64,000 nt of DNA from Lingula anatina (taxonomy: Eukaryota > Animalia > Brachiopoda), in contig CM120648.1 of the NCBI GenBank assembly GCA_051362555.1, positions 4,088,587-4,152,586 on the forward strand, in the 5' to 3' direction. Positions 1 to 64,000 of this stretch are shown in pieces. The position numbers were made by a program, and so were the translations under genes. Position 1 is the first letter of the stretch. Each line of letters starts with the position of its first letter. A model generated the notes under the pieces. It was not told the DNA's origin, ran no database searches, and saw only the letters and a list, made by a program, of their open reading frames with translations.

Positions 1-2
1 GC

Positions 3-356
3 AAGAGCCTTACCACAAGCCGGGCCGCTTTCCAGACCCCGAAAAAGGAGATAGTTAGCACCGTTTCTTTAGTAGGAGTATCGGTGTTGTTTTTTATCCT
101 CTGTGGGCCGCAGTGTGTGTGTATGATGTTGCAGTCATTTCTGAATTATGATTTGTTGAACGAGTTCTATGATGTTATCAGCATTTTTGATGCAGTGTCC
201 AGGATAAGTTTTCTGATCCACACTAGTATATGTTTGCCCATCATCCTGGTTTGTGGTTCTCAGTTCCGCCAGATGTTTAAAGAAAAAATCGGAGGATTTT
301 TCTCCGGTTTGGTTTTGTCTAATTCCACCAAGTCCACCACCAACACAACCAACTGA
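3..356 (+). CDS. 3' end of a rhodopsin-like (class A) GPCR: TM6, TM7 and C-tail; the start lies upstream of the window
   Basis: The frame is open from base 3 (KSLTTSRAAFQTPKKEIVSTVSLVGVSVLFFILCGPQ...). TM6-like 'FFILCGP', TM7-like 'LIHTSICLPIILVC' and helix-8-like 'SQFRQMF'; stop at 356. Confidence 0.65.
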   Translation, partial: KSLTTSRAAFQTPKKEIVSTVSLVGVSVLFFILCGPQCVCMMLQSFLNYDLLNEFYDVISIFDAVSRISFLIHTSICLPIILVCGSQFRQMFKEKIGGFFSGLVLSNSTKSTTNTTN

Positions 357-1430
357 TTTATCCCGCTGCCCTCTTCTCTCTTTTTTATTTTGTGTATGAT
401 AATTTAAGGATTTCGGCGCCTGAAAATGGTCGGCAAACTTTAAAAGTTGGATCTATTTGGAGATGTTTTAAATAATGTTGTTAAATTGTTCTGTCTTACC
501 ATTGTGAGCTACAATGTATGTGTCTGAAGTAGTTAGCTTATATGTATTTTGGTATATAATGATCTAAAGTAGTTATACTTATTTCAGCTTATGTGCAAAT
601 TTATGTAAAACTGTAGTTTAGAGAGCTTGTAAAATGTAACTGTACACATTTTAATGCTCAATAAATAATAATAATAATAATAATAATAAATTATTATTAT
701 TATAAAATCCCTGTTTTGATGTACATGTTATAGGACCTACCAAAGATACTGTTATTAATGGACTTCTTAAATTTTGTGGTAATATGTTTATTTATTTCTT
801 ATATGATTGCAATGAAGATGGTCGTTACGTGAGGTATTACTTTTTGTTTACAGGTACTCAAACGGTGCTGAACTCTGTGTCTGAATAATTTTTAAAAGTA
901 AATCATCCACATCAACACACAGAAAATAGCACTTAATCAATTGACACATCAAGCGTTACAAGATAGCGAGAAACTATTAAAATTCATAGATGAAAAAATA
1001 ATTGGATTAAAAAATCCCTTGGTTAGTTTTTTATTTTTTTCAAAAATGCTGTACTTTCATTGAACAAATTTTTAAATAATATACCAAAAAGGTACTGATA
1101 CAGGCACATAGAAACTGCCATAATAGCTTTTGTGATATTCAGCACAAACATGTTTGTTCAAACACATCAGAAAAACCTGTTCAAAGTCAACCACCGTCAA
1201 GAGAACTTCGTATGTTATTTCCTGGCCTTTCATGATTCTGTGAAGGCGGGTTAAATTCACATAAAAGCTAAACCAGGACATGAAGGATCGTGTCAAATTA
1301 CGCAGGTGGTTAAGTATCCCAGTAAAAGCAGTAACTACTTATGATCATTGCTGATATGTAGAAATATATATTTACACCCTATCCCAACACAGGGTTCTCC
1401 GGTCGTAGATACGTGAGTAGGTAGTAAACA

Positions 1431-1605
1431 CAGGCCCGTAGCCAGGGGGGGGGGGGGGGTTCGTGGGGTTCGAAAGAACCACCCTTTTTGCTGTGAAAAG
1501 GTCCACTCTGAGAAAAAATTGACCTATGTACTTGAGGATTTTATGGTAAAAGGTCCACTTTTCAGAAAACGAACCCCCCCTTTGAAATTGCTGGCTACAG
1601 GCCTG
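1431..1605. mobile_element. MITE family A (TIR CAGGCCYGTAGCCAG), 5-bp TSD AAACA
   Basis: caggcccgtagccag...ctggctacaggcctg flanked by aaaca on both sides; homologous copies at 8841, ~11218 and 12187. Confidence 0.85.
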
Positions 1606-3140
1606 AAACATGACATTTTTGCACCATTAAAAACAAGGCTGTTCTACCTATAATCTTTTCTGTGTGCAAATGAGTTTTTTTTTTTTTTATCTAGAATTGA
1701 TTATTTTTTCTTAACAAATATATTTTAGTTATTTACTGTATGTGCTTTTATGTGAGAATCCGTATGTTTTATCTAGAATACTCTTAATTTTTTTTGTCGT
1801 TAAGCTCTGTAATTTTTCATTTATCTATTCCTAATTATTGATTTCTTAAATAATTGTTTTATGTATATGTAGTCTTCTGAACATGTTATAATGGATTTAA
1901 GACTCAAAATAAATTTATTATTATTATTATCATTATTATTATTATTATTAAAATTGCCTTGCAATAAACAGATGCCGTAAATGTTCGTCAAACCGATATC
2001 GCTGAACGCCTGTGTGTATTAGTAATTTGGTGATTGATATTTCATAAAAGCCATTTAACACCTTTTATATGTATTTATGATTAAATATGCTCCGTGAATT
2101 AATGAATATGATCAAAAAATAAAACTTAAGCTTCTGGTACCTTACAGAATATCTATAATTATTAAAACAATGCTGAAAATACAACTACAAAATGACAAAG
2201 ATAATTAAAATCCAAGTAAAAAACACTAAAAACTCTTAAAATATGTTTTTAAGTTATGGTTTTATAGTCACTTTTTCCGCATGCCTAATAATTTGTTATA
2301 GCTACTTTAATATTGCTCTAAGATTTGGGGAGGGGGGGGGGGGGGGCACACCTAAAATGCAGTTACCAACCGCTATAAACATGTCATTTTGGACGTTGCT
2401 TGAATGACAAAATACTTTAAAAAATACTCAATTCTATTATCATTACAACTACACTGTCAAGTAGAAAAAAAAACTTTTCAAGAAATGCGGGTCTATGTCA
2501 ACGGAAACAGGTGTCTAAATGGATAATATGTAGCATTTAAAGCAATCATCTTTCACATATTTATACCCGCCCTGATCACGATGCGCCTCATTGTCAAACT
2601 GATGAAACGTCAACTACAGAACTGTGAGTACTGTAAAAATCTATTTTATTTTGAAATTCACAACGAAACTTCAATAGTTTTTTTACAGATAGGCTACTAG
2701 AAATATGCAAGAGTAAAAACAGCATAATAGAAATTATTTAAATGATTGGGATACTCACTATTTCCCGTGACTGCCCGTTTTAAAACAGTCCGTGGACAAT
2801 CTGTAAATTTGTAAAATATCTGTAAAATATCTGGGAATACGCCCCCGGTATTTTAGATATAAAGCGATCTGAAATTCATGCATATTTTAAATGATTGTTA
2901 TAAGTTGACATGACAACATACGTTCCAAGAGAGACAATCTGAATATGCCATCAAAATAGATTTCAAAGAAGTAACTGCATTACACACCAATTACTTACAT
3001 AGTAAGCGTTATAGAATGTTCAAAAGATTGGTTATGAATAAATGTATTCATCCATCCAACATTTGCAAGAAATAGGAATCCAACTGCACTGATATTTATT
3101 GCCGTTAGTGTTAGAGGCACGTGGAAAAAAAAATAGTAAG

Positions 3141-3322
3141 AGCGCATTCCGAACAGCAGACTAACAGATCCTCGGATCAAATATGGATGACCCCTTGAAT
3201 GCTTGTTGAGTAATCCCCGCGGAGAATCTCTTCAGTGTCTTATCGGGAATTAAGCGGCCAGCTTTTTAGTGGGTCGCCATATTTGATCCGCGGATCTGTT
3301 AGTCTGATGTTCTAAATGCGCT
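3141..3322. mobile_element. Palindromic MITE with ~55-bp imperfect terminal inverted repeats
   Basis: agcgcattccgaacagcagactaacagatcctcggatcaaatatgg...ccatatttgatccgcggatctgttagtctgatgttctaaatgcgct; a degenerate relative lies at ~55890-56010. Confidence 0.7.
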
Positions 3323-4043
3323 GTATATCAGATTTGACGGCAGAGACAAAAGGGCCAATCAACAGGGCTAAATAAATCAGGATGTGGGGAATTACATGCC
3401 AAGGACAGGCAAAATTTATTATACACCCAAGTGCTTATTGACGCCAGCAACTCGTGCAATTTATGTTGAATTGAGAGGATCTCTTTTCTCTGCTATCTAA
3501 TGCTAAGTAATATTATTTTAAGGCCTTTTTTCAATTGCTTAATTTCTTTTCTTTACATTGTTTTTTTTCATTTATTTATTGTCAATAAATTTTGCTAAAA
3601 AAACTTATCTACTGCCTATATACAAATAACGATAAAACCTTTAAATTGTATTTAAATAGCCAAGACAATAATTTTTCCGCTTATAGAACTCCACCGACTA
3701 CTACGCCATTTGTCCATTTGACTTCGTTTGCGTCTTGTTTTCATTATTTTACCTCGGACCATCCATCCAAATTACCTGACAGCCCAGCTTGCATAAAAAT
3801 GGATACTATTCATGTCGAGGCAAAGATTATCGTACAAATAGCAACAATGCATCTTAATTCAGCCATTTCATTCCCTTAATAGCACTTGACCTGACCAAAA
3901 ATGGGGACTTGTAATGCAAATTATGGGGAAATAACAAAATCAAAAAACTTGTTTGACATTCAGATGTGACGAGAGTGATATCGTTGTACTTTCAGTAATT
4001 TTTACTGCAGTTTAATTGCCATACCACTGATACACAGTGCGCC

Positions 4044-5099
4044 ATGTTGTCTACGATCTACGCAATTCTGGTTACCCTCTGCCTCCTTCTGGCATGTAGG
4101 CCTACCTCAGTGCGAGCGCAACGGCTAAAACGTCGGTCTCTCGATCCATCTTGCTCTCTCCAACTGGCCGATGACACCCTACCTAGCCGTAACCATGACG
4201 ATGTTGTGGCTGCGGCAGCTAAATGGGCCCCAATGGTGAATTTAGCCGATGGAGAAGAATGGCGTCCCTCAAGCGTTGACTTCTTCTTAAATGAAGTTAA
4301 CTTACGTGGAGGAACACCAACAGATGTAACGTCGGCAACGCTCCCCGTGTGTAACGACGACTGCTATCTAGAAACCAAAGTGGGACTGTCCTGTGCTTCG
4401 TGCAGAGATCCCCCGGTATTTCGTGGCCAAGACCCCGCAGTCGCCCCGGTGTATGCCATCTACGAGGAGACAAACAACACTGTGAGCATAACCTACTGGT
4501 TTTTCTACCCCTACAACCGTGGGAAAAGGGTCTGCATTGGTTACTATGTGGATGTGTGTTGTGGTGAGGTATGGGGACGTTGTTTGTGTGGTAGGATAAG
4601 CACCTGTATTGGCGGATACTCCACTTTTGGGCACCATGTTGGAGACTGGGAACGGGTCGTAATAACATTCAAGGATGACAAACTGTACTCGATATATCTC
4701 TATATCCATGGATCAGAAGCTACTGCACAGTTTGGCGGAGAATTCATTTGGGACGGGCAAAGCTTCAAACAAGGTTCACGCACCGTGTCGCTGACCGAAT
4801 GCAGCCACCCGGTGATTTACTCGGCGAAGGGTTCCCACGGTTCCTGGCCAGAACCCGGGGAGCACGTATACAAGGATATCATCATGGATAAGCTGGTCGA
4901 CTCTTGCAGCGACGGCCAGGATTGGCAAACCTGGACCAACCTGAAGGTTGTCAAGAACACCGGTGCTCCCTTCACTGGCGAGTTCAGCTTCCTGAACTTC
5001 AAAGGCCGCTGGGGAAATAGAGAGTCTGAATGCACACTTCGGACAATCGGGATCGATCAGTGCATCTTGAGTAACGGTCCCACGGGTCCACTGAATTAA
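4044..5099 (+). CDS. Secreted Vps62-domain protein, single exon, 351 aa
   Basis: Hydrophobic signal peptide, RLKRR furin-like site, and the Vps62-family motifs YWFFYPYN, HVGDWE, YSAKGSH, FKGRWG and C-terminal GPTGP. Confidence 0.8.
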   Translation: MLSTIYAILVTLCLLLACRPTSVRAQRLKRRSLDPSCSLQLADDTLPSRNHDDVVAAAAKWAPMVNLADGEEWRPSSVDFFLNEVNLRGGTPTDVTSATLPVCNDDCYLETKVGLSCASCRDPPVFRGQDPAVAPVYAIYEETNNTVSITYWFFYPYNRGKRVCIGYYVDVCCGEVWGRCLCGRISTCIGGYSTFGHHVGDWERVVITFKDDKLYSIYLYIHGSEATAQFGGEFIWDGQSFKQGSRTVSLTECSHPVIYSAKGSHGSWPEPGEHVYKDIIMDKLVDSCSDGQDWQTWTNLKVVKNTGAPFTGEFSFLNFKGRWGNRESECTLRTIGIDQCILSNGPTGPLN

Positions 5100-6129
5100 T
5101 AGAGCGGTTTGATGCATCGCTCTGTCTTCTCAATAGTCTCCTATATGCTTGTACTAATTAATGAACGGATTATTGAAATGTACAGGTATAATAAAAGGGG
5201 TTATTGAAATATATGGCGTAATTTTATTTTTCAATGAAGATCATAAAAGAGTTGAATTGATTTAGTTTTAAATATCATTGAATATCATATGCTTCAAAGA
5301 TACCATTAGTTGGCCTACACTTGCACCCCCCTCCTCTCTCTCTGAAGCTGCTAAACGATAGTTAAATTACCCCCTAACAGCTTTAGTAATTAAGTGTGCC
5401 AGACATTAGAGCGTCTGAAACTGAATGTAATTTAGCGAGAAACCCTTGAAGATGGGTCGATCCCGCTAGATCGTTCTAAGTATGGGAACTGGGTCATTGA
5501 ATGGAGCCTTTTTCCGCGATATTTTTACTCTCATAAATTTAATATTTTTTTTATACATAGTTAAAACTATGCTTTACCAAGAAACAGATCGGGATGTGTC
5601 AAAAATACTACGGTAACGTGCATATATGTTATAACCTCTATGTCAGGACTCGACACTAATTTTTACCTGTCCCGAACAGTCGTTATTGTCGAGCCCAACT
5701 AGCTGTATGTACAAATTAAGTTTTACTTTAAGATCAGATGAAGTGATAAAAAACTCGATTACTCGCTTAATTAATCCACATATAAAATCTGTCAGAATTA
5801 CACACCCAATGAGTTCAGTGGATTGGACGGGCTGTTTAACATTTGAACAATTTTGAGCTATTTCTGAATGACTGAGAATCCTCATCGTACCGATGGTGCA
5901 GATAAGGCACCAAGGAGAGCTCGCCAAATGTTGTCTATCTGCCGTCTCTGCTGCATAATCAGCCCTCCAATATTATCCCCACGCCCTTCCTTAGACGAGC
6001 TATTTCTATTTAGATCTAATTACACTGGACAGGCCTACCAATAATCTTCAACTGGATAAATAAACTTTAATCATCGTTAAAGTAAAATATATATTCATTA
6101 TATATTTATTCCCGACACTAACAGCATGA

Positions 6130-6200
6130 AACGTGTATTAGGTGAGATTGCTGATTGCGTGCAACATCGAATGAGATTTGTTGCCCATAGTAAATCCCAC
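6130..6200 (+). promoter_or_regulatory. Putative promoter element of ZNF gene 1, conserved with the region upstream of ZNF gene 3
   Basis: ttaggtgagattgctgattgcgtgcaacatcgaatgagatttgtt matches ~31468 ttaggtgagattactgatcttgtgcaatatcgattgataattgtt; both lie upstream of paralogous first coding exons. Confidence 0.5.
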
Positions 6201-7050
6201 TTATTTCCGGTCAGTAGGGCCAGTTGTGTACATTGCATTACTTGTTGGGCTTCGGAAGTTTTATTTAAGAAGAAATCGCATGATTTTTTCTGGGTTTGTG
6301 TACGTTAAAATTTTGAGATTTTTCAAAGTTGGTTTGCTGGTCTATGTTTGATTTTGTGGTTTGGATCACACTTTAGGCCCTTCTGCTTCACTAAAATTTC
6401 GGCTTGGTTTTCCCGCGTTTTGGTAGGTATATCACAATCCGCTAGGGGCGATACAGTAGTAACTATCCAGGGGCAGTGAAGCACTCAGTGAAGTGTTAAA
6501 CTGATTTCGGCCTGCTGACAGCACAGTGACGTGTACATGGTAATCTTCTTTACACGCGTAAGTTATCTTGATTCCTAAGTATTTTATACAATGACGTGAC
6601 ACTTAAAATATGTGTATAAATTAAAATATTGTTAAAATATGTGTATAATTTAAAATATTGTTTAAACATTTAAACTACTCTGAAGATGCTTAAATATTTC
6701 ATATAGCCAAAGTCAAGGACTATAAATTTGGCGACTATTAAATCGGGTGCATACATTTTAAAAACATTAAAACAATCTTACAGTACTATATTATTCCACC
6801 ATAAAGAAAAAATCTAAATGGGTTACAGTATTGAAAACATATGTTAAATCTCCTTAGGGATTCTAACCATTCAAGGTGACAGCCGATCGTGGTACAAATA
6901 GATATAAGATATATAGTATAGTGTAGTATAAACAATGTTTATTATACTTGGGTACTATTGCATACCATGTTGTAAATCAAGCGTTTCTTCATACTCACAC
7001 AAGGCCCCAAAGTTAGGCTTCTAGTATTGTGGAGAGTTGCAGCGAAAGTA

Positions 7051-8561
7051 ATGGATAAAAGAGCCACAAATGACCCAGAAAGCATGGAATATCTCACCGC
7101 AGGCAACATTCAGGTTAAGTCAGAAGCAGAAGTTTGTCAATCATGTCTTGATCATGATATAAAGAATATAAAGAAAGAAGAGGAAGACGACTGCTCCCAT
7201 GGAATTGACTTAGGTATGTTATGTGACTAGACTTGCTACAGAGACACGCACACATGCACATGCACAACACACGCACATACTTGTACTAGTACGCTTTTGT
7301 TAAACATATGGAAACAAGCTTTCTTCAGAGTTTTCATGTATGACCATATTTCTTCCGCACATTGTAATAATAAGCAGCTTGTTACGTCCACTCGCTGATA
7401 GGAACTCCAGTGCACTATTATTCCCCATTGGCAAAAATGTGATATGTACCCTGTAAAATGCAATCCTTAATGTTATGCTATAACCTTACTACAAATTACC
7501 AGGAGCCGAAAGTGACACTTGTTGAAATGTTGGTATTCATTCAAAAATAGCTCAAAATTGTTCAAATGTTGAACAGCCCATGCAACCCACTGAATTCATT
7601 CCATGCGGCGCGCGTGTGTAATTCTGACAGATTTATATGTGGATTAGCGAGTAGGCCTGGTGGGTAACAGTGTGTAATTCTGACAGATTCATATGTGGAT
7701 TAGCGAGTAGGCCTGGTGGGTAACAGTGTGTAATTCTGACAGATTCATATGTGGATTAGCGAGTAGGCCTGGTGGGTAACAGTGTGTAATTCTGACAGAT
7801 TTATATGTGGATTAGCGAGTAGGCCTGGTGGGTAACAGTGTGTAATTCTGACAGATTTATATGTGGATTAGCGAGTACATGTAGGCCTGGTGGGTAACAG
7901 TGCACGAAACTGTTGGTGCTGGGAAGTAATAATGCGGGGGCTTGATAATAGAAATTTATCATAATCTTGCTTGCGGTCCTAGAGTAATGATTGGGGGGGG
8001 GGGGGGGGAGATAATGAGCACTATGGGCCCATAGTGAAGTGGGGGACGGTAAGAGATGATTTCTAATAGTTTTATTACAGCCAAGGGAGGCATGCTCTTA
8101 ATGAAGCCTGCAATATGCAGGGCTGATCCAGTTTGTAAAGAAGTAGTTTTCCTAGTAGGTTTAAGAAGGAGGGGAAGTCCAGTTTAATGGGAGAATTTCA
8201 TTCCATGTTGTTTATTCTAAAGTTGGTGTATGTTCTTAATGATACATAATGGCAGAGAGAAAATTTCTTCATTTTTCATATTCTACCTTTTAAAAAAATT
8301 ACATATGAAGTCAGTTAAATTTTCTGTATTTATAACACATATAAATCAGAATAAACTGTTCCATATCAATTCAGGTTTTCAGCCACAGATTAAAAGGGAG
8401 ATAGAAGGAACACCATACATGGAAGAGATCAGGTCCTTTAAACAATTTCAGGAATTAGGGGTGGAGATCAAAATTGGCCAGCAATTACCAAGATGGAATG
8501 CTTTGAAAGATCAACTACAGTTGAATACACATGAAAAGTTGGCAGAATTCTTGATGGATTT
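7051..8561 (+). CDS. ZNF gene 1, shared 5' coding exons 7051-7213 (ends phase 1) and 8375-8561 (ends phase 2); the second exon encodes the conserved N-terminal module
   Basis: ATG at 7051 (MDKRATND...); donor g|gtatgt; acceptor ttcag|gt; exon encodes IKIGQQLPRWNALKDQLQLNTHEKLAEFLMD; donor tt|gtaagt; phases are compatible. Confidence 0.75.
7614..7902. repeat. Minisatellite, 56-bp unit, ~5 copies
   Basis: Unit gtgtgtaattctgacagattYatatgtggattagcgagtaggcctggtgggtaaca starts at 7614, 7670, 7726, 7782 and 7838. Confidence 0.95.
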
Positions 8562-8840
8562 GTAAGTATTAATACAAAGATTTATGTAAGATCTTATTGG
8601 TTAAATTTGGAAATTTGTGAATGGAAACAGAGTTATTTTAACCTTGTTTCCTTGTGGTTTGATTGATAAATCACATAACAATAAGCAAAAAAAAAAATAA
8701 TAATAATAATCTCACACTAGACTTGACTGATACTGTAGCAGCGATCTAATGGAAAGCTTGATACCACCTATCTTCAGTGGGGATATGAATGTGAGTGACT
8801 CAAGGAATGGTTATTTGACTGACTAGTTCAGATATAGCTA

Positions 8841-9012
8841 CAGGCCTGTAGCCAGCAATTTCAAAAGGGGGTTCTTTTTCTGAAAATGTGTGCCTTTTTC
8901 CATAAAAAACTTCACGTACCTAGATCAAATTTTACCCAGAGTTGACCTTTTCCCAGCAAAAGGGGCGGTTCTTTCAAACCCCCCCCCCCAAACCCCCCTG
9001 CCTACAGGCCTG
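8841..9012. mobile_element. MITE family A, 5-bp TSD AGCTA
   Basis: caggcctgtagccag...cctacaggcctg flanked by agcta on both sides. Confidence 0.85.
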
Positions 9013-9105
9013 AGCTAGGTATCTTCCTGAAGGCTCTGTCCAAGTAAAGATATTTCACCTCCTTTCTCTCATATTTTTATCACTATCAGACATTTTTATT
9101 TTCAG

Positions 9106-9706
9106 CTATTTTAAGCATACAAGTGAGACGGTTTCTCCTCAGTCATCTGAGATTGTTGACCCACCACCAGATAATGGAATCATAAAGAATGAAGACTACG
9201 TACTAGTAAGGTAGGCAAAAATTGGAAATGTTTTTTCTTCACTGAAGTTTATTTTAAGGCTCTGTCCCAGATATCAAAGATACTTTATATTACTTTTCCT
9301 TTTCTTTTATTAATTTTCCTTATATTTTATCCTTTTCTTTTGTCAGACTATTTTTATTATAAATTCTAGCAATTATAAGCATACAAGTGAGACCCTATCT
9401 CCTCAATCATCTGAGATTGTTGTCCCGCCACCTGATAGCAAAATCACAAAGAATGAAGACTCTGTAAGGTAGGCCGAAATTGGAAAGGTTTTTTTTCACT
9501 GAAGTTTAATTTTAGGCTCTGTCCCAGATATCATACATACTTTATCTTACTTTTCATTTATTAATTTTCCTTATATTTTATCAGACCATTTTTATTATTA
9601 TTTCTAGCTATTCTAAACATGCAAGTGAGACACTATTTCCTCAATCATCTGAGATTGTTGACGCACCACCAGATAGTGGAGTCGCAGAGAATGAAGACTC
9701 CGTAAG
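9106..9706 (+). CDS. ZNF gene 1: three tandem paralogous cassette exons, 9106-9210 (105 nt), 9370-9468 (99 nt) and 9608-9706 (99 nt), all phase 2-2
   Basis: Each has a YAG acceptor and an ag|gtaggc donor and is stop-free: YFKHTSETVSPQSSEIVDPPPDNGIIKNEDYVLV, NYKHTSETLSPQSSEIVVPPPDSKITKNEDSV, YSKHASETLFPQSSEIVDAPPDSGVAENEDSV. Confidence 0.75.
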
Positions 9707-9784
9707 GTAGGCAAAAATTGGAAATGTTTTTTTTATTTTTCACTGAAGTTTATGTTTAACTACGAAGAATAGAATCTAACAGTA

Positions 9785-9998
9785 AGACCCCATTTCCAGA
9801 GATTAGTTCGATCTACTTTAGATTGGCCTAACTCCATGGGGGTTCATGCTAAATTGCAGTCAGGCAAGCGGGCACCATAGTTAATTACCCCCTTACAGCT
9901 TTTAGTAGGCGGGACAGACGCTTAAGCCAAGCTGACAGCAATCTAGTGAGACTCCCCACAGGGATAGATCGATCTAAAAATCTATGGAAATGGGGTGT
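9785..9998. mobile_element. MITE family B (TIR AGACCCCATTYCC...); related full or partial copies at ~5340-5495, 14337-14545, 19022-19250, 21482-21710, 22963-23190, 46907-46980 and 60695-60820
   Basis: agaccccatttccagagattagttcgatc...gatcgatctaaaaatctatggaaatggggtgt; the internal 'ttaattacccc...cagct' core is shared by the other copies. Superfamily uncertain. Confidence 0.7.
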
Positions 9999-10681
9999 TA
10001 AACATGTAGCCAGTGACTGCACTTGAAAAGCTTATCTCCAATCACTGATTTCAGTAAATGGTATACGCTGTTCAAGTCAAATTTGTTGAATTGTAGAAAT
10101 TGAAGTAAAATAGAAGTATAGAACTTCAATGACCAGTAATTTTCCCTGGCACTGTCTTACTTTTCTACAATGAAAATGAAGAAATACTAATTATTTTAAA
10201 CAGCAAAATAATTTCACCCCTACTATGATTAAAATGTAGTGATATTAAAAAGAAAATAATGGATAAGGGGGGATGGAAACAGAACTAAAAGCGGTTTTGC
10301 AAGACCCCATGCACAGTGACCTTTAGCTGTTCACAGACTAACACAGAATTTCATGCAATATGATGTCACAGACAATTTTGTTGTTCAAGTAATGTGACAC
10401 ATTTATCTTACTAATAGCATTCTTATTCTACTAGGGACATTTTTGGATAATTATATTATTGTTTGTCATTTACTCAGATCATTAATATAGGTTTGCATGT
10501 GATTTTGTGTGTGATGTTGCATTAGTGTATAAATGTCAATAAAACATTTTTTTCATAAATTCAGCTTTGATGTTGTTCTTTTAAAAATTAACTTTTATCA
10601 TCTTTCCTGAAAGCAAAAGAGTCGTACCACTCCCATACAGTGAAAAAAAAGCTGCACATAAATCTGTTAAGGCCTGTAAAG

Positions 10682-11170
10682 TGTTGTGTATAAGTAGGTC
10701 AGCTTATGACGTCACCATATCGCGAGAGCATGAGTATCTCGAGAGCATTAGTTGAGACAGACGCTGGGAGTATGAACGGATAGGAGACTGAGTTTTGTTT
10801 TGGGACTTTTGAAGGAGAGTATTTTTTTTTTTTTTTTGGAACCTATTTACCACTGAACCGACACTTATATTTTCTACTGGAACTTGCATCGTAATAACTG
10901 TGGGATTTCATCGGACACTTTCACTGAACTTTGAGCCGATTTATCTCCATTCAATCTCCAGTCGACAGATTCACATCGGACTTTCACACAGGACACTTCA
11001 TGCTTTCAGATAGGTTTATTTGTGTATTAAGAATAGCTTATTGTTATTGTCATTAGTTTATTTAGTTTTAATAAAATATTAGAACTTCTTTAAATCTTTT
11101 GTCATTGATTTTTGCTGGCATTGGGTACTCTGACCTGTAACAGGCCATAGAGATAATTAAGGTAGCTACA
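10682..11170 (+). mobile_element. Solo LTR (TG...CA, 489 bp, 4-bp TSD AAAG), Gypsy-like
   Basis: aaag|tgttgtgtataag...ggtagctaca|aaag, with an internal aataaa ~100 bp from the 3' end. Confidence 0.6.
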
Positions 11171-11217
11171 AAAGTCCTTTCAAAATGTAAGAGCCGTTTT
11201 TAAAGAAGCAAGAAAGA

Positions 11218-11381
11218 GCCAGGGGGGGGGGGGGGTTTCAGGGGTTTCAAAAAGACTGCCCCTTTTGCTGGGAAAAGGTCCACTCAGGGTAAAATTTGAT
11301 CTAGGTACATAAAGGTTTTATGGGAAAAGGTTCACTTTTTCAGAAAAAATTTGCATTTTTGAAATTGCTGGCTCAGGCCTG
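11218..11381. mobile_element. MITE family A, one end truncated
   Basis: Internal sequence matches 1431-1605; ends ctggctcaggcctg. Confidence 0.75.
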
Positions 11382-12186
11382 AAAAGATATGCATATCATT
11401 TGGCAAAGTTACTGAAGACATTTTCTTAAACCACTAACAAATTTCTGGTCATGTAGCCTTTTGAAATGTGGCCATTGCTGCACAGTACGTCCTCTGGACA
11501 AATTTTGCTTTGCAAGCGCCATTTGTCTCTTATCTTGTCAGTGGCATGTACAGATTCTCTCAATATTTCTTTTATATTGAGAAAAAAGTGCAAGTCTGAC
11601 TCAAAAATTCAGTTAATTCAGCTATTTTCCAAGTGGAGAAATTGCTACCCTACTCTCTTGTGGTCCCCATATTCTAATACCAATTCAAGGTGGATCTTGT
11701 AAAATTATGCAAAATTTTGGATACCATGACAAGATTTTCTCTTTTGGCATCCATTGTTCTAGCCCTTACATCTGCAAAACTAGAAAAGATATATCCTTAG
11801 CTTCTTTTGAAATTGAATAGGAAATCAGTTGGGACTATTAATGTGATCTTGAACATGGCTTTTGACTTTTCACCAGGTAATGCACTTTCCCAATTCCCTA
11901 TTCCTTATGTGTCCAAATTATAAGAACTTGAATGCAGAAAATCCTGCTGGTGGTACAAAACCTGGTAGTAGTATTGCTGTTCTGATCCTTTTATTCTTAC
12001 CGAGTGAAGACATCTCTTAACACAATATTAAAAAACAAGATATAAACCATATCACCCACTATACTTTGTGTTGACTAGTGCTTGGTAACTATCAACTTTT
12101 GACTGCGTAAATGGCCAATTAGTCTACAGGTGTGATGTGCCTGATATTGTCTTTTGGTAAACTCTTGTCTTCCAGTCTGTTTAAAG

Positions 12187-12330
12187 CAGGCCCGTAGCCA
12201 GCAATTTCAAAAGGGGGGTTCATTTTCTGAAAAAGTGGACCTTTTCCACAAAAACATCATGTACCCAGATCAAATTTTACCCTGAGTGGACCTTTTCCCA
12301 GCAAAAGGGGCGGTCTTTTTGAACCCACTG

Positions 12331-12365
<35 letters not shown>

Positions 12366-12381
12366 CCCGGCTACTGGCCTG
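12187..12381. mobile_element. MITE family A
   Basis: caggcccgtagccag...ggctactggcctg; TSD not clear. Confidence 0.8.
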
Positions 12382-12580
12382 TGAATTAAGTGTCCATTAC
12401 TGTCTACCCCTGTCAATCATTTCTTCAAAACCAACTGTAAGCCTACTAAAACTTTCACATTTTATAGGAACTATGAACATTTCACTATTCAATCTCAGCA
12501 CAAAAAAAGGCAAAAAGAATTACATAAATCCAAAAAGAATTTAAATGTCATTATTAAGTGTTGGCCTTTCTCAATTTCAG

Positions 12581-13481
12581 GCACACTGCACACATCATAC
12601 ATAAGTGTGAAGTATGTGGAAGGCAGTTTAATACAAAACCAAACCTACTTTATCATGCACGAGTTCACAGCAAAAGAAAGTTTAGCTGCAATATTTGTGG
12701 CATGTCCTTCAAACGCCAAGTTCACGCCAAGAATCATAAGCTGTATACACACTCCACAGAAAAGAATTTTGAATGCCCTACCTGCGAGAAGAAATTCAAG
12801 CGTTATGGCAGTATGAAGAGGCATATGAACCTCCATGATGACACACTGTCAGATATCAAGTGCTGCCAGTGGGGATCGAGTTCAAGCGGAGAAGTGGAAC
12901 ACACCCAACTTCCTGAAGAGAACCCATCAACTTTGACTGCTAAGAAACCCAGATATCAAAGGCGATCGATAGTTGCAGATATGTTTCCATCTGATGTTAT
13001 CATGCCTGAAAATTTGTTACCTCCGAAGGTCAATCCTTCAGTTGCCAAGACATTCAAGGAACACTGGAACTGCATAAGGACAAGGTCTTCAAGGGGTAAC
13101 AGGCTGCAAGACTGGTACAACTTTCGACTGACCACCTTTCAGCCAAATGACCTTCGAGACCATCTAGTTCCGATTTTAGAAGAACAGCACTCGCTTTTTA
13201 AAATCAATGTTTCATTTGGTTTTATTTTAAGAAACAGCAAGACAGGAGCCTTGCGATACCAACACACAAGCAGCAACAGTCACTGTATTCTGAAAAAGCC
13301 AGCTAAGATCCAATATCGTGAGGATATCGATGAGATATTTGGAGATATATCTCTTCAAGATATTCTTGGGTGCGCTCAACAAGATCAACCCAGTGCACAG
13401 TGGGTGGTTGAGATGGTCACAAATGTAGTGTTTTATGTAACAAAGTTAAAACCAATACTTAAATATGTCCCTAACAGTTAA
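12581..13481 (+). CDS. ZNF gene 1 terminal exon T1 (type A): 3 C2H2 fingers plus Polinton/adintovirus PolB N-terminal-like domain
   Basis: Acceptor ctttctcaatttcag|g, phase 2; CEVC/CNIC/CPTC fingers; HWNCIRT...QDWYNFRL...FKINVSFGFILRN...QPSAQWVVEMVTNVVFYVTKL; aataaa at 13673. Confidence 0.8.
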
Positions 13482-14033
13482 CAGGCTAAGAATTCTTTCT
13501 GCAAATATAACAACAAAAGCAATGTGTTTGCAGATTATGGCTAAAAGCAAATACAAAATAGTGAATTGTATGATTTATATTACACTCATTAGAACATTGT
13601 CACTGTTAGTATTTGACACTATTCTTGTATCTTGAAAACCACAACACACGCAGGCATGCACCAGTTTGTTTTAATAAATTGAAAATAAGACTCGTTTTAA
13701 CTGACAGTAATTCACTTAAAATCAAACAAGTCCCAGTGTTAAGTTTTTTTTTTTTCATTTTTTTTTTTTTGTAATCATACAGTCTTCTGCTGTGTCATTT
13801 TACTTGAATAAACAAAGAAGTTGCCAAGAGAAAATCCGTTATCTCATATTGCATGGCCTACTGTGAATATGTTTCATTTACTATGCAAAGTTATCATGGT
13901 TGGTCTGTTTCATAAGAGTTACATAAAACATATTGCTATGTTTTTCCTTGCAAACCTAGTGTTATAAAGGTTTAGGTTGTGTAATGTTTCACAATGATTT
14001 AAAAGAATAAATTAATCCAATTGTAATATTGAT

Positions 14034-14270
14034 AACAAGAAAAGCACTCAGAGAGCGCAGACCTCGGTCAAGGCAACAATTTTTTTTTTATTATTATTGA
14101 TTATTGATTGATTGATGATCCGGATCAACACCAAAAACTAATCATCTCTTCCTTGGCGCACTTCTGATAGTTCCTGAAAATTTCATTAAAATTGGTCCAT
14201 AACTTTTTGAGTTATGTTGATGACAGACAGACGAACAGGGGTGAAAACATAACCTCCTTGGCGGGGGTAA
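14034..14270 (-). mobile_element. Non-autonomous Helentron/HINE-like element
   Basis: aacaagaaaagcactcagagagcgcagacctc...acagacagac...aacctccttggcgggggtaa (terminal hairpin plus microsatellite). Absent from the paralogous sites at ~18955 and ~21415, which show the empty site. Confidence 0.7.
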
Positions 14271-14756
14271 TAAAATACTCCTGTTAGCTGCTTGCAGCTG
14301 GTAGCTTCTTACTCCTGCTTTGGTTTGTTGGTTTAAGACCTCATTCCTGTCCCAAAATCAATCTAGAAGGAAAGACCCATCTCCAAGGGAATTCTTGCTA
14401 AATGGCTTTCAGCTTAAGCAGCTTAGATGTCTGTCACACCTACTGAAGCTGCTAAAACAGTTAATTACCTACTAACAGCTTCGGTAGGCATGCCAGACGT
14501 CAGATCCACTAAAGCTGAGTGCAATTAAGCAAGAAAGCCCTCGGAAAGCGTGTTTAGACCAGAGCAATTTCTATTTCATTTTTGCAAGGATCTCACTTGT
14601 TTAACAGACCAATTCCATTTAAGATGGTGTCAGAGAAAGTTACATTTGGTCTGCCAACCAGCTGAAATCAAGCATTTTTTACTCTTCAATCTCGGCACAA
14701 ATTAACCAATAAGAATTTACATGCAAGTTAAAAGTGTGAGCCATTCTCAATTTCAG

Positions 14757-15711
14757 GCACAGTGCAAGCATCATTCACAAATGTGAAGTATGTGGAAAGC
14801 AGTGTGATTCAAAATCAAACCTACTTCATCATGTAGATGATCACCGCAAAAGAAAATTTCACTGCGAAATCTGCGGCATGTCCTTCAAACGCTTAAGTTA
14901 TGTCAAGAATCATAAGCTTTCTAAACACTCCACGGAAAAGAATTTTGAATGCCCTACCTGCGGGAAGAAATTCAAGCGTAAAGACAATATGAAGAGACAC
15001 ATGCGCCTCCATGATGTCACACCTTCAGAATGCCCTAAATGCAATAAGAAATTCAAGGATTATGACAGTTTGAAGAATCACATGCGCCTCCATGATCTCA
15101 AACCTTCAGATATCAAGTGCTGCGAGTGGGGATCAACTTTGACCTCTGAGAAAGCCAGATATCAAAGGCGATCTGTAGTTGCCGAATTGTTTCCAGCTGA
15201 TGATGTTATCATGCCTGACAATTTGTTACCTCCAAATGTCAAGCCTTCAGTTGCCAAGACATTCAAGGAACACTGGAACTGCATAAGGACCAGGTTTTTA
15301 AGGGGTAACACCAAGTCTTCTAGGGGTAACAGGCTGCAAGACTGGTATAACTTTCGACTGACCGCCTTTCAGCCAAATGACCTTCGCGACCATCTGGTTC
15401 CGATCTTAGAAGAACAGCGCTCACTTTTCAAAATCAATGTTTCATTTGGTTTTATTCTAAGAAACAACAGGACAGGAGCTCTGCAATATCAACACACAAG
15501 CAGCAACAGTCACTGTCTTTTCAAAAAGCCAGCTAAGATCCAATATCGTGAGGATATCGATGAGATATTTGGAGATGTGTCTCTTCAAGATGTTCTTGGG
15601 TGCGCTCAACAAAATCAACCCAGTGCACAGTGGGTGGTTGAGATGGTCACAAATGTTGTGTTTTATGTTACAAAGCTAAAACCAAAACTCAAATATGACC
15701 CCAAATGTTAA
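14757..15711 (+). CDS. ZNF gene 1 terminal exon T2 (type B): 4 C2H2 fingers plus PolB N-terminal-like domain
   Basis: Acceptor ttctcaatttcag|g, phase 2; 40 stop-free codons upstream of the ORF-track ATG at 14878 supply finger 1 and half of finger 2. Confidence 0.8.
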
Positions 15712-16371
15712 CAGACAAAGAATTCTTCTTGCAAATATAACAACAAAAGCAATATGTTTGCAGATAATGTCTAAAAGCAAATACAAAATGTACCTTAATC
15801 TGCTGGTTTAAAGAAAATGCACTGAAATGTTATGCTTGTGATAGATTTTGTCTGTGAATATAACATGATGGAAGCATTGTTTTGCAGTTTTGATGACTTT
15901 AGTGTATGATTTGGACTTTATAAGGTTCACCCATAGTTATTGCTAGTTTATGTTTGCTTGTTATTTTGTATTTCATTTACCTTATTTCACCATTTGTCTA
16001 CTTTACCAAATGTAATTAATCTACTAGGTTATTTTATTAAATAAGAATAGCAAAATTTTGGCATCCAAGTCAAACTACATTGGATAGACAGGATATACAT
16101 ATTGTTTATTTGATGTCATGTTTAGAGATATCTTTGTTCAGGAAGAGTTAATTGTATGATTTATACAAAACTCATTAGAACACTCACCATTGGCTTTTGA
16201 CACTGTTCTTGTATTGTGAAAATCACAATGCATGAAGGCATGTACAAGTTTATTTTAATAAATTGTTTAACAGACCAGTACCATTTACTATGGTGTCTGA
16301 GTAAGTTACATTTGCTCTGCCAACCAGCTGAAATAAAGCAATTTTAACTCTTTAAATTCTGCACAAATTAA

Positions 16372-17000
16372 AGTCATAATAACTCTTCGTTTTGGCCAAA
16401 AATTGGATTTTCCTGGAAAAAACGGCAATTATCCCGTACTTACCAATGGCCAACGACCCCATTCCTGCATTCAAAGTTAATCCAGGTTTTTTTTCCTAAA
16501 CGTACGGTTTTTTGTTAAAATCTCTTAAGAGATTTTAACTGACGGAGCTCTCTCTGACATTGCAAAGTCACTGGTGACCTACTTAAAACCGCGGGAAAAG
16601 CAGACAACAACAACACTATATAAGGTTCATGAGATATATTCGTCTTTTTGTTAAAAATGCATTTATATCCGCAATGTGTGCCATTCTGGGCTTTTCGTTA
16701 TCCGACGCACTGTACAAAAACTCGCAACTTACGTCTGCGTCTGCACTAATGCGTTTGGCGCCATGTTATTTTGGTCTCGAATGAACGCGAGAATCCGCGT
16801 GACACCATTACGTCATTAGCAACAAATGCACTTGTCGACCGGAAAAAAGGCATCGTAAGCCCTCTTGACAAGCACAGATTTTAGTTTTCCTACAATAACG
16901 GCCGTTTTAGTGGTAAAATACAATAGAATATATTTCCATGCGTTTTTTACAATGTATTTCATGCGGATTTTTGAATCTCAAAGGAAGAGTTATTATTGCT
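16372..17000. mobile_element. Non-autonomous TIR element with TTAA TSD (Kolobok-like)
   Basis: ttaa|agtcataataactcttcgttt...aaaggaagagttattattgct|ttaa; the empty site cacaaattaaccaa is present in the paralogous units (~14697, 19481, 21942). Confidence 0.85.
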
Positions 17001-17059
17001 TTAACCAACTAGAATTTAAATGCCAGTTGCAATTAAGTGTAAGACTTTCTCAATTACAG

Positions 17060-18044
17060 GCACAGTGCAGGCATCATACACAAGTGTCAAGTATGTGGAA
17101 AGCAGTTTAATACAAAATCAAACCTACTTCATCATGCAGATGATCACCACAAAAAAAAATTTAACTGCGAAATCTGTGGCATGTCTTTCAAATGCTCAGA
17201 TTATGTCAAGAATCATAAGCTTTCTAAACACTCCATGGAAAAGAATTTTGAATGCCCTACCTGCGGGAAGAAATTCAAGCGTTATGACAGTATGAAGAGG
17301 CATATGCACCTCCATGATGACACACCTTTAGAATGCCCTAAATGCAAGAAGAAATTCAAGCGTAATGACATTATGAAAAATCACATGCGCCTTCATGATG
17401 TCACACTTTCGGAAATCAAGTGCTGCGAGTGGGGATCGAGTACAAGCAGAGAAGTGGAACACACACAACTTCCTGAAGAGAACCCATCAACTTCAACTGC
17501 TAAGAAACCCAGATATCAAAGGCGATCGGTAGTTGCAGATATGTTTCCATCTGATGGTGTTATCATGCCTGACAATTTGTTACCTTCGAAGGTCAATCCT
17601 TCAGTTGCAAAGACAATCAAGGAACACTGGAACTGCATAAGGACCAGGTCTACGCGGGGTAACAGGCTGCAAGACTGGTATAACTTTCGCCTGACCACCT
17701 TTCAGCCAAATGACCTTCGAGACCATCTGATTCAGATCTTAGAAGAACAGCGGTCACTTTTCAAAGTCAATGTTTCATTTGGTTTTATTCTAAGAAACAA
17801 CAAGACAGGAGCTCTGCAATATCAACACACAAGCAGCAACAGTCACTGTCTTCTGAAAAAGCCTGTTAAGATCCAATATCGTGAGGATATCGATGAGATA
17901 TTTGGAGATGTGTCTCTTCAAGATGTTCTTGGGTGCGCTCAACAAAATCAACCCAGTGCACAGTGGGTGGTTGAGATGGTCACAAATGTTGTGTTTTATG
18001 TAACAAAGCTAAAACCAATACTTAAATATGACTCCAACTGTTAA
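17060..18044 (+). CDS. ZNF gene 1 terminal exon T3 (type A): 4 C2H2 fingers plus PolB N-terminal-like domain
   Basis: Acceptor tttctcaattacag|g, phase 2, in frame with ORF 17181-18044; aataaa at 18322. Confidence 0.8.
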
Positions 18045-19541
18045 CAAGCAAAGAATTATTTCTACAAATATAACAGCAAAAGCAATGTGTTTGCTGATTA
18101 TGTCTAAAAGCAAATACTAAATGTACCTTAATCTGCTGATTTTAAGAAAATGTAATGTTTTTTGATAGGAGATTTGTCTGTGAATATAATATGATGGAAG
18201 CATTGTTTTGCAGTTTTGATGACCTTAGTGTATGATTTGGACTTGATTAGGTTCACTCATAGTTATTGCTAGTTTATGTTTGTCTGTTATTATATATTTC
18301 ATTTTCACAGATGTTGCATTCAATAAACAGATAAAACTTTTACTGTATCATGAATATAAATTATGGAAGATATACCTCATTTCATAATCTAGGTAATTTG
18401 ATAAATAAAAATAGCGAAATTTGGCATCCAAGTCAAACTACCGTACATTGGATAGGCAGGATATACATCTTGTTTATTTTGATGTCATGTTTAGAGATAT
18501 CTTTGTACAGGAAGAGTTAATTGTATGATTTATACAAAATTCATTAGAATATTGTCACTGGTGGCTTTGGCAGTGTTCTTGTATCATGAAAACCAGTATG
18601 CATGAAGGCATGTACAAGTTTATTTAATAAATTGAAAATTATACGGATTTAAACTGACAATTACTTATTTAAAAGCAAACAAAACCCAGTACTATTTATT
18701 ATTTATTTATTTATTTTTTTTTTTTCATTTTTTTATCATACAGTCTTCTGTTGTGTAATTTTTACTTGAATAAACACAGAAGTTGCCAAGACAAAATGTC
18801 TGGTATCTCAAACTGCATGACCTACTGTGAATATGCAATGTTATCTAGGTTAGTCTGTTTCATAAGAGTTACATAAACCATATTGCCATGTTTTCCCTTG
18901 TATATTGATATGAAGAGTTAGGTTGAATTAATGAATTAATCCAATTGTTATATTAATAATAAAATGCTCTTTAGCTGCTTGCAGCTCTTAACTTCTTACT
19001 CCTGCTTTGGCTTATTGGTCCAAGACCCCATTCCCATACTTAAATTAATCTAGAAGGATAGACCCATCTCCAGGGGAATTTTTCTAAATTGCATTCAGTT
19101 TACCGTAAGCGGCTAAGATGTCTGGCATGCCTACTGAAGCTGCTAAACAATAATTAATTACCTCCTAAGAGCTTCAGTAGGCATGCCAGACATCAGAGCC
19201 ACTAACGCTGAGTGCAATTAAGCCAGAAAGCCCTCGGAGATGGGTGGATCTGGGTATGTGAACAGGTTATAAAATCTGTTTTTTACTACTAACCATCACC
19301 TTTCACCCTCGGGTGGAATGGCAGCAGCAACAGCATGTTTAGACCAGAGCTATTTCTATTTCATTTTTGCAAGGATCTCACTTGTTTAACAGACCAATTC
19401 CATTTACAATGGTGTCAGAGAAAGTTACATTTGGTCTGCCAACCAGCCGAAATGAAGCAATTTTAACTCTTCAAACTCAGCACAAATTAACCAACAAGAA
19501 TTTACATGCAAGTTAAAAATGTAAGCCATTTTCAATTTCAG

Positions 19542-20496
19542 GCACAGTGCACGCTTCATTCACAAATGTGAAGTATGTGGAAAGCAGTTTATTACAAAAT
19601 CAAGCCTACTTCATCATGTAGATGATCACAGCAAAAGAAAATTTCATTGCGAAATCTGTGGTATGTCCTTCAAACGCTCATTTCATGCCAAGAATCATAA
19701 GCTTTCTAAACACTCCACGGAAAGAAATTTTGAATGCCCTACCTGCAGAAAGAAATTCAAGCGTAAAGATGTTATGAAGAGACACATGCGCCTCCATGAT
19801 GTCACACCTTCAGAATGCCCTAAATGCAAGAAGAAATTCAAGGATTATGACAGTATGAAGAATCACATACGCCTCCATGATCTCTCACCTTCAGATATCA
19901 AGTGCTGCGAGTGGGGATCAACTTTGACCTCTGAGAAAGCCAGATATCAAAGGCGATCAGTAGTTGCTGAATTGTTTCCAGCTGATGATGTTATCATGCC
20001 TGACAATTTGTTACCTCCAAATGTCAAGCCTTCAGTTGCCAAGACATTCAAGGAACACTGGAACTGCATAAGGACCAGGTTTTTAAGGGGTAACACCAAG
20101 TCTTCGAGGGGTAAAAGGCTGCAAGACTGGTATAACTTTCGACTGACTGCCTTTCAGCCAAATGACCTTCGCGACCATCTGGTTCCAATCTTAGAAGAAC
20201 AGCGCTCACTTTTCAAAGTCCGTGTTTCATTTGGCTTTATTCTAAGAAACAACAAGACAGGAGCCTTGCAATATCAACACACAAGCAGCAACAGTCACTG
20301 TATTCTGAAAAAGCCTGCTAAGATCCAATATCGTGAGGATATCGATGAGATATTCGGAGATGTGTCTCTTCAAGATGTTCTTGGGTGTGCTCAACAAGAT
20401 CAACCCAGTGCACAGTGGGTGGTTGAGATGGTCACAAATGTTGTGTTTTATGTAACAAAGCTAAAACCAAAAGTTAAATATGACCCCAAATGTTAA
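19542..20496 (+). CDS. ZNF gene 1 terminal exon T4 (type B): 4 C2H2 fingers plus PolB N-terminal-like domain
   Basis: Acceptor ttttcaatttcag|g, phase 2, in frame with ORF 19663-20496. Confidence 0.8.
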
Positions 20497-22002
20497 CAGA
20501 CAAAGAATTCTTTTTGCAAATATAAGAACAAAAGCAATATGTTTGCAGATAATGTCTAAAAGCAAATACAAAATGTACCTTAATCTGCTGGTTTGAAGAA
20601 AATGCACTGATATGTTTTGCTTATGATAGATTTTGTCTGTGAATATAATATGATGGAAGTATTGTTTTGCAGTTTTGATGACCTTAGTGTATGATTTGGA
20701 CTTGATTAGGTTCACTCATAGTTATTGCTAGTTTATGTTTGTCTGTTACTATATACTGTATTTCATTTTCACAGATGTTGCATTCAATAAACAGATAAAA
20801 CTTTTACTGTATCATGAATATAAATTATGGAAGATATACCTCATTTCATAATCTAGGTAATTTGATAAATAAAAAAAGCGAAATTTGGCATCCAAGTCAA
20901 ACTACCGTACATTGGATAGGCAGGATATACATCTTGTTTATTTTGATGTCATGTTTAGAGATATCTTTGTACAGGAAGAGTTAATTGTATGATTTATACA
21001 AAATTCATTAGAATATTGTCACTGGTGGCTTTGACAGTGTTCTTGTATCATGAAAACCAGTATGCATGAAGGCATGTACAAGTTTATTTAATAAATTGAA
21101 AATTATACGGATTTAAACTGACAATTACTTATTTAAAAGCAAACAAAACCCAGTATTTATTTTTTATTTATTTATTTTTTTTTTTTCATTTTTTTATCAT
21201 ACAGTCTTCTTTTGTGTCATTTTACTTGAATAAACACAGAAGTTGCCAAGACAAAATGGCTGGTATCTCAAACTGCATGACCTACTGTGAATATGCAATG
21301 TTATCTAGGTTAGTCTGTTTCATAAGAGTTACATAAACCATATTGCCATGTTTTCCCTTGTATATTGATATGAAGAGTTAGGTTGAATTAATGAATTAAT
21401 CCAATTGTTATATTAATAATAAAATGCTCTTTAGCTTCTTGCAGCTCTTAACTTCTTACTCCTGCTTTGGCTTATTGGTCCAAGACCCCATTCCCATACT
21501 TAAATTAATCTAGAAGGATAGACCCATCTCCAGGGGAATTTTTCTAAATTGCATTCAGTTTACCGTAAGCGGCTAAGATGGCTGGCACGCCTACCGAAGC
21601 TACTACACAATAATTAATTACCTCCTAACAGCTTCAGTAGGCATGCCAGACGTCAGAGCCACTAACGCTGAGTGCAATTAGGCCAGAAAGCCCTCGGAGA
21701 TGGGTTGATCAAAGTATGAGGAGAGGTTCTAAAATCTCTCTTTTACTACTAACCATCATCTTTCACCCTCGGGTGGAATGGCAGCAGCAACAGCATGTTT
21801 AGACCAGAGCTTTTTTTTATTTTATTTTTGCAAGGATATCACTTGTTTAACAGACCAATTCCAGTTAAGATGGTGTCAGAGAAAGTAACATTTGGTCTGC
21901 CAACCAGCCGAAATGAAGCAATTTTAACTCTTCAAACTCAGCACAAATTAACCAACAAGAATTTACATGCAAGTTAAAAATGTAAGCCATTTTCGATTTC
22001 AG

Positions 22003-22936
22003 GCACAGTGCACGCAATCACAAATGTGAAGTATGTGGAAAGCAGTTTAATACAAAATCAAGCCTACTACATCATGCAGATGATCACCGCAAAAGAAAAT
22101 TTCTCTGCGAAATCTGCGGCATGTCCTTCAAACGCTCAATTCATATCAAGAATCATAAGCTTTCTAAACACTCCAAGGAAAGAGATTTTGAATGCCCTAC
22201 CTGCAGAAAGAAGTTCAAGCGTAAAGACAATATGAAGAGACACATGGGCCTCCATGATGTCACACCTTCGGAATGCCCTAAATGTAAGAAGAAATTCAAA
22301 GATTATGACAGGATGAAGAATCACATGTGCCTCCATGACGTCACACTTTCAGATATCAAGTGCTGTGACTGGGGATCAACTTTGACCTCTGAGAAAGCCA
22401 GATATCAAAGGCGATCGATAGTTGCTGAATTGTTTCCAGCTGATGATGTTATCATGCCTGACAATTTGTTATCTCCAAATGTCAATCCTTTAGTTGCCAA
22501 GACATTCAAGGAACACTGGAACTGCATAAGGACCAGGTTTTTAAGGGGTAACACCAAGTCTTCGAGGGGTAAAAGGCTGCAAGACTGGTATAACTTTCGA
22601 CTGACCGCCTTTCAGCCAAATGACCTTCGAGACCATCTGGTACCGATCTTAGAAGAAAAGCGCTCAGTTATCAAAATCAATGTTTCATTTGGTTTTATTC
22701 TAAGAAACAACAAGACAGGAGCCTTGCGATACCAACACACAAGCAGCAACAGTCACTGTCTTCTGAAAATGCCAGCTAAGATCCAATATCGTGAGGATAT
22801 CGATGAGATATTCGGAGATGTGTCTCTTCAAGATGTTCTTGGGTGTGCTCAACAAGATCAACCCAGTGGAGAGTGGGTGGTTGAGATGGTCACAAATGTT
22901 GTGTTTCATGTAGCAAAGCTAAAACCAGTACTTTAA
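22003..22936 (+). CDS. ZNF gene 1 terminal exon T5 (type B): 4 C2H2 fingers plus PolB N-terminal-like domain, with a slightly earlier stop
   Basis: Acceptor ttttcgatttcag|g, phase 2, in frame with ORF 22121-22936 (one-codon deletion near the start). Confidence 0.75.
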
Positions 22937-23382
22937 TATGACCCCAACTGTTAACAGGCTAAGGCCCCATACCCATACACCCCATTCTCATAGATTAGAT
23001 CGACCTACATTGGATCGACCTAAATCCCTGGGGGTTCACGCTAAATAGCTGTCAGCCGGGCGGACACGAAAGTTAATTACCCCTTAAAGCTTGTAGTAGG
23101 CGGGGACGGACACTTAAGGGGGATTATCTGACAGTAATCTAGTGAGACTCCCCGCGGTGATAGATCGATCTAAAAGTTGTGAGAACAGACCCATAGACAC
23201 CACCTGCCTATGTAACAAAACCCAACTCTATGGGGATTCTCACCAAGTCATTCAGCTTTAAAAATTTGCCTCCGTCTTGTGTAAAGGAAAATGCAGAAAA
23301 AGCTGGTGATTATGTATGTATGTTGGAAACAAGAGATTGTCATTCCGTTAAGCTGATTGCTTAGTATAGGGAAACATTCACA

Positions 23383-23668
23383 TCGAGAAGAGCCAAGGTC
23401 TAGTAAGGCTGCGACCTATATATGGTGGACCTACATGAAAGGTAGACCGCTTTATCCATTAATGGTCTCTCTGCCTCACATACGCCTCCCCGCATGTTGT
23501 CCCTGCAGGGGCACACTTATTAAATCTCAGCTCAATTCAACCGGTCAAGGAACAACGCGTGGGGAGGTATGTGAGAGGCAGAGAGACCATTATAGGATTA
23601 GCGGTCTTCCTTTCAAGAAGATCCACCATATTCGGGTCGCAGCCTTACTAAACCTCGACTCTTCTCGA
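23383..23668. mobile_element. Foldback/MITE with ~125-bp imperfect inverted repeats
   Basis: tcgagaagagccaaggtctagtaaggctgcgacc...ggtctctctgcctcacatac pairs with gtatgtgagaggcagagagacc...ggtcgcagccttactaaacctcgactcttctcga. Confidence 0.75.
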
Positions 23669-24890
23669 CGTGAATCCTCCCATTCAGGTTTTTAAAAAAT
23701 TGGTCTCATCCTCGTGTTAAGTGAAATGCAGAAAAAAAAGCTGTTGATTACACAAGTATATATGTTGGAAACAAGAGATTGTCATTCCGTTAAGATGATT
23801 GCATAGTATAGCTACGGTAAACATGTGCATGAACATTCAAGTTTTAACTTTGCCAGACTTGGTCTTATTGCTGTGGCATAACATCAGTAGCAATGACATC
23901 TATATTTATCATATTTGCATAGTAATAATGCACACATCTCTGTTAAGTTTTGATTTTGATTTCTTAAAGGTATTCATATGTCACACATTTTTTAATGTCT
24001 CGGGCAGGAATTTTTTTTTATTTTTTATTTATTTATTTATTTATTTTTTTTGTAAGTATAACTTGAGGATGCTCCCTTTTGGTATGTGATGAGCTGAGCA
24101 ATTCATTTCTTTGCTCCACCTGGTTTTCCTGCTGTAAAACAAATTGTCAAAGGCTTTAAGAGGAGTCTCTTATTGTGCAGTCGAACAGGATAGTATTTCA
24201 ATCAACATTGCTCAAAATTTTGTACTGACAGAAATGTGTGTTCATCTTTTAACATCTCTTCTCAATTTGTTTGTACAATTGAATGGAATAAAGCTGCCAA
24301 CTGGCATCCACTCTACAGAATCGACGCATATATGTAACATTGGAAAGTTGAAGCATATTGCTCTAGGAAATGTTATTATGGATTATCTGAATTGTAATTG
24401 GTTTTATGTGAAAATTATGCTGTTTTTATGATCTTATTTGTAATTGGACAAAGCAAAGTGTATATGACCTATCAAATCATTATAAAACACAACTCGTGCA
24501 AAACTCCAGGTCCAATCAATTTCATATAAGACACTAACTTAAGTGCCGTCTTTATTTTTAATAACAAATTCACTCTTCACATCTAGAACTGTGCGCAATC
24601 CCCAAATAGTTAGACAACAACCAAGTCATACATATTTTAGGGGTGTATTATTCAATCAAATGTTGGAAATGTAGTATTTTTAATTTTTTTTATCAAATAC
24701 TGTCAAACGCATCATGTTCATGTGACCAATGGTTTTAAGGGAGCTTTTATTAACATAAAAACAAATCTTCAAACTTTCAATAAAGTAAAAAAATAAAATA
24801 GAATAAAAATAAAATGTATAATTTTGTTCATGCAAATTACGCACTTCTTGTTTATGATATAACTGGTGCTAAGTAAATTCACTTCATAAT

Positions 24891-27800
24891 TTATGATTTT
24901 ATGTCCTTGTGAACAGCTTCATGTTTAACACATTCTCTCTCATAAGCGAAAACTTTCCTGCAATATTGGCAGTGGAAGGTCCTCACATTGGTGTGGATCC
25001 TCTCGTGGCTGTTACGTGTACCACTTTGTGTGAACCTCTTTCCGCAAAACCTACACTTGAAAGGCTTTTCTCCCGTGTGAACCCATTCGTGGTTAATAGC
25101 AGCATGTTTCTGCACAAAGTGTCTCTCACAGAAACGGCATTTATGTGGCCTTTTTCCAGCATGGGTCATTTCATGCAATATCAAGTTTCTCTTCCGAACT
25201 AATGCCTTTCCACAAACCTTACAAATAAATGGCCTTTCTCCTAAGTGAGTTCTTTCATGAAGAGTACATTTATTCATTGTAGGAAAGTCTTTACCACAGT
25301 ACTGGCATATGTACATTTCTGGTTTGTAGGCCTTTTTATGAGTGCGTTCATGAGCCTCTCGATCCTTTTCATAAACTGAACACTTACATTTTTTACAGTA
25401 ATACATCATTTTTGACACAGATTTGTGCTTTATTTTGTGTAAGTTGAGAAGCGCTAAGTAGCTAAACGTCATTCCACAAGCATCACAGATGAAAGGCCCA
25501 TTTCCTTGTAACTTTTGAACCATCTTCTTGGTGTCAAATATCTTCTTTTTGGTGTCAACTATCTCCTTTTTGGTGTCAACTATCTCCTTTCTGGTGTCAA
25601 TATTAGATTTTTTTGGTTTCAATATAGAAATCCAAGTAACACTAGACTTTTTCTCTGAATCCTTTAAAAGAGGCTCGTCTGTAATTTTGTTTTTCAAGGT
25701 AAGTTGTGGCTGAGAGACAAATGTGCCAATATCATGTGTGTTATTTTGATCTGGCAAGAATTGTCCTCTTTGAGTAGATTTCAATGAGCTTGCTAGAACC
25801 TTATTGGAAGAAACACTTGATATTATAGTAGTCTTATTGGTTGCTGTCTTGATAGGTATTTCACTCCAAACTACATTTGGTCGAGTAGAAACAGTGAAAG
25901 GGCTTTTTAAATCGACTTCTTTGTTAGGCATTGAATCTCCTTTTTGGGTTGAATTAGGACGCTTTGGAGCCCAAACAATCAAGTATTTCTTTACTGTATC
26001 TTTAACTCCACTAGAACCAACCTGTTTCATCGATGCATGTTGGTCAGTTTGTGTTGTTGGTATGATCTGTATACTTTTAGATGCTTCTTGTTGTCCTTTG
26101 GGATCAGAGACAGCTTGAGTAAAGGAATTAATGTGATTTGAATCTTGCTCCCTGCTAGTGTCAGAGACGGCTGGAGTACAGGAATAACCGTAATCTGAAT
26201 CTTGCTCTCTTCTGTGATCTAAATCTTCCTCTCCTCTGGTGTCAGTGACTGTTTCAGAAATGGAGGTATTTTGCTCTGGCTCTTGCTGCATTCTGGTGCA
26301 CAATTTACTTTGAGAATTGGAACTGCAATGTGTTGAACTGTGCATCCCTATGGTGTTATTTATGACTGGATTAAGAATATTGTCCCCACCATTACAGTAG
26401 CTGAAATAGAAAATATTAGTCAAAAGTTGTATATTCATTTATCAAACAGTATCATAAAGATAACATAACTGTTTTACTCTAAGTTTCTAATCTTAATTTC
26501 CATTAACTTTGAAGTTACATTTCAAGCAAGCTTGGATTCCATATAACACAAAACCACTTCTACTTGTTACTCACATGACTAAAATTAAGTCAAAATGCCA
26601 AGTTTGAAGGAGCAAACCAGATCAATCAATCCATCAGCCAAAAAAGAAACTTTAAAACTGCACCTCTTTCAAATTTTTGGTCAACCTAGTTATCCCCCCC
26701 CCCCTCCCCCAGTATATAAAAGTTGATAGTTGATGTTACTCCAGTACTGTACTCTGTGCACATTACATTATGTACGGACCTAGCTACACACACAACTGTA
26801 TACACTGGTGGAACAATTTAACAACTGAGACAAGTTTTAACATTCAAGGGTTATTAAAAAAATAATTTAATTTAAATACATCAGGTTTCAAGCCAGTACA
26901 CAGGATGGTTTCATGGGATTTGAATGAACTGCCCTTTTTTTGTGGGAAAAGGTCTTGTCTAGGTAAATATTGATCCAGGTGCACATAGATTTGAAATTAA
27001 AACTCAATGCCCCTTCTCCGAAAAAGAGAAATAACTGGTAATGGGCTGCTTTAAGTATACAAATTGTCAGAATTAACCAACAAAGATGATGGATATGCAT
27101 TAAATGGCGGCACTTACTAGTCCATCAAAAATTTTGCCAGGTTTTCATTTGTTTCCAATTGTAGTCTATCTTTTAAAGCATTCCACCTGGGCAATTCCTG
27201 GCCAATGTTTATCCCTATTCCTACTTCTTGGAATTGTTCCAAGGGCCTGATGACATTTTCCCCTAACGGTGTTTCTTCTTTATCCAATTCCAACTGAAAA
27301 CCTGATTTGATGAAAAATAGAAGACAAAGTAAGGGGAAGAGTTCCTAATATGGGGTAATTCTAATTTAAAATAAGTTTATTTTACCAAAACACTACTTTT
27401 TCATCACTTTTTTCTTCAAATGGTTAAAATTTGATTTAAACTAGTCAAATCAGCCCTGCTTTGTTAAGCCAATTTAAGTTAGTTTCAGCATATGGCTACA
27501 CCAGTTCAAACTTCGCTATGAAGAACATGAACCATTCTACTTTGTAATAATTGTTTGAATCCACCTCTGCCTGTTCACAATCCAAAGCATGCCACTTTTC
27601 AAATTAGCATCATGCAATACTGAAAATATGTCAACAAAATCACTGATGAATTTGTACCATTTCAGTGAAGTCATAGAACTTCATGCGCGCTCTACCCAGG
27701 TAAATCAAGAACTTGTGGGAGAAAATGCGTAATAAAATCACAAAGGTTGTAGGGGCATACTTGAGTCAATACCTTCAGGACATTCTTCCTTTTCCTCTCC

Positions 27801-27908
27801 CCCTTTTATCTCTAAACTCCCTGTAAAATGAAAATTGTGGCCTGCCTCATAGTGTTCTTCATTCAGAAATTCTGCAGTTTTTTGGTCATCAGTGGCTTCT
27901 TCATCCAT
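24891..27908 (-). CDS. ZNF gene 2: exons 27908-27761, 27301-27118 (N-terminal module) and 26400-24891 (7 C2H2 fingers, some joined by TGEKP-type linkers)
   Basis: ATG at 27908 (MDEEATDD...), phase-1 and phase-2 junctions with GT/AG; INIGQELPRWNALKDRLQLETNENLAKFLMD; fingers CDAC, CKKC, CQYC, CKVC, CRFC, CRFC, CQYC. Confidence 0.8.
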
Positions 27909-30468
27909 TCTCTGACAAACAGCAACTACCCCCTTGTAAATATAAATTGTATAAAAATGGCTTTAAACGCTTCAAGGCAAAAGCTTTCAAATAATCTTTA
28001 GAATTTAATTACAGACCAGGACGGTCAGTAAAAATTAAGATGCCTGTATGTAAATTAAACAGTTACAGGGTTATCCCCAAAAGATATCTCCATTTTTTAT
28101 GTACAGACACAGATTGCCAGTTTTTTTTTGTAGCAAAAAAAGGGTCGACAAGGGCGACGAGGTATTTGGTGGGCTGAAGGTTGGACAGGCCACCTGACAC
28201 TTTGGCTGCTTCGTGTGGGTCGAAGTAGACAAAATGGCATCGACCGAAATGGCCTTTTAATAGATTTGGTAGTATTAAGCATATCTTTGCATCATTACTT
28301 ATAGTAACTGGCTCGCGCTGCCAGTAATTACGCCGCGGGATATTCAGGGCACAGACCGTGATCATAAGACATACCGCGAATAGAAAATAGAATTTAGAAA
28401 ATAGACATTGCATGTGAATGAAGCCTAAGTGTATAGTGATGAATTAACTTGACAAGGTTATGTAAATATTGTACAGGTATTCCTTGTATATTATGTACAG
28501 TGTATGAATCATGCAATAGAATTTTTTGTTGGTGGGAGCTAAATTTGATCTTCTAAAAGATACTATATAAGGATGTATGGTGGATGTGGCATTTCTATTA
28601 AGTAGGTCAAAAATTTCCTTACTCGTATTGTTTCATGTCATGATATGTTGCATCACAAAACCCTAAGACACCGTTATTTTGATTTGGCTTTAGGGGATAA
28701 AAGTTGGCATTGTATAGCATAATACTTTATCTGTTACAACTTGTTGAATACTTGTTGTTTATGTTATGACCAAGGTTACAAGATCTAGACATTTCTTTAA
28801 TTTCCCTATTAATCACTACAATCTATGACATGTAATAGATTTGTCTACCATCTAATGTGTGGGTGCGTGTTTGTGTGTGTGCGTGTTTGTATGGCACATG
28901 ATTGCTCATATTAAACCAGTCAAACCAAAGTATTGCTCAAAGATTCAAGAATCCATAACTTCCTAAAGTTGATGCAGTTTTTCTTGTTTCGTAGAAAGCA
29001 AATTTATAACTGGGATATGTCTCAAACTGAAAATAGTTGTAAGGAAAACACTAATCCTCCGAGAAATCTCATCTCATGGCGTGAGAAGTGTTTCACTTTT
29101 TCTCTCTTAATATACCACATCCTGCAAAGTGGAGAAGTAAATTGGGAAGTAATTTTTTTTTTCGAAACACTTTTTCAAAACAGACCTAGTCATATTTGAC
29201 ATATAAACTGCATTGACATTTGACTTCAAGAGTTTTTGAGCCATCTCTTGTTCCCAATATTTGTATCCTTATTAAGAAACAGTTCACAAACCAAGATCAG
29301 AGCTACCTCAGCCATTGTAGAACAAATAAAAAAGTGAATTTGAGAAATAGATCATGTATCGTGATTTTTTTAAATTTGGGGGCCTCTTGATGCAACTTTT
29401 GGTGTTTAACTGACATATATGCTAAAATCTGCACATTCTCATAGATCAGTATTATCACCAGGCTTTATTTATTAGGGTGTATTACCATGGATATCATGAA
29501 AACACTGGTGGTGTAAACAGCACAGTCAAACTGTCCCTGTACCAGAGGTAGTGGTATCATGTTGTTCCCAAGTTGTAGTATGAAACAAATATCTCTGTTT
29601 GTAGTGGATGAATTCTTTGTTATACAATACATAGCACAGATGGAGTGGACTAGATATATGTACTGGGAAATATAGAAGTAGAAGGAAATTATATCAAGTT
29701 TAGGAAATTATATCTTGTGTTTTGTGAACAATTCTCGAGCCTCTTTGGGTGCTGAAAATACATGAGCCCTTTCATCAGCAGAACAGCTTGGCGCGTCCTC
29801 CATTTTACCTGCGGTAAGATCAAAAGCACAAATTTTCGAAAGGCTGTTCCGGCTACGTCTTAGCAAAAAATGACAAATAAACAGCTCATATAAAAAGAGA
29901 ATTAGTTAAATTATCTAGGTAGGGGTTACAGAACTTTGCAAACTTCGTTATTCTAACTCTAAAATGCGATTAAAAAATTAAAATGCAAGCTATGGCTGCT
30001 TTTTTCGGTTTTCTGACCTTCTGTAACCCCTCACTCGAAAGGCTGATTCATCCTCTGCACGAATATGTGGTCAAATCCATGGAAATAACACCCGGGACGC
30101 CGTACGGAGCTTTTAGAAATATGCCGCGAAACGCGCAGGTTGAACAAGATGCGTAAATAGCGGGAACCAAACGAGGAAGTGAAATCACCGGCGATTTCTC
30201 GCGGGATTTTCATGGATGGAGGTTTTTATCGCAGAGATTATACATTGTTACAGATATTGCAAAAAAGCCCACTGAATGTACTTTCTAAATATGTTTTTAT
30301 ATTTACCATAGGACCCAAAACTTGGAAGTTATGATGGAAAACACACAGCAAGGTTAGATTTTTTCCCGCTTTCCGCTGTGTAAGCGGCGTGACCTGACCT
30401 CCCTACGTTTACTATCCAATCAAGGTGACAGCTGAGCGTGACTTTAACAGATGTTATCATACACACTG

Positions 30469-30939
30469 TCATACAAAATGTATAAACATATAGTCCACGA
30501 TATTGAATTCATTGATACTTACATCTGAGTTCTGGACAAGGGGAAATACAACTTCTTGGCCCACATCTGGAACACAGTTTCCTACCACGATGGCTTTTCT
30601 AGTCCTACTCTCCGTCGCTTCGGCCCATGTCGCACTTGAAATACTGTTTGAAGTTCGCCTGGTTTTAACCGTTTTGCGTGACTTTGGTAAATCAACTGAT
30701 GGTACTGCATCAATAGAATTACTATCTTTCCTGTTTGGCTTTCCGGATTGGAAGTGACAGCCACAGACTTTGAAGTTGTCAGTTATATCTTTCAATGAAA
30801 TATCCGCACGACCAGTGGCACTAATCCATAACAATTTCGAACGTCTGTCCTTTGGAAATACAAAAAAACTACAAACATTGTCTTTTCTACCTCTCCGGTG
30901 GCTGCAGTTATACACGCAGCAGTTATCATGGCCACCCAT
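30469..30939 (-). mobile_element. THAP-domain ORF, probably a truncated transposase 5' end or a stand-alone THAP exon
   Basis: MGGHDNCCVYNC...FFVFPKD...W...VCGCHF...DAVPSV is the C2CH THAP signature with an AVPT-like box; no intact DDE domain is visible downstream. Confidence 0.7.
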
Positions 30940-31705
30940 GACCGATAAATGCAAAGAGCGGGAGATCTACTTTACATCGTGACAGCCGTCCATGAAGGCC
31001 CCTTCTACTCTTGCCCCCTGAGAAACAGTCCCGCACAAAATGGCGCGAACTGCGCATGCTCTCGATTTCGTGGAAAACACTCTATTTAACTCACAGGTTT
31101 GGTCAATCTTACTAAAAATGCAGGTTGAGTTCGAAAATCAGCATAATCGGGCCATTATTTTAGAAGCTATGCTGTTTTTTCACATTTCCTCAGATTCAAT
31201 TCTTAGGCATGTTAACAGTCTCATTATTCTGAGTATGTGTCCTACTGTATTACATAATGCTAAAAGGCATAATGACCATCAATTTGATGAGCCGGTGGCT
31301 CCCGGGCTGCAGTCTTTCCCATTTGCTCCGTTTGAGTTCATCCACAGGGAACCGAAAAAACGAACACTTTTCCCTCCTACTTCGGTGACTACATCTAAAA
31401 ACGAAGCAGCAAACCATGTTGGCAGCTTTAGTTCTTTTAACTGATTGAAAGAAGCAGTCGTGATGCGTTAGGTGAGATTACTGATCTTGTGCAATATCGA
31501 TTGATAATTGTTTTCCACAGTAGGCTTATAAAAAAATAATGTTTTTTCTGGGTGTGGGAGTTTGTGAAAATCTCGTTTTTAGAAATTGGTGAGGCTTATT
31601 ATTTTTTATTTGGGTACATTTACTAGTGTGTCCGGGTATAATATTGCGTTTCCCCTGATAGTTATTCTGTTGGCGTTCGAATGAATGAATTTAATGTTGA
31701 AAATC

Positions 31706-34700
31706 ATGGATCAAATAAAAAGCCACTGATCGCAAAGAAACCACTGAATGTCTCACGGCGCCTTACAACGATCAAGCAAAGACAGGCCTTTTTCAGTCTA
31801 CGGGGAGTGCAGAGATGAAAGAGGGAGAATACAAGGAACATCTCAGAATAAATGACTTACATGTAGGTACGTACCCCCCCCCCCCTCCCCACTTGTTATT
31901 TTTACACATATATGTTCCCTCATAAACTGCAACGGCCACATTGTTTTCACTCAGATCATCAGTTATGTTAGAAATACCCAATAGTTCTTCATCTATCATC
32001 TATCTTCGTTGACAGATTTTCTATGTAGTAAATGTGACATTTTTATGTACAGACACAGATGTGTCTGTACATATTGCCATCACCTGCGTCTGTCGTCGCC
32101 GATGCCGTCGCCGATGCCGATGCCGATGCCGATGCCGATGCCGTCGCCGATGCCGTGCACTTTCCTTGTAAACACGATAAGTGGAGGACAGTTTTATTTT
32201 TTGGCTTTATATTTACAGAGCTGATGAATATTCATAAAACGCAGGTCAAGTTCGAAAATCAGCATGATCGGGCCATTATTGTAGAACTTATGCTGTTTTT
32301 TCACTTTTCAGCATATATGCAACCCTGTAAACACATTTTAAGGAACACCGTTAGGCCTGTTGTCATGAAACTCACAGGAGTAATCAATCTTACTAAAACG
32401 CAGGTCAAGTTCGAAAATCGGCATGATCGGGCCATTACTTTAGAAGTTATGCTGTTTTTTCACATTTCCTCAGATTCAATTCTTAGGCATGTTAACAGTC
32501 TTATTATTTTACTAATAAGATACATAAAAGTGTTTGTTTGACATTTCCTGAATCTTTACAACATTGTTAGTTGATTATGTAAAAATGATGGTAAACTTGT
32601 TATCGTGTATTGTGTAATAAAGTGTCAAAAATGGAAATAAACTCATATCATTGCAGTTTGTCAGATGCAATCATTCACTATGTTCAGAATCTCAGGATGG
32701 AGGAAATTGGACATTTAACCCTGTTGTATTGATATTTTTCCCATCTCATCAATTTTCTTAGTTGATCGTATAAAAATGGCAGTAACCTGTTAATTTTGTT
32801 TATGTTAAAAAAATTGTTAAAAATGGAAAAAAAACATTTCAGAACAGTGCTGTCTTGTTTACATTTTGGCATTTTCAAGTTGTGACTTTGAAGTTCCATG
32901 GGCCTGAAGACCTTTGCTAGTCACATTTTCTGAATATCCATGATACTAATATTTTATTATTAAAAATTGATGGTCATTAAGCTGTTTAACATTATGTAAT
33001 ATTGCACCAAAATTTGAAAAAAACTTATTTTGGGCACTGCTCCCATGATGACCATTTAAGAAAAACCATGTCACTTACTGTTCTCAAACAGTACAGTAAA
33101 TATGTACAGATGTGTCTGTACATATTGCCATCACCTGCGTCTGTTGTGGCTGGCGTTGCCGTCACTGTCACTGTCACTGTCGCCGTGCACTTTCATTGTA
33201 AACGCAATAAGTGGAAGGCAGTTTTACTTTTTGGCTATATATTTACAGAGCTGATGAATATCCATAAAACGCAGGTCAAGTCCGAAAATCAGCATGATCG
33301 GGCCATTATTGTAGAAGTTATGCTTTTTTTTCACTTTTCAGCATATATGCAACACTGTAAACACATTTCAAGGAAAACCAATAGGCCTGTTGTCATGAAA
33401 CTCACAGGAGTAATCTATCTTACTATAACGCAGGTCAAGTTAGAAAATAGGCATGATCGGGCCACTATTTTAGTAGTTATGCTGTTTTTTCTTTTTTCAG
33501 CATATATGCAACACTGTAAACACAATATAAGAAAAACAGATAGGCCAATTGTCATTAAACTCACAGGAGTGGTCAATCTTACTAAAACGCAGCTTGAGTT
33601 CGAAAATCAGCATAATCGGGCCATTATTTTGAAGAAATGCTGTTTTTTCACATTTCCTCAGATTAAATTCTTAGGCATGTTAACAGTCTTATTGTTTTAC
33701 TAGTAAGATATGTAAAAGTGTATGTTTGACATTTCCTGCATCTTTACAACATTGTCAGTTGATTATGTAAAAATGATGGTAAACTTGTTATCGTGTATTG
33801 TGTAATAAAGTGTCAAAAATGGAAATAAACTCATATCATTGCAGTTTGTCAGATTCAATCATTCACTATGTTCAGAATCTCAGAATGGAGGAAATTGGAC
33901 ATTTAACACTGCTTTATTGATATTTTTCCCATCTCATCAATTTTCTTAGTTGATCATATAAAAATTGCAGTAAACTGTTTATTTTGTTTTATGTTAAAAA
34001 AGTGTTAAAAATGGAAATAAACCCATGTCAGAACAGTGCTGTCTTGTTTTCACTTCAGCTTGTAGACTATGTACTATATTGTACATTCCATATCAATCCA
34101 GGTTTTCAGCAACAGATTAAAACGGAAGAAGAAACGCCATCTCAGGAAAATGTCATCAGGCCCTTGGAACAATTCCAGGAAGTAGGAATAGGGATAAACA
34201 TTGGCCAGGAATTGCCAAGATGGAATGCTTTAAAAGATAGACTACAATTGGAAACAAATGAAAACCTGGCAAAATTTTTGATGGACCAGTAAGTCAAGTG
34301 CCTCTGTAAAGATATATCTACAGGTACTATATAACAAACTGTTTTTCATTGTCTTTTTAACCTTTTTTCTTGAGTTTTGTTAAAATTAAGAATAGCGATA
34401 GAATCTTTTTGTTACAACAGATCTAATGATCTGGATCTGCAAGTTCAATTTTAAACCATATTTTTTCAGATGTATGCATTTTTTAAAATAAAAGATATAT
34501 TATTTAAGAACTCGGAATGTAAAATGGTTAGGGACATATCTTTTTGAATTATATTCAGTTTGGTTTGTTAAATATAAGTAAGTTTTCAGGTATTTACTAT
34601 TATTATCAAACTTTTCTTTTTAATTCCAGCTACTTAAAGAATAACACACTCACTTTAAAACCTTTTGACATTTCATACCTCCCTCCAGATAACAATATTG

Positions 34701-37700
34701 CAGAGGACATTGATAGGTTAGTTAAGATAGTTAAGATAGTTATCTCCTCTGAAGTTGTTTATTGATTGAAAATGAAGTTTTCATATAATTATGTTTGACA
34801 GTTACCATGTGACTGAGAAATTTTATTATATACTGGTACAACAGCCTGGTTGCATTGAAATTCCTTGTTATGATAAACTGTTACTTTAATTCAAATTGGC
34901 ATGAGGCAATGCACTTTAATAAAGCAATACTTGATTGTGGTATGGGGCAGTGAGAGAATCTGTGGTTTCTCAGTGATTTTTCATCCATGTTCTGGGCACA
35001 AGCAGTGTTTATACTGTCTATTAACTGTTATGATGATGGATTCATTTCTGAAACCAACAGATCAGTGTATTATCTAGCAAGTACAACCAATAGCAGTCAT
35101 TTGAAAATGCCAAGTCACTAATTAGTGGATTAATTAGTCGAGGGAAGGTGTGTGAATTCCTGAAGGTTTAATCATACTATAGAATTGTCATAGATGTGGT
35201 TACTTATGTCTATATACAATTCAGAACCTAAGAACAATTAACTTTTCATATAAAAGTGCCCCGTTTGATATTGTCCTTCTGAAATGTTCAGGAATACTTT
35301 ACACACTAATTACTGGATTAATTAGTCGAGGGAAGGTGTGTGAATTCCTGAAGGTTTAATCATACTATAGAATTGTCATAGATGTGGTTACTTATGTCTA
35401 CATACAATTCAGAACCTAAGAACAATAAACTTTTCATATAAAAGTGCCCCGTTTGATATTGTCCTTCTGAAATGTTCAGGAATACTTTACACATTTTAAT
35501 TAGAAATGGAATAGATCATCAGATCCAAGTATAGGGAGGGGTTGCGCAACAATTTGTGAGTGAAAATTGGTTGTTTTGGGGTTCAGTGAGAAACCCCAGA
35601 TAAGATCATACCTTTACATAGGAACCTCTTAGGCTTTCTTTGTTTATTACAGGCATCTGATGTTCCATTCATTTCATTAACGAGCGCCAGGAAAGTGAAA
35701 AAGAAAAAAGCAATAATTCCTCCATTTTTTTTTTTTTTTTTTTTTTTTTTGTTACGTCTCTAGCTTTTAAAATAATTTCTTTCTTTATCTTTAGCAACAG
35801 TGAAGTTGTGGATTCCTTCCCCTGTGACAAGTGTCATCGAGTATACACCAGGAGAGACAGCTTGAAAAGACATATGAAGAAGCACAGTTCAACTGAAACA
35901 TATGATTGTGACCATTGTGAGGAGACATTTCCTGAAAAGCAGGCATTGCAGCGGCATCTCCAGAAAAAACATTCTGGAATATTACACCCTTGTTCTCAAT
36001 GTGATAAAATATTTTACACCAAAGCAGGACTCAGGACACATGAAAATTCACATCGTAATATAAAATGTAATCATTTTATTGTAGATTTTTAGGGGAAGGT
36101 ATTTTTTAAAATTATTTATTTGATATATGAAATGCTCATATAAATAAGCACACACAGGAAAAAATCTTATGTCTGTGTTAAATGTAACTGAGTTTTTTGT
36201 AAATTATAATAATTTGTGCATTTTTTAACACTTCTTCAAATTTTTGTTTTAAATTTAATGAAACACTCGATAATATTGACTTCCAAGTTACTATCCTCAC
36301 CAGATATGCCACATTTATTGTTGATTTTACTCAGTCTTGTAAAAATAAGTTCACTTAGGATCAACTGATCCCTTAAAACAAACCGATCTTGGTATGGATG
36401 AGAAATACGGTATATTTCTAAATGCTCTTGACAGGTTTAAATGGCAACTTTTCTTGATTTTTCTCTATTAGTAAATTTGTTCACATGTATTGTGCTGCTA
36501 TTCATAAACTAGCAAAAGTAAAAGGCCACAATGGAATATAAAGTCTCACATCTGCCATATTTATTACAGTTCTTGAAGATGGTGTCCCCAAAGCAACTAC
36601 TTTGTCAGATGTTCCAGTTGATTTAACTGGTAAGTGTTTTCATTCTTTTGAACAAACCCTTGCTATTCAATATTATAAGTTTCTCATCTACTAGTGATTA
36701 TTTAAAAGATTGTGTTAAAACAATTAGGGGCATAAACTTTCTGTGCATGGGGGTCCGCAGAAAATTTTCCAGGGGTGAGGGGGTGGGAGTCAAAGTCATT
36801 GAAGGGGGAGATAATGATTGACTGGGTACCCGCAATTAACGTGCCTGCCAAAATTCCAGGGGGGGTCAAGTGACCCCATTGCCCCCCCCCCCCTGCGGAC
36901 GCCCATGTTTATGTGTTTGAAATTTCCTATATACATTCACTGCATTGTGCAGAGCTACCGATCTTTCCCAATTGAGACCTAAAAGGATGAAAACCTTCAA
37001 ATAAAAGGGCCTTATCTCGATATTTTCTTCTGAAATGTACAGGAAAGCATTGTGGTCTGCATGATGGCCAATGTTAAACATTAATTCCATGTGCAAGGAT
37101 GGGTCAAGCAATGATTTGAGGATAGCCTGAGTTTTTTTTTTTTTTTTTTTTTTTGTTTTGAGAAAAATAAGATTTGGCAGGAATATCACGGATAGCATAA
37201 TTTAAACCATTTTCATTATTTCAGAGTGTACCAGTAATCCAATTCCTCCATCCCCTGATGAGACCAGAGACGCTGTGCCTTCTGGTGCTGACGAAGGTAA
37301 AAATCTGTTCACCCTGTGGTACTTCAAGTTAAATTTGATCAGAACAGATTGAGCTCAAGTCTTAAAGGATGTAGTTAAAGGATACAGTTTAAATAAATTT
37401 TGACAAGTTTTGTTTTGACATTTTTAATTTATTTTTTTTTCAATCAATCTTATTATTCATTTATTTATTGATATTAAATAATTTATTTACTGCTATTAAT
37501 AGCTTGATTCTTGTGATTTGGATTGCTATTCCAGATGGTTCGGGAATGGTTTTCCAGTGTAGGGTGAGTGGGTGCGAGCGGGTGTTAAGCTCAAAGTGTG
37601 CTCTACAAAAACATAACAGGACCCACACTGGTATTTACCCGTTCAACTGTCTGGAATGCCCAAGGGGGTTCCACGCGCGGTCTGCCCTGGAGGACCACAG

Positions 37701-38378
37701 AAGGTCCCGTCACAAGGAGAAAAGGTTCCATTGTGTGCGTTGTAATAAGACTTTTTGCACTGGGTGTGTATAGTTTATTTATATTCTGATGTATTTTCAT
37801 TTGTTTTCTCGTTTTGGATATGAACTATTCAGTATGTGCTTTAACAAGAGAAGACATACTGTATGAGGAAACTCATGAATGTGCTTTGAAGGTTACTTAT
37901 TGGTGAGATGAATGGTCAAGTAGGTTGTTAAAATGGAGCAATGTTTTTTGCTTTTATTTATTAATTTTTTTTATTCACTAAAAGTTGTCAAGTAAACATT
38001 TTCATTTTGCCAAATAATGCTATTTCATTAATACTTTGTCACAATGTCATTTTGTTTTCTTATTTCAGCCAAGGTCGCAAGCTTCATGAGCAGCTTCACA
38101 GAAATGAGTCGCACCAGTGCCACTTATGTGAGAAGACATTTCCTACAAAAATATACCTCAAAATTCATCTGAGGACACACATAGAGAGTTTTGAATGTAC
38201 GATATGTAAAAAAAGTTACACAAAGGCAAGGCATCTGAAGGACCACATGGCCTTTCACAATAATAAAACCTTTGACTGCAACAAGTGCACATTCAAAACG
38301 AATTATAGGCAATCTTACAATCGTCATTTAAAAGCACATAAAAGAGAAATTCAGTCTATTCTTTTATCCAAGTATTGA
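31706..38378 (+). CDS. ZNF gene 3 (structure partly uncertain): exons 31706/31815-31866, 34102-34288 (N-terminal module), 34630-34716, 35795-~36054/36092 (3 fingers), 36570-36629, 37225-37296, 37535-37763 and 38069-38378 (further fingers)
   Basis: Exons are paralogous to genes 1 and 2 with GT/AG sites and matching phases; one finger is split by the 37764-38068 intron (CVRC..FCTG|QGRKLHEQLH). The first exon has a +1 frameshift relative to ATG 31706, and the link between 36054 and 36570 is tentative. Confidence 0.6.
32040..33690 (+). mobile_element. Two HINE/Helentron-like elements (32040-~32505, 33100-~33690) inside a ~1.1-kb tandem duplication; a fragment at ~31088-31230
   Basis: Terminal hairpin gtacagacacagatgtgtctgtac, (GCCGAT)n or (GTCACT)n microsatellite, and internal tandem ~165-bp repeats (aaaacgcaggtcaagttcgaaaatcagcatgatcgggccatta); flank 32520-32860 is repeated at 33700-34050. 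Confidence 0.65.
35116..35493. repeat. Near-perfect direct tandem duplication, ~188 bp x2
   Basis: cactaattaSTGGATTAATTAGTCGAGGGAAGG...GGAATACTTTACA occurs twice. Confidence 0.9.
36746..36907. mobile_element. MITE (TIR CATGGG.GTCCGCAG)
   Basis: catgggggtccgcag...ctgcggacgcccatg. Confidence 0.7.
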
Positions 38379-39294
38379 AATGGACCTCTTGGATTTTACG
38401 TGCATTTTTTAGGACAATACAGCCAATGGGATATGAATCTGCCCGTTTGACAGCTTTCCTGAACAGGGCACTTGCAGTCTTCTGTTAACTAATGTGAATT
38501 TTGACACAAAAAAATCCTGTTATGTGTACCTTTTAGGTTATTTGTTTCCAACTTTCCAACCTGTACATTTATAGGTGTTATTTTTATCTCACTTTTCTAT
38601 TTTTCATCCTCAAAATTGACTGACTTTTCTCAAAATTGTGTCACTGCTCAAGCAAGTGAAACTATCCGAGTCTCCTCAGGAGTACCTTTTTGCCTGGTTT
38701 GCCTTCGATCTAAAAAAAAATTTCAAAACTGTTTAAAGTTTATTTTTGGTGTCAAGTGGTTCACAAAATTAAAGAAAAATCATGCCACATTGGTAATATT
38801 TGATTGAATAAAATATTACTTATAATGGAAAATTTTGTGTCTGTACCATAAAATGATAGCAATCCTGAATTTTTGCTGTTATGCTTGTTTAACATCATAT
38901 GTTTAAAAAATTCAAATAAAACAAATTTTGTCTACTGAGCCTGTTTACAGATAGTTCCCATTCTTTAATAAACATCAATATACTTATTTTGTCTGGCCTA
39001 AAAAAGTATTTTACTTTCAGTGTGTTAGTTGAGATATTTTGCACATGTATGTGTATTATCGGTTGCTATCCGTTTCCCATGACAGAATATGAAAAGGGTG
39101 AATACTGACATCTAACCAACTCGTTGCAGGCACGGTGTTTTTCAAGAAAAAGAGATTGAGCAGATTGAATCCTACTGCATTCACAAGTGCCAGTTATTCC
39201 TTCAAACAAAAGTCATTTACAAACTTACAACGTATTTAACGTGGTAGAGGATTGATTAAGCGAGGTAGAGGCAATTACAATTAATACTTCGTCT

Positions 39295-39334
<40 letters not shown>

Positions 39335-39653
39335 GTCATTACTGAAGCATTTAGGCAACAAGAATACCTTACAGATTGGTGTTAGATAACCTGCCCATGC
39401 TCGAGCTAGAGCAGAAGTTGCATCAGTTTTCACTGTAGTCGGTGTAGGTACATACAGTATGTACTTATCTGCATAACAATTAACATGTGCATGTAAGCGT
39501 AGCGTTTTTAGCAAAAGTACCCGACTCAGAACAGCCACCACACCCCTCCCCCCCCCCCCCCCCCCAAACACCGCGAAACTGAGACCACTGCTCTTTACAC
39601 AGCTGCTATTTTGTATAGTAATGCATATTTTTTTGGGGGGGGGGGATGCCTTA

Positions 39654-39728
39654 CTAGACCGGGGATCGAATCCAGGACTCTAGCTTACCGTGGTAGTGCT
39701 CTACCAGTGAGCTATCTTACCAAGTCTA
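39654..39728 (-). pseudogene. tRNA-derived SINE head or tRNA pseudogene
   Basis: Minus strand has an A-box-like tagctcactggtagagca and a B-box-like ggattcgatcccc; the acceptor and anticodon arms are non-canonical. Confidence 0.55.
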
Positions 39729-39978
39729 CCCCAGCTAGTCACTATATAATTAAGTCTGAGAACTGAGGCAAGTGTAGAATTCATCAACACAATGTAAAAC
39801 GTACTGCTTTACTCTGACATCAGATTATCTGACAGGATTGATAGCTGTCAGAATTTGGTCAGGGTGTTAGGTATCAGATACATGTATACCATGTCACTTT
39901 AAATTTCATTTACATTTTCCATTGTTCATATCTAATTCTATATTTGTTTTCCAGGCAACAAAAGAAAATCGGAAAAAA

Positions 39979-40154
39979 ATGGATGAAGTCTGGGGAAAAG
40001 AATGCCAAAATATTGACTTGAAAGATGGAGATGTAAAACTGAGGAAAAATGATGTTGATACAGAAAACCAACCAGTGCCTGAGGCCCACAATGTACCAGA
40101 CTATTTATATTTTATATTTGCTGCTGCTCAGTTGTTTTTTGCCTTTCACCAACC

Positions 40155-40188
<34 letters not shown>

Positions 40189-42913
40189 AAAAAAAGTCAT
40201 GTTGATTGGATGTAAAAGTAGCTACTGGTTAGGTTTAATACTGTATATATATTTTTTTCTACAGTACTTATTAAGCATCAGTGATTGAAATAGATTTTGT
40301 GTATAACTTCCTGCTTAAAATACATCAATCCTACTGCGCACATACGTTTTGTATTGCAGGTCACATGTCCTGTCAAGCGTAAGCCAGGCCGTCCTCGTAA
40401 GAAAAGAAGGGGTTGCCCAGGTGGTCCTCGTAAGAATAGAGCACCAATAATAATAAGGACTCTTCCAGAAGAAGTCTATTTACTAGACAGGAAAACAAGG
40501 TCATATGAGACGGTCCGTATTGGCAGCCAAATCGATAGGTGGCATGCTTTAAAGAATCATTTACTGATGGGACAGGGTACAAAAATACAGGATGAAGATG
40601 TGGCAAAAATTCTCCTTGACTCGTAAGTATGGACAAGTAGGATTACCTTGTTTTGGTTTTAAAAATACTTTCAGTCTGGTTGAGTTGATCAGTATTTTTG
40701 TTTTGTTTGAGAACTTTGAGTCAGATTGAGTGGATGTCCTTGTTTTAGAAGGTCACTGTGATTCTTGTTGATTTGATGCCCTTTGAGTATTTGAGTATTG
40801 ATGTGCCTTGTTGAGTAGGCAGTCTTGAATTGGTCAAGTATTGTGAGTATGGTGTAGCTGATACATTGTAAAAAGTTCAATCTAGATGCTCAAATGAAAT
40901 TTGCCTGGTTTGTCTCAGAATGACACAAAACATTTTACTAAATTTATTGTTCATTAACGTGGATCTACTCACTATAACCAGGGAATTATATCCGATATAA
41001 TTCCCTGCTATAATGTACTTAATCATTTAATTGAGCCTTGTATATTTTTCAATATTCTATTGTATTTACACACTGTAAAAAGATAGGTTTAGAGAAATAT
41101 TGTTTTAGCACAAACACATGACTGGATTGTTATAACTGTTATATTTTTGGTCAGGTTCTATGAATGTGGCAGACACCATTCTGACCAAGACGGTATTGCT
41201 GCCAGACAACTTGATGTCTACGTGCAGCAGCATGATTCAAACTCTACAGATAACACTGGACAAGACATGGCTGTTTCAACAATGAATCAACAGGCAAGTT
41301 GCATGAAATTTATTGACACAAGAGAGCAAGGTGAAGCAAGCCATGATAATTCTGTGGATCAATATACCAATGATGTTATCATTCAGAATATAGAAAATCG
41401 GAGTAATACTGAAGCCATAGGGCAGCTTGAGGCAAGTAAGGAGTATACCATTTATAAAGATAGTACTGACACCAGAGGGCAGCTGAAGGCAAGAAAGGAC
41501 TATACTATTGAAAAAGACAATACTAACACCAGAGGGCAGCTGGAGGCAAGAAAGGATAATACCAATGGTCTAGACAATACAGACACCAGAGGGCAGCTGA
41601 AGGCAAGAAAGAATAATACCATTGGTGTAGACAATACTGACACCAGAGGGCAGCTGGAGGCAAGAAAGGATAATACCATTGGTCAAGACAATACTGACAC
41701 TAGAGGGCAGCTGGAGGCAAGAAGCGATAAACCCTTTGGTCAAAACTATGGCAACAGTGGGTTATGTGGTTTGTTAAGCCAGGGCAACTGCTGTGGTCAA
41801 GACACTTCTGAATTGAACCTTCTTAAGACGTTTTGTGTGGACCATGACAGTATTATAAGGATTCACATCCCTTTTCATACACAGGAAATTAAGTCAGAAC
41901 CAAACACAGATCTCTTTGATAAGGGCAGTGCTTGTATTGAAAATACAAAGAAAACTATTATACAAAATAAAACTACTCTCAGTCCCATGAATCTGATAGA
42001 TGATGAAATTAATTCCAGTGAGGAAGCAATGAGTGAAGAGAGCGTTGATCACTCGGTGAAAGATGATGGTGATGATGATGATTTGTATGTACCAAGTGAT
42101 GAAGAGCTTGAAACAGATGACGATGAAGTTAGCATGAGTGGTGAGGAAAGTGATGATCCTTATAAGCCTGGAGATGAAGGATGTCAACAAGGAAAACGAA
42201 AATGTGGCAAGTTTATCAGTAAAACAAAAAAGATGTTTAAGAAGCATCAGGAAGGGCATAGGAAGAACAGAAAGATGGAAGCAAAACAAGATGGGGAGAA
42301 AAATAAAATGCACACCTGTAAGGATTGTGATCTAAGTTTTCCCACGTTGTCAGGTTTGAGAAATCATAAGAAATCTCACTCTTTTAAGTGTTCATACTGT
42401 GAAAAGGAATTTAAAAGTAAACGTAGCTTCAGAACCCACGAAAAGACGCATCCTGAAGCCCGTAATTTTCTTTGCAGATACTGTGGAAAGAACTTTACCT
42501 TAAGTCAATCATGGCGATGGCATGAGAAAAATCATGTCAAAACTTTGCCTCCAGAAAAAACATATTTATGCCACCTTTGCGGTAAAGATTTTGTGAAAGG
42601 GGTTTCTTTGCACAGGCATATTAGACTTCATACTGGTGAAAAACCTTTCCAATGTAAAACCTGCACAAAATCTTTTGCTGCTCCTAATGGGTTGCATCGG
42701 CATAGTTTAATTCACAGAGGTGAAAAACGACATCAGTGTAACTTCTGTGAGAAAAGATTTGTACAAAAAGGGGCTTGTACCAGACACATGAGAGTACACA
42801 CAGGAGAGAAACCTTACAAATGTCATTACTGCGATGAGGCCTTTTCGCACAATGTCAGTCGTAAAACGCATGAAAAATTGCACATAAAGTGTGAAGAAGA
42901 GTTTTCAGTTTAA
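39979..42913 (+). CDS. ZNF gene 4: exons 39979-40092, 40360-40622 (AT-hook plus N-terminal module) and 41155-42913 (19-aa repeats, acidic tract, 7 C2H2 fingers)
   Basis: Phase-0 and phase-2 junctions; KRKPGRPRKKR AT-hook; VRIGSQIDRWHALKNHL...DEDVAKILLD; HTGEKP linkers. Confidence 0.8.
41403..41730 (+). repeat. Coding tandem repeat, 57 nt / 19 aa (NTDTRGQLEARKDNTIGxD), ~6 copies
   Basis: caccagagggcagctg(g/a)aggcaagaaag recurs every 57 nt. Confidence 0.9.
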
Positions 42914-44245
42914 ACAACATTTCTCTGATAATATTGTGGCTTTATTTTAGAAGTTGATTATTTTATTTATGTTGCACTGACTCTAATGCTTGAAAGTGTA
43001 AGATTTCCCTGCTAAGTATTTGTACTTCATGCATTTTGTTGCCCAGGATCACCCTCGTGTAACTTGACCAAGTCCCACAATGCAAAGAAAGTGGCTTGCT
43101 TGAGAGGTTAGTCCATATGAACTGTTTTTTTCACCTGAAAGTATTTTTGTTGAAGAGATTTCAAGATTTATTTTCCTAGCCGTGTGATAGAATAAGGGAT
43201 GCGTACAGAGCATCAAACTAAAGCCAATTGCTTAAAATTTCGCAGGAATTTCTAAACATAGTTCATGCAAGCTATGTTGAAAAGTTGTTAGTAGCATTTC
43301 CTTTCTTGTTTTTATGTTGGTAATAAGGTGAGTGTAACGAGAGTTCTAATATATCGACTAATAATGGATTATTTTCTTTCCCGGGAAAGGCTTAGCATCA
43401 TAATTACAGAGAGGAATGATTAGATTTGTGTTGCTGATGCTTCCAGATAAGCCTTTTTTAATTACTTATTTTCGTCTGTTTGTTTTCTGTTAAATGTTTA
43501 TACAATCTCTTAGTTCCTGGTCATCAGATATGGACCTGAATCCAATAAAAACCTTTCTTAAATGATTGCAACTTTTTTACATTTTACGGTGATGATCAGA
43601 TTAATGCCCCTTAGCAAAGAACTAGTGAACAATTGCAGCTAATTTGGGAGCCGAAACAGTGGGTATTGCGCCTGAGAAATAAATCCAATTTTTAGTGATT
43701 TCTTCTTTCTACCTCTCGCGAAGAATTATGGGGAAAATAAATTGCTTAACATAAAGAGGAAACATTGAGTAGGGTAGAAATTTGATAACATGCTTGATAT
43801 AGGATAAGAAAAAAATCAAGTTTTAACGAAACGCTTGATGACAAAGTCTAGTTGCAGCTTAATTAAACAGACACTTAAATAAGGGCCGCCAGTGTGGTAA
43901 CTTTATAAACGGATTAAAGAAACCAGATATCGCCTTGCAACTCGAATCTCCTATCAATATCAGCAAAAACTGCTGAGAATACTAACGAATTATAATGCGA
44001 TTCACAAAAATGACCCGAGTCATCTAACTGAACTCCTCAATCAGTGGCTTACTTGACAGTGCATGTCAGTGCTCCCAATAGCATAATCCGTTTTAAAATA
44101 TGCAAACTTCATTCATTGTGGGTAAATCGTTCTTAAAACTTGAAAACTTTTGTCTGGGACGCGCCGCCCTGTGCCGGTCTGTGCATGTTATCTACAATTC
44201 TAAGGTCCTCGCAGGGGTTTTAATCTTCTGGACATTTTTCATTAC

Positions 44246-44405
44246 CAGGGGCGGATTTAGGGCGTCTTCTGGAAGACGGTCAGATTTTCAAGTTTACATT
44301 GACGGGTATCTAACTTTTTTCTGTCGGAAGACGGTCAAAAATGGAGGATTGTTCAACGAAGATAAATTGGAAGACTGTCAGAAAACAACTCTGGATCCGC
44401 CCCTG
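44246..44405. mobile_element. MITE (TIR CAGGGGCGGAT), 5-bp TSD ATTAC
   Basis: attac|caggggcggattt...atccgcccctg|attac. Confidence 0.8.
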
Positions 44406-44673
44406 ATTACTGGAGACACTGTAAATTATATAATCAGTATGGCGAGGATAATGAATTCTGTGAAATGGCATCATGTAGTGCATAACAATTTCCCGTATTA
44501 AAAGCCAAATGACGATTTTGACAAGATTGCTAAAGGACACCTAAGACGAAAATAATTATAATGCGTTGTATGGTCGAATATAAGCATGATTATTTCAGAT
44601 TCAATTTAGTTGCTTCTTGTATGAGCACCCGAAGTGAGCTGAGACATAAAGGTAAGCAGGACGGTTTTAAAAG

Positions 44674-45813
44674 ATGAATGAGACTGTGTCGACTGTCGAC
44701 TTTCCAAATATCAGTTCAAATAATTCGACGGTGGAGGGGGATTTGAATGATGATAAAGATTTCATGGGGATTGTACATTTTGTTGGTGGTGTTTTGGCTT
44801 TCTTCGTTGCTGTAATTGGTTTTATTATGAACACGACGTCTTTTGTCGTGTTTCGAAATTTTAAGGCACAAAATTCATCAACTTTTTTGCTCAGTTGCTT
44901 GGCAGTTGCTGATAATTTGTATCTCCTTTCGCAAACATTCTTTATCAGCATCCCGTCCATATTCTCCTACGTTGAGCTAATACCCGGGACCCTTCCCTTT
45001 ATTGCGAAACATACACGATTGATTTGGACATTAAACAACTGGCTCTTACTTATTCCGATTTGGATAAGCGTTCTTGTTACCGTCGACCGCTACCGTCTGG
45101 TTTGTTCGTCTGTTTCACATGTACAGCTTCTGAAATCTTCGCCACTGAAGGTGTGGGTGGGGTGGGTAGTAGCCGTGGTCATTGGCTCTTTCATAAGCGT
45201 TATACCGAAATATTTCTTCGTCGTTTCAGTTGGATTTCGGTCGTGTTCATCGAACAAGACCTATCCATTTTGTTTCAAACCACCTGTTGTCCGTTTTCCA
45301 GAGCAAAAAATTACCTGGCTTGTTACTCACTTTCTTTTTTATTTTATTATTCCTTTTTTAATCATAACGAAGTGCAATATTGGAATAATGCGCAGACTGC
45401 GAGAGCTATCGAAACGCCGTGAAGCTTTATTCCAGCGAAAATTGTCATTTTACCGAGAATTGACAAAAATTGTTGTTTTGATCGCCATCTCTTCTCTGGT
45501 GTTCCATCTAGTGTATTGTTGTTCTTTTATCATTGGGTTCTATTCTGACCTGTTGCCACAGAAAGTTGCAAGGAACATGCCTCTATCTTTCCAAGTGCTT
45601 AACTTCTTAGCAGTGCTTAACTCTTCTGTTAATTTTTTCATTTATGGATTGTTCGGTAAAACATTTCAACTTACTTTAAAGTCAATGTGTTGCTCCGGGT
45701 GCATATTGCCAGGTAAATCAAACAGTCATGCCAAGCCAAATGGTGCGATGACGACATCTAATGATCGTCCTAATCTCGGGCAAAACAGATCCGAATTAAC
45801 CCGCCGATACTGA
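44674..45813 (+). CDS. Intronless class A GPCR, FMRFamide/peptide-receptor-like, 379 aa
   Basis: N-glycosylation sequons in the N-terminus, seven hydrophobic segments, LAVAD (TM2), DRY (TM3), IIPF (TM5), LNSSVNFFIY (TM7). Confidence 0.88.
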   Translation: MNETVSTVDFPNISSNNSTVEGDLNDDKDFMGIVHFVGGVLAFFVAVIGFIMNTTSFVVFRNFKAQNSSTFLLSCLAVADNLYLLSQTFFISIPSIFSYVELIPGTLPFIAKHTRLIWTLNNWLLLIPIWISVLVTVDRYRLVCSSVSHVQLLKSSPLKVWVGWVVAVVIGSFISVIPKYFFVVSVGFRSCSSNKTYPFCFKPPVVRFPEQKITWLVTHFLFYFIIPFLIITKCNIGIMRRLRELSKRREALFQRKLSFYRELTKIVVLIAISSLVFHLVYCCSFIIGFYSDLLPQKVARNMPLSFQVLNFLAVLNSSVNFFIYGLFGKTFQLTLKSMCCSGCILPGKSNSHAKPNGAMTTSNDRPNLGQNRSELTRRY

Positions 45814-48800
45814 AAATGCGTCATCCTACTAACTTTTGAAATCTTATGTAGGATAATTGATTGAAATCAAAGACAGCAAGTCAATTGAATAATCCTACTC
45901 ACTTTTGAAATCTCATGTGGGATAATTGAAGTCAAAAACAGCGAGTCATTTGAATCAAATTGAAAGCAAAAAAAATGCGCAATATGAAATTTGAAAATCT
46001 GTCTGGCGGAACAAAATTCACTGAGTGACATTGGGCATTTCATTTGAAAATTGTGAAAACTGTGAAATGGTCTTTTGAACGTTAAAGAAAACATGATGTC
46101 CGAAAAGTGCAAAGTCCGTTTTCATGGAGCCTTTGTATCTTACTTGCTTTAAGAAAAATGACATTGCACGACGCTACTAGCATTGAGAATACGACAATGA
46201 TCGACCCTTTTACTTTTGAAATTCCATCTTTATTAATCTATAAGAAGGCCGGCCATTCATTTCAATTTAAGCAAGCATTGTGTATGATCACTGGACTCCT
46301 GATGAGATATATTGTTCTATTAATATTGTGTATAAGAACTATTGTTGATTTGAATAAGTTTAAATAGAATATATTTTATTTAGTGAAAAATATATTTATG
46401 AATTGATATTCAGAACTAGTTCTAAGATGTGAAAGACGTTCCAATATTTTCTCTAACCCAAACGCCATTTTACGTCTGCAACTAGAAACTTTAGATAAAG
46501 AGCAATTTGTCGGCATTTTGACAGGGTTGTTGTTTCAATCAAATTTTCTTTATAAAAATATTTTTCATGAAGTATACATATAAAATATACATATCATATT
46601 AGCAATACATTTATGCTATGGCGTTTATAAAATTAATGTTCAAGTTGCACCACTGTAGTTGATTATACAGTATTGCGTCATCTTATACTGGGACTTCTTG
46701 AATCCGTATGGATGATGATGATGATGATGATGATACTATTTTGAATATAAATACATAGGTATGTAGTTAAATTGATTTTAAACAGTTTAAGTGGATGTTT
46801 AATCTTAAGATATGATAGATAAAATTGTATTATTTTATTTGGTTAATATTAATTGAACAAACGTATGAGTGGAAATCACTCAATATCAATGAAATGTATA
46901 ACCTCCGGCTAAGCTGACAGTAATCTGGTGAGACTCCCCACAGGGATAAATCGATCTAAAATCTGTGGGAATGGGGTCTAAGATGGCAATAGCCAAAGAT
47001 GTTGTAGGGTAAATGAGAAAGAAAAACGAAGGAGTATGCCAGCTTTAAATATTATCATTTTTAGGCACAACAACTGGCGCTCTTTTAAGAACGATTCAAA
47101 ATATATTTATAAAGCAGGAATGCCATTGAGCACTACATATAATTTACAAAATCTAGTGAATTTCAATTTTAGAGAAACTTTTTAGAGACAAAGATGATAG
47201 CGTGCAATGACATTCTGTGAAATTACATACGTACATTTATTTATACTGGGTTTATCAGTGGCTAAACTTTGATGCATTTTTACCCATCAGACATACGTTA
47301 TACAGTTGGTACATAAATGCTATTAAGTGGAGATATTCAGTAAATCATTGTAACGTTTTGTGACGTTGAAATCAGTAAAAATAGCACCGACAAAGTTTAT
47401 TCGCACAAAAAAATTAAACGTAATTGTATATAGGCCAAGACATGAGTATAAAGGCAGTTTTTACAGCTCTATGGGCCAAACTGTATTAAAATGTACAGAA
47501 AGGAACTTATTTAAGGGCGAGGAATGTGCGCCTAGTATCCTATCCCTTTGAAAATGAATCGTTCTACAGAAACTGAGACACCTATTATTTACAACAGAAT
47601 GCTCAAGACTGCAGTAGTCTCTAGATTTCCGCACAGATACTGTACAAACACTTTCTATCGAGTTGTCCTTTTCAACCACATGTGGCTAACGTGGTTGATA
47701 TTTTTACCTTCCGTGTTCAAACATTGAGACACTTTCAGTTATCTGCCAATCGAATTTTACGATTGCCAATGGTAACGGACGCAGCCAGACATAACCATGT
47801 AGCAGAAACTATACCTACCTGTCTTAGTTGCCTTTTGGTGAACAAGAAATCAAAGAACCTGTATAACCAACCGGCTGGTTATTACAATACTGTGCAGTGA
47901 CAATCATGACTGGCCTGACGTTCGCAAGATGACAGACCATAGCTGCCTTCTAGGCAGCAACGGTTCAAGAAACAAATTATCTTCCCAGGAACTGATGGCG
48001 TGACACAAGTTTGGTGCCCTGCGGTACGCAAACATAACCACTTCCTGTTCCCCTAACACTCATATAACACTCAGCTACAGTGACAGGCCTATTTGTCGAC
48101 ATCGGATAGAAAACGTCCACAATTTTCCCTTTCCGAGTGCGGTTGGTGTATAATACCAGTAACTCTGCTTTCAACTCATGACTCAGAACAGCGTCAGGTA
48201 GACAGAAAAGTACCTTTCACGTAAAGATGTTCGTTATACGTACGGTGTTCCCAAGTCTACCAAAAGCAACATTTTAAAGAGAAACTTGGAAAGAGAGGAC
48301 AAATTGATGGCCAATAAAGAAAGCGGTGCCACGTCACACATAGCCGAACGCACGGCCCACTTCACTCTTGAGATAGAGACTTTTTAAAGATTTTGGCGAT
48401 CATGACGACTGATAAAATGAGCGCAATAAACTGACTCAAATTAAATAACAAACGTTTGCAAATATGGTGATGCTTATAGTCTTGGAATATTTCTTTTCTT
48501 TATTTTGTATTACCTATGTAGACCATTAGATTAATATCCACAGGACGATTCCGAATGAAGTCCAAATTAAAGTTCTACAGCTAATTTCAAAGAAAATTTA
48601 GCAGTAAGAAATTATGTTAGATATAAGTTAAGGCCGACAGAAAGGTCAATCTCTGCTCAGTTCAGAGCTGCGAAGACAGACCTCAGGTGCTCTTCACGAG
48701 ATTTTCACAGATCTAGAAGCATAGCAAGTTTTCTCTTTAGCTGTTTCCAGATCAGGAGAAAGATATTGTATCGCCAATGGTATACTTGGTGACTATATTA

Positions 48801-51092
48801 TATTTTGTATGTATATTCGGTACTGTAACAATAATTAATGTATTTAATTATTCAAAGTGATTAACGTGTAGTCATTTTATTGTGACACTAGTACAGACTT
48901 GACATTTAATATAAAATATTTTACTTTCAAAGGTATGCCTAGGTTAAAATGTGTTCTTTGATTAAAAAAAAACTAGGATCTCAAATGAAATATGTGCATG
49001 GAGAAATGTGAAGTCAGGTGTGTCACTACCAATTAACTGACTGCTATGGCTGTAGTACTGCTGCATTGCGTAATATGCAGTGATTTAATTAGGTGGTGCT
49101 CCTTTGGGCAGGTCAAAGATTGGCTTTGACGAACACGGTTCTGTCCAAAAAGTATCCATATGTCAGCAACTTCTGCACAGATGAATTTGAAATTTTGCGT
49201 GCAAGCGGTCGGTTTTGCATTGCGTAAAATGAGCCAAGCAGTGTTTTGCAACATTGTTTATCTGTACCTGAATGGCGCCAAAGAGACAGACACTGCCACA
49301 CAGATTATTGTGTCACACGGAACGGTCCGCACAGTTTTATGCCCAGATTGATGGTACTAGACAGATACCACGCCCAATGTATCAAAACCTCACCAGGATA
49401 AAGGACTCACTGTCCTTACGGATATACTGCTGCAACTACACAAAATCCACCCATTCCGTTCAGAATCAGGGGCTATTTGCCGCCAGAACGTGTTTTTAAA
49501 GGCCCTAAGCGAACACGAGACTGGTTTTTGCAGGTTAGAATACCAAACGACCTCTGAGGAAGCCAATGTAAAGGGCACGACATCGTCGTCTGTTTCTCTA
49601 GTGAATTGGGGACCATAGTAGTTTTTGGGTAGAACACCGAAACCGCGCGGGCTTCTTGATTCAAGTCAGATTTCACCTGTACCGCTAACGTGGTCAAAGA
49701 AGAGTTGACGGACATCCTGAAGATGCCTACGACGAAGCGTGTGCCGCCTGTAGAGTGACTAGTGTCATTGACAGCATCAGTATTTGGAGTGGATATCACA
49801 TTGGTGCCAAAAACACCAATGGTAGTCATCTATGAAAACCTGAACCACAACAAATACAGGAATAATCTGAGAACCACTAGACTAACATTTGATAGGGGGC
49901 ACCTTAGGAACAATTTTAAGTTGTACGATGAAAATGCCGGTTCACACATAACATTTTAATCGCATGTAATATACAGAACCAGGGGAATGAGCAGCTACCT
50001 TGGCCATGAAGATCGCCAGATTTGAACCAGGTAGGTCATCACTTGCCAAATCAAAGGCCTACTTGCCCTACAACAAAACTGAACTAAATTAGGCAAGTTT
50101 TGACCGATGCCTGGAACATTATTCCAGATTTAACTTTAAAATCCTATCCCAAGGAATGCCTTGTTGCTTAAAAGCCCTGGTAACAACCAGCTGACAGATG
50201 ATAATTTGGAAAATATCGAGATCCAAAATATCGTAAAATAGGATTTTAATCCTTATATGTATTTACCAGTCAGAAAAATATGACAAAATTGATGAAAAAT
50301 GATTTGGAAAAAATATTCCATATTAAATGTCAGGTCTGTATTTGTTTTAAGTCTGTACTTATACAATATAAGATATACTGTTGGTCTGAATTATTGTTGA
50401 TTTGAAATATTATATTTTTAGAAATATATTGTTAATTGAATAATGAACAAGTATGAAGTTAGTTGGAAATTGGTGTTTACAAATATAACCATACTAAAAG
50501 TAATATATTACCAAAGGTTAAGATAGTTTTAAGTATTTTTGTTTCATTAAGATTCTATTCAATAAGACATTTTTATGGTACTGGTACATTGTATTAGTTT
50601 TGTATAGAAACAAACTTAAAGATACTTTTATAATGACTTAACTCTTTACCAGAGACCACGGCAGAGACAGGCTATTGTTGTTGCGCAAAAACCATCATCT
50701 GGCAGAGTAGAAATGTGCATGACTGAGTCGGCAGAGAAAAATATGTGAATATTTACTGAAAATATCCGCTCTGTGGCCCTGGTAGAGAGTCAGCACATGC
50801 CAGTGCAAAGAAGAGAGAACTGATAACTGATAATCATGAACTATGCGTTCTTTCTATATTTTCAGACATTAGACATAAGATAGCGCCAAACCCAGTTTAA
50901 GTTAGTGTCTGATGGTTTATTTAAGCAAGATCTATGTAATTAGTTAAACCAGTAGGAAGCCAGGCTAACTGTGGCTTCCCCCACCATTGTAATCGAGATA
51001 AGCAGCTCTCACCCAGAGTCCAATCTTACAAAAGGATTTGTCTTATTTTGCAACATCCAGAAAGGCCTCTTGCAGAGAGCAGAGATAATTAA

Positions 51093-51531
51093 AGGGCCAC
51101 TTCACGAGATTATCCAAAATGAATTTTCCTGGGAAAAAGAGCAATTATTTTTCTGACTCAAGACCGATTGCTTGACCCGTCCCTGTTTTTAGATTTGATG
51201 TTTTATTCCATTTTAAAATTGATACTTAAGTTTAAAATGACTGGCCAGTGAAATTAACGACATCATGCTTTTTGCTTTGTTTTCACACAAGAAAGTGTTT
51301 TGTATCGCGGCCATGTATCATAAGACATTGCAAACTGGCAATAGCTTCATTCCCAAGGAGGCTAAGGTGATATTAGATAAACTTTTATCTAAAGGATTTC
51401 ATTGTCGTTAGAGTCTGAATTTGGAAATATAAGAAGCATTATAAGACAAAAATATTACCGTGGACATTTTCAAAGCGTGAAGAGAACCTACAGAAATAAA
51501 TTTTGTCGGGAAAATTTCGTGGAGTGGGCCT
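51093..51531. mobile_element. Non-autonomous TIR element with TTAA TSD (Kolobok-like)
   Basis: ttaa|agggccacttcacga...tcgtggagtgggcct|ttaa. Confidence 0.75.
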
Positions 51532-54500
51532 TTAATCCAGGTGTCACCTGGATTTTAATGTATTAATTATCATTGTTATGTTTTTTTCTAAGTGTTTATT
51601 TCAACGATTTAAAAAACACTTACAATTTTTATTTCTTTATAAAAGCAATACCCCGGTAAGCGTAAGAATATGATTATTGTTATTGTTAAATTCATTATCG
51701 TTCAAATTTATGTTTTGTTTATTTGTGATTAAACATTTTGCACGTCATTTGCTTTTTCTCATCTTTTAAAATCACAATTTTAAAGTATTATTTCTGGTGT
51801 TTTCTTCCATTTGCGTATAATCTTCCGTGCAAGTGTTAGTGACCTTTTGGTACTGCACTGCGCAACAACGTCGCTCATTAACGTCATTTTTGTTAAGCAT
51901 TGCATCAGCAGGTACATGTAGTGCTGACGATCTAGCAATAGACGAAACTGTACGTCAGGCTGTTTTAAATTGCTTCACAAATGCTTTCAATAAAAATGAT
52001 CTCAATTAATTTATGTTTAAACAAAAGATCAGCAAATAGTGAGTTGAGTCGTTGAAAATGTTTTGCTTGCAAAGTAAATTTTTTAAAAATAAACTTTTAA
52101 AAATAAACCAATAGAATTTAAAAATCGGTTTTTTTCCTAAAACAGGTTGCCATAGTAATAAAATTCACATGGATATCCATCACTTTTTGATTATCTCTGG
52201 TCTTGCTATATACTGATGGCCAAGTGTGGCGAGTTAAGTCAATGAAAACACTTTACCTGCAAAGAAAAAAACAAGTTATCTGTGAAGAAAATTGAAAATA
52301 TAAACAAAAACAATTACATTTCCCCTAGGGTTCTATAGTAATTGAATACAAAGTTCAAATCACCACACTTATCATTTTTGAATCTTAATATGGATACAGT
52401 AGTGTCAACCATGCGCGTAAAAAAAATTGAGAAAATCCCATCAGACAGAAATTTCATAAGGGCATTACCTCAACCGCCTTTTTGCCAACACGGTCGTTGC
52501 AATGATGCATTATTTAAACTTGTTAAGATGGACTTGTTTAGATGGATCTAGGCCCAAGCAATAACACGTTGCAATACAGTTAAAAATTTTGATTATTTTT
52601 CTTATTTTTTTCCCTTTTATTTTATTTTTCATTATTTGAGTTACAAAACAAATTGCGCTGAACAGCATGGATTATGCACTATATATCTGCCACAACAGTT
52701 TGATATCATAATTTCAGCATAACACCCGGTGTCTTGTAATCCTATCGGTATTATATGGGATTATATGTTCCGCGATTTCACGCAGGTTAAATCAAGTTTC
52801 AGAGAGCGCCACATGAACACTGACAAGAGAAATCAGCTCGATCTTCTTACGTCTACTGAGCTTTGGGCATCGAAAGGTTCGCCAAATCGGGGCATAGGTA
52901 AGCTCAGTACCTGTGCTATATTTCATGTGCACATTTGGGACGAAGAAAACCAAGATATGTAGTTATTGGGTGCACATATTATTTTAAGTGTACTGCGTGT
53001 AAATAAAGACCAAATGGCAAACTTAAACTCAATATACTTCAGTCTTAGGAGTTTAACCCCCGTGTAAGCAGTCAATTCATCTCCGTCTTCATTTCATGAT
53101 CAGAGGCTTAATTTCAGTGTCAATTCAAACAACAAAACTGAATCCCTTTAAACAAAAAATAATATTTGTGAGATCTCCAGAATGCAGATTATAAGAAGTC
53201 CACTTTCTATTTGTGAAATTACAAAAACATCAAATTAAAGAATCAGACCCTGTTTTTTTAGGTCATCCTGACTCCTGCAACATTGTTTTGAAAATCTTAA
53301 TTAATCTGCTCAGTCTCTTTATTGGAATCTAGGTTTGGCAAGTCGTTATGAATCTTTCCAATCTCTCCCATAAGTTGATTAAGCAATCGGAATGTCATGT
53401 GAGGGAATAAAGGAAACAAATGCTAATTACTGAACTAATCCTAAATCTTCTAGAACAAACCATTGTTCCACCACCCATCGTCTTAATGCCTCTACTGATT
53501 AAAAAAAAAAAAAAAAAACAGAAATAAGCCGTTCTTAAATATTCCTGGAACCAGATTGTTGCAATTATTGTAGTAATTAAAAAGACGTTAAACGGTGTTA
53601 ATTAACATTGGCTCATAGGCCTAACAATATTTCTGCATTAATTAATCATTTATTAAAAAATTAATAATTATCTAAGCGGATAAAAACTTAGGCCTATCAA
53701 CCCCGCTTAACAGCATTTTTGTGTTTGCGCGGATGACCTTATATAGATTTAAGTACAACAACAAGTCCAAGTCACCAAAATAAATAAATAATAATAATAA
53801 TAATAATAGGCCTAATAATAATAATAATAATAAAATGAAAAAATATTGTGCCTTTTTCCAATATTCCCTCGTGATCTCCACTATCAGAATTGTGCCTTCA
53901 TGATGTCATTTTCACCACGAAAGCAATACGCTTCAAGCAGAATCACCTCAAACTTTTAATTATGCACCATTAGTAACATGGGCATTCAATAAAATTATTA
54001 TCAAATTTTCGCATTTTGATGTAGTATCGGTGGCTACTCGTTTCCCATGATCATTGAAAAGGGTCAATACTGGCTTCCAACAAGCTTTCCGCAGACACGG
54101 TGCTTTTCAACGAAAGAGATTGAGCAGTTCAGTACTTCTGCTTTCATCATTAAACTCGTAATTGAAGCATAAGTCATGGTGGATATTTGTGGAATAATCG
54201 GTGGACGTCTGAAAATCACTGTGAAGATGACCAGTATTGCGTGTTGGTGAGTTTCTGAATGTACCTGTGAATTTCACATTCAATGTTTCATGATTTAACA
54301 ACCATTCATTGCACTCGACTCTCTCCTGGATTAGTTAATTAATTGGGTAATTAACTGAAAACCCACATAAAACTGCTTTATATCAATTTAGTCTACCTCC
54401 CACCCTAAAAAAATAAGATCAATATCGTTTAAGTATTTTTTAACGAATTTCATATAAATTGTTACCTTCATCTCCAAAGACACCCATAATATAAAGACAA

Positions 54501-54978
54501 AAAAGTAAATGTAAGTAAAAGTTTTTGGTAAATTTCACATAGATTCATTTATGCTGTGTGGTGCATTGATTTTCAGGTAATTATCTACATGTACTTAATC
54601 TCTTAGATGGATAGTGTTGTCAAGTGCCCCTGAAAGATCAAGTAGTCTCTTTTGCAGTATTCCTCCCACTCATCACAACATTGTCAAATCAACAAATGAC
54701 TGGTTTAATGAGCAGTCATTACCCTAAGAGTAATGTGCGAAACTGAAGCATGCCAAATTCTACACATATTCAGCAATCCACTACTGTGCAAGACTAGAAA
54801 AAGTCATTTCTTGTACAAGACAAGCCCTGCCATAAGACTGTATAATATAAGTACATTAGTTTCAAATTAAGGCAGTTGAATTAGGATAATCATTATCATT
54901 ACGTATTTATTTATTTATTTATTTTTCAATTTTCAGGGCTTATATATGAATTAAAGCTGATTTGGGAGTGACCGAACT

Positions 54979-57900
54979 ATGGCCAGCAAATCCGCATTTG
55001 ATCGCCTCAGACCACTGTGTGTTGCACTGACCAAGTGTCCAAGTAGGAAGGGTTTAGAGGAGCTTCGAGAGAAATTGAAAGCGGAGGAAAGATCAGAACT
55101 TCAAGAACTTCAAGAATATGTGCTGTTTCCTCTGCGTATCATAGTTAAGCAGGGAGTTAAATTGTGAGTAGATAAGTAATTCTAAAAAGGAGTTTTGTGG
55201 TGTCAGAGTTCTTGGCAGTACCTCACTAGGCAGATTGACATGGGGATTGACTCATGTTGGCATATACAGGGCTTGACACGAACTTTTTTCGATACTGGCC
55301 CGAGATATTGGTAAATGTTGCAAGGATGATTTGACACATGACATTTTACTTGCTCTTTGGGCCAGTAACCCCAGCGATTCAATGGCCCTAGGTTGGTTTT
55401 CAGTGGCCCAGGGCCAGTGGGCCACCCTTAATGTCAAGCCCTGATATATGCTGCAAGTGTTGTGTGATGGTTGACATAAGTGACTTGTGGAAGAGGGGCG
55501 TGGGGGCATACTGCAGGGATACCTGTGGATATTGGTTGTGGAAGTTGGAGTGAAAGGACAAAATTATTATTGTTTTTGTCTGACCAGATCTTTTTTTAAT
55601 TTGTGAAAATTATGAAATTTGTGAAAATCCACCTTTTGAATTAACAACAAAGAACAATTGATTCTTCCAAAATCTGATGTTGAAAAACATGGTAAACAAT
55701 CAAACTGATATTTTACTTTCTTTTTTTTCTAGCTCTGAAGAACTCTGCACAGATGCCATCAGCTGTATGTGCCTGGTCCTGGAGAGGACGGAAGTCAGGA
55801 AGTGGGACATGTTCCATGATATCTTCAACTCTCTTTGTTTACTGATCAGTTCTCCCACTGAACCAGGGAAATGTAAGCTCAGCCACAATGAGCCCTTTGT
55901 CCCGATTAGACACTGAATAGATTCCCCGCAGGGATTATGCAACAAGCACTAAAGTGGTTCGGCCATATTTGATCTGCGAATATGTTAGTTCGCTGTCCTG
56001 AATGAGCTCAAGGTCCAAATCTTTGATTCAGTTTACTGCTATAGATTTGTGGTTTTATGATTCACGTGAGCAAATACCAAATTTTCATCCTTTTTTAAGT
56101 AATTGTATCACAAACTTTGAGCACACTGACCTTGATTGATTTTTTATTATTCTTATCTTAGGTTTTGTTATATTTTCAGTGTCTCATCATTCAGAAGAAC
56201 TGAAACTGGCCACTGTACAGTGCCTGCAGGCTTTACTGAGTCATTCAGTGGTCAAGTAAGTATATTTAAATTTATAAATTCATTAAGTAATTTAATTGTT
56301 CAGTCTTTTATTCTGATCATTTATGTATTAAAAAATTATTTATTATTATAATTTTTATAGTGTACTCCAGGCTGCATATTCTGCGAGTTTTATCCCTGCG
56401 TTGGGCCATTCCGTCTCTCTTCTGCTGCATATGGTGGACACAGAGTCAGCTCGCCACCTCAAAAAGGCTGCCATGCAGTGTCTGATGGCTCTTGGGCAGT
56501 GTGATGGAAAAGGTGGTATTTCACTCTCACTCTCACTCTCTCTCTCTCTCTCTCAAACACACACACACACACCCACACACTAACTTCATATATATTTTCA
56601 TTAAATCAAGGGAACTTACAGAGGGATGTCAGAGAATGAAATCATTTCAAACAACTTATTCAATGTTAATTTTCCCAAACAGTTGCAATAGGTAATACTA
56701 GCATGACTTTGTACTAGATACATATTATAATACTTTTAAAAAAATACATTTAGAATAATTTACTTTTCCAGTGCCTTGTTCTCTCAGTTTGCAGATAGGT
56801 GACACCTTTGCCTCCTTCCTGCCTGGGATAGCCATGGGGCTGTGCAAGATAATATCTGGAGACACCAAACAAGGGACTAGTGTCATTGTGGTACTGTTTG
56901 TTTTACAGATTTCAATTTGAAGTTTACGTTTTTTTTTTTTTTTTTTTTTTTTTTTGGGGGGGGGGAGTTGTTTGCCTTTTTTGTTGTTGTTGTTGTTGTT
57001 TTATACAGAAGCTGTGAAAAAATTTCATGTTCCCTACGTTTTTGCATCAGTGTGAACAATATTCTCAAAGTATTAAATGGTGAAATTGCTGTCGAGCATG
57101 ATTTGTTTAAAAAACTATTCTAAGTTTATCCATAAGATAAATATACAGTAGTGAAGGCTAAAGTTAAGATTATATCACTTTTCTGAAGTCTTCAAAAGAA
57201 AAAGAAAGAAAGAAAGAAAAATACATGTATTGACCAAAAGCAAAAATCAGTAATTGCTTTTATTATGCAATTTAATATGCCCTCCTAGATAACAATTAAA
57301 GTTTCAATGTTGCTGTCATCATTTAGTGTTATCATATTATTTGATTATTATGTTTCCTTACTCTGAATGGCCAAGAACCATCTGTTACATCATTGGTCTA
57401 TATCATGATTGGTGATAATGCCATTAGTCAATAATGAGTTCTATTAGACCTTGAATTTGATCTTATTCTAATGACAACTAATATCCAACATTGTCCTTTG
57501 CTGACAGTGGTAAACTTATTGATGAAAATTAAAATGATCTTTATTCAACACCAGTGTGCTGTTGAAGCTTGGACCAAACTGGTAACCTTGGTAATGGGGG
57601 ATGTGAACCTAGAGAAATCCAGAGAACTGAGAAGTAAGAGCCAACCAGGTAAGTCATTATCAGAGTTTTAAGTCTTCCTGCTGTGTCTGGAAATCTGGAT
57701 ATGTGTAGGAAAGATTATCAAAAAAATTGGGGATTTTTTTGAAAATGGTCTTTGGTCTCTCTGTTATTGTACATTTGTAACTGTCTGTTTATTATAGAAT
57801 TGATAGATCCTATAGGATTCACCTGGAAGGATAGTTTTAAGTCAGTGTATTCATCAACCCCAATACACGATCTACAACATTTACTGACTTATAACCATTC

Positions 57901-60900
57901 TGCACAGTCAGATTGTGTATTTAGGTTGTTGAATGGTTTCTTGTAATAAACATTTGAATCAAATTTATTTTTTTCATCTATCTGTATTAAATTGGATGCT
58001 CTCAGCTCTTGATGATGAACTCTAAAATTAATATCTGAAGATTGTCCAAAGTAACAGCATCTTTATTTATTTATGTTTTTTTTAATGTCATATTACAACT
58101 TCAGCCGACAGTAAGGTCCCCCACAGACAGCTTCAAGTCCAAAGAACTGAGGAGTGGGCAAAGTCCACATCAGAAAAACTCATTTTACTGATCAAGAGGA
58201 TTGGTTCTGTTGTTACTCACAGTAACTGGAAAGTCCGACTTTCTCTGGTTGAGTGGGCTGAATCTTTCCTTACTGTGTGCTCAAAGTAAGTAGCAGTGAC
58301 TTAACTGTCCTGTTTCTGTTTAAGCTTCTTTTGCATCGGTCTTTCAAAAGAGCAATGAACAGATTTTTACCCTACTTTCACCCCCTTCAGATTTGGGCCT
58401 TTGAGAGTGTTGGATACTCAGCATCTAAGTCTGACTCTTTCATTAGCATTAATGAAGATTAAATACTGTAGCCTTAGTTTTACATATTTTTTATACATGA
58501 TTAATTATATATTATCCTGAATAAAAAAGTTGGACAACTTATAGAGTACAATAGTATATTTTTAGTTCAGATGATCAAACACATAAAACCATTTATTTAT
58601 TAGAAATAGATGCAAATAAAGAAGGAGAAAATTGTATATTTCTATAAAATCTTGATTTTAGATCCCTGTCCAACTGTGTTCCTCAGTTTCTGGAGACCCT
58701 AGTCTCTCTGCTGGGTGACGATTACCCAAATGTTGCCACCAGAAGCAAACAGGCCTTGACAATCTTCCAACAAAACTGTGAGGCCACTGAACAAATAAAA
58801 CCATTGGTGGAGCTCTTGGAAGAGAATTTGCTGCATCTGGCAACCTCCTTGCCACGTGTGATGAGGGTGGCGGACGACAGGGACAAGTTGATGACTCTTA
58901 AGCTTTTCACAGGCTATCTGCAGCTATTAGGTTAACTGTTTTGAAAATAACTTGGTTGTTTGGTTGGTTGGTTGGTTGGTTGGTTGGTAGGTTGAAATAA
59001 TGGTGGTTTGGTTGATGGGTTGGTCTGTTGGTTAGTAAGTTGGTTTATTGATTGACTGGATGGTTGGTTGGTTGGTTGGTTGTTCAGTTGATTAATTGGT
59101 TTAATGGAAGGTTTATTTGATTAGTTGGATAGCTGGGCATTGGGTTGTTTGATTGATTTAAAGATTGGTTGATTTGTTGGTAGACTGGTTGGTTATTTTA
59201 TGGAATATTTTGGTTGAATTTTGTTCTACTTAGTATCCGTCTTTGTGAGCATGCCATATTGAAGGAAAACAGTTGTACATACAGAGTTTGAATACTTGTT
59301 TTGAGACTATGCAAATTCACTCTCAATTAAGACTGCGCAGTACAGTCTAGATATGCCATAATTAATGTGAAGATTGAAGCAAGGTGATTTTCAGCTATTA
59401 CCAAACCAAAGAAATCTTTTCGACAAAATTTGCTTGAAATAACAGATCATATGATGATTCAAGTTACAATGTCACAATTGATGTGAAGTTTACTGTCTAT
59501 GATTTCTTGCAGGCTCCAAAGTTAACACCATGTTCTATTCCCACCATCACCTGAGGAGGCTGGCACAGGCTCTGGTTCAGGTGTTGGAGATGGACTGCAC
59601 AGATATAAAAATAATAGAGGAGAAAACTCAGTCGCCAGGTAGGGGGATTACCAATGAAATTAAGACTATATGTAAAATAATAGAGGAGAAAACTCAGTCA
59701 TCAGGTAAGGTGATTACCAATGAAATTAAGGCTAAAATAATAGAGGAGAAAACTCAGTCACCAGGTAGGGTGATTACCAATGAAATTAAGACTAAATGTA
59801 CAAGGAATGTTCTTCAAACGAATGTTTTGTTAATAATACCGTAAAGTGACTTGGTTCCACATCAGAAAGTGTCTTTTTTTTGAGTAAAATTAAAAATGAT
59901 AAATCGTGAAAAAATTAATTAGTGGATTGATTGCGGTGCTTGAAAATTTCTTGTTAATCCTGCAAAATATTCCAGTTTACAACTGTTGGTTGGTGAAGAC
60001 GTAAGAAAACTACCAATAAGATTCAAAACTGTCTAGTTTAAAAGTGGAATCTATAGATACTGGGGAAATAAACTAAAACAACTCCCCAAACTTCTACTGC
60101 ACCCATCTGTCCAAACTAGTATCTTGGAATTTTTTTTCACCGTTTCTTTGCCAAATCCTCTGGTTGATTGATTTGAGCCTATAATGTTCAGACTGCTGGA
60201 CTGATATATAATTCTTTTTCATGGTGACACAATACATTTGAAATCAGTTTCTGCAGTCATCGTAGTCTGTACCAAAAACTTTTCAGCTTCCTGGGCCTTC
60301 AGGATGATATTGCACACTGTAATCCATTTAGATTCCCTGCTTAGCCTACCATAATTTTCAATGTCAAGTTCTTTTTACACAGTCAAAACACTGAAAAGCT
60401 TATCATAATAAACTTTTGTTTGAGAAATTCTGAATCATTCATTCTGTGGTGAATTAAAACGATGATGGTTGTTTTCTTTTTACTCTGCCAATTTCCTTCT
60501 AGGAGGTCTTCATGGTAAAGACATTGTTCATGAAGAAGTTGACATCCATCATTCTAGTCTCAGAAAGTACTTTCAACACTTCCATGATGACAAGATATAC
60601 CAGGAGGTGACAGTGATCTGCAGAACTTTGGCACATTTTGGTAAATTTAAAAGCAAATATTTTTGTTATTTAGATTTATTAATAATTTATTACCCCCTAG
60701 CAGCTTCAGTAGGAGTGACAGACATATATTAAGCCGCTTAAGCTGAAAGCAATTTAGCGAGAATCCCGTTGGAGATAGATCAATCCCCAATAGGATGATA
60801 GGGTCTGGGAATGGTCCCTAAGTCAGTGAACCACATGTGATAGAGTGGAGATGTCACATGCACCTAGTAGACAAAGGTGTATCCAACTTATACTACCACA

Positions 60901-63858
60901 GTAGGTAATTTTAACCTGGCTCGTTACTTATTTGTTAAAAGAAAAACTTTATTTTATTTCAGGAGATATCCAGTTGCTCGTGGATCATTTTCTAGATGTC
61001 TATCATGAGTCCTCAGCCCACAGGAAGGAGGCAGCCATGATCCTCAATGAGCTAGCACTAGGGGTGGTGGGAGACAGTGAGTTCCTCCTCTCTGAATTTC
61101 AATGTTGCAAGGTTTTGTTAATAATATGATGGATAGAATTAACAAAATATGAAAAAAAACATAAGAATTTTATTTTAATTATCATCAATTCATTCAAGAT
61201 GGAAATTTTCTCCAGGATCCTAAAAGATGTCCTAAAGGAAAATGGCCCAAAATCCTATAGGTTCCTATAGAGTATATGCTCTAGCTGGGAATCTTTAGGA
61301 CATCATCAGAATTATTATAGGGTTGAAGGGTTCTGCAGTATTCCTATAGAGTCCCATAGTGTCCTTCAGGGCATAGAAATTATAGGAAGTTTTTGTCAGG
61401 CTGATATTTTTCATGTGTGTGGTGGAGGGAGAGGGGAGGGGGGTTCTGCCTTAAGAGCCCCTGATCCTCTGTTGTGAGTTTTTTTTTTTTTTTTCTTACA
61501 ACCCAAAATCATATCTGCTGAAATGCTGTACTTCAACAGTAGGATGAAGAAGAACAGTCGGGTGCATTTGACCCCCCCCCCCCCCCCCCCCCCTCCTTGT
61601 GTCAGCCTATGAGCAATGGTGTTACGAGAGGTGAAAATACATTTACCTTCAATTCTCCTAGGTGTGGAATCTGATCTAAAAACTGTGGCAAAAACCAGAC
61701 CTGAAGTGGAAGATCTTATCAGGTACATTATTGTATAGCTGCCTGGGAGCCAAAACATTCTCATCCAAATCAGAGCCTCGTCTTGACATCCATCCAAAGT
61801 AAATAATTTATGGCATTGGGTTGGGCCAGAATGAGACACGTGTATCACACAGCTCCATATCTGTCAATAAACATGGACAAATAACTCTGTATAATCCAAA
61901 TGAACGTATTATGTAGATAAATGTTGGCATGTTTTTGACCAGACTAAATCAAATTGCAGTTTTTGTTCATTGAATAAGAAATTGTTATATGTAATACTAA
62001 TGATGTTTTACAGCAAAAAAAATTTTTTTAACATTTCATATTGGTTCCAAACTTTAAAATTTAAATTGTGAATTGCAGCCAGACTCCTAAAGCATATATT
62101 CAGTCATATTAGATTTTTGTTTCAAAGACACCATTAATTTCACTAGTAAGTGTGCACCTAATATCACTTCTAAGATTCAAATCTTTTTTCAGGTCATTAT
62201 GTGAAGATTACCTGTCACCAGCAAATTTTGATCTTCCAACAGCTGTCCAGTCAGAGGCCACAAATTATAGTAACACTTGTTCTAATTGGTTATTGCAAAC
62301 AGACCCAAAGAGAGGTGGTCTGTCATTGGCAGCTTTGAACAGTAACATTATGCAAATTTGTATAGAGCTTGAAGGGATAGGGAATTTTTCTAAAGTAAGT
62401 TGATTTTTTTATTACAACATGTATCAACTGTTACAAGTTAATGAAATATAACAAAAATAGCCAAATCTAAAAAGATTCTTTCTCACCCAAATATTTTGAC
62501 ATAACATCAAAGTGATATAATTAATGGCTTCCACAGTCATCTTTGATTTATATTGAAAGTTTGAAATGTGGACAATATCAATTTAGAAACAAAGTAAGTC
62601 TTATAAGTATAATTTTTGACACTAGTTGAAATAACGTATTGAAAAAGACTAAAAAATTACTCTAACTTGATCTTTGGTTTTAGGTTCTACAAAGTGAATT
62701 CAACAAACTTTTAATAAGTATTCTGTACCCATTGCTGGAGAAGCTGGGTAGCCATGTAGCCATTATTAGCCATACTGCCTATCAAACTCTGTGTACTGTG
62801 AGTTCAAGTTGTGGCTACAGGTGATAATATAGACATTTTGTTATTATAATTGGTATAATTATGATATTAAGAAGCATACAAAAAAAATCCTTTTCCTGAC
62901 AAATAATAAAATAGATTTAAATAATTGGATCATTTCATATTTCAATTGTAAAACTTTTTTTAAATAATTATCCTTAAGATTTCAGAACACAGTGTACATA
63001 TGATAAGTCATTCCTTTATTCAGTGATAAAAAATTAATATGCTTTATCACTTCAGTGGCATCAGTGAACTTCTTTGCCGCAACAGTGATTATCTGGTGAA
63101 CTCCATATCCCTACGCCTCCGCCATCTTGGTCGTAACCCCCAAGCACCGTTGGTCCTTCAGGTGATTCTACAGTACAGCGATGAAGAAATTATGAACTAC
63201 ATAGAAGATACTATAAAAGAGGTAGGTTTGAAGACCCCCAAAATGATTTGTATGAATACAGATGTGAATTTCCAGTCTGGCCCCAATTCAAACCTCAGTA
63301 AAGCTGGGTCTGGTCAGTAAAAGCCTGTAGCAGTTGATGTTTCGTCCCTGGTATATTTTATACAGGCAAGGGTGTAAGTAAAATACAAGTGCATTTATCT
63401 TAGGAGAGAATTTGAAGTGCCAGCCATGAGATAACGCTTGTCTGAAAGAGCCCTTTGACTATTTGATTCAGATATTGGATGTCCTTGATCAGCATCATGA
63501 TGAAGAAGCGGCCATATTTTTGAGAGTTCTTCACACGCTTTCTGTCTCCATTCTGAGGTGGTACCCACCTGACCAGAAACTGAAAACTGATTGGACAGAA
63601 ACTGATTCCAAAAATAAAGATGTGAAAAGGGAAAAGTTGACATCAGACCAATTGCTGAATTTCTTCTTGGATTACCAAAAACACAAACAAATTGCAGAAG
63701 ATCTGGACAATTCAGATTTTGATGATGAAAAAGAAGATCAAAGCCAGCTCAGTGCAGATGAGAAGCAGTCCAAAATTGATGAGGACAGTCAGTTTGAAAC
63801 TGATCATTCAGAAGAAAAGAAAAAGGAAACACCAAGACACATCAAGCTTATTATGGAG
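54979..63858 (+). CDS. TTI1: TELO2-interacting protein 1 (TTT complex), multi-exon, continues past the window. Approximate exons: 54979-55163, 55733-55872, 56180-56255, 56361-56512, 56772-56890, 57556-57648, 58104-58285, 58663-58930, 59513-59638, 60503-60640, 60963-61077, 61662-61722, 62193-62394, 62684-62820, 63056-63221, 63472-63858
   Basis: N-terminus [13 protein letters not shown]...[12 protein letters not shown] plus [32 protein letters not shown] and [15 protein letters not shown] match TTI1 as I recall it; canonical splice sites. Confidence 0.92.
55267..55443. mobile_element. MITE (TIR CAGGGCTTGACA), apparent 5-bp TSD ATATA
   Basis: atata|cagggcttgaca...tgtcaagccctg|atata. Confidence 0.75.
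58950..59220. repeat. Degenerate (TTGG)n microsatellite in a TTI1 intron
   Basis: Runs of ggttggttggtt. Confidence 0.85.
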
Positions 63859-64000
63859 GTGAGTGTCCTGTGCTGAAAAGCAAGTTTTCACTATGGCTGG
63901 CGTTGAGCTCATAGATTCTCGAACCGCAGGCTTTTAAGGTTATAACAGTTTTGGCTCAGACTGTATGTACATTGAATTTTATTTTATTTTTATTTATTTA

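What the first reader, a model, noticed from the sequence alone, without database searches (positions are those of the whole stretch)
7051..22936. One 'constant' 5' region feeding five tandem alternative terminal exons: a variable-cassette zinc-finger gene
Seen in the sequence: five ~2.2-2.5 kb tandem units, each containing only an intron tail, a conserved acceptor (yyttyc(a/g)att(t/a)cag|gcac), one terminal exon and 3' UTR, with AATAAA after T1-T4. I found no copy of the promoter or 5' exons between units. All five acceptors are phase 2, matching the donor of the N-module exon and the ag|gtaggc donors of the three cassette exons, and all five exons are stop-free from acceptor to stop. The ORF-track ATGs (MSFK) fall inside finger 2, so these are not stand-alone genes. 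Inference: alternative last-exon choice attaches different DNA-binding arrays to one N-terminus. This mirrors the protocadherin/UGT1 variable-first-exon clusters and resembles Drosophila lola and mod(mdg4), which could also mean trans-splicing.
Basis: partly seen in the sequence, partly recalled or inferred. Interest (0 to 1): 0.9.

Follow-up and report, generated by a model that had tools for sequence, protein, structure and literature searches.

The report
Polinton-derived swappable zinc-finger gene endings
In a brachiopod, one expressed gene likely chooses among five tandem last exons, each matching the front end (zinc fingers plus genome-end priming domain) of a virus-like Polinton element's DNA polymerase and so probably captured from it, which would give the host a DNA-binding protein with swappable, virus-derived heads.

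Summary
The anatomy is confirmed. Five promoterless, same-phase, open terminal exons (T1-T5) follow one set of 5' exons; all five joins give 517-545 aa proteins. The window matches Lingula anatina. RNA reads show E1-E2 and E2-C1 splicing and sense depth on T2-T5, with none on unique spacers; summed T depth is about equal to E2 depth. T1 is almost silent. No joint into any T exon reached the listing threshold, so that step is inferred; a RefSeq model joins C3 to T4.

Each exon is zinc fingers plus a domain that, in its relatives, opens Polinton/Maverick protein-primed DNA polymerases. It folds like the little-finger domain, as reported for their terminal protein. The copies stop before the polymerase and lack the conserved predicted linking residue. 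The domain is under purifying selection (pN/pS 0.27) while finger contact residues vary (1.3). Best reading: one capture into a host zinc-finger gene, then tandem amplification into alternative last exons. Targets and function are untested.

The parts
6501..6539 (+). candidate non-coding first exon (inferred; GT donor at 6540)
   Evidence: 5 of 5 X1 molecules end at 6501; no joint listed; not confirmed
7051..7213 (+). E1 coding part (ATG; acidic, 54 codons; phase-1 donor)
   Evidence: joint 7213->8375 in 11, 0, 3, 4 reads of X1, X4, X7, X2; matches XP_013416348.1
8375..8561 (+). E2, constant module with a ZNF692-like N-terminal motif (phase 1 to 2)
   Evidence: no Pfam family; 16 of 31 identical to bird ZNF692-like P0056, E=1e-8 pairwise; three paralogous exons in the window
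9106..9210 (+). C1, 105-nt symmetric exon
   Evidence: joint 8561->9106 in 0, 2, 4, 1 reads of X1, X2, X3, X5
9370..9468 (+). C2, 99-nt symmetric exon (copy of C1)
   Evidence: sequence; in RefSeq model; low sense depth
9608..9706 (+). C3, 99-nt symmetric exon; last shared donor
   Evidence: sequence; RefSeq model joins it to T4
12581..13481 (+). T1: 3 C2H2 fingers + terminal-protein-like domain; almost silent in the runs read
   Evidence: depth 0 in 12787-13403 in 4 of 4 runs; about one read in X3
14757..15711 (+). T2: 4 fingers + terminal-protein-like domain
   Evidence: about 19% of T depth, partly ambiguous with T4
17060..18044 (+). T3: 4 fingers + terminal-protein-like domain (modelled part 17505-18029)
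   Evidence: sense depth 1.1-2.6 in its unique 5' half in 4 of 4 runs; model pLDDT 88.7
19542..20496 (+). T4: 4 fingers + terminal-protein-like domain
   Evidence: about 7% of T depth, 2 of 4 runs; 312 of 317 residues identical to the first repeat of XP_013416348.1
22003..22936 (+). T5: 4 fingers + terminal-protein-like domain, 6 residues shorter; most used; dispersed repeat inserted just behind the stop
   Evidence: about 49% of T depth, 3 of 4 runs; 307 of 310 identical to the second repeat of XP_013416348.1

Best explanation
This is one expressed Lingula gene whose shared 5' exons are likely spliced in cis to one of five tandem last exons, each probably derived from the zinc-finger plus terminal-protein front end of a Polinton/Maverick DNA polymerase. 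Shown: the exon layout, E1-E2 and E2-C1 splicing, sense transcription of T2-T5 without unique spacer reads, homology of the exon's C-terminal domain to the N-terminal region of protein-primed polymerases, and selection on that domain. Inferred history: a member of the local family of E2-module zinc-finger genes gained, behind its phase-2 donor, an exon from a polinton polymerase gene cut off before the protease and polymerase parts; unequal crossing-over then copied exon plus acceptor plus 3' end five times. Inferred mechanism: competition between acceptors and 3' ends picks one exon per transcript (T5 > T3 > T2 > T4 >> T1 in these runs). The product would be a non-catalytic DNA-binding regulator, with fingers setting the sequence, the little-finger-fold domain gripping DNA and the E2 module supplying protein contacts. 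Its most likely first targets are polinton ends and their relics. I put the splicing layout at about 0.85, the polinton origin of the domain at about 0.95, and present-day action on polinton DNA at about 0.3.
For: Layout. RNA. RefSeq XP_013416348.1 joins E1-E2-C1-C2-C3 to T4. Origin: 867 relatives at E<=0.001; 6 of 21 long relatives scanned carry DNA_pol_B_2 downstream, 5 above the Pfam cut-off; 79 of 102 relatives with room upstream have C2H2 fingers there; L035 holds such a polymerase next to Pox_A32 ATPase and rve integrase ORFs. Full polymerases match the window only over fingers and this domain. Fold: model pLDDT 88.7; residues 52-173 align to little-finger residues 241-344 of Dbh/Dpo4, Z 5.1-5.6, rmsd about 3 A over 90-95 residues; best viral match is an adintovirus C2H2 protein, E=2.6e-5. 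This agrees with 10.1101/2024.03.18.585575 sections 6 and 7. The five copies form one clade, SH-aLRT 100, among polinton-type rows. Selection: pN/pS 0.27 in the domain, 1.09 in finger helices, 1.31 at contact positions; Fisher p=0.013 helix vs domain. 53 of 55 homologues have a hydroxyl residue at the predicted linking position, which the host copies lack.
Against: No joint from E2 or C1-C3 into any T exon was listed (36 joints hidden), although C1-C2 and C2-C3 were not listed either. The RNA support of the RefSeq join is unknown, and that model also chains T4 to T5. C2+C3 depth (0.6, 2.8, 2.6, 0) is below E2 depth (4.8, 4.5, 6.9, 1.2). The bins behind T3 and T4 have no sense depth, so the AATAAA sites are not shown to be used. 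Only 5 of 19 T fingers score as polinton-type in a profile test (the cellular set was biased toward T3 look-alikes). Finger-helix excess over other finger positions is weak (permutation p=0.04-0.09, Fisher p=0.54), and pairs are not independent. The Z-scores are middling and two unrelated enzymes rank first. A serine lies next to the predicted linking position, so loss of priming is inferred. No binding, target or phenotype data exist.
Confidence: 0.66

Rival explanations
1. Same layout and origin, but the array is a young, redundant expansion: the isoforms do one job, finger differences are drift under relaxed selection, and T1 (perhaps T4) is decaying.
For: T1 is almost silent. Helix pN/pS is near 1, not clearly above. 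Spacers S34 and S45 are 95% alike. Conflicting site patterns and mosaic alleles suggest gene conversion.
Against: All five frames and acceptors are intact. T1 vs the others has domain dN/dS 0.27-0.43 at dS 0.15-0.22. Contact positions vary twice as much as other finger positions.
Confidence: 0.2
2. Each unit is transcribed separately from an unrecognised promoter and either has its own short first exon or is joined to the common exons in trans, as in mod(mdg4).
For: No C-to-T joint seen. Trans-splicing of variable 3' exons is established for mod(mdg4) (PMC6237743, abstract).
Against: All units are collinear on one strand, so cis splicing suffices. Unique spacer bins have no reads. No start codon precedes finger 2. 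Summed T depth matches E2.
Confidence: 0.08
3. The units are chained inside one transcript through cryptic donors before the stops, giving a protein with repeated finger-plus-domain blocks, as the RefSeq model has it (T4, 38-nt exon near 20673, T5).
For: XP_013416348.1 is built this way.
Against: Depth is zero in 20525-21013 in 4 of 4 runs and no T-to-T joint is listed. T4 and T5 depth differ about sevenfold. Each unit keeps its own stop.
Confidence: 0.04
4. Only the terminal-protein-like domain (perhaps with finger 3) came from the polinton; the other fingers are from the host gene's original last exon. This concerns origin only and does not exclude the best explanation's splicing layout.
For: Fingers 1, 2 and 4 mostly score as cellular, finger 3 as polinton-type in 4 of 5 copies. 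Neighbouring E2-module genes end in ordinary C2H2 exons.
Against: Fingers, linker and domain lie in one exon in the same order as in polinton polymerases, with one continuous alignment (P0060 54-372, 33%). T fingers have no TGEKP-type linker (0, against 3 in the neighbours) and more often start the helix with Arg. The test set was biased.
Confidence: 0.2

Closest known systems
Drosophila mod(mdg4) and lola (variable 3' exon loci); PMC6237743 abstract read, lola recalled
   Same: One constant 5' part, many same-phase variable last exons that carry DNA-binding modules.
   Different: No BTB domain. Five young, 80-95% identical units instead of dozens of old ones. All collinear, with no sign of separate promoters or trans-splicing. 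The variable exon matches a polinton polymerase front end.
Host-transposase fusion genes such as KRABINER (10.1101/2020.05.07.082677; abstract and passages) and CSB-PGBD3 (PMC2268245; abstract)
   Same: A host regulatory exon is joined by splicing to a mobile-element DNA-binding part; in CSB-PGBD3 the element serves as an alternative 3' terminal exon. Conserved under selection; a defence role was speculated there.
   Different: The captured part is a replication-initiation module (fingers plus terminal protein), not a transposase. It has been multiplied into five alternatives. 'Polinton' and 'Maverick' do not occur in the main text of the first paper.
Polinton/Maverick (adintovirus) pPolB with terminal-protein (D1) and vOTU (D2) domains (10.1101/2024.03.18.585575; abstract, passages, sections 6 and 7 read)
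   Same: Domain position, little-finger fold, a Pro in the loop before the last strand, upstream C2H2 fingers as in many relatives.
   Different: Stops at the end of the domain; no protease, exonuclease or polymerase part. The predicted linking hydroxyl residue is absent. Expressed from host 5' exons. That paper does not mention zinc fingers.
ZNF692-type proteins (N-terminal motif)
   Same: E2 shares a 31-residue motif with bird ZNF692-like P0056 and precedes C2H2 fingers.
   Different: Orthology was not tested. The motif has no Pfam family, and its function is unknown to me.

Membership tests
lola/mod(mdg4)-type variable-last-exon loci | shared, spliced 5' exons | tested here: met
   joints 7213->8375 and 8561->9106
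lola/mod(mdg4)-type variable-last-exon loci | several same-phase last exons without own start or 5' exons | tested here: met
lola/mod(mdg4)-type variable-last-exon loci | two or more last exons joined to the shared exons in mRNA | tested here: inconclusive
   T2-T5 transcribed and depth balances E2, but no C-to-T joint listed
lola/mod(mdg4)-type variable-last-exon loci | BTB/POZ domain in the constant part | tested here: not met
   no family for E1 or E2; only finger-type families and a weak DUF3704 for P0058
lola/mod(mdg4)-type variable-last-exon loci | trans-splicing from separate promoters | not testable with these tools
   needs CAGE and phased long reads; empty spacers argue weakly against
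Polinton/Maverick element | complete protein-primed polymerase | tested here: not met
   six polinton-type proteins, three of them full-length, match the window only at fingers and the domain
Polinton/Maverick element | integrase, ATPase, protease and capsid genes in the element | tested here: not met
   within 7-23 kb the stop-to-stop frames of 100+ codons are E2, T1-T5 and one overlapping frame at T1; decayed remnants were not sought by profile
Polinton/Maverick element | terminal inverted repeats and target duplication | not tested
   self-comparison shows direct tandem units with shared host-type spacers; no dedicated search
pPolB terminal-protein (D1) domain | N-terminal position in protein-primed polymerases | tested here: met
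   in relatives P0080, P0090, P0100, P0153, P0174, P0117 and L035
pPolB terminal-protein (D1) domain | little-finger/PAD fold | tested here: met
   Z 5.1-5.6 is moderate, Foldseek best E=3.6e-3
pPolB terminal-protein (D1) domain | hydroxyl linking residue in the loop before the last strand | tested here: not met
   present in 53 of 55 homologues, absent at that column in the host copies; a neighbouring serine leaves some doubt
host-transposase fusion genes | host exons spliced to a mobile-element coding region | tested here: inconclusive
   RefSeq join C3-T4; joint not seen in reads
host-transposase fusion genes | captured part is a transposase | tested here: not met
   it is the front of a polymerase
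host-transposase fusion genes | captured part under purifying selection | tested here: met
   among the five paralogous exons only: pN/pS 0.27, frame-keeping indels; no second species available
host-transposase fusion genes | binds and represses cognate elements | not testable with these tools
   needs binding data

The most novel reading that the evidence does not exclude
The locus is a small variable defence gene against polintons: the host took the element's own end-recognition head, without its priming function, and multiplied it into five splice-selected variants whose finger helices track different polinton families, so that the proteins occupy element ends as decoys and bring silencing to them. 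It would be a domesticated terminal protein and a diversified restriction repertoire for a DNA-virus-like element.
Probability: 0.2. Interest if true: 0.9.

Novelty: new variant of a known kind. Interest (0 to 1): 0.72.

Why it matters
Variable last-exon loci and transposase capture are each known. Here they meet, and the captured part is of a class that I found in no paper as domesticated: the finger plus terminal-protein front of a polinton polymerase (searches; open-licence library only). If right, it widens the sources of new transcription factors from transposases to viral replication primers. It also gives a natural, stand-alone form of a domain known only from models, and shows a lola-like layout at a young stage, with five units still 80-95% alike. 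Whether the host uses it against polintons can be tested by binding assays.

Tried and rejected
Junction proof: two read lays (six runs, 6-25% of each read) gave no listed joint into a T exon. The first was swamped by repeat-derived reads. No RNA holder was listed in the index; the runs were added by species label. No whole genome is held, so other Lingula copies and resident polintons could not be sought. No Lingula isoform of 179-573 aa was among 57 hits; the only model is the chained 858-aa one. Folding without an alignment failed (pLDDT 34). Sequence search of solved structures found nothing for the domain and one chance-level ribosomal hit for E2. The ESM Atlas gave no usable hit for the domain and only unnamed eukaryotic clusters for E2. 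Viral contigs held no relative in four scans. The wide structural search and the complex prediction for an E2 dimer were not available, so my idea that E2 is a ribbon-helix-helix-like dimer (recalled resemblance) is untested. The finger-origin profile test was inconclusive to negative. The full tree search did not finish; the quick tree is used (60 of 126 qualifying relatives, P0058 left out). The bacterial promoter scan does not apply to an animal gene and is ignored. Rejected: assembly artefact (copies differ 5-20% and carry distinct reads); five stand-alone genes starting at MSFK; an intact polinton; the chained RefSeq reading.
Full report
OBSERVATION. Self-comparison shows five direct units between 12.5 and 23 kb. 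The exons are E1 7051-7213, E2 8375-8561, C1 9106-9210, C2 9370-9468, C3 9608-9706, and T1 12581-13481, T2 14757-15711, T3 17060-18044, T4 19542-20496, T5 22003-22936. All donors from E2 on and all T acceptors are phase 2, and 5 of 5 joins are open, giving 517-545 residues. The T exons have no Met before finger 2 and an in-frame stop 6-8 codons upstream of the acceptor. No copy of the 5' exons lies in 9707-24800. The units with short flanks are 80-95% identical. All 5 internal coding indels keep the frame, against 7 of 35 gaps in three spacer comparisons (p=0.0012).

ORGANISM AND ANNOTATION. The closest database protein is XP_013416348.1 of Lingula anatina. It consists of E1-E2-C1-C2-C3, then T4 (312 of 317 identical), a 13-residue linker, and T5 (307 of 310). 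So an independent annotation joins C3 to T4. I could not see whether RNA supports that join or whether T1-T3 are in that assembly. The linker maps to a 38-nt piece near 20673, where 4 of 4 runs have no depth, so I treat the chaining as a likely model artefact.

RNA. Six poly(A) or unspecified RNA runs with the same species label were laid, 6-25% of each. E1-E2 was seen in 11, 0, 3 and 4 reads (X1, X4, X7, X2) and E2-C1 in 0, 2, 4 and 1 reads (X1, X2, X3, X5). At 97% likeness, sense depth fell on T2 (about 19% of T depth), T3 (25%), T4 (7%) and T5 (49%); T1 had about one read. The 5' halves of T3 and T5 differ enough from all other copies for safe assignment; 28 of 81 windows of T2 and 22 of 81 of T4 are ambiguous. 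Unique spacer bins were empty, so these reads are not intron background. The summed depth of the T 5' halves matched E2 in each run (4.6/4.8, 5.7/4.5, 8.8/6.9, 1.2/1.2), as expected if each transcript carries E2 and one T exon; read numbers are small. Against this, no joint into a T exon reached three reads in one run (nor did C1-C2 or C2-C3), C2+C3 depth was below E2, and the bins behind T3 and T4 were empty. The 3' ends may therefore lie nearer than the AATAAA sites; a 78-nt block behind the stop is conserved in T1-T4 and holds AATATA.

WHAT THE EXONS ARE. Each has 3-4 C2H2 fingers, a linker and a 133-residue domain with no convincing Pfam family. That domain has 867 relatives at E<=0.001. 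Of 21 long relatives that I chose from the 150 listed, 6 carry DNA_pol_B_2 further on, 5 above the cut-off. Among all fetched relatives, 79 of 102 with more than 60 residues upstream have C2H2 fingers there; 90 of 144 that reach the domain's end run on, 50 of them into a Cys motif that I take, by position, for the vOTU site (inference). In 51 metagenome loci found with related proteins, I scanned 20 of the 45 long frames of the larger loci: L035 has the polymerase beside Pox_A32 and rve frames, L007 and L022 have DNA_pol_B_2, and no capsid was recognised. Named relatives come from Porites, Actinia, Exaiptasia, Branchiostoma, Patiria, Diadema and Liolophura. Full polymerases match the window only over fingers and this domain. 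A model from 58 sequences is confident (pLDDT 88.7, pTM 0.84). Its best solved matches by Foldseek are Y-family polymerases (best E=3.6e-3). Residues 52-173 align to the little-finger domain at Z 5.1-5.6, with two unrelated enzymes at 5.9. The best viral match is a C2H2 protein of Drosophila-associated adintovirus 2 (E=2.6e-5). Krupovic and colleagues (10.1101/2024.03.18.585575; abstract, passages and sections 6 and 7 read; supplement not seen) report that the N-terminal domain of polinton polymerases is the terminal protein, has this fold, and bears its linking residue in the loop before the last strand near a Pro or Gly. In that loop 53 of 55 homologues have a hydroxyl residue at one column, and the host copies do not. 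A serine lies beside it, so loss of priming is likely but not shown. Of 24 columns conserved in 80% of homologues, 20 are kept in the three host rows aligned.

HISTORY. The five domains form one clade (SH-aLRT 100, stem 0.87, short tips) among polinton-type rows in a quick tree of 65 rows: one capture, then local copying. T1 and T3 form one type and T2, T4 and T5 another, with conflicting sites that suggest conversion. Reads on T5 carry T1-type bases at three places, and the RefSeq T4 carries a T5-type motif. The E2 exon recurs with the same splice phases in three neighbouring genes that lie upstream of ordinary C2H2 frames, so the 5' part is host-derived. It shares a motif with ZNF692-like proteins. 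In 6 of 8 related element loci examined, all near-copies, the polymerase frame opens directly behind an AG with no Met before finger 1, which suggests that such elements bring an acceptor. That site differs from the host acceptors in phase and place, and my pyrimidine filter did not flag it. The fingers' own origin is open: only 5 of 19 score as polinton-type, against a cellular set biased toward T3.

SELECTION. Over pooled, non-independent pairs, pN/pS is 0.27 in the domain, 0.62 at other finger positions, 1.09 in helices and 1.31 at contact positions. Helix vs domain gives p=0.013, contact vs other finger columns p=0.04, helix vs other p=0.09 and 0.54. The domain is kept; the contact residues are relaxed or mildly diversifying.

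MECHANISM. Most likely, polymerase II reads through the array, and acceptor and 3'-end competition attaches one T exon to the last shared donor (inferred). The protein would bind DNA through the fingers, helped by the little-finger-fold domain, which binds DNA in Y-family polymerases (section 7 of the paper above), and would act through the E2 module. It cannot replicate anything. Polinton ends are the natural first targets (inference by analogy to KRABINER and CSB-PGBD3). Whether that is still the job, or whether the isoforms are redundant, is untested.

KNOWN AND NEW. It works like mod(mdg4)/lola in layout (PMC6237743, abstract; lola recalled) and like host-transposase fusions in origin. It is a member of neither, as it has no BTB and no transposase. 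Nine searches of the open-licence library listed no paper on this locus or on a domesticated polinton terminal protein; I saw most results as listings only, and passages of PMC11071296. Subscription papers and bioRxiv supplements were not searched. Unchecked notes of this scan describe variable last-exon finger genes in other animals, so the layout alone is not rare. VERDICT: real, expressed, a new variant of known kinds; interest 0.72.

Noticed in passing
window 27112-27302 (-), 34102-34289 (+), 40361-40623 (+): Three more E2-type exons with the same phase-1 to phase-2 sites, each upstream of ordinary C2H2 frames (24891-26438 -, 35.6-38.4 kb +, 41093-42913 +): a cluster of four host genes with a ZNF692-like N-terminal motif that has no Pfam family.
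   Followed up: partly
window 30469-30966 (-): THAP-domain frame between two of these genes; possibly another captured transposon domain.
   Followed up: no
window 31084-33838: Several 70-600 nt direct repeats at 75-92% identity in front of the gene at 34 kb; may be repeated 5' exons or promoter pieces.
   Followed up: no
window 22813-22822 and 20400-20460: RNA reads on T5 carry T1-type bases, and the RefSeq T4 carries a T5-type motif: alleles look mosaic, suggesting gene conversion between units.
   Followed up: partly
L003:3034, L005:2666, L007:5329, L008:1056, L011:6288, L012:990: The finger-terminal protein-polymerase frame opens right behind an AG, with no start codon before finger 1; these element genes are probably spliced to an upstream leader.
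   Followed up: partly
L026:742 and L025:4226: Similarity between the two loci begins at an AGTAGTAGT run about 2 kb before the polymerase frame, a likely element end.
   Followed up: no
window 8841-9012, 9787-9996, 11217-11384, 12187-12349, 14268-14545, 16375-16970, 22979-23290: Dispersed, partly palindromic repeats that attract most RNA reads; one sits directly behind the T5 stop in place of the 3' block shared by T1-T4.
   Followed up: partly
window 3999-5099 (+), 44671-45813 (+), 63430-63876 (+): Vps62-like frame, rhodopsin-family receptor and a TTI1 exon: ordinary neighbours.
   Followed up: yes
window 7614-7902: About five head-to-tail copies of a 56-nt unit in intron 1, with a related copy at 5772-5871 on the other strand.
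   Followed up: no

Follow-up and report, generated by a model that had tools for sequence, protein, structure and literature searches.

What are five tandem copies of one zinc finger-bearing exon doing in a brachiopod genome, where did their shared C-terminal domain come from, and does a host gene use them? The window analyzed here is a 64,000-nucleotide stretch of Lingula anatina DNA (GCA_051362555.1, contig CM120648.1, positions 4,088,587 to 4,152,586); all coordinates below are window positions.

A shared host head followed by five finger-domain exons

The L. anatina RefSeq entry "ZNF729" matches this locus. Five plus-strand frames (12558-13481, 14740-15711, 17043-18044, 19525-20496, and 21986-22936) are free of internal stops, and each exon within them encodes three or four C2H2 fingers, then a linker, and then a domain of about 133 amino acids (aa). 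A sequence-only reading of this DNA had described a conserved ~130-aa domain kept intact five times in a feature spanning 13040 to 22930. The domain is indeed present in all five frames, and the five exons do lie there, but the true extent of the feature is larger, with common 5′ exons at 7051-9706. The features are as follows (TP, terminal protein).

7051..7213, + strand: host exon 1; ATG, acidic, two SUMO-type psi-K-x-E motifs; agrees with RefSeq model P0003; donor GTATGT
8375..8561, + strand: host exon 2; N-terminal domain common to three adjacent zinc-finger paralogues
9106..9210, + strand: host exon 3; phase 2-2, Ser/Pro-rich repeat
9370..9468, + strand: host exon 4; duplicate of exon 3
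9608..9706, + strand: host exon 5; duplicate of exon 3; phase-2 donor that suits all five downstream acceptors
12581..13481, + strand: exon C1; Polinton-derived; 3 fingers, linker, TP domain at 13053-13451; predicted priming position (13395-13397) is Ala
14757..15711, + strand: exon C2; 4 fingers; TP domain at 15262-15681; predicted priming position (15625-15627) is Ala
17060..18044, + strand: exon C3; 4 fingers; TP domain at 17616-18014; predicted priming position (17958-17960) is Ala
19542..20496, + strand: exon C4; 4 fingers; TP domain at 20047-20466; predicted priming position (20410-20412) is Ala (Gly in the RefSeq allele)
20673..20709, + strand: possible linking mini-exon of 37 nt; weak splice sites; the RefSeq model links C4 to C5 through it
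22003..22936, + strand: exon C5; 4 fingers; TP domain at 22505-22924; predicted priming position (22868-22870) is Gly

A CAG acceptor in identical phase precedes each frame (12581, 14757, 17060, 19542, and 22003). The C5 stop lies six codons before that of the other copies, and repeats take the place of its 3′ flank. The frame list for 11.5 to 24.8 kb holds no further long frame. The paralogue at 24891-27908 likewise has a phase-2 finger exon as its last exon. The domain of host exon 2 weakly resembles a ZNF692-type N terminus (atlas lead, 0.83; bar, 0.9), and a Pfam search of this exon returned no family; a weak atlas row prompts the guess that it is a ribbon-helix-helix dimer. Among the proteins of the collection searched, P0003 was the sole model from this locus, with neither other isoforms nor brachiopod orthologues.

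Polinton origin of the domain

A search with the domain returned 884 relatives (E ≤ 1e-3), the named ones being from cnidarians, sea cucumbers, and amphioxus. DNA_pol_B_2 (PF03175) was present in 84 of 120 long relatives, among the matches listed (hand count), and was passed by 5 of 56 protein relatives of 300 aa or more. The relatives are thus N termini of long DNA_pol_B_2 proteins, and one related locus (L030) carries the Polinton gene set (i.e., protein-primed polymerase [pPolB], A32 ATPase, adenain-like protease, and rve-chromo integrase). Both results had been anticipated by the sequence-only reading, which likened the domain to the pPolB N terminus and set this similarity check beforehand. 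The domain itself had no match in Pfam (full exons matched finger families plus noise), PDB sequences, or the ESM Atlas, nor did scans of viral_contigs give one. On sequence comparison, we conclude that the domain originated as the N terminus of a Polinton protein-primed polymerase.

That the fingers may also derive from the donor had been suggested as well, and this has moderate support. An unbroken alignment with a Polinton-type frame runs from finger 2 to the domain end (33% over 296 columns), and the helix code seen most often among donor fingers (R/D/N/R; 12 of 126) is kept by finger 3 of two copies; fingers 1 and 2 lack the helix pattern commonest in donors.

In a tree of the 71 rows with near-complete domains (remaining matches left out), ~1.1 substitutions per site separate the copies from their nearest relatives, so that extinction of the donor family is possible; the stem to the nearest Polinton relatives measures 0.72 substitutions per site. 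Divergence of the domain from its nearest relative is about 55%.

Each exon ends at the TP/vOTU boundary, 4 to 10 residues past the last strand of the domain and ahead of the donor's vOTU region, in agreement with the claim that the frame stops just before the exonuclease/polymerase part. A tblastn search of 11 to 25 kb with 11 homologues found finger and TP matches alone, with no vOTU, exonuclease, or polymerase remnant. The truncation is unremarkable by itself, since in 6 of 35 locus rows, too, the frame stops no more than 25 residues from the domain. The same holds for 40 of 158 protein matches, although ten that were checked lay mostly on contigs shorter than 3.2 kb, and locus L001 ends at the domain while the near-identical L002 to L004 run on. 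On these sequences, it is conceivable that finger-TP was already a gene of its own in the donor.

Terminal-protein identity

The structure model of the domain (pLDDT, 88.9) has a four-stranded sheet and two helices, as in the LF/PAD of Y-family polymerases. Rows 2 to 7 of a fold search were Y-family little-finger domains (rmsd, 2.8 to 4.0 over 87 to 99 residues), with Z scores of 5.0 to 5.4 that are below the tool's noise level (about 8) and with an unrelated top row. In the model of a relative (P0005), residues 42 to 161 are little-finger-like and residues 168 to 310 are OTU protease-like (Z up to 8.9); Foldseek gave no match for P0005 at E ≤ 1e-3, its OTU and Y-polymerase rows being weak until realigned. 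This layout (TP, then vOTU) is the one given for Polinton pPolB in the available text of 10.1101/2024.03.18.585575, and an OTU motif comes next in 24 of the 35 locus rows that reach the domain end. Fold and position before vOTU both support the claimed terminal-protein region; as judged from sequence and model, the domain is a TP, and in the donor it immediately precedes the vOTU protease.

Loss of the predicted priming residue

According to the available text of 10.1101/2024.03.18.585575, the linking residue lies in the loop that leads into the last strand, and its sequence contexts are variable; from that text, we infer which column holds it. At this predicted priming position, all 124 long relatives (and 250 of 252 rows) have Ser/Thr, and all five copies have Ala/Gly. 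The Arg three places before it, present in 123 of 124 long relatives, is Gln in 5 of 5 copies. Of the 21 other columns conserved at 80% or more, 20 are kept. The five copies are therefore likely to be priming-dead, as predicted from sequence.

This loss, which the sequence-only reading did not notice, fits a decoy or restriction role, but it also fits plain DNA binding or any other nonpriming role. The Tyr in the LRYQH stretch was also considered as the priming residue and was rejected: its column is variable in the relatives, and the paper locates the residue in the loop that precedes the final strand.

Continued priming of DNA synthesis by way of a neighboring Ser, with a Polinton or host polymerase, is very improbable. 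All five copies have a Ser immediately before the changed position, and this Ser might substitute, in keeping with the variable contexts. Where relatives have Ser/Thr at that place, however, the following position is still Ser/Thr in all 11 rows that have a residue there; the conserved Arg is gone as well, and no polymerase is encoded nearby.

Selection among the copies and possible function

Among the paralogous copies in this one genome, the TP domain is under purifying selection (dN/dS [omega], 0.34; LRT, 15.6; p = 7.7e-5), which answers the dN/dS check proposed for it. Omega is 0.95 for the whole finger region and 0.61 for the linker, neither different from 1. The ratio of nonsynonymous to synonymous changes is 26:26 in the TP domain and 20:3 at finger helix positions. 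The contact residues of the fingers are the fastest varying, with 20 changes in 20 helix columns versus 44 in 96 other finger columns (p = 0.004 to 0.033). The selection test may be distorted by gene conversion, because the finger and TP trees differ. Domestication of the captured exon, as had been proposed, is supported by the purifying selection and by the phase-matched splice sites.

We tentatively favor the reading that a host zinc-finger gene took up the 5′ end of a Polinton polymerase and that its five copies, probably alternative last exons, encode priming-dead DNA-binding proteins that would attach to Polinton ends and silence or block them. A Polinton would have inserted into the last intron of the host gene, its finger-TP frame coming to stand where other family members have their phase-2 last exon. 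The priming loop would have been altered before the exon was amplified, because the change is common to all copies. The head exons, with four SUMO-type motifs in total, would supply repression. The fingers would read DNA sequence, different contacts in each copy covering different element families, while the little-finger-like TP would grip DNA or DNA ends and be unable to accept the first nucleotide; the protein would thereby occupy origins or promoters at element ends. On sequence grounds, the gene product is likely a domesticated DNA-binding regulator and is possibly aimed at Polinton ends.

Somewhat unlikely, in our judgment, is that the copies share this origin and domestication but act in the host as ordinary transcription or chromatin factors that have acquired new targets; the TP would then be an accessory domain for binding DNA or protein, and Polintons would play no further part. 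The long stem to the Polinton relatives and the helices of fingers 1 and 2 are consistent with such factors, which all of the selection data fit equally. The fast change at finger contacts, however, resembles that of zinc-finger families that silence transposable elements, as described in the available text of 10.1101/2022.11.29.518450, and the donor code retained in finger 3 of two copies also argues for continued involvement of Polintons. Rather unlikely is that the virus's replication primer has been turned on the virus itself, i.e., that a priming-dead TP decoy with viral fingers, in a last-exon array on a repressor head, blocks Polinton protein-primed replication.

Splicing and integrity of the copies

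Joining the head to each of the five copies at canonical sites gives predicted open in-frame products of 517 to 545 aa. From this sequence arrangement, the copies are likely used as alternative last exons on one host head. AATAAA is not commoner on the sense than on the reverse strand (2.95 versus 2.77 per kb), and polyadenylation signals are uninformative. A reading as five independent genes was rejected because head exons are absent between the copies.

The copies could instead be chained in one long protein, with finger-TP units linked to the head through the 37-nt mini-exon. P0003, which lists no alternative ends, has this form for C4 and C5 (exon 5 joined to C4, then C4 to C5), and further mini-exon copies (15888-15924 and 18214-18250) follow C2 and C3, keeping the frame on paper. 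Such chaining is nonetheless improbable: it needs weak donors (GTTAAC and GTTCAC), in contrast to the strong donors of the head exons; every copy has its own stop; C1 lacks the mini-exon; and the RefSeq junction is not reproduced letter for letter by the window sequence. Chaining concerns gene structure only and is compatible with either function.

We give still less credence to a decayed Polinton fragment that was amplified in tandem and has no working gene, its frames being open through recent duplication and gene conversion. Identity between spacers reaches 96%, truncation is frequent among Polinton frames, and omega in the fingers and linker would suit decay. Against it stand the purifying selection on the TP domain and the retention of 20 of 21 conserved columns despite the domain's divergence. 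Gaps between copies in the exons are whole codons throughout, whereas 6 of 7 indels between two noncoding spacers are not multiples of three, and the C4 and C5 frames are open in the RefSeq allele too.

Comparison with known systems

The Lingula domain resembles the TP (D1) of Polinton/Maverick pPolB in sequence family, little-finger/PAD-like fold, and pre-vOTU place in the donor, and its exon end coincides with the TP/vOTU cut as placed in the available text of 10.1101/2024.03.18.585575. It differs in being fused to host exons without vOTU or polymerase, in the change from Ser/Thr to Ala/Gly in the loop, and in its five tandem copies. Unlike a Polinton/Maverick element, the locus lacks vOTU, exonuclease, and palm domains (tblastn, 11 to 25 kb). 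The stand-alone TP of a Stylophora element, as the same source has it, sits inside an element, unlike that of Lingula.

The apparent gene structure is like that of KRABINER-type host-transposase fusions (10.1101/2020.05.07.082677, available text), with an element exon in the last intron of a zinc-finger gene, host head exons, and purifying selection. Unlike in KRABINER as described there, the captured part is a replication primer protein with fingers rather than a transposase, and the case is an invertebrate one, without KRAB, amplified to five exons in one gene. KRAB-ZNF and FiNZ families (10.1101/2022.11.29.518450, available text) share the clustered genes, the common N-terminal domain, and what appears to be fast variation at base-contacting residues; the Lingula exons differ in having only three or four fingers, apparently element derived, and a conserved C-terminal viral domain.

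Captured transposase domains are already well documented; of a captured protein-priming TP, our search of the open-licence literature found no case. If expressed, the gene would show a host putting to use the replication primer of an extensive group of DNA viruses, and it would be a candidate Polinton defense; a host antiviral system against Polintons is put forward as a hypothesis in the available text of PMC9683012. The copies also allow the Polinton TP structure predicted in 2024 to be tested on natural variants, which have lost the one near-invariant hydroxyl of the predicted linking loop and kept the rest. As for the donor clade, a Vsr-like insert in close relatives (weak Pfam match, L018) makes the VSR-containing pPolB2 Polintons of marine invertebrates a candidate (10.1101/2023.08.22.554363, available text), although Lingula, unlike these elements, kept the 5′ end alone.

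Polinton origin of the terminal-protein domain

Five tandem exons each consist of a single intron-free frame with three or four zinc fingers, a linker of 50 to 70 aa, a ~133-aa domain (terminal protein [TP]), and a stop codon:

12581-13481 (+), copy C1
14757-15711 (+), copy C2
17060-18044 (+), copy C3
19542-20496 (+), copy C4
22003-22936 (+), copy C5

The TP domain had no match in Pfam, PDB sequences, or the Atlas. A full HMMER scan identified 884 relatives (closest, 47% identity), and the resemblance to the Polinton/adintovirus PolB N terminus proposed in the sequence-only reading was supported: 5 of the 56 matches of at least 300 aa had a passing DNA_pol_B_2 hit, and a profile search yielded 833 long proteins, with PF03175 in 84 of 120 among the matches listed (hand count). 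Among the matches listed, the long relatives that are named belong to cnidarians, sea cucumbers, and amphioxus; several bear the mistaken label of zinc-finger protein. Proteins P0004, P0170 to P0172, and P0178 carry the Polinton TP domain and are annotated "zinc finger and SCAN domain-containing 22" or "MSN4"; Pfam lacks a model of this domain. The same reading had named as support long polymerase matches in loci with integrase, ATPase, or capsid genes, and one locus with integrase and ATPase genes was found. Beside a homologous polymerase, this locus, L030, encodes an A32 ATPase, an rve-chromo integrase, a weakly matching adenain-like protease, and a 427-aa frame without a name; it is a Polinton. 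A TATA-binding-protein frame next to the integrase (L030:16060-16650, minus strand) may be host flank or cargo. Derivation of the Lingula domain from a Polinton TP is virtually certain, and the exons are probably domesticated.

The viral structures that best matched the model of the Lingula TP (pLDDT, 88.9) were a C2H2 protein of an adintovirus (E = 1e-4) and the PolB of a MELD virus (E = 8e-3). Matches to Y-family little-finger domains (Z, 5.0 to 5.4) were under the noise level of the tool and ranked below one unrelated row. In the related protein P0005, residues 42 to 161 match this fold, and residues 168 to 310 match OTU proteases (Z up to 8.9). This is the arrangement of TP and vOTU, the protease domain that follows it, described by Krupovic et al. 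(10.1101/2024.03.18.585575), who assign the linking residue to the loop that leads into the final strand and put a cut between TP and vOTU. The Lingula exons stop 4 to 10 residues past the last TP strand, in line with the sequence-only reading, in which the frame ends before the downstream part of the donor. Of vOTU or polymerase, tblastn with 11 homologues showed no remnant between 11 and 25 kb.

One loop column was Ser/Thr in all 124 relatives of at least 900 aa, a set with redundancy, and across all rows in 250 of 252; its position and conservation point to it as the putative linking residue. Copies C1 to C5 have Ala, Ala, Ala, Ala, and Gly there. Three places earlier, Arg (123/124 relatives) is replaced by Gln in 5/5 copies. 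The losses appear clustered in the predicted priming loop, because these residues are gone while 20 of 21 columns (conserved at ≥80% among 50%-identity representatives) are kept, the lost one being that Arg. The main caveat for loss of priming is a Ser one place before the loop column, invariant in the five copies.

In the midpoint-rooted tree, the copies grouped together with a bootstrap of 100, on a stem of 0.72 and with a depth of 0.16, and this clade was nested among Polinton-type sequences (support of enclosing groups, 80 to 86). The pattern points to one capture, long change, and then recent amplification.

Gene structure

Upstream, five host exons with canonical splice sites form a shared head:

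7051-7213 (+), head exon 1
8375-8561 (+), head exon 2
9106-9210 (+), head exon 3
9370-9468 (+), head exon 4
9608-9706 (+), head exon 5

Exons 3 to 5 (9106-9706) are tandem duplicates, each phase 2-2 and skippable without frame loss. The five units, spaced ~2.2 to 2.5 kb apart, each begin after CAG in phase 2, and joining the head to any of them gives an open product of 517 to 545 aa. No head exons were found between units within the array. The surroundings are a zinc-finger gene cluster with a common N-terminal exon, and the neighbouring minus-strand paralogue likewise ends in a phase-2 finger exon; the units therefore occupy the usual last-exon slot of the family.

RefSeq XP_013416348 (P0003; "zinc finger protein 729," Lingula anatina) matches the head exons and copies 4 and 5. 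The window probably represents another allele or assembly, because it differs from this model at 5 residues in C4 and 3 in C5. At 20410-20415, in the priming loop, the RefSeq C4 allele reads Gly-Glu like C5, which may reflect gene conversion, polymorphism, or an assembly chimera. P0003, the sole database model, joins C4 to C5 via a 37-nt mini-exon, also present after C2 and after C3; the donors are weak. Protein searches found no further isoforms or orthologues of the locus. Poly(A) signals had no strand bias. An imperfect 300-bp palindrome (23376-23675) directly follows C5, and a MITE-like repeat lies at 22979-23175 and again at 9787-9979.

Source of the fingers

The fingers, too, had been suspected to come from the donor frame, which now appears likely for the whole exon and best supported for fingers 3 and 4. 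Fingers lie upstream of the TP in 57 of 158 relatives (median distance, 56 residues), and C1 forms one unbroken alignment with the Polinton-type locus L003 that begins at finger 2, spans the linker, and ends with the TP. Asp occupies helix position +2 in 47/126 donor fingers, 9/19 exon fingers (not independent), and 1/20 other window fingers. Finger 4 (14947-15110 and equivalents), lacking in C1, arose within the exon by duplication of finger 3 (~82% over 83 nt).

In the related loci L001 to L004, the Polinton-type polymerase frame lacks an in-frame ATG ahead of the first finger, and just upstream of it lies a TAG that resembles a phase-0 acceptor (L001:421-436 and L003:1014-1029; also L002 and L004). 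These frames are probably spliced, and elements of this kind may therefore carry a splice acceptor with them; it is not the Lingula splice site.

Selection and possible function

Pairwise counting between copies put dN/dS at 0.25 (TP), 0.52 (fingers), and 0.59 (linker). Codon models gave 0.34 for TP (132 codons; LRT, 15.6; p = 7.7e-5), 0.95 for fingers (88 codons; p = 0.85), and 0.61 for the linker (51 codons; p = 0.24). Gaps within exons were whole codons, whereas 6 of 7 spacer indels were not. Trees of different regions disagreed among copies, pointing to gene conversion, so that the TP p-value carries less weight. C5 looks the least constrained. It is highly likely that the exons are maintained as a gene.

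Finger helix positions carried 20 amino-acid versus 3 silent variants, and position +2 of finger 2 differed in each of the five copies. The head exons contain four SUMO-type motifs, a motif type linked to repression. Tentatively, we favor a role in which the finger-TP proteins would bind at Polinton ends and silence or block the elements. This is favored because the head carries these motifs, because the donor protein of the fingers would have had to work at the ends of the element, and because contact residues vary among copies, like those of TE-silencing families as outlined in 10.1101/2022.11.29.518450. That the proteins are instead regulators with host targets is somewhat less likely.

The locus is probably a form of mobile-element exon capture: the route resembles transposase capture as outlined in 10.1101/2020.05.07.082677, but the captured part differs, being a Polinton TP. 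Openly accessible literature yielded no host-captured Polinton TP or account of this locus; subscription journals, Repbase, and preprint supplements could hold a precedent. Term look-up in PMC11131425, 10.1101/2024.12.17.628972, and 10.64898/2026.10.13.758929 found neither a host-captured Polinton TP nor this locus. The abstract of PMC9683012 hypothesises a host antiviral system against Polintons, and 10.1101/2023.08.22.554363 deals with VSR-containing pPolB2 Polintons of marine invertebrates.

Other features of the window

Three neighbouring zinc-finger genes carry paralogues of head exon 2, each with an unnamed N-terminal domain of strand-helix-helix size; the remaining frames were assigned by Pfam:

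3999-5099 (+), Vps62-like frame
27120-27311 (-), exon-2 paralogue
30469-30966 (-), THAP-domain frame
34080-34286 (+), exon-2 paralogue
40513-40620 (+), exon-2 paralogue
44671-45813 (+), intron-less rhodopsin-type receptor
59503-63876 (+), TTI1 exons

For the exon-2-type domain, the atlas gave a weak lead to the ZNF692 type and the structural comparison a weak RelB/DinJ row; it may serve dimerisation in a zinc-finger family that has yet to be described. A repeat-rich stretch (31022-33703) gives several similar frames without a Pfam match.
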